DNA of 64,000 nt from an uncultured Pelagibacteraceae bacterium (GTDB lineage: Bacteria; Pseudomonadota; Alphaproteobacteria; Pelagibacterales; Pelagibacteraceae). The stretch covers positions 4,712 to 68,711 of the forward strand of contig CACGUE010000003.1 in NCBI GenBank assembly GCA_902576115.1, in the 5' to 3' direction. The number at the start of each line of letters is the position of its first letter. The first letter of the stretch is position 1. The notes beneath the pieces were generated by a model. The model had not been told where the DNA came from, did not search any database, and saw only the letters and a list, made by a program, of their open reading frames with translations. Position numbers and translations under genes: made by a program. Shown one piece after another: positions 1-64,000 of the stretch.

Positions 1-258
1 TTTTAGTAGTTCCTCTTGATCTGCTTGTGAAAATACATTCCTATCTCCGAAAAATTTTACATAACCGCCTAGTGGTATCCAACAAACTTTCCATCTTGTC
101 CCTGATTTATCGTTCCATCCAAATAATTCTCGACCAAAACCTATCGAAAAATCTGTTACACCAACACCATATCTTTTTGCAAAATAATAATGTCCATATT
201 CATGAATGAAAACAACAACAACGATTAATACAATAAATGGTAATATAAAATTGAGCAT
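1..258 (-). CDS. rseP: RIP metalloprotease RseP (M50), N-terminal part; runs off the left edge
   Basis: Not in the ORF track. Hand translation from ATG at 258: MLNFILPFIVLIVVVVFIHEYGHYYFAKRYGVGVTDFSIGFGRELFGW...WIPLGGYVKF, with HExGH, FSIGFG and IPLGGYV motifs. Confidence 0.93.
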   Translation of the reverse strand, partial: MLNFILPFIVLIVVVVFIHEYGHYYFAKRYGVGVTDFSIGFGRELFGWNDKSGTRWKVCWIPLGGYVKFFGDRNVFSQADQEELLK

Positions 259-299
259 TTATTAAATTATACAATAATTAGGTTTTAAATAAACATCAA

Positions 300-1730
300 T
301 TATTTCAATTTCCATGCAATTATTGGTGATAAAGTTGCCGCAATAAATGAACAAAATAAAAGAGATTGAGAAATATACGATGGTGCTAAATCCATTGGCA
401 AAATTATTCCAAATAGTATTGATTTAGAAAAATCAGGACTTGGAAAAAATAATAGTCCTGCAATTAATCCTATTAATATAGAAACATAAGCATTTTTTTC
501 ATCATAAGATTTTGAATAAAAAGTATAAAAAACACTTAGAACAGCCGCACAACAAAATAAATCTGCTATTAAGAATAAATAAAGAATACTAAATCCTTTT
601 GATGCTACAAAAAAAGCTATGACCGAAAGAAAAATAACAAATTGTTTTGAGATATTTAAATGATTATTTTTTAAATTTAATACTTTATCTACATCGACTA
701 TTACCAAACTTGAAATAGCATTTATTAAAGTATCAATACTGCTTATTGTTAAAGAGATAGCTAAAATTATTACAATGACTGAAAATATTATTAAATTTTC
801 TTTTAATAAAATTGAGAAAAATGCAAGATCAGGTATGACATTAGTATCTTGAGAGACAGCCACTAAACCACTAAATCCCATAAAAAAGACTATTGGTAAT
901 ATTATTAAAAATGAAAATATTAAACTTTTTTTTAAAACCTCGTAATTTTTTGCAGCATAAACTCTCTGCCAATTACCTTGATGAAAAAGATTAGTTGCAG
1001 CAACGGCAATAAAGAAAGTTAAACCAGCAGTATAATTTGGGAGATAACTAAAACTTAACAAATGCGGATTATTATTTTTAATAATTTCAAAGTTAAATTC
1101 GTTTGTTTCAATTGAGGTAATAAAAATTAAACTTATTATTAAAAGAGCTGTAAATACAAAAAATTGAATATTATCTGTGATTAAGGATGCTCTTAACCCT
1201 CCATATAATGTGTAAAGTAACGAACATGATATTACTATTAAAGAGGTAATCCACAATTCAGTGCTAGAAATGTAATTAATTAAAAAAGCTACAGCAGTAA
1301 CTTCAGCAATTAAAAAGATTGTCATATAAAAAATGGAAAAAACTAAAATAAGTTTATAAAGATTTGGTCCAAATCTTAATCTTATAATTTCAATAATACT
1401 TTTGCCTTGCGGATAACTAGTTCTAAATTTTTTACCAAGATAAATTAAAATAAAGAGTGGAAATGCAGTTCCTAGTGAATAACCAATCACTGCACCAATT
1501 CCTCCCCATGTTGCTGCTGATGCCGGTCCAAATAAAATCCAAGCACCAAGTGCTGAAGCAACAAGACTTGTTGTTAAGGATAAAGTTCCAATCGAACGGT
1601 TTGCAACTAAATAATTATTAAGTCCTTTAAATTTTTTTGAAAAATAAATTCCAACAAAAACAAATATTAAAGAAATTGAAATAATTAATATTATTGCTGA
1701 TGATTGATTGATTATATTTAAATTATTCAT
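300..1730 (-). CDS. thiV: Sodium:solute symporter, ThiV-like (thiamin/pyrimidine precursor uptake)
   Basis: 476-aa polytopic membrane protein with SSF motifs (YLVANRS, YTLYGGLRASLITDNIQ, WQRVYAAK); sits directly downstream of a TPP-type riboswitch. Confidence 0.8.
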   Translation of the reverse strand: MNNLNIINQSSAIILIISISLIFVFVGIYFSKKFKGLNNYLVANRSIGTLSLTTSLVASALGAWILFGPASAATWGGIGAVIGYSLGTAFPLFILIYLGKKFRTSYPQGKSIIEIIRLRFGPNLYKLILVFSIFYMTIFLIAEVTAVAFLINYISSTELWITSLIVISCSLLYTLYGGLRASLITDNIQFFVFTALLIISLIFITSIETNEFNFEIIKNNNPHLLSFSYLPNYTAGLTFFIAVAATNLFHQGNWQRVYAAKNYEVLKKSLIFSFLIILPIVFFMGFSGLVAVSQDTNVIPDLAFFSILLKENLIIFSVIVIILAISLTISSIDTLINAISSLVIVDVDKVLNLKNNHLNISKQFVIFLSVIAFFVASKGFSILYLFLIADLFCCAAVLSVFYTFYSKSYDEKNAYVSILIGLIAGLLFFPSPDFSKSILFGIILPMDLAPSYISQSLLFCSFIAATLSPIIAWKLK

Positions 1731-1795
1731 TTTCCCTTTCTGAATTACCGGACAGGTTCTAAGGGTATTTCTCAGCCTTCTGGCACCCCATTTGC
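1731..1795 (-). ncRNA. TPP (THI-box) riboswitch, variant
   Basis: Minus strand reads GGGGUGCC-AGAA-GGC-UGAGA-AAUA-CCC-UUAGA-ACCUGUCCGGUAAUUCAGAAAGGGAAA-AUG: P2/P3, UGAGA, ACCUG, UAAU and AGGG elements are present, and the 3' end doubles as the SD sequence. Confidence 0.85.
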
Positions 1796-1810
1796 AACTT
1801 ATTTCAAAGA

Positions 1811-2554
1811 TTAAATGAAATCAATTATTAACTTAGCGCTACTAACAAGAATTAAAGCGTAAATGATATTATAAAATAAATTTTCCTCAATTATTTTAAG
1901 TAATTTGTAACCTATAAAAATTCCAATAAGCGCTAGGGGAAAGAGAGTAACTGATTGATATAAAGTATCAAAATTCATCATAGATAAATAAACATACAGA
2001 GGAAGCTTAATTAGATTAACACAACTAAAAAAAATAATTCTTGTGCCAACATAAATTTCTTTTTTCATTCTTAGTGGAAGCAAATAAAGACTTGTTGGGG
2101 TTCCTCCCGCATGAACACAAAAACTTGAAAAACCAGCAATGGATGAACAAATAGCCCCTTTAAAAAAGTTTTTTTTTGCCGGTATAGTTTTTTCTTTTTT
2201 AAATAGAAAATAATGACCAGAAAATAAAAAACCCATTATTCCAACAATTAACTTAAGCAAATCCTCAGAAAAATAAGTAAATGTAAATGAGCCAATTATT
2301 ATTCCAATAGCTGCAAATGGAACTATTAATTTAAGTGTTCCAAAATCAAACTCTCTTCTAAATCTATAAACTGCAATAATGTCTGAAAAAATTAATATTG
2401 GTAAAATAATTGCAAGTGCTTGATTTAATGGCATTACTACTGTCATTAATGGAACTGAAATTAATGATATTGATCCACCTAAACCTGATTTAGCAATTCC
2501 ATATAATACGATAGCTGGAACAACGCTAACAAAGAATAATAAATTTATCTCCAT
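1811..2554 (-). CDS. TauE/SafE (TSUP) family sulfite/sulfonate exporter
   Basis: 247 aa, about 8 TM helices, GIAKSGLGG and HAGGTP motifs. Confidence 0.8.
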   Translation of the reverse strand: MEINLLFFVSVVPAIVLYGIAKSGLGGSISLISVPLMTVVMPLNQALAIILPILIFSDIIAVYRFRREFDFGTLKLIVPFAAIGIIIGSFTFTYFSEDLLKLIVGIMGFLFSGHYFLFKKEKTIPAKKNFFKGAICSSIAGFSSFCVHAGGTPTSLYLLPLRMKKEIYVGTRIIFFSCVNLIKLPLYVYLSMMNFDTLYQSVTLFPLALIGIFIGYKLLKIIEENLFYNIIYALILVSSAKLIIDFI

Positions 2555-2560
2555 TATAAG

Positions 2561-2725
2561 TTAGAAATATAGTAATAAAGATAAAACCACTAATATTAAA
2601 ACTAATATGATGACAGCTATGTAATTGAGTTTAATTTTAAAATTGCTTAATAAAAATTCATTAATTTTTTCCCAGAAAATAATAATTAAAATTAATAGTA
2701 CTGCTGGAAGAATAAATTTAATCAT
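2561..2725 (-). CDS. Small two-TM membrane protein (54 aa)
   Basis: Start moved to ATG at 2725 (MIKFILPAVLLIL...), which removes the overlap with the upstream small ORF; two hydrophobic segments. Confidence 0.6.
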   Translation of the reverse strand: MIKFILPAVLLILIIIFWEKINEFLLSNFKIKLNYIAVIILVLILVVLSLLLYF

Positions 2726-2733
2726 AAATCTAT

Positions 2734-2901
2734 TTACATCAAAAAATACATCAATCCAAATATAACAAGTATAATTATTATCCAAATTGAAAAATTAGAT
2801 ATCAATTGTTTAATATTTGAGTTTGATCTGAGAAAATTAGGTAGAACTAATATTAAGACTAATATTAAAAATATTGCAGGAATTATCTGGTCAACAGTCA
2901 A
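2734..2901 (-). CDS. Small two-TM membrane protein (55 aa)
   Basis: Below the ORF-track cutoff. TTG start 1 nt after the permease stop: MTVDQIIPAIFLILVLILVLPNFLRSNSNIKQLISNFSIWIIIILVIFGLMYFLM; fills the gap exactly. Confidence 0.6.
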   Translation of the reverse strand: MTVDQIIPAIFLILVLILVLPNFLRSNSNIKQLISNFSIWIIIILVIFGLMYFLM

Positions 2902-2902
2902 A

Positions 2903-3670
2903 TTAATTTTTTATATTATAACCTTTTTTTAGTATAATTGAGACAAGAGTTACACATACAATTAAAAATATAAACATTGTTGAAATACTTATCCAAATAT
3001 CAAAATCAGAAACTCCATAAAATGCAAACCTCAGCCCATTAATTAAATATACAACAGGATTAAAATAAGTGACTGTTTGCCAGAAACTTGGGAGCATATC
3101 TAGCGAATACAAACTTCCACCTAAGAATACCATTGGTGTTATGACAATTGTTGGTATTATAGACATTTGCTCGAAATTTTTACTAAGAAGTCCAATTAAA
3201 AACCCGAACAAAGCAAAAGTAAAAGCAACTAGAATTAATAAGAAAATCATTAGTAAAGGAAACTTTACATTTACTTCTGCAAAAAAAAGTGAAGTGCAGA
3301 AAATTACTGCAGCAACTATTAAAGTTTTAGTTGCACCTGCACCAACATAAGCAATTACAATTTCTACAGTAGAAATTGGAGCTGCTAAAATTTCATAAAT
3401 TGTTCCATTAAATTTAGGAAAAAAAATTCCAAAAGAAGTGTTACTGATAGATTGCGTTAATAATGTTAACATCAATAATCCTGGAACTATATAAGAGCCA
3501 TAACTAATGCCATCAATTTTTTGTACATAATCCCCGATTACCGAGCCGAATACTATAAAGTATAATGAAGTAGATAAAACTGGGGAAAGAAGAGATTGTA
3601 TTAATGTTCTTCTAAATCTATCCATTTCATGAAAATAAATTGCTCTTAATGCGTAAAAATTAATCCTCAT
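2903..3670 (-). CDS. ABC-2 type exporter permease (YadH-like)
   Basis: 6-TM pattern, YIVPGLLML, NPVVYLINGLR; overlaps the ATPase stop. Confidence 0.88.
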   Translation of the reverse strand: MRINFYALRAIYFHEMDRFRRTLIQSLLSPVLSTSLYFIVFGSVIGDYVQKIDGISYGSYIVPGLLMLTLLTQSISNTSFGIFFPKFNGTIYEILAAPISTVEIVIAYVGAGATKTLIVAAVIFCTSLFFAEVNVKFPLLMIFLLILVAFTFALFGFLIGLLSKNFEQMSIIPTIVITPMVFLGGSLYSLDMLPSFWQTVTYFNPVVYLINGLRFAFYGVSDFDIWISISTMFIFLIVCVTLVSIILKKGYNIKN

Positions 3671-4595
3671 TATTTTCCTTTACCAATGTCACAAAAATCT
3701 TTTCAAGATTATTTTGCTCTGTTTTTAAGTCTCTCATCCTCAAACCTGCATTTTTTAAATCTTGAAGCATCTTTGTAATACCTGTTCTTTCAGCATGTAA
3801 GTTATAGTTGTAAATTAATGAATAATTATCATTAGAGATTGATAGATTATATTCATCAAGTTCTGATGGAATTTTTTCGACTTTATCCTGCAACTCAATA
3901 GTTAATTTTTTATGACCCATCTTTTTTAATAAATCTATTTTATTATCAACAACAATGATTTCTCCTTGATTAATTACAGCAACTCGGTCTGCGATTGCCT
4001 CTGCTTCTTCAATATAGTGTGTTGTTAAAATTATGGTTACTCCAGTTTTCCTTAATCCCTCTACAACTTTCCACATATCTTTTCTCAATTCTACATCTAC
4101 GCCTGCCGTTGGTTCATCAAGAAATAATATCGAAGGTTCATGAGATAATGCTTTTGCTATCATTACACGTCTTTTCATTCCTCCTGAAAGCTGATTTAAC
4201 CTTAAATCTTTTTTATCCCATAAACTAAAATCTTTTAGAACTTTTTCTATATGTTGGGGGTTTGGCTTTTTTCCATATAAGCCTCTTGAATATGAAACAT
4301 TGTTAAACACTGTTTCAAATTGTTCTAGTGAAATTTCTTGGGGGACCAGTCCTATTCTTGATCTTGTTTCTCTATAATCTTTTATAATATCAAAACCATC
4401 TACTGTAATTACTCCAGAAGTTGGTTTAACTATACCACATACAATACTTATCAGTGTAGTTTTGCCAGCTCCATTTGGTCCAAGCATAGCAATAATTTCA
4501 CCTTGCTTTATATTTAAATTAACAGTTTTTAAAGCGTTAAATCCATTGTCGTATACCTTTGAAAGGCTATCAATTGTTATTAAATCTTTAGTCAT
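3660..4595 (-). CDS. ABC exporter ATP-binding protein (YadG-like)
   Basis: Walker A GPNGAGKT, LSGGMKRR, Walker B FLDEPTAGVD. Confidence 0.92.
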   Translation of the reverse strand: MTKDLITIDSLSKVYDNGFNALKTVNLNIKQGEIIAMLGPNGAGKTTLISIVCGIVKPTSGVITVDGFDIIKDYRETRSRIGLVPQEISLEQFETVFNNVSYSRGLYGKKPNPQHIEKVLKDFSLWDKKDLRLNQLSGGMKRRVMIAKALSHEPSILFLDEPTAGVDVELRKDMWKVVEGLRKTGVTIILTTHYIEEAEAIADRVAVINQGEIIVVDNKIDLLKKMGHKKLTIELQDKVEKIPSELDEYNLSISNDNYSLIYNYNLHAERTGITKMLQDLKNAGLRMRDLKTEQNNLEKIFVTLVKENNED

Positions 4596-4628
4596 TATCT
4601 GAGGTCTTAAATTGATATAGAGATGTTT

Positions 4629-5072
4629 TTAGTGACAAGCAATATTATATTTTTTTAATCTCCAATAATTGTATGGCCATGGAGTTAAAAATCCAACTAG
4701 AAGCATTATTGGTACTACCCACCAATTTAAAATAGCTCCACCTGTTAAAATTACATCTGTAAGGTTCATGGCTATTTCCATACTGACCATTGATATAAAG
4801 CTCATACCGAGCGCAGTCTTTAATGCTTTGGAAAAATCAAGTTTTTGTCTTAGTAAAATTATAGTTTCTAAAATAATACTTGTAATCAAACCATTTATAA
4901 TTGCTAATGTCATGATGGCTAAAACAGGCCAGGGAATTCCTGTTATCTGAAAATACAATATAGTTCCAAAGTCACCAATTGCACAGCCTAGTAAACACCA
5001 AGCGGTATTTTTTGCGCTTCTTTTCCAAGTATGTTTGCATGACCAATTAAAATTAATTGCTTCTGAACTCAT
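4629..5072 (-). CDS. DUF4396-like membrane protein
   Basis: TAWCLLGCAIGDFG, MSFISMVSMEIAMN and GFLTPWPYNYWRL match my recollection of DUF4396; ends in ACH. Confidence 0.7.
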   Translation of the reverse strand: MSSEAINFNWSCKHTWKRSAKNTAWCLLGCAIGDFGTILYFQITGIPWPVLAIMTLAIINGLITSIILETIILLRQKLDFSKALKTALGMSFISMVSMEIAMNLTDVILTGGAILNWWVVPIMLLVGFLTPWPYNYWRLKKYNIACH

Positions 5073-5497
5073 TGTTTGCTCATTTCTAAATGATATTCAT
5101 AAATATCATCTTTCCAATAAGATTTAATGTACGAAAGAATGTTATCAATACCTTCATCACTTATTTTATCACCAAAACCCATCATCTTGCCTTCATAATT
5201 TTTTATTAATTTAGCAAATCCATACTTTATCATTCTATGTAGTAACTCATCTGTATGATGCCAAGTATGACCAGTTCCATTTAAAGGCGGTGCTTTTCTA
5301 TGCCCATCTTCATCTAAACCTTGCCAATTTGTAGCTCCAGCTAAATTTGCTTGGTGACAAGAAACACAATATTGATTGTATAATATCTTGCCATTTTTAA
5401 TTGCTTCTAATGAATCTCTAGTTATGGGGTAGTGCGAATGAGAGAAAGCAGTATCTGCATAAAATAAAACAATAAAAATAAAAAAATACTTTTTCAT
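5069..5497 (-). CDS. Periplasmic monoheme cytochrome c
   Basis: Signal peptide, CVSCH heme motif, APPLNGTGHTWHH, distal MMGF. Confidence 0.88.
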   Translation of the reverse strand: MKKYFFIFIVLFYADTAFSHSHYPITRDSLEAIKNGKILYNQYCVSCHQANLAGATNWQGLDEDGHRKAPPLNGTGHTWHHTDELLHRMIKYGFAKLIKNYEGKMMGFGDKISDEGIDNILSYIKSYWKDDIYEYHLEMSKQ

Positions 5498-5961
5498 TAG
5501 TGTGGAGCCCTATATCTGCTATGACAAGCTTTACAGCTCGACCACATATATTGTTTCAAAGCTGCTCTAAAATCATCTTGGTCTTCGATAATTGAAGCTA
5601 GCTTTATCATTTGATCAGATGATTTTTTCATTAGAGCATTAAATTCATCTTTTTCTTCCCAAATAATTGGTAAAGCCTCTGTTCCGTGTCCCTCTTTTGT
5701 ATTTTCTGGAAATAAATTTAGTAATTCTAAATAATTATCACTCATTCTAATCATCAGTTTTTTTGAGTCCTCAATTTCAACTTCGTTAAGTAAAATACTA
5801 ATTCTTTTTGCTAGTTTATAATTTTGACTGAATAAAGACTTTCTTTTCTTTATAATGTCTTTTGCGCTTTCTTCTGATAAAACATTAGAATTAAATGAAA
5901 AAGAAAGTGCTACAATAAACATTATTTTGAAAATATTATTTATTTTTATAAAATAGCTCAT
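5497..5961 (-). CDS. Class II cytochrome c (c'/c556 family)
   Basis: C-terminal CKACH, helical body with T-E-A-L-P-I-I-W motif, signal peptide; the true start may be the Met at 5922. Confidence 0.88.
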   Translation of the reverse strand: MSYFIKINNIFKIMFIVALSFSFNSNVLSEESAKDIIKKRKSLFSQNYKLAKRISILLNEVEIEDSKKLMIRMSDNYLELLNLFPENTKEGHGTEALPIIWEEKDEFNALMKKSSDQMIKLASIIEDQDDFRAALKQYMWSSCKACHSRYRAPH

Positions 5962-6487
5962 GTCTGACAGTATAACATTACAATATAGTTGGTTAACTAA
6001 ATTTTTTCATTGGTTCACTTTGCTCCTTCTAATTGCTCAGATACCAATGGGGTTTATTTTGGTCAGATTAGATTTTTCGGATTTAAGAATAACTATTGAA
6101 AATGTACATGTAATTGTAGGAATATCCATATTTTACATAACCTTATTTAGGTTAATTTATAAATTTTTTAGCAAGTCCCCAAAACTAATGCCTGAGGCAT
6201 TCTTTGGACAAAACTTGATTGCGAAATTGAATCATTTCGCTCTTTATGTCGCACTTTTAACAATAACAACATCAGGAATTTTAAAAAAGCTATTTAATGG
6301 TGAAAAACTAAATTTTTTTATTTTTAAATTAAGGATTGAAGATAACTTTGATTTAGCAGATCAATTTTACAATGTTCATGTTATTTCAAATTATACATTA
6401 ATAGTTTTAATCTCATTGCATATTTTAGCAGTTTTGTTTCATCAAATATTTTTGAAAGAAAACATCTTGAAAAGAATGACCAGATAA
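5960..6487 (+). CDS. Cytochrome b561 family protein
   Basis: 4 TM with His ligands (FFHW, NVHV, NVHV, SLHI) and C-terminal ILKRM. Confidence 0.88.
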   Translation: MSDSITLQYSWLTKFFHWFTLLLLIAQIPMGFILVRLDFSDLRITIENVHVIVGISIFYITLFRLIYKFFSKSPKLMPEAFFGQNLIAKLNHFALYVALLTITTSGILKKLFNGEKLNFFIFKLRIEDNFDLADQFYNVHVISNYTLIVLISLHILAVLFHQIFLKENILKRMTR

Positions 6488-6500
6488 TTAAATAAAGCTC

Positions 6501-6875
6501 ATGAAAAAATATTTTGTCTTTCTAATTTTATTCTTAATACCAAATATCTCATTTGGTTTTGAAAAAACTACAAATTTTGATCTGAAAAGATTATTAGAAA
6601 TTCAAAAATCTGGTAAAACAATTGTTATTAATTCTTGGAACGAATATTGTTCAACATGTGCAGCACAAACAAAAGTTTTTGATCAAGCAATGAAAGACTT
6701 TAAAGATGTTGAGTTTTTATTCTATGAGCAAACAGAACATGAAGATATTGCTAAAGCTTTAGGTGTTAATTATTGGACCACAATAGTAGTTTTTAAAGGT
6801 GAAAGTGAAGTAGCAAGAGAAATTGGTTTAACTGACAAAGACCAAATATATAATTTAATAAACAAAGGGATATAA
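6501..6875 (+). CDS. Exported thioredoxin-fold protein
   Basis: Signal peptide, CSTC (CxxC), TIVVFKG..EVAR. Confidence 0.8.
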   Translation: MKKYFVFLILFLIPNISFGFEKTTNFDLKRLLEIQKSGKTIVINSWNEYCSTCAAQTKVFDQAMKDFKDVEFLFYEQTEHEDIAKALGVNYWTTIVVFKGESEVAREIGLTDKDQIYNLINKGI

Positions 6876-6967
6876 TTCCTTTTTACCTCCCCTTTCGAGG
6901 AGGTGAATTCAACAAAAAAGAGAGAAATAAATGAATGTTAAATTCAGGAATAATTTTTTAAATTATG
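6875..6967 (-). ncRNA. Candidate small RNA with a three-helix junction and a pyrimidine-rich loop
   Basis: Minus strand: P1 AUUCCU/AGGAAU, P2 GAAUUUAACA/UGUUGAAUUC around a 21-nt loop, P3 ACCUCCUC-GAAA-GGGGAGGU. Both imperfect pairs are G-U only on the minus strand; promoter immediately upstream. Ends approximate. Confidence 0.6.
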
Positions 6968-6972
6968 ACTGC

Positions 6973-7000
6973 TATATAGAATTAATTTTTTTTTTGTCAA
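6973..7000 (-). promoter_or_regulatory. Sigma70-like promoter facing the candidate sRNA
   Basis: TTGACA (7000-6995), 16-nt spacer, TATATA (6978-6973, within CTATAT context); no minus-strand ORF follows it. Confidence 0.6.
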
Positions 7001-7032
7001 TTTATAAAAAAAAGCAAGAAAAATTAGGGATT

Positions 7033-8151
7033 TTAATTAAGCAATGCCTTTTGAGCTGGTAAATAATCATGACCAAATACATCAGCAACAGCTTTATGAG
7101 TAACACCTCCTTTAAATACATTTAATCCTGCTTGAAAATTTTGATCATCATTTAAAGCTTTTAAGTACCCATCTTTTGCTAGTTTAGATAAAAAAGGAAG
7201 AGTTGCTTTATTCAATGCAATTGTTGATGTTCTAGGAACACCACCGGGCATATTTGCAACACAATAATGAATTATATCATCTATTATAAAAGTTGGTTCT
7301 GCAAAAGTAGTCGGTTTACTGGTTTCTACACATCCTCCTTGATCAATTGCAACATCTACAATTACTGATCCCCTTTTCATTTTTTTTAACATATTCTTTG
7401 TAACTAATTTTGGTGCCTCAGCACCCGGTATCAAAACTCCACCTACTAACAAATCACATTCAGAAATTAATTTTTCTAAATCAGTTTTATCACTTAAGTT
7501 GGGAATTATTTTGTCTCCAAATATTTGGGAAAGTTCGTTTAATCTTTTTTCAGATTTATCTACAATATTAACCTTGGCTTTCATGCCTGTTGCAATTATC
7601 GCAGCATTTTCACCTACTACTCCACCTCCAAGTATAACAACATTTCCAGGCTCTACGCCAGGTGCTCCTCCTAACAAAAGACCACGACCTTTTTGATTTT
7701 TTTCTAAACAATGTGCACCTGCTTGAACTGACATTCTTCCTGCTACTGCACTCATTGGTGCTAATAAAGGAAGTCTTCCGTTATTATCTGTGACTGTTTC
7801 ATAAGCGATGCATATTGATTTGCTGTCTATTAAACCTTGTGTCAGTTCCTTGGCTGCAGCAAGATGAAGATACGTAAAGACAACTTGATTTTCTTTTATC
7901 ATTCTTACTTCGCTAGATTGTGGCTCTTTGACTTTAACAATGATGTCGGAGTCGTTAAATATATCTTCAGCTGTATTAACTATTTTTGCTCCGCTTGATA
8001 CATAATGATCGTTTTCAAATCCTGCTTCAAAACCTCCATTATTTTCAATTAAAACTTCATGGCCATTAGAGGTTAATGCCTTTACACTTTCGGGAGTGAG
8101 TCCAATTCTATTTTCTTGAGGCTTTATTTCTTTTGGAACCCCGATTTTCAT
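7033..8151 (-). CDS. ald: Alanine dehydrogenase
   Basis: MKIGVPKEIK, FTYLHLAA, GGGVVG, DVAIDQGGC, HYCVANMPG. Confidence 0.97.
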   Translation of the reverse strand: MKIGVPKEIKPQENRIGLTPESVKALTSNGHEVLIENNGGFEAGFENDHYVSSGAKIVNTAEDIFNDSDIIVKVKEPQSSEVRMIKENQVVFTYLHLAAAKELTQGLIDSKSICIAYETVTDNNGRLPLLAPMSAVAGRMSVQAGAHCLEKNQKGRGLLLGGAPGVEPGNVVILGGGVVGENAAIIATGMKAKVNIVDKSEKRLNELSQIFGDKIIPNLSDKTDLEKLISECDLLVGGVLIPGAEAPKLVTKNMLKKMKRGSVIVDVAIDQGGCVETSKPTTFAEPTFIIDDIIHYCVANMPGGVPRTSTIALNKATLPFLSKLAKDGYLKALNDDQNFQAGLNVFKGGVTHKAVADVFGHDYLPAQKALLN

Positions 8152-8160
8152 AGAATTAAA

Positions 8161-9504
8161 TTAATTTTTTTTGCTTTTTGAATAGTTGGTAATACCAGTT
8201 CTTAGTTTCTCGATTATTTCATCAATATGTTTTTTTTCGCAGATAAACATTGGAGCAATAATTAAACAATCTCCAGTCGCTTTAAAGTTAACTCCTGCAT
8301 CATAACAATGTTTGAAACATGTAAATCCTGCTGCGCCAGGTTTTTTATGCATTTTAATATCAATACCACCCATCATTCCATAACCTCTTATGTTATCAAC
8401 AACATCAATATCTTTTAAAGACATTAAACCTTCTTGGAAATATGGAGATAAATTTTTTGCTCTATTAAAGATATCATCTTTTTCAAAAATATCTTGAACC
8501 GCTAAGCCTGCAGCTACTGAGACAGGAATTCCAGAGTAAGTGTAGCCATGAAATAATTCTATTGTTCCTTTTGGAGATCCATCCATAACTGTGTCATAAA
8601 TTTCTTCTTTACACGCAACTGCACCTAAAGGACTTATTCCATTTGTTGTAGCTTTAGCCATTGTTATAATATCAGGTGTAACTCCGTATTCTTGAGATGC
8701 AAAAGGCGAACCTGTTCTTCCCCAACCTGTAATAACTTCGTCAAAAACTAATAAAATACCATGCTTATCGCAAATTTCTCTTAGTCTTTGTAAATATCCT
8801 TTTGGTGGAACTAAAGTTCCTGTTGATCCAGCAATTGGTTCAACAATGCAAGCTGCAATATTTTCTGAACCAAAATTTGTACAAATTCTCTCAAGATCTT
8901 CTGCCATCTCTGCGCCAGTTTCAGGTTGACCTGAAACAAATTTATGTTCTGGTAAATGTGTATGTCTCATGTGAAGAACACCTGGCATCAAAACATTGGC
9001 AAATGTTTTCACGTTGTTAATCATTCCGCCAACAGAAGTAGCTCCAATATTCATTCCATGATAGCCTCTTTCTCTTCCAACAAACCTAAATCTATGTCCT
9101 TCACCTCTTGCTTTATGATATGCAACTGCAATTTTAATTGCTGTTTCAACAGCGGTAGATCCACAAATTGTATAAAAAATTCTATTTAAATTTCCTGGTG
9201 TATGTTTAGAAATTTTTGTTGCAAGTTCAAATGAACCACCAAAACCTTGTTGAAATGGTTGAGCATAATCTAATTTTTTTAACTGATTTGTAATTGCATT
9301 AATAATTTCTTCTCTTCCGTGTCCTAATGGATTACAAAATAATCCCGAGCTTGCATCTATCTGAGTTTGACCTTGATGATTTTTTAAATAAACACCTTTT
9401 GCTTCTACAATTAATCTTGGAGACTCTTTAAAATCTCTATTGGATGTAAATGGCATCCAATGTTCATTTAAAGAATTTGGTATTTGAGGTTTTTCTGAAC
9501 TCAT
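8161..9504 (-). CDS. Class III omega-amino acid:pyruvate aminotransferase (probably taurine/hypotaurine or beta-alanine)
   Basis: WMPFTSNR, GYHG, FDEVITGWGR, PLP lysine in MAKA, HGYTYSG; coupled to ald and divergent from tauABC. Start 9504 (or 9522). Confidence 0.85.
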   Translation of the reverse strand: MSSEKPQIPNSLNEHWMPFTSNRDFKESPRLIVEAKGVYLKNHQGQTQIDASSGLFCNPLGHGREEIINAITNQLKKLDYAQPFQQGFGGSFELATKISKHTPGNLNRIFYTICGSTAVETAIKIAVAYHKARGEGHRFRFVGRERGYHGMNIGATSVGGMINNVKTFANVLMPGVLHMRHTHLPEHKFVSGQPETGAEMAEDLERICTNFGSENIAACIVEPIAGSTGTLVPPKGYLQRLREICDKHGILLVFDEVITGWGRTGSPFASQEYGVTPDIITMAKATTNGISPLGAVACKEEIYDTVMDGSPKGTIELFHGYTYSGIPVSVAAGLAVQDIFEKDDIFNRAKNLSPYFQEGLMSLKDIDVVDNIRGYGMMGGIDIKMHKKPGAAGFTCFKHCYDAGVNFKATGDCLIIAPMFICEKKHIDEIIEKLRTGITNYSKSKKN

Positions 9505-9695
9505 AATTATGTTTCGATTCATAGACTAATTATATAAATTAACCAGTAAATTTTAGTCATACTTGCTATGTTAAATGACCGCAACTATAGGTTGTAAGTT
9601 ATGACTTTTGAAGCCTGTGTAATTTATTCATCATTTACTTAAAAGAAAATTTAAACTTAAATATCGATAATTAAATTTAATTAACAGGAGATGAA

Positions 9696-10637
9696 ATGAA
9701 AAAAATAATTAGTTTCATTTTAGGAAGTTTATTTGCTCTAAACTTAACAATCACAGCAGCAAACTCTGCTGCGAACGAGGTTAGAGTTGCATACTTTCTA
9801 GAGTGGCCAAGTCCAAATTTAGAGGACATGCAAAAAAAGAATTTTGCTAAAGCTTTAGGAGTTCCAGTAAAATGGACAAACTTCACAAATGGTGGGGCAA
9901 TGACAGATGCTATGTTAGCAGGAGATATTGATATTTCTTACTCACAAGGTTTAGTACCATTTATTAATGCTGTAAAATCAAATGCACCTATCAAATTAGT
10001 TGATATTGCAATGGAATACGGAATGGGTGGAACAACTTGTGTAACATCTAATGCATCAGGAATAACAAAAGCAAATGCAACTGAATTAGAAGGTAAAAAA
10101 GTTGCTGTTCCGTTAGGTACTATGGCTGAGTACGTTTTCGACGAAAGTATGAAAGTTGTCGGAGCTGACAGAAGCAAAATGGATATTATTCAAATGGATC
10201 CAGAAGAAGGTGCGGCTGCATTAGTAAGTGGAGATGTAGTGATGGCATGTTTATTTGGTGGTAATTCTATCAAAGCTGCGGTTGCTGTAGGATCAAGACT
10301 TTTAACAGTTCAAGAAGCAAGAGATGCAGGTATTTTAGGAATAGATATAACTTCTGTAACAGACAAGTTTATGAAGGAAAATCCTGGAATGTTGAGAACT
10401 TTTATTGAAGTAACTCATGAAGCAAATGAAAGATATAGAAATGGAAAAAGTGATATGAATTCTATGTCAAAAGCTTCAGAGATGAAAGTTGCTGATATGA
10501 AAGAAACTTTAAGTGGTTTCAAATTTTTAACTCCAGAAGAAACTAAAAAATCTATGGAAAGCGGAAACTTAGATGCATTCTTAAAAGGAATGGGAACTCC
10601 AGGTGGAGCAGTAGACACTAGTTTCTTACCTTTATAA
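9696..10637 (+). CDS. tauA: Taurine ABC transporter substrate-binding protein
   Basis: Signal peptide, VAYFLEWP, SsuA/TauA-type motifs (GDIDISY, GKKVAVPLGT); operon context. Confidence 0.8.
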   Translation: MKKIISFILGSLFALNLTITAANSAANEVRVAYFLEWPSPNLEDMQKKNFAKALGVPVKWTNFTNGGAMTDAMLAGDIDISYSQGLVPFINAVKSNAPIKLVDIAMEYGMGGTTCVTSNASGITKANATELEGKKVAVPLGTMAEYVFDESMKVVGADRSKMDIIQMDPEEGAAALVSGDVVMACLFGGNSIKAAVAVGSRLLTVQEARDAGILGIDITSVTDKFMKENPGMLRTFIEVTHEANERYRNGKSDMNSMSKASEMKVADMKETLSGFKFLTPEETKKSMESGNLDAFLKGMGTPGGAVDTSFLPL

Positions 10638-10656
10638 TTTAAAGATTAGAATAATT

Positions 10657-10690
10657 AAATAGGCGCCAATTTTATTGGTGCCTATTTTTT
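10657..10690 (+). terminator. Stem-loop with U-tract after tauA
   Basis: AAATAGGCGCCAAT-TTT-ATTGGTGCCTATTT followed by Ts. Confidence 0.8.
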
Positions 10691-10719
10691 TAAGTAAATA
10701 TTTTATATAAAGTCAACTA

Positions 10720-11517
10720 ATGAGTGATTTAATATCTCAAAACTTAAACATGATTTTCAAAACTCCAAAAGGAGAGACTGTTCATGCTTTAAAAGATTTA
10801 AATTTCAAATTAAAAAAAGGAGAACTGTTAACTGTTCTTGGGCCCTCTGGTTGTGGAAAAACAACTTTATTAAATATTGCAGCTGGTTTCTTAAGACCAA
10901 CATCTGGAAATATAACTTTGAATGGTAAAGAAATTGATGGACCTGGAGTTGAAAGAGGCATGGTTTTTCAACAAGGTGCATTATTCGAATGGTTGACTGT
11001 TGCAGAGAACGTAAACTTTGGTCTTAGAATGAAAAAAAAAGATCCTATAGAAACTTCGAAAAAAGTTGATGAGTGGCTGGAGATTGTTGGCTTAAAAGGA
11101 TTTGGAAATACCCCAACATATCAATTATCTGGAGGAATGCAGCAAAGAGTAGCTCTTGCAAGATGTTTAATCAATGATCCTGATTTGATTTTAATGGATG
11201 AGCCTTTAGGTGCTCTTGATGCTTTAACAAGAGAAAAAATGCAATCTTTAGTTTTGAAAATTTGGAAAGAAACTGGAAAAACAATTATTTTAATTACGCA
11301 CTCGGTTGAGGAAGCACTACTGCTTGGTGAAAGGTTGTATGTAATGGCACCAAGACCAGGTAGGATACATAAAGAATATAATCTTCCATTTGCAGAGATG
11401 GGATTAAAAGAAGATTTAAGAGAAATAAAAAAAAATAAAGATTTTTCATCAAAAAGAGAGGAAATTTTATCCATGATTTGGAACATGGAGGAAGAAATTA
11501 TGGGAAAAGAAAATTAA
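10720..11517 (+). CDS. tauB: Taurine ABC transporter ATP-binding protein
   Basis: GPSGCGKT, LSGGMQQR, MDEPLGALD, ITHSVEEA (NitT/TauT type). Confidence 0.85.
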   Translation: MSDLISQNLNMIFKTPKGETVHALKDLNFKLKKGELLTVLGPSGCGKTTLLNIAAGFLRPTSGNITLNGKEIDGPGVERGMVFQQGALFEWLTVAENVNFGLRMKKKDPIETSKKVDEWLEIVGLKGFGNTPTYQLSGGMQQRVALARCLINDPDLILMDEPLGALDALTREKMQSLVLKIWKETGKTIILITHSVEEALLLGERLYVMAPRPGRIHKEYNLPFAEMGLKEDLREIKKNKDFSSKREEILSMIWNMEEEIMGKEN

Positions 11518-13443
11518 ATGTTTACTCAAATAATAACAATATTAATTCTCGTATCAATTATCGGGTGCATACTTTATGGAAGACGTTTAATAAAAACTGA
11601 AAAAGTTGATGCAGTTTTTGGAAATCCAGAAAGAGCAAAAGGTGGAACTCATTGGATAATTGTCGGAAGTAGTGCAATATTGTTAGTTTGGCTTTATTAT
11701 TCTTGGGATATTGCAAAAGGATTTTATCCAAAATCAGCAAATGAATTATGTCAGGTCGCAAAAATAAATGAGTCTTTATTAGGATTAAAATATCAATTTC
11801 CAATTGAAGAAAGAGAATTCAAAAGTACTTCAATAATAAAAATAGAAAATAAAAATCTTAAAAAAATAAGTTTAGAAATTCAAAATTCGCCAGATTTAAG
11901 CAACATACAGAAAACTGCATTAGTTGGTTTTATTAATAAAACAAACAAATTAATTCCATTACTTACTAACGATAATCTAATGGAGATTAACACAAAAATT
12001 AAAATAGATGAGATGACTGATGAAATTAGATTATTAAGTACTAATTTTCAAAAGAAAGATTATCCATTTGAAACACCAGAGCAAAAAAATGAAAGACAAA
12101 AAGCAATTGCTGAGCAAGGAACCTGGGGCATAGTAACTGTAAGTGCCGGAACAGGATCAATAGAAAATACTATTGAAGTGCCTTTAGTGCCTGAAACAGA
12201 TAGAGGGTTGAAATTTCACGCTGCAGCTGAACAATTAAAAAAAATTAATGATAAATTTTTTAAATTAAGAAACCATAATCCTCAATTCAAAAATGCAATA
12301 AAAGAACTTAAATCAGAGATAAAATTATATAGAAAAAATTTAGATGACACTGAGGAAGTGGCATCTACTTACGCAAAAAACATTGTAAAAATTGCAAGAA
12401 GAATTGAATTTGCAAGTATTTATCCACCAAATGCTCTTAATGAAATGCAAAATGCAATTATTGAATTTGATAATCTTCAAAAAACTGAGCAAGGAGGTTT
12501 AAGATTAATTGACATTCTTTTATTCCCTGCTGGAACTATAGTTGCAAGTGGTCCTAGTTGTTCTGAGCAAGGTTCAGGTAGATGGTTACCAAAACCCTCC
12601 GATACACTTAATAAATTTATTTTAATGTCTAAGCCAAGTGTAGGTTACAAAAATATCCCACTTCTTTGGATTGATATGATGGATGTAAGCCAGATAATTG
12701 GCTTTATATTGCCAGATTGGATAGCTGATGTTTTGCCTGGAGAATATCCGGTTCACACTAAAGACGGTGTGGTTAAGCAAAATTTTAAAGGTAAAGTTTT
12801 AAAAATTGTTACTGGTGATTTTAAGCTATTTAAAATCCCTGTTCCTTATGGTCATATTTGGGATTCATTTTTAAGAGTTTTTCTTGGATTAGTTTTTGGA
12901 ATATTGATCGGTGTACCATTAGGACTTTTCATGGGCTTAAATAGATTTGCTAAAGGTTTCTTTGATCCATTAATTGAACTTTACAGACCAGTACCTCCAC
13001 TTGCGTGGGCTCCTTTAATAATCTCAGTTTTAGGGATTGATAATACTGGAAAAGTATTTTTATTATTTATGGTTTCATTATCTATAATGATTATTTCAGC
13101 CAGAGCTGGAGCATCAGGCACGCAGTTATCTAAAATTCATGCAGCACATTCTCTTGGTGCTTCTAAAAGACAAATACTTAGATATGTTATTTTTCCAAAT
13201 TCTTTACCTGAAATTTTAACAGGTATTAGAGTAGCTGTTGGTATGTGCTGGGGAACTTTAGTTGCAGCAGAATTTTTAGCAGGTACAACTGGAATTGGAT
13301 TTGTTGAAAATGTTGCCAAAAAGTATTTTCAATATGAAGTAATTTGGATCACAATTTTTATAATGGGTATGTTGGGTCTTCTTTTTGACGTAACTTTGAG
13401 AAAAATTATAGATAAGACTATACCTTGGAGAGGTAAAGGTTAA
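11518..13443 (+). CDS. tauC: Taurine ABC transporter permease with long N-terminal extension
   Basis: C-terminal ~200 aa is TauC/SsuC-type (RPVPPLAWAP, AAHSLGAS, LVAAE), preceded by two TMs and a large soluble domain. Confidence 0.82.
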   Translation: MFTQIITILILVSIIGCILYGRRLIKTEKVDAVFGNPERAKGGTHWIIVGSSAILLVWLYYSWDIAKGFYPKSANELCQVAKINESLLGLKYQFPIEEREFKSTSIIKIENKNLKKISLEIQNSPDLSNIQKTALVGFINKTNKLIPLLTNDNLMEINTKIKIDEMTDEIRLLSTNFQKKDYPFETPEQKNERQKAIAEQGTWGIVTVSAGTGSIENTIEVPLVPETDRGLKFHAAAEQLKKINDKFFKLRNHNPQFKNAIKELKSEIKLYRKNLDDTEEVASTYAKNIVKIARRIEFASIYPPNALNEMQNAIIEFDNLQKTEQGGLRLIDILLFPAGTIVASGPSCSEQGSGRWLPKPSDTLNKFILMSKPSVGYKNIPLLWIDMMDVSQIIGFILPDWIADVLPGEYPVHTKDGVVKQNFKGKVLKIVTGDFKLFKIPVPYGHIWDSFLRVFLGLVFGILIGVPLGLFMGLNRFAKGFFDPLIELYRPVPPLAWAPLIISVLGIDNTGKVFLLFMVSLSIMIISARAGASGTQLSKIHAAHSLGASKRQILRYVIFPNSLPEILTGIRVAVGMCWGTLVAAEFLAGTTGIGFVENVAKKYFQYEVIWITIFIMGMLGLLFDVTLRKIIDKTIPWRGKG

Positions 13444-13456
13444 TTTCATTCTATTA

Positions 13457-14467
13457 ATGTCTGTAAATAATACAAAAATTAAATCTATTATTAAAAAAAT
13501 TTTTATAAAAAGAGGGTTGAAAACAAATCATGCTATTATTTGTGCAAATGCAATTATCAATGCAGAGCTTGTAGGTGCGCCTTCTCATGGATTGTCTCGT
13601 TTAAAAATGTATTGTGAAAGAATCTCAAAAAAAGTCATTAATCCGAGACCTAAAATAACTGTAAAAAATATATCAAAATCTATATCAATAATTGATGCTG
13701 ATAATTCTATTGGTTTTGTTGCAGCAGATGAGGCTATTAAAAAAACTATTCAAAATGCAAAAAAAACAGGGATTGGTTTAGTTGCTGTAAAAAACAGCGG
13801 ACATTACGGTCTATCTGGATACTACGTCGAGCAAGCGGTTAAAAAAAATTTAATAACATTCGCATTTACAAATGCTCCTCCAGCTATTGCGCCTTTTGGT
13901 GGAAAAAAATCAGTCTTTGGAACTAATCCAATATGTTTTGGAACTCAAACAAATAGTAAGGTTCCATTTATACTGGATACATCAATGTCAATGATTAATA
14001 GAGGTAAAATTAGGATTGCAGAAAAGTTAGGAAAAAAAATACCATATGGCGTTGCTTTAAACAAATTTGGAAAACCAACTACAAATGCAAAAGAAGCTCT
14101 TGCTGGGGTACAACTTCCAATAGCTGGATTTAGAGGATCTGGATTAGCCTGGATGGTAGATATTTTAACTGGAGTATTTGTTGGAAGTAATCATGGTGGC
14201 AAAGTAAAAGACCCATTTGATGATTTCTCTGGGCCACAAAATATCGGTCACTTATTTTTAGCATTTAAAGACAATCTATTTGTTAAAGATTATAAAAAAG
14301 AGATAAAAAAAAATATTAATAGAATAAAAAAAATACCAAATCTAAAAGGACAAAAAATCTTTTATCCTGGCGAGCAAAAGTTTTTAAGAACAAAAACAAA
14401 CTCTGAAAAATCTATAAAAATTCCAAAAAATATTAAAAAGGATTTAGATATTCTATTAGCTAATTAA
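13457..14467 (+). CDS. Ldh_2 family (malate/L-sulfolactate, ComC-like) dehydrogenase
   Basis: SHGLSRL, NSGHYG, FGTNPI, YPGE motifs. Confidence 0.85.
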   Translation: MSVNNTKIKSIIKKIFIKRGLKTNHAIICANAIINAELVGAPSHGLSRLKMYCERISKKVINPRPKITVKNISKSISIIDADNSIGFVAADEAIKKTIQNAKKTGIGLVAVKNSGHYGLSGYYVEQAVKKNLITFAFTNAPPAIAPFGGKKSVFGTNPICFGTQTNSKVPFILDTSMSMINRGKIRIAEKLGKKIPYGVALNKFGKPTTNAKEALAGVQLPIAGFRGSGLAWMVDILTGVFVGSNHGGKVKDPFDDFSGPQNIGHLFLAFKDNLFVKDYKKEIKKNINRIKKIPNLKGQKIFYPGEQKFLRTKTNSEKSIKIPKNIKKDLDILLAN

Positions 14468-14670
14468 CCTGCAAAATAACCTAGTATTCCAATAGATAAA
14501 CAGACTGAAAGTATTATTATTTTTGACTGAAGTGCCTCTTTTTTCTTTTCAGTGATTACTCGTTTCTTTAGAACATCTATATTTACTTTACGAGGGGACA
14601 TTCGAATTACTCTTCGTTTTTTTTCAGGTATTTCAATATTAGATGTTCTGTTTAAGCTTTCAGTACTCAT
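14464..14670 (-). CDS. Small basic protein with C-terminal TM anchor
   Basis: 68 aa, Lys/Arg-rich, ends in one hydrophobic helix. Confidence 0.6.
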   Translation of the reverse strand: MSTESLNRTSNIEIPEKKRRVIRMSPRKVNIDVLKKRVITEKKKEALQSKIIILSVCLSIGILGYFAG

Positions 14671-14714
14671 TAAATTATTTAATCATATGGTAAAAAAAAT
14701 TTACAGAATTTAAC

Positions 14715-14761
14715 TGTTCAAAATGGGTTGACTCAACTTTTAAAATTGTTCAAATTGGGTT
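14715..14761. promoter_or_regulatory. Direct-repeat pair, candidate operator
   Basis: TGTTCAAAATGGGTT (14715-14729) and TGTTCAAATTGGGTT (14747-14761), 14/15 identical, 32-bp period, in a divergent intergenic region. Confidence 0.55.
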
Positions 14762-14771
14762 TTGATACATT

Positions 14772-15734
14772 ATGAAGCAGCTACCAAGTGTAAATTCCGA
14801 ACTAGATGATGAGCTGATCGATAAAATTTTCAAAAATCATTTTGATATTTTAAGTCCTTTTTTTTTAAAACTTATGTCTGAATGGACAATCGGTGCTTAT
14901 AAAGTGTTCAAAGATATAGATACTTACACAATTCTAATTTATTTGATTAGTAAGCAGTTTGATTTTTACAGACGAAATAATTTAAATATTACTTTCAATA
15001 ATTTTTATAATGATAAAACATTAGAGATTGAGAAAATTAACCTTATAAGAATATCAAAGGATCTTCAAATTCCAAAAGAAAGTGTCAGAAGAAAAGTTAT
15101 ATCCCTGGAAAAAAAAGGAATAATTAAAAAAAAGGGCAAGAAGATTACAATAGATAGAAGTGCTTACAATTCAACACAGCCGAATGATACATTAAAAAAT
15201 ATATGCATACTTTTATCTGTTTTTAGTCAAATTTTAAAAGAAGAAAAAGTTATAAAAAATGAAATGTCCAGTAATGAAATTAATAACTTAATAAAACATA
15301 ATTTCTCATTTTGCTGGTATCAATTTTATAAATTTTTATTCCCTTACTGCTTAAGGTGGAAAAATTATTTTGGTGATATGGAAATATTTACTATTTTAGC
15401 AACTATAATTTTGAATAATAATTCAAAAATTGGAAGGCAACTTAAAGGAGTTGATAGTTATTTAGATAAATGGAGAGATAAAATTATTAATAAAAAAATA
15501 AAAGGAATTAATGCAATGTCTATTTCTGAAATAACAGGAATACCAAGACCAACAGTAGTAAGAAAAATCAAGAAATTAACTAAAAATAAATTTATTTCTA
15601 TAGACAAAAATAAATTGATAAATTTTGATGTCAGCAAACAAAATTTTAAAGAAATGTCAAAAATTCAAGATGAAAATTTAAAATCAATAAATGTTTTTAT
15701 AAAAAGAACCTACAATCAAATAAATCTTAATTAG
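14772..15734 (+). CDS. Protein with two winged-HTH-like repeats, putative DNA-binding regulator
   Basis: INLIRISKDLQIPKESVRRKVISLEKKGII and INAMSISEITGIPRPTVVRKIKKLTKNKFI. Confidence 0.7.
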   Translation: MKQLPSVNSELDDELIDKIFKNHFDILSPFFLKLMSEWTIGAYKVFKDIDTYTILIYLISKQFDFYRRNNLNITFNNFYNDKTLEIEKINLIRISKDLQIPKESVRRKVISLEKKGIIKKKGKKITIDRSAYNSTQPNDTLKNICILLSVFSQILKEEKVIKNEMSSNEINNLIKHNFSFCWYQFYKFLFPYCLRWKNYFGDMEIFTILATIILNNNSKIGRQLKGVDSYLDKWRDKIINKKIKGINAMSISEITGIPRPTVVRKIKKLTKNKFISIDKNKLINFDVSKQNFKEMSKIQDENLKSINVFIKRTYNQINLN

Positions 15735-16575
15735 AATTTTTTAGAATATATATAAATATAAATCCAGTTATATACATTATTAATGCATAAGCAGCTGTTG
15801 GAACCATGTAAGCGACATCATTGAAAATTTGTGTTGCTACAAATACAGCTAAAGTTCCATTTTGTAATCCACATTCTAAAGAAATACATTTTCTCTGTGG
15901 TATTCCAGTTGCAAAAGCTTTTGCAATGTAAAATGCCAAAGTCATCATGACTACGTTTAATATTAAAACAGCTAAACCCGCTTGACCTAAGTATGATATT
16001 ATATTTTCTCTTTCCTCAATCCATATCGCTGCAAATACAACAATAAATAAAATACCTGTAATTCTATTTACAATATTAATATTGGACGAAATAAAGTTTT
16101 CAGCGAATCTTCTAATTATCATTCCAAGAATTACTGGCACAGTTACAACTAGTGCCATTTTAAGAGCAATACCAGTCATCGTAATATCTGAGGATAAATC
16201 AGTTACACCTAATAATTTTGCTGAAGAAAAAACAATAAATGGAACAGAAAAAATACTAATTAAACTACCTACTGCTGTTAACGAAATAGATAATGCAACA
16301 TCTCCATTTGCAAATTTTGTTAAGACATTTGATGTTACTCCTCCAGGAGCAGCAGCAATAATCATTAATCCTAAAGCTAATTCAACTGGTAATCTTAATA
16401 TTAAAAGTAAAATATAAGCTACGATTGGGAGAAGTATTAATTGACAAATTATTCCGACTGTAAAATCTTTTGGATTATTTATAACTCTTAAAAAATCTCT
16501 AGTTGATAAACCCAATCCCAGACCTAACATTATAAGGGCTAACGCTATAGGTGCAATTTTTGTAACTATCTCCAT
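15727..16575 (-). CDS. Bile acid:sodium symporter (BASS/SBF) family transporter
   Basis: MLGLGLGL, AAAPGGVTSN, GDVALSISLT, ECGLQNGTLA. Confidence 0.9.
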   Translation of the reverse strand: MEIVTKIAPIALALIMLGLGLGLSTRDFLRVINNPKDFTVGIICQLILLPIVAYILLLILRLPVELALGLMIIAAAPGGVTSNVLTKFANGDVALSISLTAVGSLISIFSVPFIVFSSAKLLGVTDLSSDITMTGIALKMALVVTVPVILGMIIRRFAENFISSNINIVNRITGILFIVVFAAIWIEERENIISYLGQAGLAVLILNVVMMTLAFYIAKAFATGIPQRKCISLECGLQNGTLAVFVATQIFNDVAYMVPTAAYALIMYITGFIFIYILKNSN

Positions 16576-16659
16576 CGTTTATTCAATTTTAAACTATTTT
16601 TATATCGAACGTAATAAAAAATATTGATATTTAGAACCATAACAAATATTTAAACTCAT

Positions 16660-17571
16660 ATGTTATCTGATAAATCTACAGTTTGCCCTGTTAATCTACT
16701 TAATATAGCCCATCAAAAAAGGGGTGTAAAAGCAGCCATTGTAAATGCAGGTAAAAAATTACCGATGATGTCAGTAATGGACGCTGTTTCAGAAAAACTG
16801 ATCACCCCAATATTAATAGGTGACAAACAAAAAATAAAAGAATGCGCAGATGAGCTTAAATTTGACATATCAAATTTTGAAATAATTAATGAGCCAGTTG
16901 AAAATAATACAGCAGGAATTGCAACAAAACTTGCATCGGAAGATAAAGTAAAAATTATTGTAAAAGGACATATTCATACTGATATATTGATGAAAGAAGT
17001 TCTTAAAAGAGAATATAAATTAATTGGAAAAACAAGACTAAGTCATATTTGGCATATGACATTACAAAAAGATGATAAACCATTAATCATAACCGATGGA
17101 GCATTGAATGTTTCTCCTAACCTAAAAACTAAAATGCATATTTTAAAAAATGTTATAGATTTTAGTCATAGAATTAATATTCCAAGACCAAAAATTTCTA
17201 TCCTTTCAGCAACAGAAGAAGTTATTGATAGTGTACAGAGTTCGGTTGAAGCTAAAGAATTAACTGAATTGGCAAGTAAAGAAAATTTTAATGCTGATAT
17301 TTTTGGACCCTTAGCATTTGACAATAGTATTTCAAAAAAATCTGCTTCTATTAAGGGAATTGAGAATATAGTTGCTGGGGAAGCTGATGTATTATTAGTT
17401 CCAAATGTCGAAACTGGAAATGCGCTTGTAAAAATGATGATTTATTTTATGGGAGCATGTGCAGCAGGCGTAGTTGTTGGAGGTAAAGTACCTGTTGTTA
17501 TAACAAGTAGATCAGATGATGCGACAGCAAGACTTGCTTCTATAGCTGCAGCCGTTGTTGCTTTAGATTAA
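16660..17571 (+). CDS. pta: Phosphate acetyl/butyryltransferase
   Basis: VKGHIHT, TDGALN, GPLAFDNSIS, VPNVETGN, VVITSRSD. Confidence 0.8.
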   Translation: MLSDKSTVCPVNLLNIAHQKRGVKAAIVNAGKKLPMMSVMDAVSEKLITPILIGDKQKIKECADELKFDISNFEIINEPVENNTAGIATKLASEDKVKIIVKGHIHTDILMKEVLKREYKLIGKTRLSHIWHMTLQKDDKPLIITDGALNVSPNLKTKMHILKNVIDFSHRINIPRPKISILSATEEVIDSVQSSVEAKELTELASKENFNADIFGPLAFDNSISKKSASIKGIENIVAGEADVLLVPNVETGNALVKMMIYFMGACAAGVVVGGKVPVVITSRSDDATARLASIAAAVVALD

Positions 17572-17630
17572 ACTTCTATTGAATAAACATCTTATATAAT
17601 TTAAACATTTGTAAAATTAGAGAAAAAATA

Positions 17631-18917
17631 ATGGCAATTACTTATATAAAAAAAGCTGAAAAAACTGCATTTACAGGAGAAGATGAAACAAGAACTAAGG
17701 TAAGTTCTATTTTAAAAGATTTAGAAAAAACTAAAGATCAAGGTGTTAAAGATATTTTAAAAAAATTTGATAATTATGAAGGTGATATAATTGTTAGCAA
17801 AGAAAAAATTGAGGAAATAAATAAAACTTTAGATCAGAAGATTAAAGATGATATTCAGTTCTCTCATGAAAGAGTAAGGAAGTTTGCAGAACATCAACTA
17901 GAAAATCTTGGAAAAGACTCAGAAGTTGAATTATCGCCTGGTTTAATAGCAGGGCAAAAATTAATACCTGTAAATACCGTTGGGTGTTACGTGCCCGGTG
18001 GAAGATATAACAATATCGCCTCTGCTATAATGAGTGTGACAACTGCAAAAGTTGCTGGAGTAAAAAATGTAATTGCAACAAGTCCGCCGAAAGATTCAAA
18101 TGGTGCTAACCCAATTATAATTTATACAGCTAACCTTTGTGGTGCAGATGTAATTATGAACATTGGCGGTATAGGAGCAATTGGTGCGCTTGCATATGGT
18201 TGCTTTGGTAATCCAGAAGTAGATATGATTGTTGGACCTGGAAATAAATTTGTAGCAGAGTCTAAAAGGATTTTATTTGGAAAAGTTGGAATTGATTTAT
18301 TTGCAGGACCAACCGAAATAGGCATTATTGCAGATCATACAGCTGACAAAGAAATAATCGCTTATGATTTAGTTGGACAGGCTGAACATGGTCCTGACTC
18401 TCCAGCTTGGCTTTACACTACTGATAAATCTTTATGTGATTATGTTATGAAAAGAGTTCCAGAAATTATTCAAGAACTACCTGAACATAACAGAAATAAT
18501 GCTGATGCTGCATGGAGAGATTATGGAGAAGTAATTATGTGTGATACCAAAGAAGAAATGATGAAAGTGAGTGATGAATATGCACCAGAACATTTAGAGG
18601 TTCAAGCTGAAGACTTAGACTGGTATTTAAAAAATCTTAAAAATTATGGTTCTTTATTTTTAGGTGAGGAAACAACAGTTGCGTATGGAGATAAATGCTC
18701 TGGACCAAATCATATTCTACCAACAAAAGGTGCAGGAAAATATACTGGAGGCTTATACGTTGGAAAATTTATAAAAACAGTCACTTACCAAAAAATGAAT
18801 AAAGAATCTAACAAAGAAGTTGGTGCTGCAGCTGCTAGAATTTCTAGATATGAAGGTATGGAAGCTCATGCTAGAACTGGTGATGTAAGACTTCGAAAAT
18901 ATGGTTTTTCAAATTAG
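17631..18917 (+). CDS. hpsN: HisD-fold dehydrogenase of the sulfopropanediol (DHPS) 3-dehydrogenase subgroup
   Basis: GCYVPGGRY, GPGNKFVAE, QAEHG, AAWRDYGEV, APEHL, YGDKCSGPNHILPT. AWRDY and YGDK match recalled HpsN proteins rather than HisD; no his operon nearby. Confidence 0.75.
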   Translation: MAITYIKKAEKTAFTGEDETRTKVSSILKDLEKTKDQGVKDILKKFDNYEGDIIVSKEKIEEINKTLDQKIKDDIQFSHERVRKFAEHQLENLGKDSEVELSPGLIAGQKLIPVNTVGCYVPGGRYNNIASAIMSVTTAKVAGVKNVIATSPPKDSNGANPIIIYTANLCGADVIMNIGGIGAIGALAYGCFGNPEVDMIVGPGNKFVAESKRILFGKVGIDLFAGPTEIGIIADHTADKEIIAYDLVGQAEHGPDSPAWLYTTDKSLCDYVMKRVPEIIQELPEHNRNNADAAWRDYGEVIMCDTKEEMMKVSDEYAPEHLEVQAEDLDWYLKNLKNYGSLFLGEETTVAYGDKCSGPNHILPTKGAGKYTGGLYVGKFIKTVTYQKMNKESNKEVGAAAARISRYEGMEAHARTGDVRLRKYGFSN

Positions 18918-18930
18918 AGAACTTTAGTTT

Positions 18931-20007
18931 TCAAGATTTAAAAATATCAATTCCAATCTGACTTAATATATGCGCTAGATCTATCGGTACCCAATTTTCT
19001 CTGATTTTTCCCTCATCATGATGATAAAAATCCATAACTCTCATAGTTACTTTATTTTTATTTGAATTATATCCTAGCCAATCATTTGAATCATACACTG
19101 CTTGTATACTGTGCCATCCAGCAGTAAGTGAAAATTTACCATCTCCTAATTCACAATAATGTCCTAATTCCCAGTAATTTCTTTCTTTAAATGTTTTTCT
19201 AAAAGGAAGTTGATGATGATCAATGAAACCTTCCAAAGAGCGTGCTGTTCCTATACCGCTAGGTCCATACCAAATCATTTTTTCATGCCAAAAATCTTTT
19301 TGTGGGTGATTAATAAGTTTTTCTTTTAAATCAGAGTCAGATGATGCTTCTAATTCTGGTTTAATATTTAAACTTCTTTGCATAGTAAGAGATTGATCTA
19401 GAGTGGCTTTTGAAACTTCTAAATTGTTTTCGTAAAAATTTACACCATCTGTATTTATTGGTGTCATCCAAATGCCCTCATACCCTCTTGAAGGATTTAT
19501 TGGAAACTTCCCTACTTGATTTAGAAAATTTATTGTGTCGATTAAAATGTGACTTTCAATAATTTTATCGTTTTTTAATTCGTGTATCTCACAGCATCTT
19601 AAATTTACCATTTTAAAATTTGGCTCTACATTTAGCCATTTCTTTTTAAAAATTCCTGATAAGGTAGATATTGTTCCAACTTGAAATTTATCTCTAAAGG
19701 CTCCGCCTATAACGAGTTGTTCTCTTCTCTCTAAATCAGGAAACGCATCAAAAAGTGGGGTCCAAAATTTATCCCTAAAATTAGACAAACCTTTAAATTC
19801 ATTTAATGGAAAAAAACATTTAATATTTACATCTTCGCTAAAATATTTGCTTAAATTTTCTTCTATTTTAGATGGTCCAAGCTTGTAAATATTGTTCAAA
19901 TAATTTCTAACTATTTGTTTATTTTGTTTATTTTCTTCAGCTGTGATTTTTAATTCTTGAAAATTATTTTGATTTTTAAGTCCTGTATCAAATTGTTCTA
20001 TTTGCAT
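18931..20007 (-). CDS. Two-domain SnoaL/ester cyclase (NTF2-fold) protein
   Basis: Two NTF2-like repeats (AFPDLERR...KIIESHILID and MRVMDFY...KIRENWVPID); start moved to ATG at 20007 to avoid overlap with the cupin. Confidence 0.78.
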   Translation of the reverse strand: MQIEQFDTGLKNQNNFQELKITAEENKQNKQIVRNYLNNIYKLGPSKIEENLSKYFSEDVNIKCFFPLNEFKGLSNFRDKFWTPLFDAFPDLERREQLVIGGAFRDKFQVGTISTLSGIFKKKWLNVEPNFKMVNLRCCEIHELKNDKIIESHILIDTINFLNQVGKFPINPSRGYEGIWMTPINTDGVNFYENNLEVSKATLDQSLTMQRSLNIKPELEASSDSDLKEKLINHPQKDFWHEKMIWYGPSGIGTARSLEGFIDHHQLPFRKTFKERNYWELGHYCELGDGKFSLTAGWHSIQAVYDSNDWLGYNSNKNKVTMRVMDFYHHDEGKIRENWVPIDLAHILSQIGIDIFKS

Positions 20008-20048
20008 AAATTGCAATTTATATTTAAATATAGATAAATAACAAGAAT

Positions 20049-20987
20049 ATGATTGATAGATTAGCAAAATTTAATGAACTTGTTCCGAGCAGCCTTCCTT
20101 TTGTAGAGGGTAGATTAGAAGGTCATAAGGAAAGAAAAAATTATACAATTATTGGACGTGGAGTTGCTGAAGACACCAAACAATTAATAAAAATACAGTC
20201 TTTACATGGGTATAATTTAGGAGCAGTGAGTGCCATGCCAAAAAATGGATCTGGTCTTCACAGTCATACTACGGCTGAAGTGTTTGTAATTTACTCAGGT
20301 AAATGGAGATTTTATTGGGGTGCTGATGGAAAACAAGAAACAATATTAGAAGCTGGCGATATAATTTCAATGCCTACAAATATGTTCAGAGCATTTGAAA
20401 ATGTTGGAGATAAAGAAAGTTTGATGTTTGTTGTATTAGGCGGAGATGATCCTGGTATAATAACATGGGTACCAGAAATTTTAAAAAAAGCAAAAGAGAC
20501 TGGTATGGCATTGCTTGATGATAATTCGTTAATTGATTTAAAAAAGGTTGAAGTGCCTAACGGTAGAAAGATGATAGAGCCTATAACTCAAGATGAATTA
20601 GAAAGATTTGATAATTATTTGCCAGAAGAATTAGAAAAAAATATTTATAGAAATAAACAAAACAATATCAGCGATGAAATTAATGGTATTAAATTATATC
20701 AAGTATTAGGAAACAAATTTAATAAAAAAACTTATGAACCTTCAATCAAACAAAATACCGGATTTAATTTAACAACATTAAATTCTATATCTGGCGAAAT
20801 TAAAGATATTGAATGTATAAAGCCTACCGTTCTTTTTGCTCAAGAAGGTAATTGGAAAATAGTGATAGGAAACTCAAATATAAAATTAGAAAAAGGAGAT
20901 ACTTTTTCAGTTCCAATGAGTAGCAAAATAGATATCTCTTGTAATAATTCAGAAAATAGTATTTTAAATTTTGTTAGTCAGATCTAA
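20049..20987 (+). CDS. Bicupin protein
   Basis: N-terminal LHSHTTAEVF...GDIISMPTNMFRAFEN; degenerate second cupin ending LEKGDTFSVP. Confidence 0.8.
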   Translation: MIDRLAKFNELVPSSLPFVEGRLEGHKERKNYTIIGRGVAEDTKQLIKIQSLHGYNLGAVSAMPKNGSGLHSHTTAEVFVIYSGKWRFYWGADGKQETILEAGDIISMPTNMFRAFENVGDKESLMFVVLGGDDPGIITWVPEILKKAKETGMALLDDNSLIDLKKVEVPNGRKMIEPITQDELERFDNYLPEELEKNIYRNKQNNISDEINGIKLYQVLGNKFNKKTYEPSIKQNTGFNLTTLNSISGEIKDIECIKPTVLFAQEGNWKIVIGNSNIKLEKGDTFSVPMSSKIDISCNNSENSILNFVSQI

Positions 20988-21946
20988 TGAAAGGATTTGA
21001 TAGTAATTATAAAAATTTAACTGATTACATTTTAAAAATTACTAAACAAATTTGGGAAGGGAAAGATGTCGAGTCGATATCTAAATATTATTCAGAGAAT
21101 ATCCCTGTAAGATCACCCTTTGGAATAACCTATGGTTTTAAACCTGTTATTGATGCAACTTATAAAACTTTAGAAGAATTTCCAGACAGACAATTATTAG
21201 GTGAGGATGTAATTTGGAGTGGAAATGATGACGAAGGATATCATTCATCTCACAGAATTCTGAGCAAAGCTACACATTTAAATGACGGGTATTACGGAAA
21301 AAAAACAGGAAACAAAATTGTTTATAGAGTTATAGCTGACTGCGCATGTAAAAATAATCAGGTTTATGATGAGTGGATTGTGAGAGATCAAGGTGCAATG
21401 GTTCGACAGCTAGGTTATACACCTGAGCAATTTGCAAGGCATTTAATTGATAAAGAAGGTGGTATATCTAAAGCTATCAAAGTTTTTAATAGATCTTCTG
21501 ATAAAAAGTCAGAATATAATCCAGTAAAAGTTGATGAAGTTTCATCAGGTTATATATATTCCAATATTTTAAAGAAAATATTTAATAATGATTATGATTT
21601 TGAAGATTATGATAGAGCAGCCAGTCTATTTTGGCCAAGTAATAAAGTTGGAAATGGCAGTGAAGATATAATTAAATATTGGAGCTCTTTAAAAAAAATA
21701 TTTTCTGAAATAAAGTTTACAATCGAACATGTTGCATCATTGGATGAAAAAAATAACAATCAAAAAGCTACGATCAGATGGTTTTTAAGTGGTAAGCACT
21801 CTAAAGACAGTAAAGAATTTGGGAAAAAGACTGACAAAGATTTATTTATAATGGGTATAAATCATGCAGAATTAAGAAATGATAAAATAATAAGAGAATG
21901 GGTATTATTTGATGAAGTGGCTATTTGGAAACAAATATTAATGTAA
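20987..21946 (+). CDS. Two-domain SnoaL/ester cyclase (NTF2-fold) protein
   Basis: EFPDRQLLGEDVIW...YDEWIVRD and a second repeat ending KIIREWVLFDE. Confidence 0.78.
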   Translation: MKGFDSNYKNLTDYILKITKQIWEGKDVESISKYYSENIPVRSPFGITYGFKPVIDATYKTLEEFPDRQLLGEDVIWSGNDDEGYHSSHRILSKATHLNDGYYGKKTGNKIVYRVIADCACKNNQVYDEWIVRDQGAMVRQLGYTPEQFARHLIDKEGGISKAIKVFNRSSDKKSEYNPVKVDEVSSGYIYSNILKKIFNNDYDFEDYDRAASLFWPSNKVGNGSEDIIKYWSSLKKIFSEIKFTIEHVASLDEKNNNQKATIRWFLSGKHSKDSKEFGKKTDKDLFIMGINHAELRNDKIIREWVLFDEVAIWKQILM

Positions 21947-21951
21947 AAACT

Positions 21952-23079
21952 ATGGATAAAATTAAAACCACACATGTTGGAAGTCTGCCAAGATCAAAAA
22001 AACTATCTGAAATACTTTTTAAAAAAGATAAAAATGAATTATTTGATCAAGGAGAACTTGATAAGATAATTGAAGAAGATGTAAACAAAATTGTAAAAAA
22101 ACAAATTGATATTGGAATTGACATTATAAGTGATGGTGAAATGTCAAAAATAAGTTATGCAACTTATGTAAAGGATCGGTTGCATGGCTTTAGTGGCGAA
22201 AGTGAGAGAAGAGCTCCTAAAGACTTAGATGATTTTCCATCATATAAAGAAAAAATTGCAAAATCAGGAGGTACACCTACTTATACAAGACCATGTTGTA
22301 CTGCTGATTTAAAAATCAAAGATACTAAGTCTCTTACTAAAGATATCAGTAATTTAAAATCAGCTTTAAAAAAAAATAACCATCCTAAAGGATTTATTAA
22401 CTCTGCTTCACCAGGAGTAATTTCAAATTTCCTTCCAAACAAATTTTATAAAAATGATGATGATTATTTAGAAGCATTATCAAAAATTATGAAAACTGAA
22501 TATGATGAAATAACAAAGAATGATTTATTATTGCAAATTGATTGCCCAGATCTTGCGCTAGCAAGACATATGACTTTTAAAAATGTATCAGATGAAGAAT
22601 TTTTAGTAAGAGCTGAAAAACAAATCGAATGTCTTAATGAAGCAATCAAAGATATCGATGCCTCTAAGTTGAGAATGCATATCTGCTGGGGAAATTATGA
22701 AGGTCCGCATATTCACGATATTGGATTAGAAAAAATATTACCCATTGCTTTAAAAGCAAATATCCAAACTTATTTAATTGAGGCATCCAATCCAAGGCAT
22801 GCTCATGAATGGCGGGTATTTGAGAACATAAAACTTCCTAATGACAAAGTAATAGTTCCTGGTGTAATAGACTCAACCTCAAACTTTGTAGAGCATGAAG
22901 AATTAGTAAAAAATAGAATAATTCAGTATTCAAAAGTAATTGATAAAAACCAATTGATGGCTGGAAGTGATTGTGGATTTAGTACTTTTGCTGGCTTTGG
23001 AAATGTTGATGAAAATATTGTTTACAAAAAATTTGAATCTTTGGTCGCAGGTGCAGAGCTTGCGTCAAATGCGATTTAA
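21952..23079 (+). CDS. Cobalamin-independent methionine synthase II / epoxyalkane:CoM transferase-like Zn enzyme
   Basis: THVGSLPR, SDGE, LQIDCP, Zn ligands in HICWGN, IE and DCGF; single barrel of 375 aa. Confidence 0.82.
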   Translation: MDKIKTTHVGSLPRSKKLSEILFKKDKNELFDQGELDKIIEEDVNKIVKKQIDIGIDIISDGEMSKISYATYVKDRLHGFSGESERRAPKDLDDFPSYKEKIAKSGGTPTYTRPCCTADLKIKDTKSLTKDISNLKSALKKNNHPKGFINSASPGVISNFLPNKFYKNDDDYLEALSKIMKTEYDEITKNDLLLQIDCPDLALARHMTFKNVSDEEFLVRAEKQIECLNEAIKDIDASKLRMHICWGNYEGPHIHDIGLEKILPIALKANIQTYLIEASNPRHAHEWRVFENIKLPNDKVIVPGVIDSTSNFVEHEELVKNRIIQYSKVIDKNQLMAGSDCGFSTFAGFGNVDENIVYKKFESLVAGAELASNAI

Positions 23080-23152
23080 AAAATACTTTTAAATTCCTTT
23101 TGGAATATATATCCTTCTAATCATAAATTTAAATTTAATGAGGGAAACAAAT

Positions 23153-24373
23153 ATGAAAAAAATATTAATTTCTTTATTGCTTCTTCTTTTTGGAACTTCT
23201 GCTTACGCAGATTGTAACATTAAGAGTGGATCAATAAATATTTTAGCTAATGATTTTCCAGCTTTAAGAACTTTCGTGGAAACGGCTAAAGGATGTAAAG
23301 GAAGTGCAGATTTTAAAGTCACACACTCATCTGAGCACAATAAAATTGCTGTGCCAGCTTTAACTGCAAATCCATCAGAGTTTTCTGCAAGAATTGCAGC
23401 AAATAGCTCTATAGTTCCTTTGATGAACCAAGACTTAATTAGACCACTAGATGATCTTGTTAAGAAATATGGAAAAGGAATACAAGACTCTCAATTGATA
23501 ACAATTGATGGAAAAATAATGGCAGTTGCTTTTATGGCAAATACTCAACACTTATATTACAGAGAAGATGTTTTAAAAGAATTGGGTATAGCTGTTCCTA
23601 AAACATATGAGGAAGTAGTAGCGGCATCAGAAAAAATAAGAGCATCTGGTAAAATGCAATATCCTTACGCAGCAGCATACAAAGCTGGTTGGAATTTAGC
23701 AGAAGAATTCGTTAACATGTATATTGGACATGGAGGAGAATTCTTTAAAGCAGGAACTGCTCAACCAAACATTAACAATGCAAAAGGTGTAGCAACATTA
23801 AATATGCTAAAAAAATTAGCAGGTTTAAGTAACCCAGATTATTTAACGCACGATAGTGAAGCTATTAAAGTTGAATGGGAATCTGGAAATGTTGCATTAA
23901 TGACTCTTTGGGCATCAAGATCAGGAACATTGCTTGATGATGATGGTGATGCAAAAATTACAGCTGCAACTAAATTAACTGGACCAGCAACGGTTGCTGG
24001 AGGAAACATACCAGCAGCGACTTTATGGTGGGATGGTTTCACATTGGCAAAAAATAGATCTGACGCTGATGCTGAAGCAACATTTAGAGCTTTGGCACAC
24101 GCAGCTGCTAACAAAAAGATGGTTGCAGATGCAGCGGATCAAGCTGTTTGGTTAATTGAAGGTTTTAAGCCTGGACCAAAATCAATTGGAGTTATCGAAG
24201 CTGTTAAAATGAAAGCTAAACCATATCCAATGTTACCACAAATGGGTTTAATGCATGGTGCATTAGGAAGTGAGATTGTTGAATTTTTACAAGGTAAAGA
24301 GTCAGCAGAACAAGCTTTAAAAGATGTTGAAGCAGCTTACATGAGTAAAGCAAAAGAACAAGGCTTTCTATAA
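23153..24373 (+). CDS. CUT1-type ABC transporter substrate-binding protein
   Basis: Signal peptide (AYA), IRPLDDLV, LYYREDVLKELGIAVPKTYEEV. Confidence 0.85.
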   Translation: MKKILISLLLLLFGTSAYADCNIKSGSINILANDFPALRTFVETAKGCKGSADFKVTHSSEHNKIAVPALTANPSEFSARIAANSSIVPLMNQDLIRPLDDLVKKYGKGIQDSQLITIDGKIMAVAFMANTQHLYYREDVLKELGIAVPKTYEEVVAASEKIRASGKMQYPYAAAYKAGWNLAEEFVNMYIGHGGEFFKAGTAQPNINNAKGVATLNMLKKLAGLSNPDYLTHDSEAIKVEWESGNVALMTLWASRSGTLLDDDGDAKITAATKLTGPATVAGGNIPAATLWWDGFTLAKNRSDADAEATFRALAHAAANKKMVADAADQAVWLIEGFKPGPKSIGVIEAVKMKAKPYPMLPQMGLMHGALGSEIVEFLQGKESAEQALKDVEAAYMSKAKEQGFL

Positions 24374-24384
24374 TCAATAAATTT

Positions 24385-24410
24385 TAAGTGGGGATTAAAA
24401 TCCCCACTTA
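24385..24410 (+). terminator. Stem-loop after the SBP gene
   Basis: TAAGTGGGGATT-AA-AATCCCCACTTA perfect inverted repeat; weak U-tract, so possibly a stabilising hairpin. Confidence 0.7.
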
Positions 24411-24418
24411 TTACATTA

Positions 24419-25447
24419 ATGCCTAACAAAACTTTTTTTTGGTTTTTCTTGCCAACTGGATTGGCAATGATTTTATTTATAGGTCTTCCTATCATTTCAA
24501 CAGGGATACAATCATTTTATGCGCAGCACGACCAAGTTGTTAAGGAAGTAAAAAAATGTGATCCTTTTGGATGTACAGTTTCTATAGTTGTTGACCAAGA
24601 AAAAACCTCTAAAATTCGAGAAGAAAAGCCTTTAGGAAAATTCAATGGCTTTGGGACTTATGTAGATAGAAATCATCTTGCAATTGAGGAAATTGGAAAA
24701 TTTTGGAATGAAACAAATACTTTTGGGGAATTTGTAGATCAAGTTACCAACCTACCCTTTTACAAGGCTCTAATTTTTACTTTAACCTATTGCTTGTTTG
24801 TAACGCCTAACGTCTTACTTTTAGGTTTTATAATTGCTTTAAGTCTTAATGCAGTAACTAGAAGAATTAGAGGACCATTAATATTTGGAACCATATTGCC
24901 AATGATTGTTACTCCATTGGTAGGTTCTTTAGTTTTATTTTGGATGATAGATGCAGAAGGAATTATTGGTGCAAATTTGCAGATGTTAATGGATGACCCT
25001 TATTTATCGTTAAAATCCTCAAAAACTCTTACTTGGATAACTATAATAATATATGGAATTTGGCATCATTCACCATTTGCTTTTGTAGTATTTTATGCAG
25101 CTTTACAAACTGTTCCCCAAGAACCTGTTGAAGCAGCTATTATTGATGGAGCATCAAGATGGCAGAGAGTAAGACATATTGTTTTGCCTCATATTTATCC
25201 CGTAGTTACATTTGTTGCTCTTATTTCATTGATGGATAATTTTAGAGTTTTTGAGCCTATAATTGGTTTCAGTGCTGAAGGAAGCGCTCAGTCTTTGTCT
25301 TGGTTGATTTATGACAACCTGGTAAATGAGGAAGTAATATTATTTGGTTCAGCCGCTGCCACTTCAATGATGACAATTGTTGGGATAGCGATACTTTTAG
25401 CACCAGTTTTAATAAGAACTTGGAAAGAATTTAGGACAGCGAGATAA
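24419..25447 (+). CDS. CUT1 ABC transporter permease
   Basis: EAA motif EAAIIDGASRWQR. Confidence 0.88.
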   Translation: MPNKTFFWFFLPTGLAMILFIGLPIISTGIQSFYAQHDQVVKEVKKCDPFGCTVSIVVDQEKTSKIREEKPLGKFNGFGTYVDRNHLAIEEIGKFWNETNTFGEFVDQVTNLPFYKALIFTLTYCLFVTPNVLLLGFIIALSLNAVTRRIRGPLIFGTILPMIVTPLVGSLVLFWMIDAEGIIGANLQMLMDDPYLSLKSSKTLTWITIIIYGIWHHSPFAFVVFYAALQTVPQEPVEAAIIDGASRWQRVRHIVLPHIYPVVTFVALISLMDNFRVFEPIIGFSAEGSAQSLSWLIYDNLVNEEVILFGSAAATSMMTIVGIAILLAPVLIRTWKEFRTAR

Positions 25448-26329
25448 ATGGAATACGGACTTGATAAAAGATCGAATGCTTTAAAAATTTTTAATACAAC
25501 CTTTATAATAGTTTGGTTGTTGGTTGCATGCTTTCCCTTTATTTGGACTTTCTGGGGGTCATTTAAAGTTAGAGCTGACTTTTTTTCAAGAGCTGACTGG
25601 TGGTATGCTATTACAGCATTCAATACGTTGCTAGAAACTGGAGGAAAGTTTACAACAGATGCTTATAGTCAAGCATGGACTGAAGGAGAGTTTTGGAAAG
25701 CATCTAGGAATACAGTTATAGTTACATTTTTTGTTGTAACCATTTCTCTGTTCCTCGGGACCTTAGGAGCTTACGCTTTATCTAGGTCTACAAGAAATTA
25801 TGCATTTTGGATTTTAATTGCAGCATTAATTTTTAGAGCAATGCCGCATATTACATTAGTCTCTGGTTATTTATTTCCGTTTTTTCAATTACAAATTTGG
25901 GGAATACTACCGACGACCATCGTTGTTCTTGTTGCAATAAATCAACCATTTACTTTGTGGTTATTGTATTCATTTTTTAAAACTGTTCCTAAAGAACTTG
26001 ATGAAAGTGCTTTAATTGATGGCTGCTCTTATTTTCAAGCATTTAGACATATCATTATGCCAGTTATGTGGCCTGGAGTAATAACTGCAGGATTATTTAG
26101 TTTAATGCTTGCGTATAATGATTTTACAGTGACAGCTCTTTTATTAAATCAGGAAAATCATACTATGGTACCCAAAATCCAAAGTTATCTTGGAACAAAT
26201 CAACATGAAGGTAATTTGATGTGGGCTGTTTCTGCAGTTGTTTCGGCTACTGCTCCTTTATTTATGTTAGTTATGTTTTTCCAAAGACAAGTAATCAGTG
26301 GATTAACAGCTGGTGCTGTGAAGGGATAA
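25448..26329 (+). CDS. CUT1 ABC transporter permease
   Basis: ELDESALIDGCS and C-terminal GLTAGAVKG. Confidence 0.9.
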   Translation: MEYGLDKRSNALKIFNTTFIIVWLLVACFPFIWTFWGSFKVRADFFSRADWWYAITAFNTLLETGGKFTTDAYSQAWTEGEFWKASRNTVIVTFFVVTISLFLGTLGAYALSRSTRNYAFWILIAALIFRAMPHITLVSGYLFPFFQLQIWGILPTTIVVLVAINQPFTLWLLYSFFKTVPKELDESALIDGCSYFQAFRHIIMPVMWPGVITAGLFSLMLAYNDFTVTALLLNQENHTMVPKIQSYLGTNQHEGNLMWAVSAVVSATAPLFMLVMFFQRQVISGLTAGAVKG

Positions 26330-26988
26330 TGAGTTACAAAGCTGTTTTATTTGGTTCTATTGGAACTTTAGCTGAGACATCAGATCTTCAAAGAGATGCA
26401 TTTAATGAAGCTTTTAAAATAAGTGGATTAGACTGGTTTTGGGATGAAGATATATACAGGAAACTATTGTCAAAATCAGGTGGAACTACGAGAATCAATG
26501 ATTACGCAAAAGATACTAGTGTTGAAATAGATGGAAAAAAAATAAGAAATTTAAAAACCAAAATTTTTAATGAATATTTAAACAAACACAAAGTTGAGCC
26601 TAGAGACGGTGTAAAAGAAATAATTCAATTTTGCAAAAAGAACAAAATAAAAATTGGACTTGCTAGCTCAACAACGAGTAACAATATCAATTCTATTTTT
26701 AACTCGTTAAGAGGAAGAATTGAAAAAAAAGATTTTGATTTTATCGGCAATAATGAATTCATATTAAGAGAAAAACCATATCCCGATATTTATAATTATG
26801 CTTTAAAATACTTGAATATTAACTCAGACGAATGTGTGGCAATTGAAGATACAGAAGAAAGTTTAAATTCTGCTTTAAGTGCAGACATAAAATGTGTTGC
26901 ATTTCCTGGAAAATATCACACTCAATACGGATTTGATGGGAACCATTTAAAGGTTAATAAATTATCAAAAAAAATCTTTAATAAATAA
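26329..26988 (+). CDS. HAD-fold (CbbY-like) protein with degenerate motif I
   Basis: True start ATG 26329 overlaps the permease stop (TAATG). MSYKAVLFGSIGTL, LASST, EKPYPDIY, AIEDT. Confidence 0.8.
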   Translation: MSYKAVLFGSIGTLAETSDLQRDAFNEAFKISGLDWFWDEDIYRKLLSKSGGTTRINDYAKDTSVEIDGKKIRNLKTKIFNEYLNKHKVEPRDGVKEIIQFCKKNKIKIGLASSTTSNNINSIFNSLRGRIEKKDFDFIGNNEFILREKPYPDIYNYALKYLNINSDECVAIEDTEESLNSALSADIKCVAFPGKYHTQYGFDGNHLKVNKLSKKIFNK

Positions 26989-27592
26989 TATCTCTAATAA
27001 TGTAAAAAACTATACCTGACATAAATATTATAATAAAAATATTTATGTATTTCCAAAAGCTTCTATTATTTAATTTGTTTGAAAAAATCTTAGATAAGTA
27101 TCCTAAAGAAAAGAAAAATAAAAAAGAAGCTATAGAAGCGCCTATTCCAAAGTAAATTTTGTTTTCAATATTAAAGGATTTTGAGAAATTTCCTAAAAAA
27201 AATACTGTATCAGAATATACGTGAGGATTTAAATATGTAAAACCTAAGGTTTTAATAAAGATATTAAATGAGCTCTGTGCTATGACATTATTTTTAAATT
27301 CTAAAGATCTAAATTTAAATATTTCTTTAATTTTTCCATAAATAAAAAAAGATAAAAAAATAATTAAAAGGATATTTAAAATCAGCTCCACTACATTATT
27401 AAAATAATAAGAAAAATAATTAAATAAAAAGATTCCTAAGAAAATTAAAATCAAATCAGATAATGCACAGATTAAGCAAACTAAAAATATATATTGTTTC
27501 TTTAGTCCTTGCTCTATTACAAAAACATTTTGTGGTCCTATTGCAAAAATTAATGTTAAGCCCGTCAAAAAACCTAAAAAAAGGAAAGACAT
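26978..27592 (-). CDS. LysE/ArgO family amino acid exporter
   Basis: AIGPQNVFVIEQGL and TYLNPHVYSDT. Confidence 0.88.
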   Translation of the reverse strand: MSFLFLGFLTGLTLIFAIGPQNVFVIEQGLKKQYIFLVCLICALSDLILIFLGIFLFNYFSYYFNNVVELILNILLIIFLSFFIYGKIKEIFKFRSLEFKNNVIAQSSFNIFIKTLGFTYLNPHVYSDTVFFLGNFSKSFNIENKIYFGIGASIASFLFFFSLGYLSKIFSNKLNNRSFWKYINIFIIIFMSGIVFYIIRDIIY

Positions 27593-27594
27593 GT

Positions 27595-28776
27595 TTAAGA
27601 AACTGATTTTTTATCAGCAACAAAACTTACTAAAATAATTAATATTAAAAAAGGTATACAAATAATATTCATCATTTTCCATCCAATAGAATTTAGTAAA
27701 ATTCCAGCAGATAAACTGGCCAAAGCCATAGTTGAAAAAACAATTAAATCATTTATCCCTTGTACTTTAAATTTTTCTTCTTTGTTATAAGTCAAAACTA
27801 CTAAGCTGGTACCTGATATAAACAAAAAATTCCAACCAAGACCTAGAAAAATTAATGAGAGCATATAATTAAGATATGTCTGTTCAAATAAACTTAAAAG
27901 AACTGTAATAAAAAAAAATAAAACTCCACCATAAATTATTGCACTGTGTCCATATTTTTTTATTAAATTACCTGTTATTAACGACGGTAAAAACATTGCA
28001 ACTACATGAAATTGTAATACTAACCCAGTTTCTTTTAAACTCATATTTTCCATAACATGCATACTTAAAGGTGTTGCTGTCATTAAAAATGACATAACTG
28101 CATAAGCAAAAGCAGCTGCAGTAATTGCTTGTAAAAATCTTGGTTGTAATACTATAGATTTTAGATTTCTTACATTTCCTTCCTTTAGACTATCCTCCTG
28201 AACATTTTCTACATTTTTAAAAAAAAATAAAAAAACTCCAGGCATAAAAGATAGGACAGATAGCAAAAGATAAGAACCAACATACAATTGATCTTGAATT
28301 AAATCTTTAGTGTAATTTGCAAGAGTTATACCTAAAAATGCAGAAACAATTCCTGCTAACAAGAGAGTAGAAACTGCTTTTGGTATTTTGTCTTTTTCAA
28401 CACTTTCAGCTGCTGCAAATCTATATTGATGATTAAATGCAGCGCCCATTCCAAGAATTAAGCAAGATAGACAAAATAAATTAAAACTTTTCTGACTAAT
28501 TGCAAAAGCAGCAAGTAGTGCTGAACAAGAACTTCCGATAGCCGCAAATACAAAACCATTTCTTCTTCCAATTTTACTCATAATATTTGCCGCTAAGACA
28601 GTGAAACTTGCTGTTCCAACTACGAATAAAGCAGTTGGTAAAGTTGATAAGGATTGATTTGAGCTAATTTGGGAACCAACTATTCCACTGAGAAATACTG
28701 TTATTGTTGCTGTGGTAAAACCAAATATCTGACTTAAAGTAAGTAAGGATAAATTTCTGTTCATTATTAGCGTCAA
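27595..28776 (-). CDS. MFS transporter
   Basis: 12-TM pattern, KIGRRNGF, QYRFAAAE, MTATPLSM, GLGWNF. Confidence 0.88.
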   Translation of the reverse strand: MTLIMNRNLSLLTLSQIFGFTTATITVFLSGIVGSQISSNQSLSTLPTALFVVGTASFTVLAANIMSKIGRRNGFVFAAIGSSCSALLAAFAISQKSFNLFCLSCLILGMGAAFNHQYRFAAAESVEKDKIPKAVSTLLLAGIVSAFLGITLANYTKDLIQDQLYVGSYLLLSVLSFMPGVFLFFFKNVENVQEDSLKEGNVRNLKSIVLQPRFLQAITAAAFAYAVMSFLMTATPLSMHVMENMSLKETGLVLQFHVVAMFLPSLITGNLIKKYGHSAIIYGGVLFFFITVLLSLFEQTYLNYMLSLIFLGLGWNFLFISGTSLVVLTYNKEEKFKVQGINDLIVFSTMALASLSAGILLNSIGWKMMNIICIPFLILIILVSFVADKKSVS

Positions 28777-28847
28777 TATATTTCTGATATTATTTAAATA
28801 TCTATATAGATGTTTTTAATTTTAATATAGAAGATATTATTTAAATT

Positions 28848-29549
28848 ATGATTGGAATATTAGGTGGGATGGGAACTCAAGCGGGCTTGGACTTTTGTAA
28901 TAAGCTTGCAAAATTAAACAGAGGGAAATTAGATCAAAAATATCCAATGTTTGTCCTTTATAATAAATCAAATACACCACGAAGAGCAGAGAATTTAAAA
29001 CAATACAAAAATGTTTTAAAAGAATTAATTGCTGGTTGTCGAATGCTGGAAAAAAATAAATGCAAGTTTATTGTAATGCCTTGTAACACAGCACATTACT
29101 GGCATGAAGATATTCAAAAAAAAATATCAGTACCATTTCTTAGTATGCCAAAAGAGGTATATTTAAACACAAAAAAAAAAATTAAGAAAAATTCAACTAT
29201 AGGATTATTATGTACTGAAGCTACTTTAGACACAAAAATCTACCACAAATATTTTGAAAAAAATTATAATTTGATAAGTCCGAGTGAAAGGTTACAAAAG
29301 AGTTCAGTAAATACTGCTATTAAATATGTGAAAAAAGGTAAAGTAAAAGATGCTGAAAAAGCTTTAAGACCAGCAGTTAAATTTTTAATGGAAAAAAAAT
29401 GTAAAAAAATAATTCTTGGTTGTACAGAACTACCAATAGCTATTTTTTCATACAAATCTTTTAAAAAAGCAAAAGGCTCTAAAATATTTGTTGATCCAAA
29501 TCTTTTGTTAGCTCAAGTGTGTATGAAAAAATACAAAAATTTAAAATAA
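28848..29549 (+). CDS. Aspartate/glutamate racemase family protein
   Basis: GILGGMG, PCNTAH and LGCTE two-cysteine motifs. Confidence 0.88.
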   Translation: MIGILGGMGTQAGLDFCNKLAKLNRGKLDQKYPMFVLYNKSNTPRRAENLKQYKNVLKELIAGCRMLEKNKCKFIVMPCNTAHYWHEDIQKKISVPFLSMPKEVYLNTKKKIKKNSTIGLLCTEATLDTKIYHKYFEKNYNLISPSERLQKSSVNTAIKYVKKGKVKDAEKALRPAVKFLMEKKCKKIILGCTELPIAIFSYKSFKKAKGSKIFVDPNLLLAQVCMKKYKNLK

Positions 29550-29552
29550 TTT

Positions 29553-30206
29553 TTAATTTTTTTTATTACAAATAAAGTATAATTTTCTTGGAAATGATCC
29601 TTCTTCAAAATACTCAATAATTAAGTTTTTAAATCCATCCGTTAAATTCAGTATTTTATCTTTAGAAAAAAAATGAATAATAAACCCGTCTATTTCGTAT
29701 AAATCTTCTCCTCTATGAATTCCTTTTTTATAGTCCCCATCATCAGTATTTCTGACTGTGTAAATATTTAATCCTCCAGGTTTTAAAATTCTATGTATTT
29801 CGCTATTAAGTTTGTCCAAATCTTTCTCGGTTAAAGCCATACAATAAAGCATATGTGAATAACAAGCATCAACTGAATTAGTTTCAAATGGTAAGTCTTC
29901 TCTTATGTCAAATTTTAATGTTGAAATTGAAGATGTTAAATTTTCTTTTTTTAATTTTTCATTGATAATTTTAATTCCATTTTCACTATAGTCTAATGCT
30001 GTCACATTTATCGAATTCTTTCCAAAGTAAATGCTATCTCTTCCTAGACCTGCTCCTAGCTCAACAATTTTAGAATAATTGTTTTCTTTGAAAATATTTA
30101 AAGCTTTTTTTGCAGGTAAACTTGGTTCTAAACCAAACATCTCAGGCTTATTTGAGAAATTAGTTTCCCAATGCTGAGATTGTCGGTTTAAAATATTTTT
30201 ATCCAA
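29553..30206 (-). CDS. Class I SAM-dependent methyltransferase
   Basis: VELGAGLGRD, ALDYS, RILKPGG. Confidence 0.88.
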   Translation of the reverse strand: MDKNILNRQSQHWETNFSNKPEMFGLEPSLPAKKALNIFKENNYSKIVELGAGLGRDSIYFGKNSINVTALDYSENGIKIINEKLKKENLTSSISTLKFDIREDLPFETNSVDACYSHMLYCMALTEKDLDKLNSEIHRILKPGGLNIYTVRNTDDGDYKKGIHRGEDLYEIDGFIIHFFSKDKILNLTDGFKNLIIEYFEEGSFPRKLYFICNKKN

Positions 30207-30207
30207 T

Positions 30208-30867
30208 TTACTTAGAAGGATCTGGAACCTTTCTTAGATAAGGTTTTACAGTTTCCCATCCATCTGGATATATTTTTTTAGCTTCGTCATCTTTAATCGC
30301 TGGCAAAATAACAACATCCTCTCCCTTTTTCCAATTAGCAGGAGTAGCTACTTTATGTTTAGCTGTTAGCTGCATAGAGTCTATTGCACGCAAAATCTCT
30401 AAAAAGTTTCTTCCAGTTGCCATAGGATATGTAAGATATAATCCAATTCTCTTATCAGGTCTGATTACAAAAATAGTTCTTACAGTTTCATTATCAACTG
30501 CAGTTCTACCCATTGAGGTTGTTCCAGCATCTGCTTCCAACATATTAAACAATTTTGCTACTTTTAAATCTTCATCAGCAATAATTGGATAATTTGGTTT
30601 TGTACCAGATACATCTTTAATATCATCTAACCATTTTTTATGATCCTCTACTCCATCAACACTTAAACCAATCACTTTTACATTTCTTTTATCAAATTCA
30701 TCTTTCATTAATCCTAAAGCACCAAGTTCTGTAGTACAAACTGGTGTAAAATCTTTAGGGTGTGAAAAAATAACTCCCCAACTATCACCTAACCATTCGT
30801 GAAAAGAAATATCTCCTTCAGTTGTTTTAGCTTGAAAATCAGGACACATACTATTTATTTTTAACAT
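30208..30867 (-). CDS. 1-Cys peroxiredoxin (Prx6)
   Basis: FSHPKDFTPVCTTE, GRNFLEILR, VATPANW. Confidence 0.93.
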   Translation of the reverse strand: MLKINSMCPDFQAKTTEGDISFHEWLGDSWGVIFSHPKDFTPVCTTELGALGLMKDEFDKRNVKVIGLSVDGVEDHKKWLDDIKDVSGTKPNYPIIADEDLKVAKLFNMLEADAGTTSMGRTAVDNETVRTIFVIRPDKRIGLYLTYPMATGRNFLEILRAIDSMQLTAKHKVATPANWKKGEDVVILPAIKDDEAKKIYPDGWETVKPYLRKVPDPSK

Positions 30868-30941
30868 TGTCTCCTCCTTATAAAAAAAATATTATATGAA
30901 AGATTGTTTTACTAAGCAAACTTTTATAAAGTTAAGTATTT

Positions 30942-31637
30942 ATGATATTTGAACAACTTTTCGATCAAAAATCTTCTACGTACACTTATATAATTGCAAG
31001 TGGTGAAGGTAGAGAAGCATTAATAATTGATCCAGTCATTGAACATTCTGATGAGTATTCAACTATTTTGAATAATTTAGATCTTAAACTTGTAAAAGTA
31101 ATTGATACTCACATTCATGCTGATCATATCTCAGCATTAAATGAATTAAATAAAAGAACAAACTGTATAAGAGTTATGGGAGAAAAATCTAAATCAGAAG
31201 TGATAGATCTAAGAATTAAAGATGGTGAAAAAATTAAAGTTGAAGAAGTTGAACTTCAAGCAATTTATACTCCTGGTCATACTGACTGCTCTTATAGTTT
31301 TTTGATGAATGATAGAGTTTTTACTGGAGATACACTTTTAATAAATGGAAGTGGTAGAACAGATTTTCAAAATGGTAATGCTTACGATGCTTATGATTCT
31401 ATATTTAATAAATTATTAAAATTACCCGAAAAAACTCTCGTATTTCCAGCTCATGATTATAATGGCAAGAAATTTTCCACTATTGAAAATGAAAAAAATA
31501 ATAATCCAAGATTACAAGTAAGCTCAAAGGAAGAATATGCGGACATAATGAATAATCTAAATCTTGCAAATCCAAAAATGATGGATGTCGCAGTACCTGC
31601 TAATGTAAAAGGGCTTACTTTAGACAATATTAATTAA
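30942..31637 (+). CDS. Persulfide dioxygenase (ETHE1/Sdo-like MBL-fold)
   Basis: SSTYTY, THIHADH, TPGHT, FTGD, GRTDFQ, PAHDY, NPRL. Confidence 0.85.
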   Translation: MIFEQLFDQKSSTYTYIIASGEGREALIIDPVIEHSDEYSTILNNLDLKLVKVIDTHIHADHISALNELNKRTNCIRVMGEKSKSEVIDLRIKDGEKIKVEEVELQAIYTPGHTDCSYSFLMNDRVFTGDTLLINGSGRTDFQNGNAYDAYDSIFNKLLKLPEKTLVFPAHDYNGKKFSTIENEKNNNPRLQVSSKEEYADIMNNLNLANPKMMDVAVPANVKGLTLDNIN

Positions 31638-31674
31638 CTTTAAATTCCAACATTAATAACTATATAGGCAGTCT

Positions 31675-32250
31675 ATGAATGACTATTTGCAATCAATTAT
31701 TGATAGGGATCCAGCAGCAAGATCTAAGTTAAGTGTAATATTAACGTACCCTGGCGTTAAGGCTGTATTTTTTCACAGAATTGCAAATTTTTTTGCTACT
31801 GCAAAATTTGATCTTATCGCAAGAATAATTTCTCAATTTTCGAGATTTTTAACTGGTATTGAAATTCATCCAAGAGCTAAGATAGGTAAAAATTTATTTA
31901 TTGATCACGGTATGGGCGTTGTTATAGGTGAAACTTCTGACATTGCAGATAACGTAACAATTTATCATATGGTTACTTTAGGTGGAATATCTCCAAGCAT
32001 AAATTCCAATGATCAAAGAGAAATTAAAAGACACCCTACTCTTCATGATAATGTAGTCGTTGGTTCGGGTGCACAGATTTTGGGGCCTGTAGTTGTAGGG
32101 AAAAATGCAAGAATTGGAGCTAATGCAGTTGTAACAAAAAATGTTCCTGAAAATGCTGTTATGGTAGGAATACCTGCTAAGAATGTTGGAACAGCAACTG
32201 AAGAATTTAAACCTTATGCTGTTACAAATGGTAATGAGGAAAAAGAATAA
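31675..32250 (+). CDS. cysE: Serine O-acetyltransferase
   Basis: [35 protein letters not shown]. Confidence 0.95.
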
Positions 32251-33251
32251 TGAAAAATTACAAGGATGATTTTATCCAATCAATTGGAAATACTCCTTTA
32301 ATAAAACTAAAAGCTGCATCTGAAATAACTGGCTGTAACATTTATGGTAAAGCCGAATATTTAAATCCAGGAGGATCTGTAAAAGACAGAGCAGCACTTG
32401 CTTTAATAAGGGATGCTGAACAAAAAAAATTAATATCTAAAGGTGGAATAATTGTAGAAGGAACTGCAGGAAACACTGGTATTGGTTTATGCCTTATTGG
32501 AAATTCACTTGGTTATAAAACGATTATTGTAATGAATGATAATCAAACTCAAGAAAAAAAAGATACATTAAGAAATATTGGTGCAGATTTAAAATTAGTT
32601 CCACCAAAACCTTATAAAGATGAAAATAACTTTGTTAAGGTTGCTGCCAGAATGGCTGAAGAGCTAAAAAGTTCAAATAATCATGGAGTTGTTTGGGCTA
32701 ACCAATTTGATAATACCGCAAACTCTAAAGGTCACTACCATACAACGGGTCCTGAGATATGGGAGCAAACGGAGGGAAAAGTTGATGGATTTGTATGTTC
32801 TTCTGGAACTGGTGGAACTATTGGTGGAGTAAGTAGTTTTTTAAAAGAAAAAAATAAAGATATAAAAATTTATCTATCAGATCCAAAGGGATCATCTCTT
32901 TACAATCACATTGAAAACGGCGAGTTAAAAGCTGAAGGTGGATCAATAACTGAGGGCATTGGATCCAGCAGAGTAACTGCTAATTTTGAAGAAGCAAAAA
33001 TAGATGGAGCTTTTTCAATTGAAGATAAAGAATCTTTGCCAATACTATATGATTTAATCAAAAATGAAGGTTTAAGTCTTGGAACAAGTTGTGGAGTAAA
33101 TATTGCAGGTGCAATTAGATTAGGGAAAAAATTAGGACCAGGTAAAACTATTGTCACTATTCTTTGCGACAAATCAGACAGATACAACTCAAAGATGTTT
33201 AATAAACCTTTTTTAATTGAAAAAGGTTTGCCTTATCCCGACTGGATATAA
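32250..33251 (+). CDS. cysK: Cysteine synthase
   Basis: IGNTPL, NPGGSVKDR, EGTAGNTG, GTGGT, TEGIG. Confidence 0.92.
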   Translation: MKNYKDDFIQSIGNTPLIKLKAASEITGCNIYGKAEYLNPGGSVKDRAALALIRDAEQKKLISKGGIIVEGTAGNTGIGLCLIGNSLGYKTIIVMNDNQTQEKKDTLRNIGADLKLVPPKPYKDENNFVKVAARMAEELKSSNNHGVVWANQFDNTANSKGHYHTTGPEIWEQTEGKVDGFVCSSGTGGTIGGVSSFLKEKNKDIKIYLSDPKGSSLYNHIENGELKAEGGSITEGIGSSRVTANFEEAKIDGAFSIEDKESLPILYDLIKNEGLSLGTSCGVNIAGAIRLGKKLGPGKTIVTILCDKSDRYNSKMFNKPFLIEKGLPYPDWI

Positions 33252-33333
33252 TCACGCATACCAGCACTGTAATAAAACCATTACATTTTTAACTTAGAAT
33301 GAATAATAATTATTTAATAATTAAAGGAATTTT

Positions 33334-33708
33334 ATGAACGCAAAAGAAGTAGTAAAAAAAGGATATGAGCTTTTTGGCAAAGGAGATATGGAGGGATTTA
33401 TGGAAATGGTACATGATGATATCACTTGGATTTATCCTGGAGATAAGCATCCAATGTCAGGAACTCATAAAGGCAAAGAAGCATATATGAAAACCATGAT
33501 GCAAGTTCCAGATCTATGGAGTAATTTTTCAGTAACCCCTGATATGATGATAAGTGAGGGGAATAAAGTGTTTGTTAAAGCAATTGCTAAGGCAGATGGC
33601 ATGGATACTATTTTTGGTCATTATTTTGAAGTAAGCGATGATGGTAAACTGACATTGTTTATTGCGTTTGACGACACATTGAGCATGTTCAATGCAATGA
33701 AAAAGTAA
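33334..33708 (+). CDS. NTF2/SnoaL-like (ketosteroid isomerase-like) protein
   Basis: YELFGKGDM, HDDITW, SGTHKGKE, EGNKVFV. Confidence 0.8.
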   Translation: MNAKEVVKKGYELFGKGDMEGFMEMVHDDITWIYPGDKHPMSGTHKGKEAYMKTMMQVPDLWSNFSVTPDMMISEGNKVFVKAIAKADGMDTIFGHYFEVSDDGKLTLFIAFDDTLSMFNAMKK

Positions 33709-33714
33709 TAGTTT

Positions 33715-33822
33715 ATGAAAAAATTATATTTTTTTTTAATTATCATATTTATGTCGAGCACAGCTTTTGCTGAACAAGGACAAGTTAAACTAATTAGCAT
33801 TTGTTCAGATTTAAATAATTGA
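33715..33822 (+). pseudogene. Signal-peptide-only ORF (35 aa), probable truncated gene
   Basis: MKKLYFFLIIIFMSSTAFA/EQGQVKLISICSDLNN-stop: complete Sec signal with AFA site and only 16 mature residues. Confidence 0.5.
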
Positions 33823-33831
33823 AAGGAAAAA

Positions 33832-34230
33832 ATGAAAAAAACAATTTTAGTATTAATATTAAGTTTATTTACAGCTAATGTTTACGCAGATAGCCATGTA
33901 AAGAGAATTCTATCAACAAGTCAAACAGGAATGGGAAATGATATTGTATACCCTTCTGGAAAAGCAAAGATAACTGCTTTTGAATTTACTGTACCTGTAG
34001 GAGCTCCAGTAACTCCTCATACGCACTCATTTCCAGTTCTAATTATGATCCAGCAAGGTAAAATTGAATTAATTCATGAAGGAAAAACCCAAGTATTCAA
34101 AGCTGGTGATGCATTTGTTGAAGATGTTGGAATTGTACACGAGTCGAAAAATATTGGAAATGTTCCAGTTAAAGCGATTGTAGTTGCAATTGGTGTCGAA
34201 GGACAGAAAATTATGACACCGGTAAAATAA
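33832..34230 (+). CDS. Exported cupin-domain protein
   Basis: Signal peptide, PHTH and AGDAFVE...VHESKN. Confidence 0.85.
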   Translation: MKKTILVLILSLFTANVYADSHVKRILSTSQTGMGNDIVYPSGKAKITAFEFTVPVGAPVTPHTHSFPVLIMIQQGKIELIHEGKTQVFKAGDAFVEDVGIVHESKNIGNVPVKAIVVAIGVEGQKIMTPVK

Positions 34231-34243
34231 AAAGGAAAAAGAA

Positions 34244-34534
34244 ATGATCATAAAAATAGAAGAAAATATAAAATCATTTTCATCTTGGATGAATATGGTA
34301 AAGGCGAATGCTGAAAAAATTAAAGGATTTGGTGCTACGATTATTTTTGCAGGTGTATCAAAAGAAGACCCTACAAAATTTACTGTAATCGTTAAGTATG
34401 CAACCATGGAAGGTTTTGAAGCATTTAAAAATGACAAAGAACTTCATGCAGCAAGAGCTGAAGCAGGCGTGGATTTAGATTCAGCAAAGGTTACACCGAT
34501 GCATGAAGATTTTATGGAAAATTTTAGTGGATAA
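34244..34534 (+). CDS. Small hypothetical protein, probable dimeric alpha-beta barrel
   Basis: 96 aa, good SD, beta-alpha-beta-beta-alpha pattern ending ARAEAGV. Confidence 0.65.
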   Translation: MIIKIEENIKSFSSWMNMVKANAEKIKGFGATIIFAGVSKEDPTKFTVIVKYATMEGFEAFKNDKELHAARAEAGVDLDSAKVTPMHEDFMENFSG

Positions 34535-34561
34535 ACAATCAATATAAAGAAAGGATAAAAT

Positions 34562-34852
34562 ATGGAAACAGAAACACTAGTAGTAGCTCATTTAAAAGAA
34601 GGTATGTTAGAAAAATTTATGGGCTTTATGCAATCAGATGCTGGTATGGCAGAAAGATCGAAAGTTGCAAATGTATCAAAAACAATTGGAACAGTTGCAC
34701 CTGACAAAAAAACAGTAATGTTTAAAATTTTTGTGACTGATAAAGCTGCTCTTAAAGCTTTTATAGATGGAAGCAATCCAGTATCAGCTCCAGTTATGAA
34801 AGAAGTTATGGAAAGTTATAGTGTCTACGAATTAAATAAAGTAGATATGTAA
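34562..34852 (+). CDS. Small hypothetical protein, probable dimeric alpha-beta barrel
   Basis: 96 aa, AAAGGA SD, ferredoxin-like periodicity. Confidence 0.65.
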   Translation: METETLVVAHLKEGMLEKFMGFMQSDAGMAERSKVANVSKTIGTVAPDKKTVMFKIFVTDKAALKAFIDGSNPVSAPVMKEVMESYSVYELNKVDM

Positions 34853-34875
34853 TAATTTTTGTAATAAGGTTTGTA

Positions 34876-35166
34876 ATGCCTTCAGGATATATCATATTAA
34901 ATATTAATGTGTTAAATCCTGAAAATTACAAAGAGTATTTGGAAAAAGCTCCTCCAACTGCTCAAATGTTTGGTGGCGAGTACATAATAAGAGGTGGCGA
35001 AAATGAAGTCATTGAAGGTGAGTGGAAATATCCAAGAACTGTTGTAATTAAATTCCCATCTTATGAAAAAGTTTTTGAGTGGTACAATTCAGAAATATAT
35101 AAACCTATCAGACAAATTAGATTAGATAATACAGTATCAAATACATTAATAATTAAAGGAGCATAA
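34876..35166 (+). CDS. DUF1330 family protein
   Basis: FGGEYIIRGG, EGEW, VVIKFPS, WYNSEIY. Confidence 0.88.
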   Translation: MPSGYIILNINVLNPENYKEYLEKAPPTAQMFGGEYIIRGGENEVIEGEWKYPRTVVIKFPSYEKVFEWYNSEIYKPIRQIRLDNTVSNTLIIKGA

Positions 35167-35177
35167 AGGAGAAAAAA

Positions 35178-35498
35178 ATGTCAATATTAGAAAAATATAG
35201 TGCTGCAATTAAAAATAAAGATGAAGCAGCAATGAACGAACTTTTGCATGATGATTTTAAATTCACAATGCATAAATCAGGGAGTGTTTTAACTAAAGGT
35301 GATGTTATCAAATGGGCAATGAGTGGTGATATCAAGCAAGATAAAACTAGAATTGTTTATGAAAATGATGAAGTTGGTGTTCACCATGCGTTCGTAACAT
35401 TTGATGATGGTAATGTAGAAGCAGTTATGGCAGTCTACAAATACAAAGATGGCAAAATGATTAGTTTAGAAACTGGCGCAACGCCAATGCCAAAATAA
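35178..35498 (+). CDS. NTF2-like small protein
   Basis: LLHDDFKF, YENDEVGV, KDGKMI..ETGAT. Confidence 0.75.
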   Translation: MSILEKYSAAIKNKDEAAMNELLHDDFKFTMHKSGSVLTKGDVIKWAMSGDIKQDKTRIVYENDEVGVHHAFVTFDDGNVEAVMAVYKYKDGKMISLETGATPMPK

Positions 35499-36095
35499 GT
35501 GAACAACATAGATTTTTATTTTTCTATTGGAAGTACTTATACTTATCTTTCGGTTACTCGAGCACTAGAAGCAGAAAAACAACATCAAATTAAGTTTAAC
35601 TGGACTCCTTTTAGTGTGAGAGCAATAATGAAAGAAATGAACAATGTTCCGTTTCCTAAAGAAAAAAAAAATAAAGTAGATTACATGTGGAGGGACATAG
35701 AAAGACGAGCAAAAAATTATGGATTTTTTGCTAAAACACCAGTCCCTTACCCTTTAACAGAATTTGATTTAGCTAATAAAATTGCAATATTAGGCTTAAA
35801 AAATAACTGGGGTGTAGATTACGTTCAGCTTACGTATAAACGATGGTTTCAAGAAGGAAAAGAGCCTGCTGTTGAACCCAACTTGAGTGAAATCTGCGAA
35901 AAACTAAACTTAGATAAAGAAAAGATTGTTTCAGAGGCAAGCTCTGAGGAAATTAATAATATTTATTTATCAAATACAGAAAAAGCTAGAAAAAATAAAA
36001 TATTTGGAAGTCCGTCATTTGTTGTAAAAAATGAAATATTCTGGGGAGATGATAGAATGGAAGATGCAATCAAATGGTCGAAGGCAAATGAATAA
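35499..36095 (+). CDS. 2-hydroxychromene-2-carboxylate isomerase / GST-kappa (DsbA-like) protein
   Basis: IDFYFSIGSTYTYL, YMWRDIERRA, FGSPSF, FWGDDR. Confidence 0.88.
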   Translation: MNNIDFYFSIGSTYTYLSVTRALEAEKQHQIKFNWTPFSVRAIMKEMNNVPFPKEKKNKVDYMWRDIERRAKNYGFFAKTPVPYPLTEFDLANKIAILGLKNNWGVDYVQLTYKRWFQEGKEPAVEPNLSEICEKLNLDKEKIVSEASSEEINNIYLSNTEKARKNKIFGSPSFVVKNEIFWGDDRMEDAIKWSKANE

Positions 36096-36423
36096 TATAA
36101 CTGCTTATATAGTTTTATTAATCGCAGTGATTCTTGGAACAGCATCTAACAGTTTTGCTAAAAGTGCTCAAGGTTTTACATTATTAACACCTAGCATAAT
36201 CACAGCAGTAACAATTGTTGGATGCATGTATACTTTGTCTTTAGTTATGAAAAGTATACCAGTTGGAATAACATATGCCTCTTTTGCAGGCTTATGTATA
36301 ATTGCAACAGCTGCTGTTGGTTTTATAAAATTTAATCAAGTACCAAATTTTTATACAATAATTGGATTGATTTTAATTATATCGGGTGTCTTAATAGTTA
36401 ACATATTAGGAACAAATAAATGA
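36088..36423 (+). CDS. SMR family transporter subunit (atypical)
   Basis: 111 aa from ATG 36088, 4 TM, KSAQGF, IPVGITYA, GLILIISGV. Confidence 0.82.
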   Translation: MNNITAYIVLLIAVILGTASNSFAKSAQGFTLLTPSIITAVTIVGCMYTLSLVMKSIPVGITYASFAGLCIIATAAVGFIKFNQVPNFYTIIGLILIISGVLIVNILGTNK

Positions 36424-36755
36424 AACCATTATCTGGTTATATTTATTTAGTATTAGCTATATCAACAGGAATTGCTGCAAATAGTTTTGCTAAAATTTCA
36501 GATGGATTTTCAAAATTAACCCCAACGATATTATCAATAGCTTTTATGTGTATAACTATGTATGGACTTGCAAAAGCTATGTCTATGATACCAGTAGGTT
36601 TTACTTATGCTACTTATAGTGGGATAACAGTGGCTGCTATTTTAGTTTTCGGAATGATTAAATATAACCAGATACCAAATATATACGGTTTAATTGGGAT
36701 TTTTTTAATTATTATTGGTGTTGTAATGGTTAATTATCTTGGAAGAATTAATTAG
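36420..36755 (+). CDS. SMR family transporter subunit (atypical)
   Basis: 111 aa, 4 TM, KISDGF, IPVGFTYA, GIFLIIIGV; ATGA overlap with its partner. Confidence 0.82.
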   Translation: MKPLSGYIYLVLAISTGIAANSFAKISDGFSKLTPTILSIAFMCITMYGLAKAMSMIPVGFTYATYSGITVAAILVFGMIKYNQIPNIYGLIGIFLIIIGVVMVNYLGRIN

Positions 36756-37651
36756 CTTTTATTAAGTAATAAAATTAGTACACCTAATACAAATATAATT
36801 ATCCCTAAAATTTCTGTAATTTTGACTTTTTCTTTAAACATATACTTTGAGGATACGTAGCTGAACAATAATTCTATTTGACCTACAGCTCTTACAAATG
36901 ATGATTGTATTAACGTAAAGGCATAAAACCAAGATAATGTTGCTAGAAAACCAGCAAACCCTGCTATCAAACATTCATACTTGTTTTCATATAACTTTTT
37001 AAACTGTGACTTTTCAAATATAATTAAATAAAGACTAATTAATGTAGTTTGTATAACTAGACCAAAAAAGAGTGTTGCTATAGCTTTTTCAAAGTTGTTA
37101 CTAAAATTTTCCAATGTTAATGCTGCTGCTCTAAAATATACAACGCTTACACCTAAGAATAGACCTGCAGACAAACCGATTAAAGTTGTTTTTGAAAATA
37201 AGTTTTTTAGAAATAAACTTAAGTCTTTAATCGATAGTATAATTACTCCAATTGTAGACACAATAATTCCTGTTATTCCAAATTTATTTAATTTGTCCCC
37301 TATTATCAAATACTCAAAAATTGCAACCTGAATAACTTCGGTCTTGCTTAAAGAAGTTCCAACAACAAAATTAGCAAATCTAAATAAGTAAAGTAAAATA
37401 AATGTAAATATTATTTGAAATATTGAACCTAATAATACATTAAATATAAATTTTTTTTGACTTAGGATTTCGGGGATTATATTTAAGTCTTGAAAATACA
37501 AAAAAAATAAAATTGTCACAAATGGTAATGCAAAAGCAAATCTTACATAAGTAGATGCAATAGTTGATACTTTTTGATTAAGTTTTTTCTGTAAAGTTGA
37601 TCTAAGATTTTGAAAAAAAGCCCCAGAAATAGCTACAATTATCCAATTCAT
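36752..37651 (-). CDS. DMT/EamA family transporter
   Basis: 10-TM duplicated pattern, SKTEVIQ, VRAVGQIE. Confidence 0.82.
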   Translation of the reverse strand: MNWIIVAISGAFFQNLRSTLQKKLNQKVSTIASTYVRFAFALPFVTILFFLYFQDLNIIPEILSQKKFIFNVLLGSIFQIIFTFILLYLFRFANFVVGTSLSKTEVIQVAIFEYLIIGDKLNKFGITGIIVSTIGVIILSIKDLSLFLKNLFSKTTLIGLSAGLFLGVSVVYFRAAALTLENFSNNFEKAIATLFFGLVIQTTLISLYLIIFEKSQFKKLYENKYECLIAGFAGFLATLSWFYAFTLIQSSFVRAVGQIELLFSYVSSKYMFKEKVKITEILGIIIFVLGVLILLLNKS

Positions 37652-37726
37652 TGGTGATTATTAATATTGTATTTAATTTTAAAGTCGACTTAAATAGTCT
37701 CATTTAACAAAAAAGAGGGAAATAAC

Positions 37727-38716
37727 ATGAAAATCTTTAAAAGAATAATATTTTCTCTAATTTTCGTTTCTTTTGCCAGTGCAAGTTTGGCGGAAACAAA
37801 AATGAGAATTACACTTCAATTACCATTAAAGGCTCACTTAGGTCAGAACCTTTTGGTATTTAAAAAAGAATTAGAATCAAGATCAGACATTAAAGTAGAG
37901 ATTTATGACTCTGCACAACTTTACAAAGATAAAGAGGTTCCGCAAGCTGTAGGTTCGGGAGCGATCGAGGCTGGTGTTGCATCTATAACAAGATTTGCGG
38001 GAACTAATCCTGAAGTTGATGTTTTCTATCTTCCATTCTTATTTGATTCAGAACAAAAAGTAAGAAAAGCAACTCAAGCTGGTTCTGAGATAAGAGCTAT
38101 TCTTGATCCTGCAATAGCAAAGACTGGAGCAGTTCCACTTTATTATCAAGCTTATGGATCAGCAATAATGTTATCTAATGGTGGTCCGATGAAAACTCCG
38201 GCTGACTTTAAAGATAAAAAAATTAGAGTATTTGGAAAAACACTTGGAGCTTTTGTAAGTTCTTTAGGCGGTAAACCAGCATTAATATCTGGATCTGAAC
38301 AATATTTAGCTTACCAAAGAAATACAGTTGATGCAGGTATGACTGGTGTATCTGGTGTAAAATCTAGAAAATTATATCAGGTAATGGATACTTTAACAGT
38401 TACAAATCATGGCGATATCGAATTCGTTGTTGTTGCTAATGACAAATGGCTAAGCTCATTAACTCAAAAACAAAGAGACGCTATATCTGAAGCATCAAAA
38501 GTAGCTGAAAAAGCTGTAAGGGATGATATGGCTAACATCGAAGCTGGTGCTTATAAAGAAGCAAAAGAAAATGGAATGAACATTGTAAACCTAAGTAGTT
38601 CTGAAGTTTCTGCTCTTAAAAAAGCATCATCATCTGTTATTGATGATTACATTTCAAGAACAGGTGGAGCTGGTGGAGTTGGTGATCAACTTGTAAAAGC
38701 TGCAAACAAACTTTAA
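37727..38716 (+). CDS. dctP: TRAP transporter substrate-binding protein
   Basis: Signal peptide, VEIYDSAQL, LPFLF, KKIRV. Confidence 0.9.
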   Translation: MKIFKRIIFSLIFVSFASASLAETKMRITLQLPLKAHLGQNLLVFKKELESRSDIKVEIYDSAQLYKDKEVPQAVGSGAIEAGVASITRFAGTNPEVDVFYLPFLFDSEQKVRKATQAGSEIRAILDPAIAKTGAVPLYYQAYGSAIMLSNGGPMKTPADFKDKKIRVFGKTLGAFVSSLGGKPALISGSEQYLAYQRNTVDAGMTGVSGVKSRKLYQVMDTLTVTNHGDIEFVVVANDKWLSSLTQKQRDAISEASKVAEKAVRDDMANIEAGAYKEAKENGMNIVNLSSSEVSALKKASSSVIDDYISRTGGAGGVGDQLVKAANKL

Positions 38717-38727
38717 ATCATATAAAT

Positions 38728-38752
38728 ACCCCGCACTTAAGTGCGGGGTTTT
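38728..38752 (+). terminator. Stem-loop after dctP
   Basis: ACCCCGCACTTAAGTGCGGGGT, a perfect 22-bp palindrome followed by TTT. Confidence 0.75.
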
Positions 38753-38755
38753 CAA

Positions 38756-39232
38756 ATGAATATCTACGACAAAATTGTAAAATATTCTGGCTATTTAGCA
38801 TCAGCGTTATTTATTATGATAGGCTTTATAGTTTCTTATGAAGTTATCATGAGATACATATTTAATTCACCTACTATTTGGGTAAATGAAATTTCTCGAT
38901 TTTTACAAATTTGGGCTACTTATTTAGCTTTAACTTATACTTTTCATAAAAATGATTTTATCAGAATAACAGTTATATATGACAAAGTAGGAGATAAAGG
39001 AAAAAAGATATTAGATTTAATAAGTGCAATATTCATTTTAATTTTTAGTGGATTTGTACTTTATTATGGATGGTTAATTGCTTATGACTCTCTTAAAGTT
39101 GGGAGAACAAGCTCTACAATTTTAGATGTTCCATCATTTCTTACAGAATTTGCAATACCATTATGTTTTGCATTTTTGGTATTAAGAGTGCTTTTCGAAG
39201 TACCTAAATACATCAAAGATATAATTAAATGA
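38756..39232 (+). CDS. dctQ: TRAP transporter small permease
   Basis: EVIMRYIFNSPTIWVNEI; 4 TM; start moved to ATG 38756, outside the hairpin. Confidence 0.88.
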   Translation: MNIYDKIVKYSGYLASALFIMIGFIVSYEVIMRYIFNSPTIWVNEISRFLQIWATYLALTYTFHKNDFIRITVIYDKVGDKGKKILDLISAIFILIFSGFVLYYGWLIAYDSLKVGRTSSTILDVPSFLTEFAIPLCFAFLVLRVLFEVPKYIKDIIK

Positions 39233-40500
39233 CAGTAGCAATAATCTTATTTTTGTTATTTTTTGTACTTTTTTTAGGAGTGCCAATAGCATTTGGTTTA
39301 GGTTCTATAGGATTGGGTTTAATGTTATTTGGAGATATTTCTCCTTTAATGATCCCACAAACTTTTTACAGTGTGGCAGATAACTTTATTTTATTAGCCG
39401 TTCCGATGTTTTTGATGATGTCTAATATATTGTTAAAAGCAGGTGTTGGAGAAGATCTTTTTAATTTTGCTCAAAGCTGGGTTGGAAATTTTCCAGGTGG
39501 TTTAGCAATAGCAACTATAGTTTCTTGCAGTATTTTTGCTGCTATATCTGGATCATCAGTGGCTACTGCTGCAACAATCTCAACTGTAGCATTTCCTGCA
39601 ATGATTAATAGAGGTTATCACAGAAACTTTACTTTGGGTATTTTGGCAGCGGGTGGAACTTTAGGGATTTTAATTCCTCCATCAATTCCAATGATTGTAT
39701 ATGCATTTGTTGTAGAAGAGTCGGTACTAAGTATGTTTCTTGCAGGAATTGGACCTGGAATAGTTTTAGCTTTATTTTTTATTATATTTTCAGTTTTTTA
39801 CGTAAAATTTTTTAATAAAGAAGTTCAAAATGTATCCAGCACTTTAGAAGAAAAAATTAAATACACAAAAAGAGGTTTGCCAATATTATTAATGGCCTTC
39901 ATCATGCTGGGTGGAATTTATGCTGGAATTTATACGCCAACAGAAGCTGGTGGTATTGGTTTTTTAATATCATTTATCTATGTTGTGGCTAAAAAAAGAT
40001 TAGATTTTAAAGGTTTTATCGAAGCCGGTCTGGAGACAATGAAGACTACAGTTACAATATTTATAATTATTGCAGGAGCAAAAGTTTTTGGTAAAGCAAT
40101 TTCTCTTTATAGAATTCCTCAAGATTTATCATCTTTCATAGTTACTAATATTAATGAGACTGGTTTGTTTATACTTGTTGTTTGTATTACTTTGTTAATC
40201 TTAGGATTTATAATGGAAACTCTTTCATTAATTTTAATCATGATGCCTATATTTTCGATTTCAATCGCTGCAATGAATATTGATTTGATTTGGTTTGGAA
40301 TAATTTTTACATTAATGATTGAGTGCGCATTAATTACTCCTCCCGTAGGACTAAATATTTATGTTCTGCAAGCTATTGGTAAAGCAAAAATGTCAGAAAT
40401 AGCTAAAGGTGTGATACCTTTTGTCATTATAATGTTATTTACAGTATTTGTTATTTACTTATTCCCTGACCTGGCATTATATATACCTTTTAAATTATAA
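39229..40500 (+). CDS. dctM: TRAP transporter large permease
   Basis: AAISGSSVAT, GTLGILIPPSI, TPTEA, ITPPVGLN. Confidence 0.93.
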   Translation: MTVAIILFLLFFVLFLGVPIAFGLGSIGLGLMLFGDISPLMIPQTFYSVADNFILLAVPMFLMMSNILLKAGVGEDLFNFAQSWVGNFPGGLAIATIVSCSIFAAISGSSVATAATISTVAFPAMINRGYHRNFTLGILAAGGTLGILIPPSIPMIVYAFVVEESVLSMFLAGIGPGIVLALFFIIFSVFYVKFFNKEVQNVSSTLEEKIKYTKRGLPILLMAFIMLGGIYAGIYTPTEAGGIGFLISFIYVVAKKRLDFKGFIEAGLETMKTTVTIFIIIAGAKVFGKAISLYRIPQDLSSFIVTNINETGLFILVVCITLLILGFIMETLSLILIMMPIFSISIAAMNIDLIWFGIIFTLMIECALITPPVGLNIYVLQAIGKAKMSEIAKGVIPFVIIMLFTVFVIYLFPDLALYIPFKL

Positions 40501-40502
40501 TT

Positions 40503-41378
40503 ATGTTTTCAAAAATAAAATCAAAAGATAAAGCAGAACAACTAAGAAAATTATTAAATGGACCAGAAATAATTGTAATGCCCGGTTGCTTTGATGCGTT
40601 ATCAGCAAAATTAATTGAAAGAGAAGGTTTGAAAGTTGGGTTTATGTCTGGCTTCAGTGTTTCATCAACAAAACTTGGTATGCCGGACACAGGTTTAATT
40701 TCTTTTTCTGAAATGGCAGAACAAGTAAGAAATATATGTAATGCTACATCAATTCCAATAATATTTGATGGGGATACTGGATATGGAAATTCAGTAAACG
40801 TATTTAGAACTGTAAGAGGGTATGCGGACGCGGGAGCAGCTGGTGTGATGATTGAAGACCAAAAGTGGCCAAAAAAATGTGGTCACACAAAGGGAAAAGA
40901 TGTTGTCGATCTTGATGAAGCTAACTCAAGAATTAAAGCTGCAGTGGATGCAAGAGAGTATGGAAATAAAGATATCTTAATAATGGCAAGAACTGATGCC
41001 ATAGCAACTAGAGGATTAGATGATGCAATTAAAAGAATGCAATCATTTTCAAAACTTGGTGTTGATATTTTATTTATTGAAGCTGTTAAAAATAAAGAAG
41101 ATATGAAAAGAATTATTAAAGAAGTTCCAGGTCATCACATGTTAAATTTAATCGAAGATGGTGAAACCCCATTATTAGAAATTAATGAAATAGAGGAAAT
41201 TGGTTATAAAATTGCTGTAATGCCTCTAACCCTAATGAGTGCATCAGTAAAAACGATGCAAGAATGCTTGAATAATATGAAAAAAAAAGTTTATAATAAA
41301 AATATTTCTAAATTTTCAGACTTAAGAGATATAGTTGGCTTCAACGAATATTACGATATTGAAGACAAATATAAATAA
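40503..41378 (+). CDS. Isocitrate lyase/PEP mutase superfamily lyase (PrpB/dimethylmalate lyase-like)
   Basis: DGDTGYG, IEDQKWPKKCGH, ARTDA. Confidence 0.85.
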   Translation: MFSKIKSKDKAEQLRKLLNGPEIIVMPGCFDALSAKLIEREGLKVGFMSGFSVSSTKLGMPDTGLISFSEMAEQVRNICNATSIPIIFDGDTGYGNSVNVFRTVRGYADAGAAGVMIEDQKWPKKCGHTKGKDVVDLDEANSRIKAAVDAREYGNKDILIMARTDAIATRGLDDAIKRMQSFSKLGVDILFIEAVKNKEDMKRIIKEVPGHHMLNLIEDGETPLLEINEIEEIGYKIAVMPLTLMSASVKTMQECLNNMKKKVYNKNISKFSDLRDIVGFNEYYDIEDKYK

Positions 41379-41599
41379 TGTTTCCAAAAAAATTTTCTAA
41401 AATTCTTTTCGTTTTTTTTATGGGTTTAGGAATGAGTTTGTTAATGACCCTAATTATTACATTTATAAATACAGGTTATGATGAATTTTATTATAAAAGA
41501 TTTTTCAAAGCTTGGTCTATTAGTTTGCCAGTTGCATTAGTTGCAACGACTTTTGTTGCACCATTGGTTAATAAATTAGTGGAAAAAATTACTAAATAG
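41378..41599 (+). CDS. DUF2798-like small membrane protein
   Basis: 73 aa, MSLLMT, KAWSISLPVA, PLVNKLV. Confidence 0.7.
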   Translation: MFPKKFSKILFVFFMGLGMSLLMTLIITFINTGYDEFYYKRFFKAWSISLPVALVATTFVAPLVNKLVEKITK

Positions 41600-41611
41600 A
41601 GAGGATGTCAT

Positions 41612-42526
41612 ATGAGTGAAAATATAGCTTTTATAGGAGTTGGTAATATGGGAAACCCAATGGCCTGTAATTTAAAGAATGCAGGGAAAAAAGTTAAGGT
41701 TTTTGATGTTTCTAAAGAAATGATTGATAAAGCCATTGAAAATAATCTTGATGTTGAGAAGGATTTTGGAAAATTAATCAATAGTGAAACATCTGTTGTA
41801 ATCACTATGCTGCCTGAGGGTAAACATTCAAAAGAAGTTTATTTAAAAGAAAATGGTGTTCTAGATAAAGTTTCTAAAAATTGTCTACTAATAGATTGTT
41901 CAACAATCGATATAGATACTTCTAAAGAAATAGGAAAGAAAGCAAATGAAAAAGGTATTAAGATGATTGATGCACCAGTAAGTGGTGGAGTGATGGGTGC
42001 ACAAAAAGCAACTTTAAATATTATGGTCGGTGGATCAAATGATGCATTTAATCAAGCTTTACCTATTTTAAAATTAATGGGTAAAAACATATATCATGCT
42101 GGAGAGATAGGAAGTGGAAACGGTGCAAAGATTTGTAACAATATGTCTCTTGGAATAACAATGATTGCTGCTTCAGAGTCATTAATGTTAGCAAGAAGGT
42201 TGAATATAGATATAAAGAAAGTTCATGAAATTATGAAAAATGCCTCTGGAAATAGCTGGCCTATTTCAGTATATCCACCCTTACCTGGATTAATTGAAGG
42301 TACTCCATCTAACAATAAATATAAGCCTGGATTTTCTGCAGGTATGATGAACAAAGATTTAAAGCTTGCAAATGAATGTGCTAAAAATGCAAATGCATCT
42401 ACTCCATTAGGAAAAATGGCATTAGAAATATATTCTAAGTTTTGTGAGGATGGAAACGGTTCGAAAGATTTTTCTGCTATATCAAAGGTTATTGGTGGAG
42501 ATGCTTGGGATTATCCAATAGAATAA
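41612..42526 (+). CDS. mmsB: 3-hydroxyisobutyrate dehydrogenase
   Basis: GVGNMGNPMA, ITMLP, DAPVSGG, AKICNNM, YPPLPG. Confidence 0.88.
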   Translation: MSENIAFIGVGNMGNPMACNLKNAGKKVKVFDVSKEMIDKAIENNLDVEKDFGKLINSETSVVITMLPEGKHSKEVYLKENGVLDKVSKNCLLIDCSTIDIDTSKEIGKKANEKGIKMIDAPVSGGVMGAQKATLNIMVGGSNDAFNQALPILKLMGKNIYHAGEIGSGNGAKICNNMSLGITMIAASESLMLARRLNIDIKKVHEIMKNASGNSWPISVYPPLPGLIEGTPSNNKYKPGFSAGMMNKDLKLANECAKNANASTPLGKMALEIYSKFCEDGNGSKDFSAISKVIGGDAWDYPIE

Positions 42527-43099
42527 TTACCAAGAGGAATTTGGACTTTCTAAAAATTTTAACTCATCTGGTGTAGATTTTCTTCCCATAACTTTATTTC
42601 GATGAGGATATCTATGAAATCGTTTAATTGCAGCTGTATGATCTTTCCAAAATTTTTTAATCTCATTATAGTCTGGATGGTTAGATAAATAGTTATCTAA
42701 CAATTTATATGCTCTATCATGATCTATAACTTCTTCGCTATGAATGTATGGCAGTAGCATGAAAAAACGTTGATATTCATCCATTTGATCAAGATACCCG
42801 TTATAGACTGCATCATTTACAATCAGTCTTGCTTTATGGTCAAACTCGAAGGCTTTTTTATCATCTCTATATAAATTTCTTGAAAATTGATCCAATAAAA
42901 TAACTAAAGCTAGAGTGCTTAATGGTTCATCTTGCCAATCATCATATTCATTCAAAGTAGCTTTCTCATGATCATCTTTAAATTTGTCTCTAATCAATTG
43001 ATCAAAATTATCATCTCTTTTAAATCGTTTTTCAACGACCATATCATCAAACCAAAAATCTAATATTGCTTTGGCTTTATCATTCATAAACTTTATCAA
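42527..43099 (-). CDS. DUF924 family protein
   Basis: ILDFWF, LLDQFSRN, LPYIHSE, RYPHRN. Confidence 0.88.
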   Translation of the reverse strand: MIKFMNDKAKAILDFWFDDMVVEKRFKRDDNFDQLIRDKFKDDHEKATLNEYDDWQDEPLSTLALVILLDQFSRNLYRDDKKAFEFDHKARLIVNDAVYNGYLDQMDEYQRFFMLLPYIHSEEVIDHDRAYKLLDNYLSNHPDYNEIKKFWKDHTAAIKRFHRYPHRNKVMGRKSTPDELKFLESPNSSW

Positions 43100-43472
43100 C
43101 TTTTACCTGATACGATTCTACAAGTCTGTTGGTTTCATTTGCCATTGCAACGACTGCAATAAGTTCACTTAACATCTCAGTAGTAGCACCTTTAGATTTA
43201 GCAGCGATACTGTGAGATTTAATACAATACTCACAACTATTTGTCATTGAAACTGCAACATAAATAAGCTCTTTTGTCATTTCATCTAAAGCGCCTTTTT
43301 TCATCACTTGCTGTATAGAAGTCCAAGTTCTCTCTAAAGTTTCTGGGTTGTTGGCTAACATTTTCCAAAAATTGTTTATGTAGTCTGTATTTCTCTTCTT
43401 TTTAATATCTTCAAATACCTCTTTTACCTTTCCTGTAGCATCAGCTTCTTCAATCATATTAAAAACTGCCAT
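43080..43472 (-). CDS. Carboxymuconolactone decarboxylase / AhpD-like protein
   Basis: KELIYVAVSMTNSCEYCIKSH. Confidence 0.88.
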   Translation of the reverse strand: MAVFNMIEEADATGKVKEVFEDIKKKRNTDYINNFWKMLANNPETLERTWTSIQQVMKKGALDEMTKELIYVAVSMTNSCEYCIKSHSIAAKSKGATTEMLSELIAVVAMANETNRLVESYQVKVDKVYE

Positions 43473-43481
43473 TTCACCTCC

Positions 43482-45164
43482 TTAATTGTAAATTGTTTCT
43501 ATTTTAGGCATTAATCTTAATAATTCCTTAGTATATTCATGATTTGGATTTTTAAACAACTCTTCTGTCTCAGACACCTCGCATAGTTTTCCATTCCTTA
43601 AAACTCCAATTTCATCACACATTTGTCGTACAACTGGTAGATCATGACTTATAAAAAGTATAGTTAAATTAAGTTGCTCCTGTAAATCTTTAAGTAAATT
43701 TAGTATTTGGGCCTGGATACTCACATCCAAAGCAGATGTTGGTTCATCACAAACTAACAGTCTTGGTTTTGTTGCTAACGCTCTTGCAATAGAAATTCTT
43801 TGTCTTTGTCCTCCCGAAAACTCATGCGGATATCTCTCAGCTGAAGACTTAGATAACTCCACAGAGTCTAAGAGATCATTTATATATTCATTTAATTCAT
43901 TAGAATTGATATTTGTATCATGCAACTTTATAGGCTCAGCAATGATATCTTTAACCTTAAGTCTACCATTCAACGAAGAGTATGGATCTTGAAATATCAT
44001 TTGAATTTGTTTTCTAAATTTAAGTAACTCTTTGTTACTTTTTATATTATTAATACATACATCATCAAAATAAATTTCACCTGAGCTTGGTTTAAATAAA
44101 TTAACAATCATTTTTGCAATTGTAGTCTTTCCACTGCCACTTTCACCAACAAGTCCAAAAGATTTTCCTTCTTGTATGTTAAATGAAACAGTATCAACTG
44201 CTAATACATTATTTTGAGATTTCTCTGTAAAAAAACCTTCATTAAAAGTTTTACAGAGATTTTTTATTTGAACTAAATCTTTTTTTAAAATCTCTCTTTT
44301 ATTCCATCTGTTTAAAATTTTTAAATTAATATTTTCCTGGTTATTACTTTCTTTCTCTATAATTTTAAATCTGGATATTTTTTTATTTGTGGGAGGAACA
44401 GAGCTAACTAAACTTTTTGTATAAGTTTCTTTTGGTTCTGTTAAAATTTGCTTTGTTGTTCCCAATTCTACCAAATTACCATTTTTCATTACTGCAACTC
44501 TATTGGTAGTCTCTGCTATAACTCCCATATCATGTGTAATTAATATAACTGCTAAATTTCTCTCTTTAGTCAGCTTTTTGATAAGTTCTAATATTTGTGA
44601 TTGTATTGACACATCAAGTGCAGTTGTGGGCTCATCTGCAATTAACAACTCTGGTTCACAACATAGAGAAAGTGATATAACAACTCTTTGTCTCATACCT
44701 CCTGAAAATTGATGAGGATAATCATTAAATCTTTTTTCAGCATCTTTTATGCCTACTTCTTTTAAAAGATTTATTGATTTTTCTTTTGCTTCTGAGTTAC
44801 TGAGGTTTAGATGAGTTTGGATTGTTTCAATAAGCTGTTGTCCAATTGTTAAGATAGGATTTAAAGATGTCTGGGGATCTTGAAAAATAAATCCAATTTT
44901 TTTTCCTCTTAAACTTAAAATATTTTTTTTATTTTCATGAATATTTATGTCGCTTAAATAAATTGATCCTTCAGATACTTTCCCTGGTTCGTCAATTAAA
45001 TCAATTATTGCATTTGCTACCGTACTTTTTCCAGACCCAGATTCCCCAACTAATCCTACAATTTCTCCTCTTTTTATCTCAATATTAATGTCTTTTGCAG
45101 CATGAACCGTCTCTTTTCTCAATTTATAATCCACGCTTAAATTTTGTATTTTTAAAAAACTCAT
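43482..45164 (-). CDS. Peptide/nickel ABC transporter, fused dual ATPase
   Basis: Two GESGSGK motifs, YPHQFSGGMRQR and YPHEFSGGQRQR. Confidence 0.93.
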   Translation of the reverse strand: MSFLKIQNLSVDYKLRKETVHAAKDINIEIKRGEIVGLVGESGSGKSTVANAIIDLIDEPGKVSEGSIYLSDINIHENKKNILSLRGKKIGFIFQDPQTSLNPILTIGQQLIETIQTHLNLSNSEAKEKSINLLKEVGIKDAEKRFNDYPHQFSGGMRQRVVISLSLCCEPELLIADEPTTALDVSIQSQILELIKKLTKERNLAVILITHDMGVIAETTNRVAVMKNGNLVELGTTKQILTEPKETYTKSLVSSVPPTNKKISRFKIIEKESNNQENINLKILNRWNKREILKKDLVQIKNLCKTFNEGFFTEKSQNNVLAVDTVSFNIQEGKSFGLVGESGSGKTTIAKMIVNLFKPSSGEIYFDDVCINNIKSNKELLKFRKQIQMIFQDPYSSLNGRLKVKDIIAEPIKLHDTNINSNELNEYINDLLDSVELSKSSAERYPHEFSGGQRQRISIARALATKPRLLVCDEPTSALDVSIQAQILNLLKDLQEQLNLTILFISHDLPVVRQMCDEIGVLRNGKLCEVSETEELFKNPNHEYTKELLRLMPKIETIYN

Positions 45165-46090
45165 TTTTTCAATTTAGGATTAAGTGTGTCTCTCATCCAG
45201 TCTCCTAATAGATTAATGGAAAAAGCTAAAACAACTAAGAATATTGCTGGGAAAAAGGTAATCCACCATTCACCAGAAAATAAAAAGTCATTTCCAAGTC
45301 TAATTAAAGTTCCTAAAGAAGGAGTAGTTGGAGGAACGCCAACACCCAGAAAACTCAAGGTGGCTTCTGCAATGATTGCTAATGCAAGACCTATGGTTCC
45401 AATAACAAGTACTGGTCTCATTATATTTGGAAGAATATGCTTAAACATTACTATAAAATTAGAAACTCCAATGATTGTTGAAGCTGAAACATAATCTTTA
45501 TTTTTTTCAACTAAAGTTGCTGCTCTCGATACTCTCGCAAACTGTGGCCACTCTGAAATACCTATTGCAAAAATTAAAACATATATTGCCATCTCGTCAT
45601 GAAGTTCACGCGAAATTATACCTCGCGCAATACCATCAACCAGAAGAGCCATCAAAATACTTGGAACTGTTAACTGAACATCAGTTAATCTCATAACAAT
45701 CATTTCATACTTGCCACCAAAAAAACCAGCTGTAAGACCTAATCCAACTCCTAAAATTAAACTAAATAAAATTGCTGAGAAACCAACAATTAAAGATATT
45801 CTAGATCCATAAAGAATAGTCGATAACATATCTCTTCCTTGTCCATCAGTACCAAGTAAAAATTCTACTTTTCCTTCACTAGTCCAAGAGGGTGGAGTGA
45901 ATGCATCCATTAAAGATAAAGATGATGGATCGAATGGATTATAAGGTGTAATAAATTCTACAAAAAATGAACAAAAAAATATTATTGCTAATAAAATCGA
46001 TGAAACTATTGCTGTAGGAGATTTTATAAAACTGAAATAAATTTCACTATCTTTTATTTTATCCCAAGTTGTTAAAGCTTTATTATCCAC
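45161..46090 (-). CDS. Peptide ABC transporter permease (DppC-like)
   Basis: LLGTDGQGRD, KHILPN, LSFLGVG. Confidence 0.92.
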   Translation of the reverse strand: MDNKALTTWDKIKDSEIYFSFIKSPTAIVSSILLAIIFFCSFFVEFITPYNPFDPSSLSLMDAFTPPSWTSEGKVEFLLGTDGQGRDMLSTILYGSRISLIVGFSAILFSLILGVGLGLTAGFFGGKYEMIVMRLTDVQLTVPSILMALLVDGIARGIISRELHDEMAIYVLIFAIGISEWPQFARVSRAATLVEKNKDYVSASTIIGVSNFIVMFKHILPNIMRPVLVIGTIGLALAIIAEATLSFLGVGVPPTTPSLGTLIRLGNDFLFSGEWWITFFPAIFLVVLAFSINLLGDWMRDTLNPKLKK

Positions 46091-47066
46091 TAGCTGAATC
46101 TCCTTTAACTCTAATTCTTGGATCTATAAAGTAATACAAGATATCGACTATAAAATTTATCATTACAAAAACGAATGCTATAAATACTAAATATGCTGAC
46201 ATAATTGGAATATCTACAAACTGAACAGCTTGAATGAAAAGAAATCCCATGCCTGGCCATTGAAATACTGTTTCCGTAATTATTGAAAATGCAATTAATG
46301 TTCCAATATTTATTCCAGCAATAGTTATTACTGGAATTAGTCCATTTTTAAGTGCGTGCTTGTAATTAATACTTTTTTCATTAATGCCTCTGGCCCTTGC
46401 GAACTTTATGTAATCAGTCTGAAGTATTTCCATCATTTCAGCTCTAACGAGTCTGATTATATAAGTCATTTGAAAAAGGCTTAAAGTAATTGATGGTAAT
46501 ATAATTGCTTTTAAACCTGATATGGTTAAAAAGCCTGTCGACCAAAACCCAAGATCTACCACCTCGCCTCTTCCAAAAGATGGTAGAACGCCCAATATAA
46601 CTGCAAAAAGATAAATAAATAAAATACCAATTACGAAAGTTGGAAGAGAAACACCTAATAATGAAACTGCTAGTATAAAATCACTCAAAAAACCTTTTCT
46701 TTTTATGCCTGTATATACTCCCAATAAAGTACCTGAAACCAATGCAATTAGAGCAGAAATTAAAACTAATTCAATTGTTGCCGGTAATCTTTCAATGATT
46801 AATTCTGATACAGGTCTTCTTAATTGATAAGATATTCCAAATTCTCCTTTTGAGGCGTTAATTATAAACCTAGTAAATTGTACATGAATTGGGTCCATTA
46901 GACCCAAAGTTTCTCTTAACTCAGCTCTTTCTTCATCTGATGTTTCCTCACCCACCATGTTATTTATTGGGTCTCCTACAAAATTAAAAAGAGAGAAAGA
47001 TACAAAAGCTACGACAAGCATAACCATTGCAGATTGAAACAATCGTTTAAAAAAATACTTTATCAA
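46083..47066 (-). CDS. Peptide ABC transporter permease (DppB-like)
   Basis: RLPATIEL, DYIKFARARG, ETVFQWPGMG, DPRIR. TTG at 47066 preferred because the ORF-track start (47090) lies inside a hairpin. Confidence 0.9.
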   Translation of the reverse strand: MIKYFFKRLFQSAMVMLVVAFVSFSLFNFVGDPINNMVGEETSDEERAELRETLGLMDPIHVQFTRFIINASKGEFGISYQLRRPVSELIIERLPATIELVLISALIALVSGTLLGVYTGIKRKGFLSDFILAVSLLGVSLPTFVIGILFIYLFAVILGVLPSFGRGEVVDLGFWSTGFLTISGLKAIILPSITLSLFQMTYIIRLVRAEMMEILQTDYIKFARARGINEKSINYKHALKNGLIPVITIAGINIGTLIAFSIITETVFQWPGMGFLFIQAVQFVDIPIMSAYLVFIAFVFVMINFIVDILYYFIDPRIRVKGDSASG

Positions 47067-47085
47067 TTTATGAAATTTTATTTTA

Positions 47086-47115
47086 TACAAGCCCTTTAAT
47101 TAAAAAGGGCTTGTA
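47086..47115 (-). terminator. Stem-loop after the peptide SBP gene
   Basis: TACAAGCCCTTT-AATTAA-AAAGGGCTTGTA. Confidence 0.72.
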
Positions 47116-47124
47116 ATAAATTAT

Positions 47125-48687
47125 TTAGTCAAAGCTCGCAAAACGGAATAACGGTTCGTTATTCGGTCTTATCGGAACATTAACATCTTTTTTTGCAGCC
47201 CAAGATATAACTTGGTGATGTAAAGGAAGATAAGAAATATCCTCTTTTACGATTTTCCAAGCTTTAGCTATAGCAGCATTTCTCTTATCTAGGTTAACTT
47301 CACCTTCCATAACTCTTATAGCGGCATCTACATCAGAATTACTAAAGTTAACTCTGTTCCAGCTTGCTCCACTTTCATATAAGTAATGAAAAACATAATG
47401 ACTATCTAAAGTTGGAACTCCCCAACCTAACATATAAAAGTCACCTTGATTATCCTTTAGTTCTTTAAAGTGCTTACTTTTTGTTTGGGCAAATAGATTT
47501 ACCTTAACACCGATTTTACCTAACATACCAACAACAGCTGTACATATAGCTTCATCATTTACATATCTGTCATTTGGACATCTGAGCTCAACTTCAAATC
47601 CATTCGGATATCCAGCATCAGCTAGAAGTTTTTTTGCAGCAGCTACATCATAAGGAAGTCTCTTATCAAGTTCTTCTGTGTATCCGTTAACACCTGGAAA
47701 AGTAATTATTCCTGCAGGTTCACTTAAACCTCTCATTACTTTTTTCTTAATAGCTTCAATATCTATTGCTTGATAAAGAGCTTGTCTAACTGCTTTCTTT
47801 TTGAATGGATTATCTCCTGTATTACCTGTTCTAAGTTTATCTGCTCCCTGATCCATACCAAGGAATATAGTTCTCATTTGAGCAGTGCTTTCAACTTTAT
47901 GAGCAGGTGAATTTTTAATTCTAGCTAAATCTTGCACAGGGGCATCAGTAACAACATCAATTTCACCTGATAAAAGAGCTGCAACTCTAGTAGCTGCATT
48001 TTTTATAGGTAGTAGATGAATTTCTGTTACTTTATCATCTTTCATTGTTCCCCACCATTTTTTATTACGTTTGAAAACTGTTTTAGTATTTGGTTCTCTT
48101 AATGTAATTTTAAATGGTCCAGTTCCCATAGCATTTGTAGCTGAAAAAGTTTCTTGTCCAGCATCCCAGTTCTGCGCCATAACTGCAAAATTCTTTTCAC
48201 TCCATTTTTTTGACATTATAAAAATGTTTGAAAGTTGGTTTAAAAGAATTGGATTTGGTTTACTTGTTGTTATTTCTACTGTGTAGTCATTAACTGCTTT
48301 TACACCTGATACTGTACTAATATATTCTTTAAAATCAGATGTTCTTTGTTTTGCTCTTAAAATACTAAAAACAACATCTTCAGATGTAAATGGAGTTCCA
48401 TCAGAAAATTTAACATCTTCTCTTAATTTAAAGATCCAAGTATTAGGACCTTGAGTTCTCCACTCTGTTGCTAGTTGAGGTCCAATTTTCATATCTAATC
48501 CCCTAGTAACTAGAGCTTCGTATACTTGTCTAGATACTTGAGTGGTAGGACCTTCATTTTGAGCATGAGGATCAAGTGTTAAACTATCACCCTGCATTGA
48601 CCATTTAATAGTTTTTGCAAATGTTTGTGTTGGAGCAAAAGCTAGAAAAAAAGCCAATAAAATTTTTATAAAATACCCATACTTCAT
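47125..48687 (-). CDS. Peptide ABC transporter substrate-binding protein (family 5)
   Basis: Signal peptide, TLDPH, LREDVKFSDG, GTGPF, VRQAL..AID. Confidence 0.92.
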   Translation of the reverse strand: MKYGYFIKILLAFFLAFAPTQTFAKTIKWSMQGDSLTLDPHAQNEGPTTQVSRQVYEALVTRGLDMKIGPQLATEWRTQGPNTWIFKLREDVKFSDGTPFTSEDVVFSILRAKQRTSDFKEYISTVSGVKAVNDYTVEITTSKPNPILLNQLSNIFIMSKKWSEKNFAVMAQNWDAGQETFSATNAMGTGPFKITLREPNTKTVFKRNKKWWGTMKDDKVTEIHLLPIKNAATRVAALLSGEIDVVTDAPVQDLARIKNSPAHKVESTAQMRTIFLGMDQGADKLRTGNTGDNPFKKKAVRQALYQAIDIEAIKKKVMRGLSEPAGIITFPGVNGYTEELDKRLPYDVAAAKKLLADAGYPNGFEVELRCPNDRYVNDEAICTAVVGMLGKIGVKVNLFAQTKSKHFKELKDNQGDFYMLGWGVPTLDSHYVFHYLYESGASWNRVNFSNSDVDAAIRVMEGEVNLDKRNAAIAKAWKIVKEDISYLPLHHQVISWAAKKDVNVPIRPNNEPLFRFASFD

Positions 48688-48748
48688 TTCTCTCTCCTAT
48701 ATTATTAAAATAAAAATCTAACTTATTAATTATGTAAACTAAAGTGAT

Positions 48749-49474
48749 TTAATTCACTATTTTTTTGAAGTTTTCGTAAAGAATTTTAGAATATTTGTTC
48801 ATAGATTGAATATTGTCTTTCGCATCACTATCAAATTTATCAAGAGCTCCCTCTCCTAACTGACTTTCTAAAGCAGACTTATATTCAGGCACACATCCCC
48901 ATTCTCCTACAGTGGTATCTTTTATCTCTATATGAAATTGAATACCGTAAGCATATTTTTTATATTTAAAAATTTGGTATTTTGTTTCAGGAGATGACGC
49001 TAAAAGAGTTATATCATTATTATTTTCTAGATTTTGAACTTCATATGAATGCCATTGGAGTGATTTAATAATATCAGGATATTCTTTAAATAATAAATCG
49101 TCTTTTTTACTATTTAAAAAATTAATATTTAAAATGCCTATCTCTGGATTTTTTGATTTAACTACTTTCCCTCCAACTACCTCTCCTAATAATTGACAAC
49201 CTAAACAAAAACCTAAATATGGTTTATTTAAGTCTACTACAAATTCTTTGATTTTTTTTTTCTCCTCTATTAACCAAGGGTAATCTTTTTCCATCCAAGT
49301 ATCCATTGGTCCGCCCATACAAAACATTGCATCAAATCCAGTTAAATCATCTGGTATTTTTTCCCCTTCGTCAAGTTCTACAGTTTTAATATGAACTTTA
49401 TCCTCTAACATTAAATCTTTAATATAACCAGGATCCTCAATTTTAATGTGTTGAAGAACAATTATATTTTTCAT
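48749..49474 (-). CDS. Class I glutamine amidotransferase-like hydrolase
   Basis: GGPM, GFCLGCQ, QFHIE catalytic triad. Confidence 0.88.
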   Translation of the reverse strand: MKNIIVLQHIKIEDPGYIKDLMLEDKVHIKTVELDEGEKIPDDLTGFDAMFCMGGPMDTWMEKDYPWLIEEKKKIKEFVVDLNKPYLGFCLGCQLLGEVVGGKVVKSKNPEIGILNINFLNSKKDDLLFKEYPDIIKSLQWHSYEVQNLENNNDITLLASSPETKYQIFKYKKYAYGIQFHIEIKDTTVGEWGCVPEYKSALESQLGEGALDKFDSDAKDNIQSMNKYSKILYENFKKIVN

Positions 49475-50274
49475 GTAGCTGGCTTAAGCAATTTTAAAAT
49501 TTTTTTATGATTTGATAAATTATTTGAAACAATTATGTTTCCACCTAATGAAGCATCTTTATTATCCCATGTAGTAATTATTCCACCTGATGCTTTAATA
49601 ATTGGTATTATTGGATGTATATCCCAAATTTTGTTTGCACATTGAGCTACAACATCTAATCTTCCTTCTGCTAATTGGCAATATGTTAATGCATCAAAAC
49701 ATGGAAACTGCATTCTCTTAATAAATTTCATTATTTTTTTTTGTTTTTGAAAAGACAAAGTTCCGTGAAAAGCGGCAGCTACTTTCAAATAATTAAATTT
49801 TATTTTTTTGTTTACTTTTAATTTTCTTTTTTTTCCATTTTCAAACACAAAAGCAGATTTATCATCTTGATTTAAATAATATCTTTTCATTCTTGGAAAA
49901 TTTGCTAAACCAATTATAGGGGTGTCGTTATAATTTAGAGAAATTAAATTGCTCCATGTAGGATTTCCAGCGACAAATGATCTTGTTCCATCAATTGGGT
50001 CAATTATCCATGAAAATAGACTTTTTGTCTTTTTTGCTCCAAACTCTTCACCGATAATTTGATGATCTGGGAACTTGTCATTAATCTTTTTTCTTATAAA
50101 TTTTTCAAAAGCTTTATCAGCACTGGTAACAGGATCATAACCTTTACCTTTTAACTTGTTATTAATTGTAAAAGTTTTGTTAAGTTTAGTGTAATAAAAA
50201 TTAGTTAAATCCTTAGCAAGCTTATTCAAAAAGGTGTAATAAATCTTGAAATCTTTTGTTTTTTTGAAGATCAT
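49471..50274 (-). CDS. hisN: Inositol monophosphatase family, histidinol-phosphatase HisN-like
   Basis: DPVTSAD, GEE, WIIDPIDGTRSF, WD. Family is secure; the substrate is inferred. Confidence 0.65.
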   Translation of the reverse strand: MIFKKTKDFKIYYTFLNKLAKDLTNFYYTKLNKTFTINNKLKGKGYDPVTSADKAFEKFIRKKINDKFPDHQIIGEEFGAKKTKSLFSWIIDPIDGTRSFVAGNPTWSNLISLNYNDTPIIGLANFPRMKRYYLNQDDKSAFVFENGKKRKLKVNKKIKFNYLKVAAAFHGTLSFQKQKKIMKFIKRMQFPCFDALTYCQLAEGRLDVVAQCANKIWDIHPIIPIIKASGGIITTWDNKDASLGGNIIVSNNLSNHKKILKLLKPAT

Positions 50275-50361
50275 TTATCTGATGAGTAATAGTTAAAATA
50301 TACAACTAGTTCAAATAAAATATCTTGAAAATTTTAGAATTTGATAGAAGAATCCAGATAG

Positions 50362-51465
50362 ATGAAAATAGAAATCGATTCTAAAAAAGTATTTATAAAT
50401 AGTGGAAATAATAAAGAAGAAATACATCCATTTTGGCTTAGAGAAAGAATAAATAACGAAGATGCTCTGGATAAAGGAAATCAACAAAGATTATTTGATC
50501 CAAATTCTATAAATACTAACATTGATATAGAAAAAATTGAGAATGAAGATGGATTGCTTAATTTATTTTTCAATGACGGAACCAATTATAAAATAAAAGA
50601 AGATCAAATATTAAATGAGTATAAATCGCAAAACCTTGATCCTATTTCAATTGATAAAATTGAATGGGATTCAAATTTTAATAATTTTCAAAAATTTAAA
50701 TTTGAAAATGATATTTTTGAAAAAAAAATCATGTATGATTTGTTAGTATCATTCTATAAATATGGTTTTGTAGTTTTAACTAATGTTCCAACTGAAGATA
50801 ATTTTATTATTAAATTTGCAAATTCAATTGGTAGTGTCAGAAGAACAAATTTTGGGGAATTTTTTAATGTAAGATCTGTTCCTAATCCAAATGATTTGGC
50901 TTATACATCATTAGCATTATCTCCACATACAGATAATCCGTATAGAAAACCAGTTCCTTGTGTTCAATTATTGCATTGTATTACAAATAATGTGAGTGGA
51001 GGAAATTCTACCTTGGTTGATGGTTACACAGTAAGTGAAAAAATCAAAGAGTTTTATCCAGAATATTATGAAATTTTATCTTCAGTTAAAGTAAAATTTA
51101 AATTTATAGACAATACAGTTGTTCTAGAAGATATGTCTGAGTTGATTAAATTGGATGAAAAAAATAATTTTAAACAAGTTAGATTTAGTCCTAGATTAGA
51201 TTATGCTCCGATATTAGAAAAATCAAAATTGGATTTATTCTATAAAGCTAGAAATAAAATTTCTGAATTATACAACTCTGATAAATATAAAGTTGAATTT
51301 AAATTAGAAACTGGAGATTTATTAATTATGGACAATCATAGATTGCTTCATGGAAGAACAAAATATGATGTTAACGAAGGTGATAGATATTTACAAGGAT
51401 GCTACATTGATTTCGACAGTACAGAAGGTAAACTTAGACATTTAAAAAGAAAATTTAATCTTTAA
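50362..51465 (+). CDS. Fe/2-oxoglutarate dioxygenase, gamma-butyrobetaine hydroxylase/TmpA-like
   Basis: WLRE, LAYT, HTDNPYR, VDG, DNHRLLHGR, LQGCY. Confidence 0.85.
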   Translation: MKIEIDSKKVFINSGNNKEEIHPFWLRERINNEDALDKGNQQRLFDPNSINTNIDIEKIENEDGLLNLFFNDGTNYKIKEDQILNEYKSQNLDPISIDKIEWDSNFNNFQKFKFENDIFEKKIMYDLLVSFYKYGFVVLTNVPTEDNFIIKFANSIGSVRRTNFGEFFNVRSVPNPNDLAYTSLALSPHTDNPYRKPVPCVQLLHCITNNVSGGNSTLVDGYTVSEKIKEFYPEYYEILSSVKVKFKFIDNTVVLEDMSELIKLDEKNNFKQVRFSPRLDYAPILEKSKLDLFYKARNKISELYNSDKYKVEFKLETGDLLIMDNHRLLHGRTKYDVNEGDRYLQGCYIDFDSTEGKLRHLKRKFNL

Positions 51466-52042
51466 ATAATTCTTTTATTTTTTCTTCAGCATTTTTTATC
51501 GACTTTTCATAATCTAAAGCCATTTGATCTGCTGCAACTATATCGATTTTTTTAATACCAAAAAAATTTAACATATGTATCAACCATGGAGTTAAAAAAT
51601 CTTCTTCTCCTTGTATTTTTGTTCCACCAGAAGTAATTACTAAATAGACCTGCTTATCTTCTAATAAACCTTTTCTTCTTCCGTCATCCCCGTATTTAAA
51701 TGTCAACTTTACTCTGGCTGCAAGATCAGCCCAAGCTTTCAGTGTTGCTGGCGGTCCAAAATTATAAATTGGCACTGATATAATAATTACATCACATTCT
51801 TTTAACTCTGATACTAACTTATCTGACAATTCAAACATTTTTTTATGTTCATCTGTTTGCTCATTCTCTGGAATTTTCATTCCAGACTCAGTTAAACCAG
51901 ATATAAAAAGCATTTCGTCATCTAGGTCTCTATAAATGACCTCGTCATTATCATTTTTAACTTTATCAAGTATTTTTTTTGCAAGCATCCTTGAGGTAGA
52001 ACCTTCTTTTCTAGCACTGCAATCGATTTGGTATATTTTCAT
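51455..52042 (-). CDS. azoR: FMN-dependent NADH:quinone/azo reductase
   Basis: True start at 52042 (MKIYQIDCSAR...STSR), PIYNFGPPATLKAW, TSGG. Confidence 0.88.
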   Translation of the reverse strand: MKIYQIDCSARKEGSTSRMLAKKILDKVKNDNDEVIYRDLDDEMLFISGLTESGMKIPENEQTDEHKKMFELSDKLVSELKECDVIIISVPIYNFGPPATLKAWADLAARVKLTFKYGDDGRRKGLLEDKQVYLVITSGGTKIQGEEDFLTPWLIHMLNFFGIKKIDIVAADQMALDYEKSIKNAEEKIKELFKD

Positions 52043-52044
52043 CT

Positions 52045-52752
52045 TTATCCAAGTTTTTGAAGTATAGGAAAATACTTTAATATGTAAAATCCTAAAGCTT
52101 GCAACTGGTTTGTAATCATTAATATTCCTGTTATCAATAATAATCCTCCACCAACTCTTGAAATAGTTATCATTTTTGACTTTAGATTTTTTGTAACAAC
52201 CATAAAACGTTGAATCAAATAACCTGATGCAATAAATGGCAATGCTAAACCAAGTGAATAGAACACGAGTAACAATATACCTCGGTTCAAGCTTTGCTCG
52301 ATCGAAGCTAAAGCTAATATTGATCCCAAAATAGGTCCAATACATGGAGTCCATCCAAATCCAAATGCCATACCAACTAATATTGAGCTAAAATTTCCTG
52401 ATTTAATCTCAGTATTAATTCTTTTTTCATAATTTAAAAACTTAATATTTATTAATCCCATAATATGAAGGGAGAAAATGATAATTATACTTCCTGCAAT
52501 AATTCTTAACTCAAAAGAGTTACTTAAAATTAATGAACCTAAAAATGTTGCAGTTGCTCCAAAGCTTATAAAAACAATAGAAAAACCAAAAGTAAATAAA
52601 ACTATAGGGAATATATTTATTGTTTTTTTTTCTAATAGCTCATTTAAAGAACTTCCAGAAATATAAGATATATATCCAGGTATTAATGGAAGTACACATG
52701 GAGACAAAAAGCTTATCAATCCAGCTCCAAATGCAACAAATAATTCTATCAT
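52045..52752 (-). CDS. ccdA: Cytochrome c biogenesis protein CcdA
   Basis: SFLSPCVLPL and GWTPCIGPIL. Confidence 0.92.
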   Translation of the reverse strand: MIELFVAFGAGLISFLSPCVLPLIPGYISYISGSSLNELLEKKTINIFPIVLFTFGFSIVFISFGATATFLGSLILSNSFELRIIAGSIIIIFSLHIMGLINIKFLNYEKRINTEIKSGNFSSILVGMAFGFGWTPCIGPILGSILALASIEQSLNRGILLLVFYSLGLALPFIASGYLIQRFMVVTKNLKSKMITISRVGGGLLLITGILMITNQLQALGFYILKYFPILQKLG

Positions 52753-55434
52753 TTAACCAGTATTTTTCATTGCGGCTGAAATACCTGCAATAGATGTTAA
52801 TAATGCATCATTAAGATCATTTTTTTTATCTGAATTTAATTTTGTGTTTTTGATTTTATTCATAACTACTGCTTGAATTATATTTAATACTTCTGTGTAA
52901 ATATTTCTTACAATAACTCCTGATCTAAATTTTTTTCTTTCATTTATAATTTCTTTAGGCGTAATCTTTTTATTTAATTTTTTAATAACTTCGAATTGGA
53001 ACCTAAGTTTTTTTCCAACTCTTTTTAAATCTTTGTCAGCTAAGTATTCCTCATATATTTTTGAAATATCTGGGTCCACTTTTGAAATTACCATATCCAA
53101 GATATCCATGATTGAATTGAAGAAAGGCCAATTTTTTTCCATATCTATTAGTGTTTTCTCAAATTTTTCTATCGATGAATATCTTAAAGCTTCTGCACTT
53201 CCAAGCCATGCTGGGAGCATTAGTCTTATTTGTGTCCAAGCAAATACCCAGGGTATTGCTCTTAAACCTTTGATATTATCAATATTCTTTCTTTTAGACG
53301 GTCTTGATCCAATTGAAAGTTTTCCTAAAGACACATGTGGCGTAACGGTTTTAAAATATTTAATAAAATCTGAACTTTGATTAATATTTTTTCTATATGA
53401 ACTTTTTGAAATATCAGACATTTTTTCAATTAGATTTCTCCAATCTTTTTTAGGGACTGGCGGTGGGGTTAATGTTGCCTCCATTACTGCTCCTATATAG
53501 CTACATAAATTATAAATTGCTAAAGGCTGATATCCATATTTCTGCTGAATAACTTCTCCTTGATCGGTTATTCTAATTTTTCCATTAACTGTATTTGGCG
53601 GCTGAGATTTTAAAGTAGCTTGAATTGGGCCTCCACCTCTACCCGCTGAACCACCTCTTCCATGAAAGAAAGTAACATCTATTTTATATTTTTTTGCAAC
53701 TTTAATAATTTCTTCTTGAGCCTTATATTGATGCCAACTTGCACAAATTTTTCCAGCATCTTTGCTTGAGTCTGAATATCCAATCATGACTTCTTGTTTA
53801 TTTTTTATTAAATCTCTATACCACTTTAATGAAAACAAGCTGGCCATTATCGATTTTGCATTAATTAAGTCATCTAATGTTTCAAATAAAGGGACAACTC
53901 TTAATTTATTCTTAATATTTGCTTCTTTTTGCAAATATAAAACGGAGAGAATGTCTGATGCAGATGATGTCATTGAAATAACATAAGCCCCTAAACATTC
54001 AGTTGGCTCTTCAGATAAAATTTTAAATGTTGACCAAACTTCTTTGTTTTCTTTATTTTTAAAATTAAAGTTCTTGATGAAATTTGATTTTTTTTTCATC
54101 TTAGATGATAAAAATTTAATTTTTTCTTCCTCACTCCATTTTAAATAATTAAGTTTATTTTTTTTCTTAACAAGTTCATTAATTAACTGTGAATGTCTAG
54201 ATGACTCTTGTCTAATATCTAGTTTTGCCAGATTAATTCCAAAACATTTTGCTCTTCTCATTAAATCTAATAAATCACCACTTGCAATATTTTCACTTTG
54301 ATTTTCTTCTAATGACTCACGGACAATTCTAAGAGGTTTTAAAATTTCCTCTTTTGAGTTTAGCAATTTTTTATAGTCTAAAGGTTTTTTGTTTACTATA
54401 AACTGTTCAATTGCTCGATGAGTAAATCGCATTTTATCTCTTAAAGGTCTTAAGAAAACTCTGTAAGGTTCAAACGATTTTCCTGTAAGTTTTTGAATTT
54501 TTTTTGAACACTTTTTCATTGAATATGATCTAATTAATTTAGTGAGTTCTTTTTCATACAATTTTGCTGCTTCCCATCTTGATAATAACAAAACTTCTTT
54601 AGTTACTTTTGAAGTTACATTTGGATTTCCATCTCTATCACCACCCATCCATGATCCAAACTCAATAGGATTAAAATTTTTTGGTAAACCTTTGCCCATA
54701 TTTTTCAAAAATATCTCATTGAGTCTTCTGTAGACTTTTGGAATAGTTTCCCAAAGACTATCTTCTATAATAGCAAGACCCCATCGCGCTTCATCGGCTG
54801 GAGACGGTTTTGATCTTTTTAAGTCATCTGTATTCCAGATGATGGTAAATTCATCATGAATTTTTTTATTTAAAGATTTTATTTTCGAAGAGTGATCTTT
54901 AAATAACTCTCTATCTTCAAGTATTTCTGTGATTTTATGATATTTTTGAATTAAAGTTCTTCTTTTGACCTCTGTTGGATGAGCTGTCAAAACTATTCCA
55001 ATATTTAAATTTTTTGCAAAACTATAAATTTTATTATTATTAATTTTTTTATTTTCAAATAATTTCTCAAAAATTTCCTCTATAAAAATATTTTTTTGAT
55101 TTTTAGCGTCTCTTTTATTTTCATATTGATTAAGTTGTCTAGATGCATCAATAGATTCTGCTAGATTTACAAAATTCATGAAATGATTAAACGCTCTTGC
55201 AATCTTGTAAATATTTTTTGGATTTATACTTTTTATTTCTTTAGATATTTTTTTATATGATCTTTTTTGTTTTCTGTTTGCTTTTGACAACTTTCTAATT
55301 TTTTCAACAAGATTATAAAAACTTTCTCCTTCTTGTTCTTTAATTACATTGCCAAGTACAGTTCCTAAAAATTTAACATCTTCTCTTAGGGTTTTTGTGG
55401 GTATTCTCTCATAGTAAAGATCTCTTTTTATCAT
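52753..55434 (-). CDS. ppc: Phosphoenolpyruvate carboxylase
   Basis: VLTAHPTE, WMGGDRDGNP, MIGYSDSSKD, FHGRGG, LRAIPWVF, MKNTG. Confidence 0.97.
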   Translation of the reverse strand: MIKRDLYYERIPTKTLREDVKFLGTVLGNVIKEQEGESFYNLVEKIRKLSKANRKQKRSYKKISKEIKSINPKNIYKIARAFNHFMNFVNLAESIDASRQLNQYENKRDAKNQKNIFIEEIFEKLFENKKINNNKIYSFAKNLNIGIVLTAHPTEVKRRTLIQKYHKITEILEDRELFKDHSSKIKSLNKKIHDEFTIIWNTDDLKRSKPSPADEARWGLAIIEDSLWETIPKVYRRLNEIFLKNMGKGLPKNFNPIEFGSWMGGDRDGNPNVTSKVTKEVLLLSRWEAAKLYEKELTKLIRSYSMKKCSKKIQKLTGKSFEPYRVFLRPLRDKMRFTHRAIEQFIVNKKPLDYKKLLNSKEEILKPLRIVRESLEENQSENIASGDLLDLMRRAKCFGINLAKLDIRQESSRHSQLINELVKKKNKLNYLKWSEEEKIKFLSSKMKKKSNFIKNFNFKNKENKEVWSTFKILSEEPTECLGAYVISMTSSASDILSVLYLQKEANIKNKLRVVPLFETLDDLINAKSIMASLFSLKWYRDLIKNKQEVMIGYSDSSKDAGKICASWHQYKAQEEIIKVAKKYKIDVTFFHGRGGSAGRGGGPIQATLKSQPPNTVNGKIRITDQGEVIQQKYGYQPLAIYNLCSYIGAVMEATLTPPPVPKKDWRNLIEKMSDISKSSYRKNINQSSDFIKYFKTVTPHVSLGKLSIGSRPSKRKNIDNIKGLRAIPWVFAWTQIRLMLPAWLGSAEALRYSSIEKFEKTLIDMEKNWPFFNSIMDILDMVISKVDPDISKIYEEYLADKDLKRVGKKLRFQFEVIKKLNKKITPKEIINERKKFRSGVIVRNIYTEVLNIIQAVVMNKIKNTKLNSDKKNDLNDALLTSIAGISAAMKNTG

Positions 55435-56321
55435 AAGTTAATTTTAAATTTTTTATTAATCATTCCAAATACATTTGTTTTAATTTTAAAAAGATTTCCT
55501 GAAAGAGGAAAGAGTTTTAACTCTTTTTTGCTCATACCCTTTATTGCAGTAGTGATAAATAACTCTGAATTTCTGTAACCTCCAAATGTACAATTTGTTA
55601 TATTTTTTGTAGGCATATTAACACTATGTAACTTATTACCTTTCTTATTATAAACTGAAATACAAGATCCATTATAATGACAAATCCATAAGTTTTGGTA
55701 ATTATCTAATGTCATTCCATCAGGAGATCCCTCATTTTTACGAAATTTAATAAATATTTTTTTACTTATAACTTTTAAGTTTTTATCTATATAAATTTTA
55801 TAAACTATTTTTTTCTTACTATCAGTATGGTAAAAACATTTTTTATTTATAAATGCTGGTCCATTTGTTATCATATAATTTTTATCTACTTGATTTAATT
55901 TTAAATTACTGTCTAAACAATAGAGAGATCCATTATGAATATTTCTCTCTAAATTATCCATAGTTCCAAACCATAATCTTCCTTGATGGTCTGTTTTCCC
56001 GTCATTTATTCTATTATTTTTGAATTTTTTCTCTATTTTAATAGAAATTTTTTTATTTTTTTTTTTTAAATCAACTATTCTAATTTCACCTTGCAAACCT
56101 AATGCAAAAGTATTTTTTGAAATATACGCTAAAAATCCAATTTCTTTGTCGATCTTATAAATTTTTTTATTTTTGTTTTTGTAATTAAGCTTGAATATTT
56201 TTTTTCCTTTTATATCTACAAAATAAAGTGAATTATGTTCTTTAACCCAAGCTATTCCTTCGCCTAAAATACATTTTGAATTCCATAAAACTTCTGGTTG
56301 CGAGGTTTTAATTTTATGCAT
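55431..56321 (-). CDS. SMP-30/gluconolactonase family sugar lactonase
   Basis: LGEG, RINDG, TNGP, PDGM, TFGG. Confidence 0.9.
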   Translation of the reverse strand: MHKIKTSQPEVLWNSKCILGEGIAWVKEHNSLYFVDIKGKKIFKLNYKNKNKKIYKIDKEIGFLAYISKNTFALGLQGEIRIVDLKKKNKKISIKIEKKFKNNRINDGKTDHQGRLWFGTMDNLERNIHNGSLYCLDSNLKLNQVDKNYMITNGPAFINKKCFYHTDSKKKIVYKIYIDKNLKVISKKIFIKFRKNEGSPDGMTLDNYQNLWICHYNGSCISVYNKKGNKLHSVNMPTKNITNCTFGGYRNSELFITTAIKGMSKKELKLFPLSGNLFKIKTNVFGMINKKFKINL

Positions 56322-56343
56322 TAATAAATATAAAATTTTAAAT

Positions 56344-57186
56344 TTATATTTGTATCACTTTTGAATTTTGCTCACCTAAGTTATCAATATTTAATTTAAG
56401 TACATCTCCAGCTTTTAAAAATTGTTGTGGCTTCATTCCCATTCCTACACCTGGCGGTGTTCCGGTAGTTATAATATCTCCTGGTTGAAGAGACATAAAT
56501 TTACTTACATAAGAAACAATTTTATCAACATTAAAAATCATAGTATTTGTATTTCCTGTTTGCATTCTAATACCATTTAAATCTAAGCTCATATTAAGGT
56601 TATTTACATCTGATATTTCATCTTTTGTGACTAGATATGGTCCAATAGGTCCGTAGGTATCATGAGATTTTCCCTTAACCCATTGTCCCATTTTTTCTAT
56701 TTGCCACTCTCTTTCACTCAGGTCATTTACTAAGCAGTATCCTAAAATGTAATCTTGAGACTGATTTTCTTTAATATGCTTTGCTTCTTTTCCTATTACA
56801 ATTCCCAACTCTACTTCCCAATCTAATTTTTTTGATCCACTAACAAGTTCAATATTATCATTTGGTCCAGAAATACAACTCGTTGCTTTCATAAATACTA
56901 TTGGTTCAGTTGGTGGTTCTGCTCCAGTTTCAGCAGCATGATCTGAATAATTAAGTCCAATTGCAATAAATTTTCCTGGATTAGCAACACAAGAACCTAT
57001 TCTTTCATTTGAAGAAATTTCGGGTAAATCAGATAAATTAGTTTCTTGCAACCTAGATATGTTTTTAAAATTTATTGTGTGAGGCTCTAAGTCAGACAAA
57101 ACAGAACTTATATCTCTTATTTTTCCATTTTTGTCTAAAGCCGCTGGTTTTTCATTTCCATTAGATCCAATTCTCAGTAATTTCAT
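56344..57186 (-). CDS. Fumarylacetoacetate hydrolase family protein
   Basis: GLNYSDHA, DWEVELG, NDLSER, KGKSHD, TGTPPGVG. Confidence 0.92.
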   Translation of the reverse strand: MKLLRIGSNGNEKPAALDKNGKIRDISSVLSDLEPHTINFKNISRLQETNLSDLPEISSNERIGSCVANPGKFIAIGLNYSDHAAETGAEPPTEPIVFMKATSCISGPNDNIELVSGSKKLDWEVELGIVIGKEAKHIKENQSQDYILGYCLVNDLSEREWQIEKMGQWVKGKSHDTYGPIGPYLVTKDEISDVNNLNMSLDLNGIRMQTGNTNTMIFNVDKIVSYVSKFMSLQPGDIITTGTPPGVGMGMKPQQFLKAGDVLKLNIDNLGEQNSKVIQI

Positions 57187-57203
57187 TTTATCTCCTTTAA
57201 TTT

Positions 57204-57947
57204 TTAAATTGTCATTCCTCCATCTACAGAAAAAACATTTCCAGTAGTAAATGTTGATTCATCACTCCCTAAATATATTGCAAAATCAGCAATTTCTTGT
57301 GCAGTGCCTAATCGCCCCATTGGTTGTCTAGCAATAAAGTCTTTTTTAGCTTTTACAGGGTCTTTGCTTTGTCTTACTCTATCTTCCCATGATGGAGTAA
57401 ATACTGTTCCAGGTGCAATTGCATTACATCTTATATTTTTTTTAACAAAATCAGAGGCAATAGATTTAGTAAGCCCTATAATAGCAGCTTTTGTAGCTCC
57501 ATACACAAATCTATTTGGTAAACCTTTAATGCTAGAAACTACAGATGAAATATTAATTATACTGCCTGAGTTATTTTTTAACATAATTGGTAGTGTTGAT
57601 TTACACATAAAATACATTGATTTGATATTAACATTAAATGAAAAGTCCCAGTCATTTTCATCACATTCTAAAATTGTTCCATGATGAACAAATCCTACTG
57701 CATTAAATAGAATATCTATCTTATCAAATTTATTAATAAATTTTTTTATTGAATTATTATTTGTTGAGTCAAGTTTCTGAACTTCAATTTTTGGAAACTC
57801 TTTTTTCAATTCATTCAAAGTTTTGTCATTTATATCTGTTGCAATTACCTTGGCCCCCTCATTACTGAATGCAATAGCTGTAGCTTTACCTATTCCTTGA
57901 CCGGCAGCTGTCACTATTGCAATTTTATCTTTCAATCTATTTGCCAT
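57204..57947 (-). CDS. SDR oxidoreductase, 2-keto-3-deoxy-sugar acid dehydrogenase-like
   Basis: TAAGQGIG, GFVHHG, YGATK. Confidence 0.85.
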   Translation of the reverse strand: MANRLKDKIAIVTAAGQGIGKATAIAFSNEGAKVIATDINDKTLNELKKEFPKIEVQKLDSTNNNSIKKFINKFDKIDILFNAVGFVHHGTILECDENDWDFSFNVNIKSMYFMCKSTLPIMLKNNSGSIINISSVVSSIKGLPNRFVYGATKAAIIGLTKSIASDFVKKNIRCNAIAPGTVFTPSWEDRVRQSKDPVKAKKDFIARQPMGRLGTAQEIADFAIYLGSDESTFTTGNVFSVDGGMTI

Positions 57948-58812
57948 TTCTGTTTAACTCCTCAATTTGTATGTACAATGAACTATGATCTTTATCAGAA
58001 TGATTATTATTAACTAAATTTTGATACATTTCTTTAATTAATTCAGAAATTGGTAGTTTGAAATTGACGTATTCTGCACTTTCTAAAATATTATTCATAT
58101 CTTTTAAATGTGTAGATGTTTTACCACCTGGTTCAAAATTATTCTCTATCATTTTTTTTCCATGATTTTTAAGTATTTTGCTATCAGCAAAACCACCTTC
58201 GACTGCTTTAATAAATTTATTTGGGTCTGCTCCAGTTTTTTTACAAAGATGTATAGCTTCTGCTACAGCCCCAATGGTAACACCTACAATTATTTGATTA
58301 GCTAATTTTGCTATTTGACCACATCCTATAGGTCCCACTAATGTTGGATTACCCATTGTATTTAAAAGATTTTGTGCTTTATTAAAAACTTCTTTTTCTC
58401 CTCCAACCATTATAGCTAATTTACCATTTTTGGCTCCCGACGTTCCGCCAGAAACAGGTGCATCTAAAAAATATATTTCTTTTTTTTTTAAAATTTCATT
58501 AATCTTTTTTGATGTAATTGGTTTTGTAGAACTCATATCTATAACAATTGAATTCTTTTTTATATTTTCCAAAAAATCTTTATTGCTAATTACTGATAAA
58601 ACTGCATCATCATCTGAGAGCATAGTTATTATAATTTTAGATTTTTCAACTGCTTCCTTAATTGAATTTACTACCTCAGCTCCATTTTTTGACAAACCTT
58701 GTGCTTTTTTATTTGTTCTATTAAATGCAGTAAGATTAAAACCTGCCTTAAGGATATTTTGTGCCATTGGGTAACCCATTAAACCAGTTCCTATTATTGA
58801 TACGTTTTCCAT
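57937..58812 (-). CDS. Beta-hydroxyacid dehydrogenase (2-hydroxy-3-oxopropionate reductase-like)
   Basis: GTGLMGYPMA, DAPVSGG, AKLANQ, GGFADS. Confidence 0.85.
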   Translation of the reverse strand: MENVSIIGTGLMGYPMAQNILKAGFNLTAFNRTNKKAQGLSKNGAEVVNSIKEAVEKSKIIITMLSDDDAVLSVISNKDFLENIKKNSIVIDMSSTKPITSKKINEILKKKEIYFLDAPVSGGTSGAKNGKLAIMVGGEKEVFNKAQNLLNTMGNPTLVGPIGCGQIAKLANQIIVGVTIGAVAEAIHLCKKTGADPNKFIKAVEGGFADSKILKNHGKKMIENNFEPGGKTSTHLKDMNNILESAEYVNFKLPISELIKEMYQNLVNNNHSDKDHSSLYIQIEELNRNGK

Positions 58813-58814
58813 GT

Positions 58815-60590
58815 TTAATGTGAATGTCTTGGAGTTCCTTTTTTTTCAACAATTCTATTATAAACTGATCTAGTTTTAATGCATGCTCCATCCTCTAATT
58901 GACCCACTGTTAATCTAGACAGTTCTTGCCATGGAGTTTGATTATTAATTATTTTAATTTTATTTTTAGATCTTCTTTTTTTAAATTCATTAGCTGATAT
59001 TAGAAGATCTACTCTTTTTTTATTTAAATCAATTTTTATTTTGTCTCCTGTTTTGATTATACCTATGTCTCCACCCGCAGCTGACTCTGGTGAAACGTGA
59101 AGTATAGAGGGGCTTTCTGAAGTTCCACTTTGTCTACCATCACCAAGTGTTGGTAATGCATTTATACCTTTTTTAAGCAAAGCATCTGGTGGTTGCATAT
59201 TAACTACCTCTGCGGAACCTGGATACCCTATAGGTCCACAACCCCTAATGATTAAAATTGATTTCTCATCTATATTTAATTTTTTACTATTAATTCTTTT
59301 GTGATAGTCCTCAGGTCCTTCGAATACTACTGCTTTACATATAAATGAATTAGGTCTATCTCGGTCAGATAAATATCTTTTTTTAAATTCATCGCTTATT
59401 ACAGATGTCTTCATAATTGCAGAGTTAAAGAAATTTCCTTTAAGTACTAAAAAACCAGCATTCTGGGACAGATTTTTTTGGAAAGTTTTAATAACTTTTG
59501 AATTAACTTTAATCTTGCTTTTTAAATTTTGACCCAAATTTTTTCCTGTAACTGTTTTTACTTTTATATTTAGTTTTTTGTTTTTTATTAACTCTTTCAT
59601 TACTGCCGGCACACCTCCTGCTTTATAAAACCCTTCCATTAAATATTTTCCAGCAGGTTGGCAATCAACAAGAAGAGGTATTTTGTGTCCTAATTTTTGC
59701 CAATTTGATAAATCGAATTTTATGCCCATATGCTTAGCAATAGCTAACAAATGAGTAGTTGCATTACTTGATCCTCCAATCGCGCTAGCAACTACAACTG
59801 CATTTTCAAATGCTTTTTTTGTCATTATTTTTGATGGAGTTAAATTTTCTCTGACCATATTTACAATTCTTTGACCAGTTTTATAAGAAATTTTTTTTCT
59901 TTCTGGGTAAGGTGCGGGTATAATTGCACAACCAGGTAGCGACATACCTAATGCTTCTGCAATCGAATTCATTGTAGATGCGGTTCCCATAGTATTACAA
60001 TGTCCGACACTTGGTGAAGATGCGGTAGCCATATCCATAAACTGATCATAATCAATTTCACCTTTTGAATACAATTTTCTTGCTTCCCAAATTATTGTTC
60101 CTGATCCAGCTTTTTGTCCTTTGTAATGACCATCTAACATGGGTCCACCTGAGAGAATAATTGATGGAATATTTACAGTAGCTGCAGCCATTAATGCTGC
60201 GGGTGTAGTTTTATCGCAACCAGTTGTTAAAACTACTCCATCTAAGGGGTAGCCATACAATACTTCAACTAAAGATAAATAACTTAGATTTCTATCTAAA
60301 GCAGCTGTTGGTCTTTTTCCAGTTTCTTGAATTGGATGAGTTGGAAATTCCATTGGTACTCCTCCAGCGTTCAAGATTCCTTTTTTTATATTTTTACTTA
60401 AATCTAAAATATGCCTGTTGCATGGAGAAAGATCACTTCCAGATTGAGCTATACCAATTATTGGCTTACCTGACTGCAAATCTTTTCTTTTTAATCCGTA
60501 GTTTAAATATCTCTCTAAGTAAAGCGCAGTAAGGCCTGGGTCTTTGGGATTATCAAACCATTCTTTACTTCTTAATTTAATTTTTTTCAC
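58815..60590 (-). CDS. IlvD/Edd family sugar-acid dehydratase (xylonate/arabinonate dehydratase-like)
   Basis: ERYLNYG, PCNRH, GCDKT, GHCNTMGTAS, DGRQSGT, C-terminal PRHSH. Confidence 0.9.
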   Translation of the reverse strand: MKKIKLRSKEWFDNPKDPGLTALYLERYLNYGLKRKDLQSGKPIIGIAQSGSDLSPCNRHILDLSKNIKKGILNAGGVPMEFPTHPIQETGKRPTAALDRNLSYLSLVEVLYGYPLDGVVLTTGCDKTTPAALMAAATVNIPSIILSGGPMLDGHYKGQKAGSGTIIWEARKLYSKGEIDYDQFMDMATASSPSVGHCNTMGTASTMNSIAEALGMSLPGCAIIPAPYPERKKISYKTGQRIVNMVRENLTPSKIMTKKAFENAVVVASAIGGSSNATTHLLAIAKHMGIKFDLSNWQKLGHKIPLLVDCQPAGKYLMEGFYKAGGVPAVMKELIKNKKLNIKVKTVTGKNLGQNLKSKIKVNSKVIKTFQKNLSQNAGFLVLKGNFFNSAIMKTSVISDEFKKRYLSDRDRPNSFICKAVVFEGPEDYHKRINSKKLNIDEKSILIIRGCGPIGYPGSAEVVNMQPPDALLKKGINALPTLGDGRQSGTSESPSILHVSPESAAGGDIGIIKTGDKIKIDLNKKRVDLLISANEFKKRRSKNKIKIINNQTPWQELSRLTVGQLEDGACIKTRSVYNRIVEKKGTPRHSH

Positions 60591-60602
60591 GGAATTAGAA
60601 TA

Positions 60603-61364
60603 TTACGTTATACCAGCATCAACAATAAAGTTTTGTTTTGTGCATCCAGATGATTGATCTGATGCTAAAAACATTACCATTTGAGCTACATCATTCGGTT
60701 TTAATTGTCTTTTTAAAGCCTGACTATCTAAAATAAGCTTTTTGTACTTGGGGGTTAACCAATGTTTTATTTGTCTTTCAGTAGCTATAGATCCAGGTGT
60801 TACTGAGTTTGTTCTGATATTGTATTTTCCATATTCTTGTGCAAAGGATCTAGTCAAACCTACTACTGCAGATTTTGCAGTTTCATACACAACTTTATCT
60901 CCCTCACCTAACATCCACGAAACTGAACTTAAATTTACAATCGATCCAGCTTTAATTTTTTTCATTGATTTAACAACAGCTTTAGCTGCAAAAAAATAAT
61001 GCTTTAAATTGATTGCAATTCTATTTTCCCAATATTTTTCATCCACCTCATCTGTAGTATGTCTATCATCATTAGCTGCATTATTAATTAAAGCATGTAT
61101 TGGTCCTTTTTGTGTAATAATATTTCTAATTATTTTTTCTAATTTATTGATATCTAATAAATTGCATTCGATGAAAATGGGCGCTCTAAACTTATTTTTC
61201 TTAATTTTGTTTAAAAGTTTTTTAGTTTCTTTTAAATTAATATCTACAAAATAAACTTCACTTCCTTGTTCACAAAAGTGTTCTACTATTGAGGCTCCAA
61301 TACCTGAACCACCACCAGTAATAAATACTCTTTTATTTTTTAAATCTGAATATTTAACTTGCAT
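60603..61364 (-). CDS. SDR aldose dehydrogenase (Caulobacter XylB-like)
   Basis: TGGGSGIG, NNAANDDRH, YETAK; start moved to ATG 61364. Confidence 0.82.
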   Translation of the reverse strand: MQVKYSDLKNKRVFITGGGSGIGASIVEHFCEQGSEVYFVDINLKETKKLLNKIKKNKFRAPIFIECNLLDINKLEKIIRNIITQKGPIHALINNAANDDRHTTDEVDEKYWENRIAINLKHYFFAAKAVVKSMKKIKAGSIVNLSSVSWMLGEGDKVVYETAKSAVVGLTRSFAQEYGKYNIRTNSVTPGSIATERQIKHWLTPKYKKLILDSQALKRQLKPNDVAQMVMFLASDQSSGCTKQNFIVDAGIT

Positions 61365-61365
61365 T

Positions 61366-62460
61366 TTATATCCTTTCATCAGTTTTAGCATCAAATAATG
61401 ATATTTGAGTTATATCAAAAAATAATTTAGTTTCTTTTGCTAATTCAATTTTAATTGTTGAAGGAAATTTAGCTAAGATCTCTTGATTAGCATAATCAAA
61501 GGTTATTATCTGTTCATGACCAATATACTCACTTAAATTTGCTCTTAAATTGATTTCAAAATCAATTTCATTAGATTTTTTAAAATAAATATGCTCTGGC
61601 CTTATACCAAAGTAAATTTCTTTATTATTTAAATTAGATTTATCTTTAAATTCATAATCCTTAATTGGAATTTCAACATTAGAGCCACTGGCTGTAAACA
61701 ATATTTCACCTGAACTTTCTTTTAAGGTTCCCTTAATTAAATTCATAGATGGTGATCCAATAAAATCAGCTACAAATATATTACTTGGTTTATTATAAAT
61801 ATTTTCAGGTGTATCATTTTGCTGAATAACTCCATGGTTCATAATCGCAATCCTTGTTCCTAAACTCATTGCTTCAGTTTGATCATGAGTTACATAAACA
61901 ACTGTTGTTTTCAGCTGTTGGTGAAGTTTTTTGATCTCTCTTCTCATCTCAACCCTTAATTTTGCATCCAAGTTAGACAAAGGTTCATCAAATAAAAATA
62001 TTCTTGGCTCCCTTACAAGAGCTCTACCAATTGCAACACGTTGTCTTTGACCACCAGATAATTGTGAAGGTTTCCTCTCTAACAATTGATCAACTTGTAA
62101 AAATTTTGATACTTTTTCTAATTGTTCCTCTATTTTTTCCTTGGATGTTTTTGCTTGTTTAAGACCAAAGATCATGTTCTCTCTAACATTCATTGATGGA
62201 TATAAAGCGTAAGATTGAAAAACCATCGCGATATTTCGGTCTTTTGGCTCGACTTTACTTACATTGTAATCATCAATAAAAACATTTCCTTCGTTAATAG
62301 TTTCTAAGCCAGCTATGATATTTAGTAATGTTGATTTTCCACAACCAGATGGTCCTAACAGAACCAAAAAATTACCCTCATCAATCTCTAGGTTGATTTT
62401 TCTTAAAACTTCAGTTGATCCAAAGTTTTTTGACAATTCTTCAATTTTCAACGTTTTCAT
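61366..62460 (-). CDS. Sugar ABC transporter ATP-binding protein (MalK-type)
   Basis: GPSGCGKS, VFQSYALYP, LSGGQRQR, GIRPE. Confidence 0.95.
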   Translation of the reverse strand: MKTLKIEELSKNFGSTEVLRKINLEIDEGNFLVLLGPSGCGKSTLLNIIAGLETINEGNVFIDDYNVSKVEPKDRNIAMVFQSYALYPSMNVRENMIFGLKQAKTSKEKIEEQLEKVSKFLQVDQLLERKPSQLSGGQRQRVAIGRALVREPRIFLFDEPLSNLDAKLRVEMRREIKKLHQQLKTTVVYVTHDQTEAMSLGTRIAIMNHGVIQQNDTPENIYNKPSNIFVADFIGSPSMNLIKGTLKESSGEILFTASGSNVEIPIKDYEFKDKSNLNNKEIYFGIRPEHIYFKKSNEIDFEINLRANLSEYIGHEQIITFDYANQEILAKFPSTIKIELAKETKLFFDITQISLFDAKTDERI

Positions 62461-62462
62461 TT

Positions 62463-63368
62463 TTATCCTTTTACTGCTCCTGAAGTTAATCCTCTGATAA
62501 AATATTTACCTGCTAATACATATACTATTAGTGTTGGAATACCGGCTATAATAGCTGAAGCCATATCTACATTGTATTCTTTCACACTTGTGCTTGATAA
62601 AACCATATTGTTTAAAGCAACTTGTATAGGTGCCGCTTCACCAAAAGAAAAAGTCGATCCAAATAAAAAATCATTCCATATTTGTGTAAATTGCCAAATT
62701 ATCGTTACAACAATAATCGGTGCAGATATTGGAAGTAAAATTTTAAAAAATATTTTAAAAAATCCTGCCCCGTCTATTCTAGCAGCTTTAACTAATTCCG
62801 TTGGCACAGAAACATAATAATTTCTAAAAAATAATGTTGTAAAAGGAATTCCATAAACTGTATGCACTAATACTAATCCAACAACAGAATTTGATATTCC
62901 TAACACTCCAAGAGTTCTAGCCATAGGTAACAATATTGCTTGAAAAGGTATAAAACATCCAAACAATAAAAAAAGGAAAACCCACTGATCTCCTTTAAAT
63001 CTCCATTTAGTTAAAACATAACCTGTCATCGCTCCAATGAATGTTGAAAAAAATACCGCTGGCACAACCATCTTGATTGAATTCCAAAAATATGGTCTTA
63101 AAAAAGTATCACCAGCTCCATATCCTCGACCTCCCCATGCTACAGCCCAGGACTCCAAATTTAATCCACTAGGCCAACTTAAAAGTGTTCCTTGACGGAT
63201 CTCTTCCATTGTTTTTAATGAAGTAACAATCATCACATAAAGTGGAAAAATAAAATATGAAGCAAAAAGAATTAAAATAAAATATAAAAACCATCTCAAA
63301 AATATATTTGTGTATTTGGATTTTTGTTCTAACCGGTGATAAGAAGTGGATTTCAAACTATCTTGCAT
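62463..63368 (-). CDS. Sugar ABC transporter permease
   Basis: KAARIDGA, QIWNDF, GLTSGAVKG. Confidence 0.92.
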   Translation of the reverse strand: MQDSLKSTSYHRLEQKSKYTNIFLRWFLYFILILFASYFIFPLYVMIVTSLKTMEEIRQGTLLSWPSGLNLESWAVAWGGRGYGAGDTFLRPYFWNSIKMVVPAVFFSTFIGAMTGYVLTKWRFKGDQWVFLFLLFGCFIPFQAILLPMARTLGVLGISNSVVGLVLVHTVYGIPFTTLFFRNYYVSVPTELVKAARIDGAGFFKIFFKILLPISAPIIVVTIIWQFTQIWNDFLFGSTFSFGEAAPIQVALNNMVLSSTSVKEYNVDMASAIIAGIPTLIVYVLAGKYFIRGLTSGAVKG

Positions 63369-64000
63369 TCTCTCTCCTTAACTCTGAGTATAAATATGGG
63401 ATAATCACAGCAGCTACGGCCATAAACATCATCATTGCGCTTGCTGCAGACAAACCAACTTGGCTTTTATGAAATGCAGTTTGTGTCATATACAAAGCAG
63501 GCATAGTTGTTGATATACCTGGGCCACCTTGTGTTAGTGCTACGATAAGATCATAACTTTTTATAGATATATGAACTAAAATTACAAAACTTGTAAAAAA
63601 AACAGGTCTCATCATTGGAAGTAAAATCTTCCAGTAAACCGTAAACAAACTTGCGCCATCTATTTTTGCTGCCTTAACAATTTCATCTTCTACTGACCTT
63701 AATCCCGCTAAAAATAGAGCCATCACGAACCCCGCAGATTGCCAAACACCTGCTATGACTATAGTATAGATGGCCATCTCCCTATCTACCAACCAATCAA
63801 AGGTAAAGTTCTCAAAACCCCAATCTCTAAACATTTTTTGGATACCTAAAGTTGGATTTAATATCCATTTCCAAGCAGTTCCTGTAACAATAAAAGATAG
63901 CGCCATTGGATATAAATAAATCGTTCTTAGCAAACCCTCTGCTCTGATTTTTTGATCTAAAAAAATTGCAAGAATTATTCCTATAACAACACAGAAGATT
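63358..64000 (-). CDS. Sugar ABC transporter permease; 5' end outside the window
   Basis: Frame stays open to the edge (IFCVVIGIILAIFLDQKIRAEGLLRTIYLYP); KAAKIDGA. Confidence 0.9.
   Translation of the reverse strand, partial: IFCVVIGIILAIFLDQKIRAEGLLRTIYLYPMALSFIVTGTAWKWILNPTLGIQKMFRDWGFENFTFDWLVDREMAIYTIVIAGVWQSAGFVMALFLAGLRSVEDEIVKAAKIDGASLFTVYWKILLPMMRPVFFTSFVILVHISIKSYDLIVALTQGGPGISTTMPALYMTQTAFHKSQVGLSAASAMMMFMAVAAVIIPYLYSELRRENAR

Follow-up and report, generated by a model that had tools for sequence, protein, structure and literature searches.

A conserved, clade-specific intergenic element of SAR11 bacteria as a candidate antisense RNA against substrate-binding-protein start regions

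A spacer between two convergent genes of a SAR11 bacterium appears to encode a short structured RNA that, on balance, is probably a young antisense regulator of substrate-binding-protein (SBP) genes. We propose that this RNA would act without Hfq on the start regions of SBP mRNAs, with dctP as its strongest partner, and that it would resemble AbcR1/2 or GcvB without being a member of either group. We hold with considerably greater confidence that the spacer between ald and trx carries a real, conserved and clade-specific non-coding element.

SAR11 genomes are extremely streamlined. If our reading is true, a streamlined genome can acquire riboregulation of nutrient uptake even without Hfq, and the element offers a small, fully specified RNA-target pair that is testable in vitro. 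The window, by which we mean the whole 64,000-nucleotide stretch that was analysed, comes from an assembly of 1.076 Mb with 29% GC and 77% completeness. The host is a SAR11 bacterium, and genomes with the same dctP are titled Pelagibacteraceae. According to the accessible part of one study, transport functions dominate the active promoters of SAR11 cells in situ (PMC5069720).

Results and discussion

Genomic setting

The 157-base spacer (6876-7032) is flanked by a thioredoxin-like gene (trx) on the plus strand and by an alanine dehydrogenase gene (ald) on the minus strand. It lies downstream of an omega-aminotransferase gene and adjoins a TauA-like ABC system (Table 1). Read-through from the aminotransferase-ald genes is a possible second source of RNA on the same strand, and a terminator scan of the interval from ald to the element listed no candidate site.

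Several features of the surroundings can be recorded in their own right. The region 8161-18917 holds the omega-aminotransferase gene, the TauA-like ABC system, Ldh_2, Pta and a histidinol-dehydrogenase-like gene, a combination suggestive of organosulfonate/amine catabolism. The spacer ends (7018-7035 and 6860-6877) are loosely alike, each resembling the last few codons of a trx-type gene, which is possibly a scar from the origin of the spacer. Farther along, a run of small genes includes three neighbouring ORFs of 96 aa each at 34244-35166 (DUF3764, no family and DUF1330).

Table 1. Positions in the window of the element, its neighbours and its predicted targets
Feature	Position	Strand	Basis or remark
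Thioredoxin-like gene (trx), convergent	6501..6875	+	Stop codon shares last base of P1
Three-helix RNA core (P1, P2, P3)	6875..6951	-	Fold z -4.85; pi 0.0055
P1	6951-6946/6880-6875	-	Predicted fold
P2	6945-6936/6914-6905	-	Predicted fold; encloses 21-nt loop
P2 loop, 21 nt, complementary to the SD-to-AUG region of SBP mRNAs	6915..6935	-	Target ranking
P3, GC-rich GNRA hairpin with GAAA loop	6904-6897/6892-6885	-	Predicted fold
Variable 5' leader with predicted start site (probably ~6966)	6952..6972	-	pi 0.052; indels
Predicted sigma-70 promoter, TTGACA-16-TATATA	6973..7000	-	Sequence; lacks T at -7
Omega-aminotransferase gene and ald, upstream of element	7033..9522	-	Pfam; NCBIfam AptA above cut-off
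dctP 5' UTR, SD and start codon, best predicted target	37702..37731	+	Duplex and net-binding rank 1
dctP-dctQ-dctM TRAP transporter genes	37727..40500	+	Pfam DctP, DctQ, DctM
SBP_bac_5 gene, secondary predicted target	47125..48687	-	Loop rank 6/1052; Pfam

Promoter and three-helix fold

The preliminary description of this locus had placed a minus-strand promoter between the convergent genes, ahead of a three-helix RNA, and both parts of this description hold. On the minus strand, TTGACA occupies 7000-6995 and TATATA 6978-6973, with 16 nt between them. This spacing is fixed in 51 of 51 sequence contexts, and the 10-A tract between the hexamers is constant in length in all of them, while the A-tract of the leader varies. 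A consensus sigma-70 scanner did not list the promoter because its -10 hexamer lacks the final T (at -7). Most alphaproteobacterial sigma-70 promoters lack this T, as far as the accessible parts of two studies report (PMC8407463, PMC7703639), and for this reason we do not count its absence against the promoter.

The predicted folding energy is -25.9 kcal/mol for the minus strand (z -4.85; matched by none of 200 shuffles) and -17.8 kcal/mol for the plus strand (z -2.11; matched by 7 of 200). Both non-canonical pairs are U-G pairs, one in P2 and one in P3, whose plus-strand equivalents are A-C mismatches, and the GNRA loop is likewise present on the minus strand only, as had been claimed. These features, together with the fold scores and two changes in P1 described below, support the minus strand as the RNA strand. 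In both the minimum-energy and the centroid structure, the 21-nt loop of P2 is predicted to be unpaired and P3 to be closed. Outside called ORFs, the source genome has only two GC-rich GNRA hairpins, namely P3 and one at the 3' end of the 16S rRNA, and the 5' arm of P3 carries the same 7-nt anti-Shine-Dalgarno (anti-SD) sequence as the 16S 3' tail. No intrinsic terminator was listed on either strand, P1 is not followed by a U-tract, the minus strand continues after P3 with As, and P3 lacks a U-tract on either strand.

A search of Rfam, which had been proposed as a check, yielded no family: no match within the window reached the gathering score. Seven weak matches at E values up to 10 included no AbcR-type sRNA, and those to a CRISPR repeat and a Phe leader scored far under the family cut-offs. 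Indels in relatives disrupt the small plus-strand ORFs (starts at 6931 or 6935), and on the minus strand no start for a small ORF follows P3. A dif-like site was considered and dropped, since the likeness is confined to one arm.

Conservation and selection

For the analysis of diversity, 84 loci were reduced to 51 distinct contexts, some of which perhaps represent the same strain. Diversity per site (pi) is lowest in the promoter (0.0028) and the 77-nt core (0.0055). It rises to 0.052 in the leader and 0.063 upstream of the -35 hexamer, and at fourfold sites it reaches 0.15 in ald and 0.23 in trx. An earlier run on 19 of 22 genomes (three with short contigs were omitted) gave a like picture. 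The core is kept even next to trx alleles of only 73-83% identity. Carriers were found via the P3 pattern, and P3 conservation is thus partly built in, whereas that of the loop, P2 and the promoter is not. Purifying selection on the element is supported by these comparisons of diversity.

As had been suggested, relatives were collected and searched for covariation. Promoter and core are near-invariant across the 51 contexts, all of one clade, and none of the 24 pairs of P1-P3 changes on both sides: 22 are invariant and two vary on one side. In one genome two P1 pairs have become G-U pairs, changes that are compatible with the minus strand only. The variants that would weaken the structure are single ones, affecting one end pair of P2, one end pair of P1 (in two contexts) and the tetraloop (one change).

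In sequence, the stems vary as little as the loop, which is more constancy than pairing alone demands. This would fit an RNA that is transcribed but acts by another route, either as a decoy or ligand of a cold-shock or ribosomal protein, through P3 as an anti-SD/SD pair, or with P2 serving as an inverted-repeat DNA site. The identity of the P3 5' arm with the 16S anti-SD also speaks for such a role. However, invariance is expected in a young clade as well, P3 is closed in both predicted structures, and its anti-SD has no SBP gene among its ten best partners. We therefore consider this alternative distinctly improbable.

dctP as the best predicted partner

An extended match to the ribosome-binding site and start codon of dctP was the central claim made for this locus, and the match is present as described: 6935-6907 and 37702-37731 can form a 29-bp duplex that contains two G-U pairs and a single bulged C. 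In a BLAST search of the genome, the dctP start is the top non-self match (E 2.6e-4, 40.1 bits), although its lead is narrow, with a match on contig C13 having the same E value and 39.2 bits. The plus-strand similarity to dctP covers 56 columns at 79% and reaches the first codons.

Targets were ranked over 1052 start regions taken from a simple ORF caller, some of whose starts are wrong. A whole-core duplex ranking without opening costs proved noisy (dctP came second), and for that reason hairpin-only and net-energy rankings were used. For the P2 hairpin, dctP ranks first of 1052 at -31.6, followed by -27.7. When opening costs are included, it ranks first again with a net binding energy of -21.3 kcal/mol, and the next, rbfA, reaches -15.7 in a distribution with a mean of -2.1 and a standard deviation of 2.0. 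The proposed comparison with a shuffled background also favoured the duplex, in that none of 105 dinucleotide shuffles reached dctP by their best partner in the genome (mean -19.5, minimum -23.6, versus -31.3). The leader and the P1 5' arm are predicted to pair with early dctP codons, but this segment alone places dctP only at rank 71 of 1052. Only 5 of 1052 antisense start regions lie inside a stem of at least 11 bp, as this one does, and the P2 5' arm and the dctP UTR share the same 8 letters. The beginning of the duplex at 37702 would coincide with the dctP start site if TTGTAT at 37667 is the -35 hexamer.

We also compared 409 intergenic strands with all start regions. By score the element-dctP pair led with 54, ahead of two others at 51; by energy (-30.3) it was third, in a list headed by a tRNA-arm repeat. 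Because its lead in this wider trial is narrow by score and lost by energy, the duplex, which lies in the top 1% without being unique, is by itself only suggestive evidence for pairing. The case rests on the promoter, the placement of the loop, conservation and target class combined.

A dctP of at least 99% identity occurs in 14 of 19 carriers and was missed in five, two of which are 97-99% complete. Conversely, the element is present in 8/9 and 32/42 genomes with such a dctP, sets that overlap the P3-carrier genomes in part. It is present in 0 of 26 genomes with a more diverged dctP, where a search for a diverged element also found none, and the diverged dctP leaders pair more weakly (-12.7 to -28.8 versus -31.6). 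Since these genomes are kin, the co-occurrence is not independent evidence.

The dctP locus has some further traits. A palindrome, AAGTCGACTT, at 37680-37692 in the dctP promoter region is a possible regulator site and recurs in the majority of dctP orthologues whose proteins are at least about 91% identical. At 37727-41378 the TRAP genes are followed by a gene for an ICL/PEP-mutase-family enzyme that falls under all NCBIfam cut-offs. Solved relatives of the TRAP transporter proteins are only distant (best E 3.7e-26), and remote SAR11 records, HIMB114 among them, contain close relatives of DctP (84-87%).

The loop and the SBP class

The choice of dctP as target stood in so far as it tops the 1052 start regions, but the loop motif turned out to be common to many SBP genes rather than to dctP alone. 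With 23 of the 1052 genes set beforehand as SBP genes by Pfam, eight of the top ten predicted partners of the loop alone belong to this class. OpuAC-type genes hold ranks 1 and 2 and dctP rank 3; rank 8 is an SBP_bac_1 gene that was recognised afterwards as a ninth SBP, and an ABC ATPase and an ammonium transporter follow at ranks 10 and 11.

Controls place this enrichment in perspective. The canonical anti-SD had no SBP gene in its top ten, and 40 shuffled loops gave at most six in the top ten. Mock loops drawn from non-SBP genes with strong SDs (60/64) gave a mean of 1.4 and a maximum of seven. Mock loops complementary to the 23 SBP genes, with self excluded, gave a mean of 3.4 and a maximum of seven, the number that the element loop also retains, approximately, once dctP is set aside. 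Judged on predicted pairing, the loop thus reads as an anti-SBP consensus equal to the best natural complement, not clearly better. Even in genomes in which no element was found, leaders of OpuAC orthologues pair nearly as strongly (up to -21.7), which indicates that the SBP motif predates the RNA or is independent of it. Many SBP genes of the source genome (C1, C3, C5, C7 and C14) share an A-tract/GAGAGG motif at their starts, in contrast to the canonical GGAGG SD that other genes use.

Distribution and origin of the spacer

With up to three mismatches allowed, the P3 20-mer was found in 22 of 401 genomes of the genus, and every match is exact. It always lies beside trx, with ald on the far side wherever the contig extends, and the 21 genomes with an Ald of at least 97% identity are all among the 22 carriers. 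In the other genomes where ald meets trx (7/7), the spacer is absent and the stop codons overlap. Because these seven relatives are scattered across the ald tree, the element is most simply read as a lineage-specific gain in one clade.

Searches for diverged forms were consistent with this narrow distribution. A covariance model built from four near-identical sequences, of limited sensitivity and restricted to 30 scored candidates in each genome, was run on 149 family genomes and detected no diverged copy; of its five weak matches, two lie inside ribosomal-protein operons and none has P3. Nothing convincing emerged from 36 and 20 ald/trx loci, and two scans of viral sequences found no element. 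A metagenome scan returned ten loci, of which eight are the same element and two an unrelated SD hairpin. Comparison of ald 3' ends indicates that the gene following ald is freely swapped among relatives, in which convergent neighbours of ald overlap it by their stop codons, with neither spacer nor terminator.

The dctP similarity, which continues into the first codons on a plus strand that resembles an SBP start region, could mean that the spacer is an inert relic, namely the 5' end (hairpin, SD, ATG and first codons) of a deleted dctP-like gene between trx and ald. We regard an inert relic as very unlikely. Diversity is about 27-40 times under that of silent sites, no trx-SBP-ald arrangement was seen among the ald and trx loci read, and A-tract indels frameshift the plus-strand ORFs in relatives. 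The G-U pairs, the GNRA loop and both P1 changes also suit the minus strand only. A relic origin is nevertheless compatible with present function as an RNA, and the element likely arose when a copied dctP-type 5' end was brought under a promoter on the opposite strand.

RNA contigs and control in cis

Twelve sequencing runs recorded as RNA contain the stretch, and eight were compared, all as contigs. These cover the spacer, although strand, ends and level are unreadable from them and DNA may contribute. The contigs of these eight runs, which give no strand, contain no discrete 90-nt species. A contig break at 6870/6899 is common to runs and fits an allele difference at 6869. In X2, X7 and X8 (two studies), contigs stop at 6605 inside trx, where there is neither a loose end nor a known allele difference and where the minus strand has a U-run. 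The contig spanning 6605-6899 is deeper in X7 and X8 (127 and 89) than the next (23 and 11), but contig depth is a poor measure, and neither such differences nor the absent cover left of 6605 is evidence of expression. We take the stop at 6605 as a weak hint of an RNA end, and so of a longer RNA. An earlier metatranscriptome survey of small RNAs in the ocean could have recorded the element sequence.

The element might instead control the neighbouring genes in cis, either by an antisense transcript running into trx (perhaps 6966 to about 6605) or by hairpins that define and shield the 3' ends of the two convergent mRNAs. Its resemblance to SBP starts would then be inherited or incidental. The lack of a terminator after P1, the shared 6605 stop and the deeper contig in X7 and X8 are in keeping with this explanation. 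However, contigs of X1 and X3 run through 6605, P3 has no U-tract on either strand, and seven relatives manage a stop-to-stop ald-trx arrangement without any such structure. Control in cis also leaves unexplained a conserved, unpaired 21-nt loop that matches SBP starts, and we judge it unlikely.

Proposed mode of action

In the antisense reading that we prefer, an RNA of about 90 nt would be made from the minus strand, starting near 6966 and perhaps also arising by read-through of the aminotransferase-ald genes. It would cover the ribosome-binding site and start codon of SBP mRNAs and block their translation without Hfq. The U-rich loop might serve as a toehold on the A/G-rich SD region, and with dctP the duplex could spread into the 3' arm of P2 and push its 5' arm aside, yielding 29 bp, perhaps enough to dispense with a chaperone. 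P3 would remain closed and lend the RNA stability. Loop U residues would stand opposite the variable A/G positions of the SBP motif, such that one loop might read several mRNAs: two OpuAC-type, three DctP, SBP5, SBP8 and TctC. A more elaborate version is possible but much more tentative, in which a recent chaperone-free sRNA, derived from a copied transporter 5' end and acting by toehold and strand displacement, ranks the uptake systems of a streamlined SAR11 clade: with the omega-amine/alanine genes on, its single loop would silence a whole class of binding-protein mRNAs marked by a common start-site motif.

Relationship to known systems

Our literature search, whose coverage lay mostly outside subscription papers, found no characterised base-pairing sRNA of SAR11 and no case involving Hfq. 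A search with PF17209 found no Hfq in the source genome (77% complete) or in any of five genomes that are 97-100% complete, four of them carriers; as a control, the same search was positive for 5 of 14 named genomes. A search for ProQ in the source genome (77% complete) was likewise negative. The likeness to AbcR and GcvB that had been proposed survives in the predicted SBP targets and the anti-SD loop, but with Hfq not found in six of six genomes the element cannot act exactly as AbcR1/2 and GcvB do.

The enterobacterial sRNA GcvB uses one pyrimidine-rich region to read many periplasmic-binding-protein leaders. The element is predicted to resemble it in directing a single region at many binding-protein leaders. 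It differs in sequence and structure, with no match to the GcvB family model, in a predicted site that includes both SD and AUG, and in the Hfq that was not found here; GcvB is described as Hfq-dependent and transporter-directed in the accessible part of one paper (PMC4152367).

AbcR1 and AbcR2 of the Rhizobiales are closer, being alphaproteobacterial RNAs with an anti-SD in a hairpin loop and with transporter or periplasmic-binding-protein mRNAs as targets, which for the element are predictions. In the accessible parts of the sources, AbcR1 is Hfq-associated and acts on transporter mRNAs through a loop-exposed module (PMC4152367), and AbcR1/2 silence such mRNAs by two anti-SD motifs (PMC8844928). 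In contrast, the element matches no AbcR family model or other Rfam family, no Hfq was found with it, it is predicted to pair over a longer stretch (up to 29 bp), and it is a three-way junction limited to one Pelagibacter clade. With a loop anti-SD and SBP-enriched targets, as far as prediction goes, it may work like AbcR1/2 while standing outside that family.

Among Pelagibacter RNAs, the SAR11_0636 motif of Meyer et al. (2009) is likewise a small intergenic three-stem junction, proposed as separately transcribed. It has another gene context and bulges in P2, and the accessible text proposes no target for it; the SAR11 motifs given there are all other than the element (PMC2704228).

In origin, the nearest parallel is with young sRNAs that appear in intergenic regions made by rearrangement, which, in the accessible part of one account (PMC4350180), share with the element a lineage-specific spacer and a new sigma-70 promoter. 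Unlike these, the spacer described here seems to hold a copied target-type start and thereby a ready-made seed. If true, the element possibly captures an sRNA in the course of emerging from its own target.
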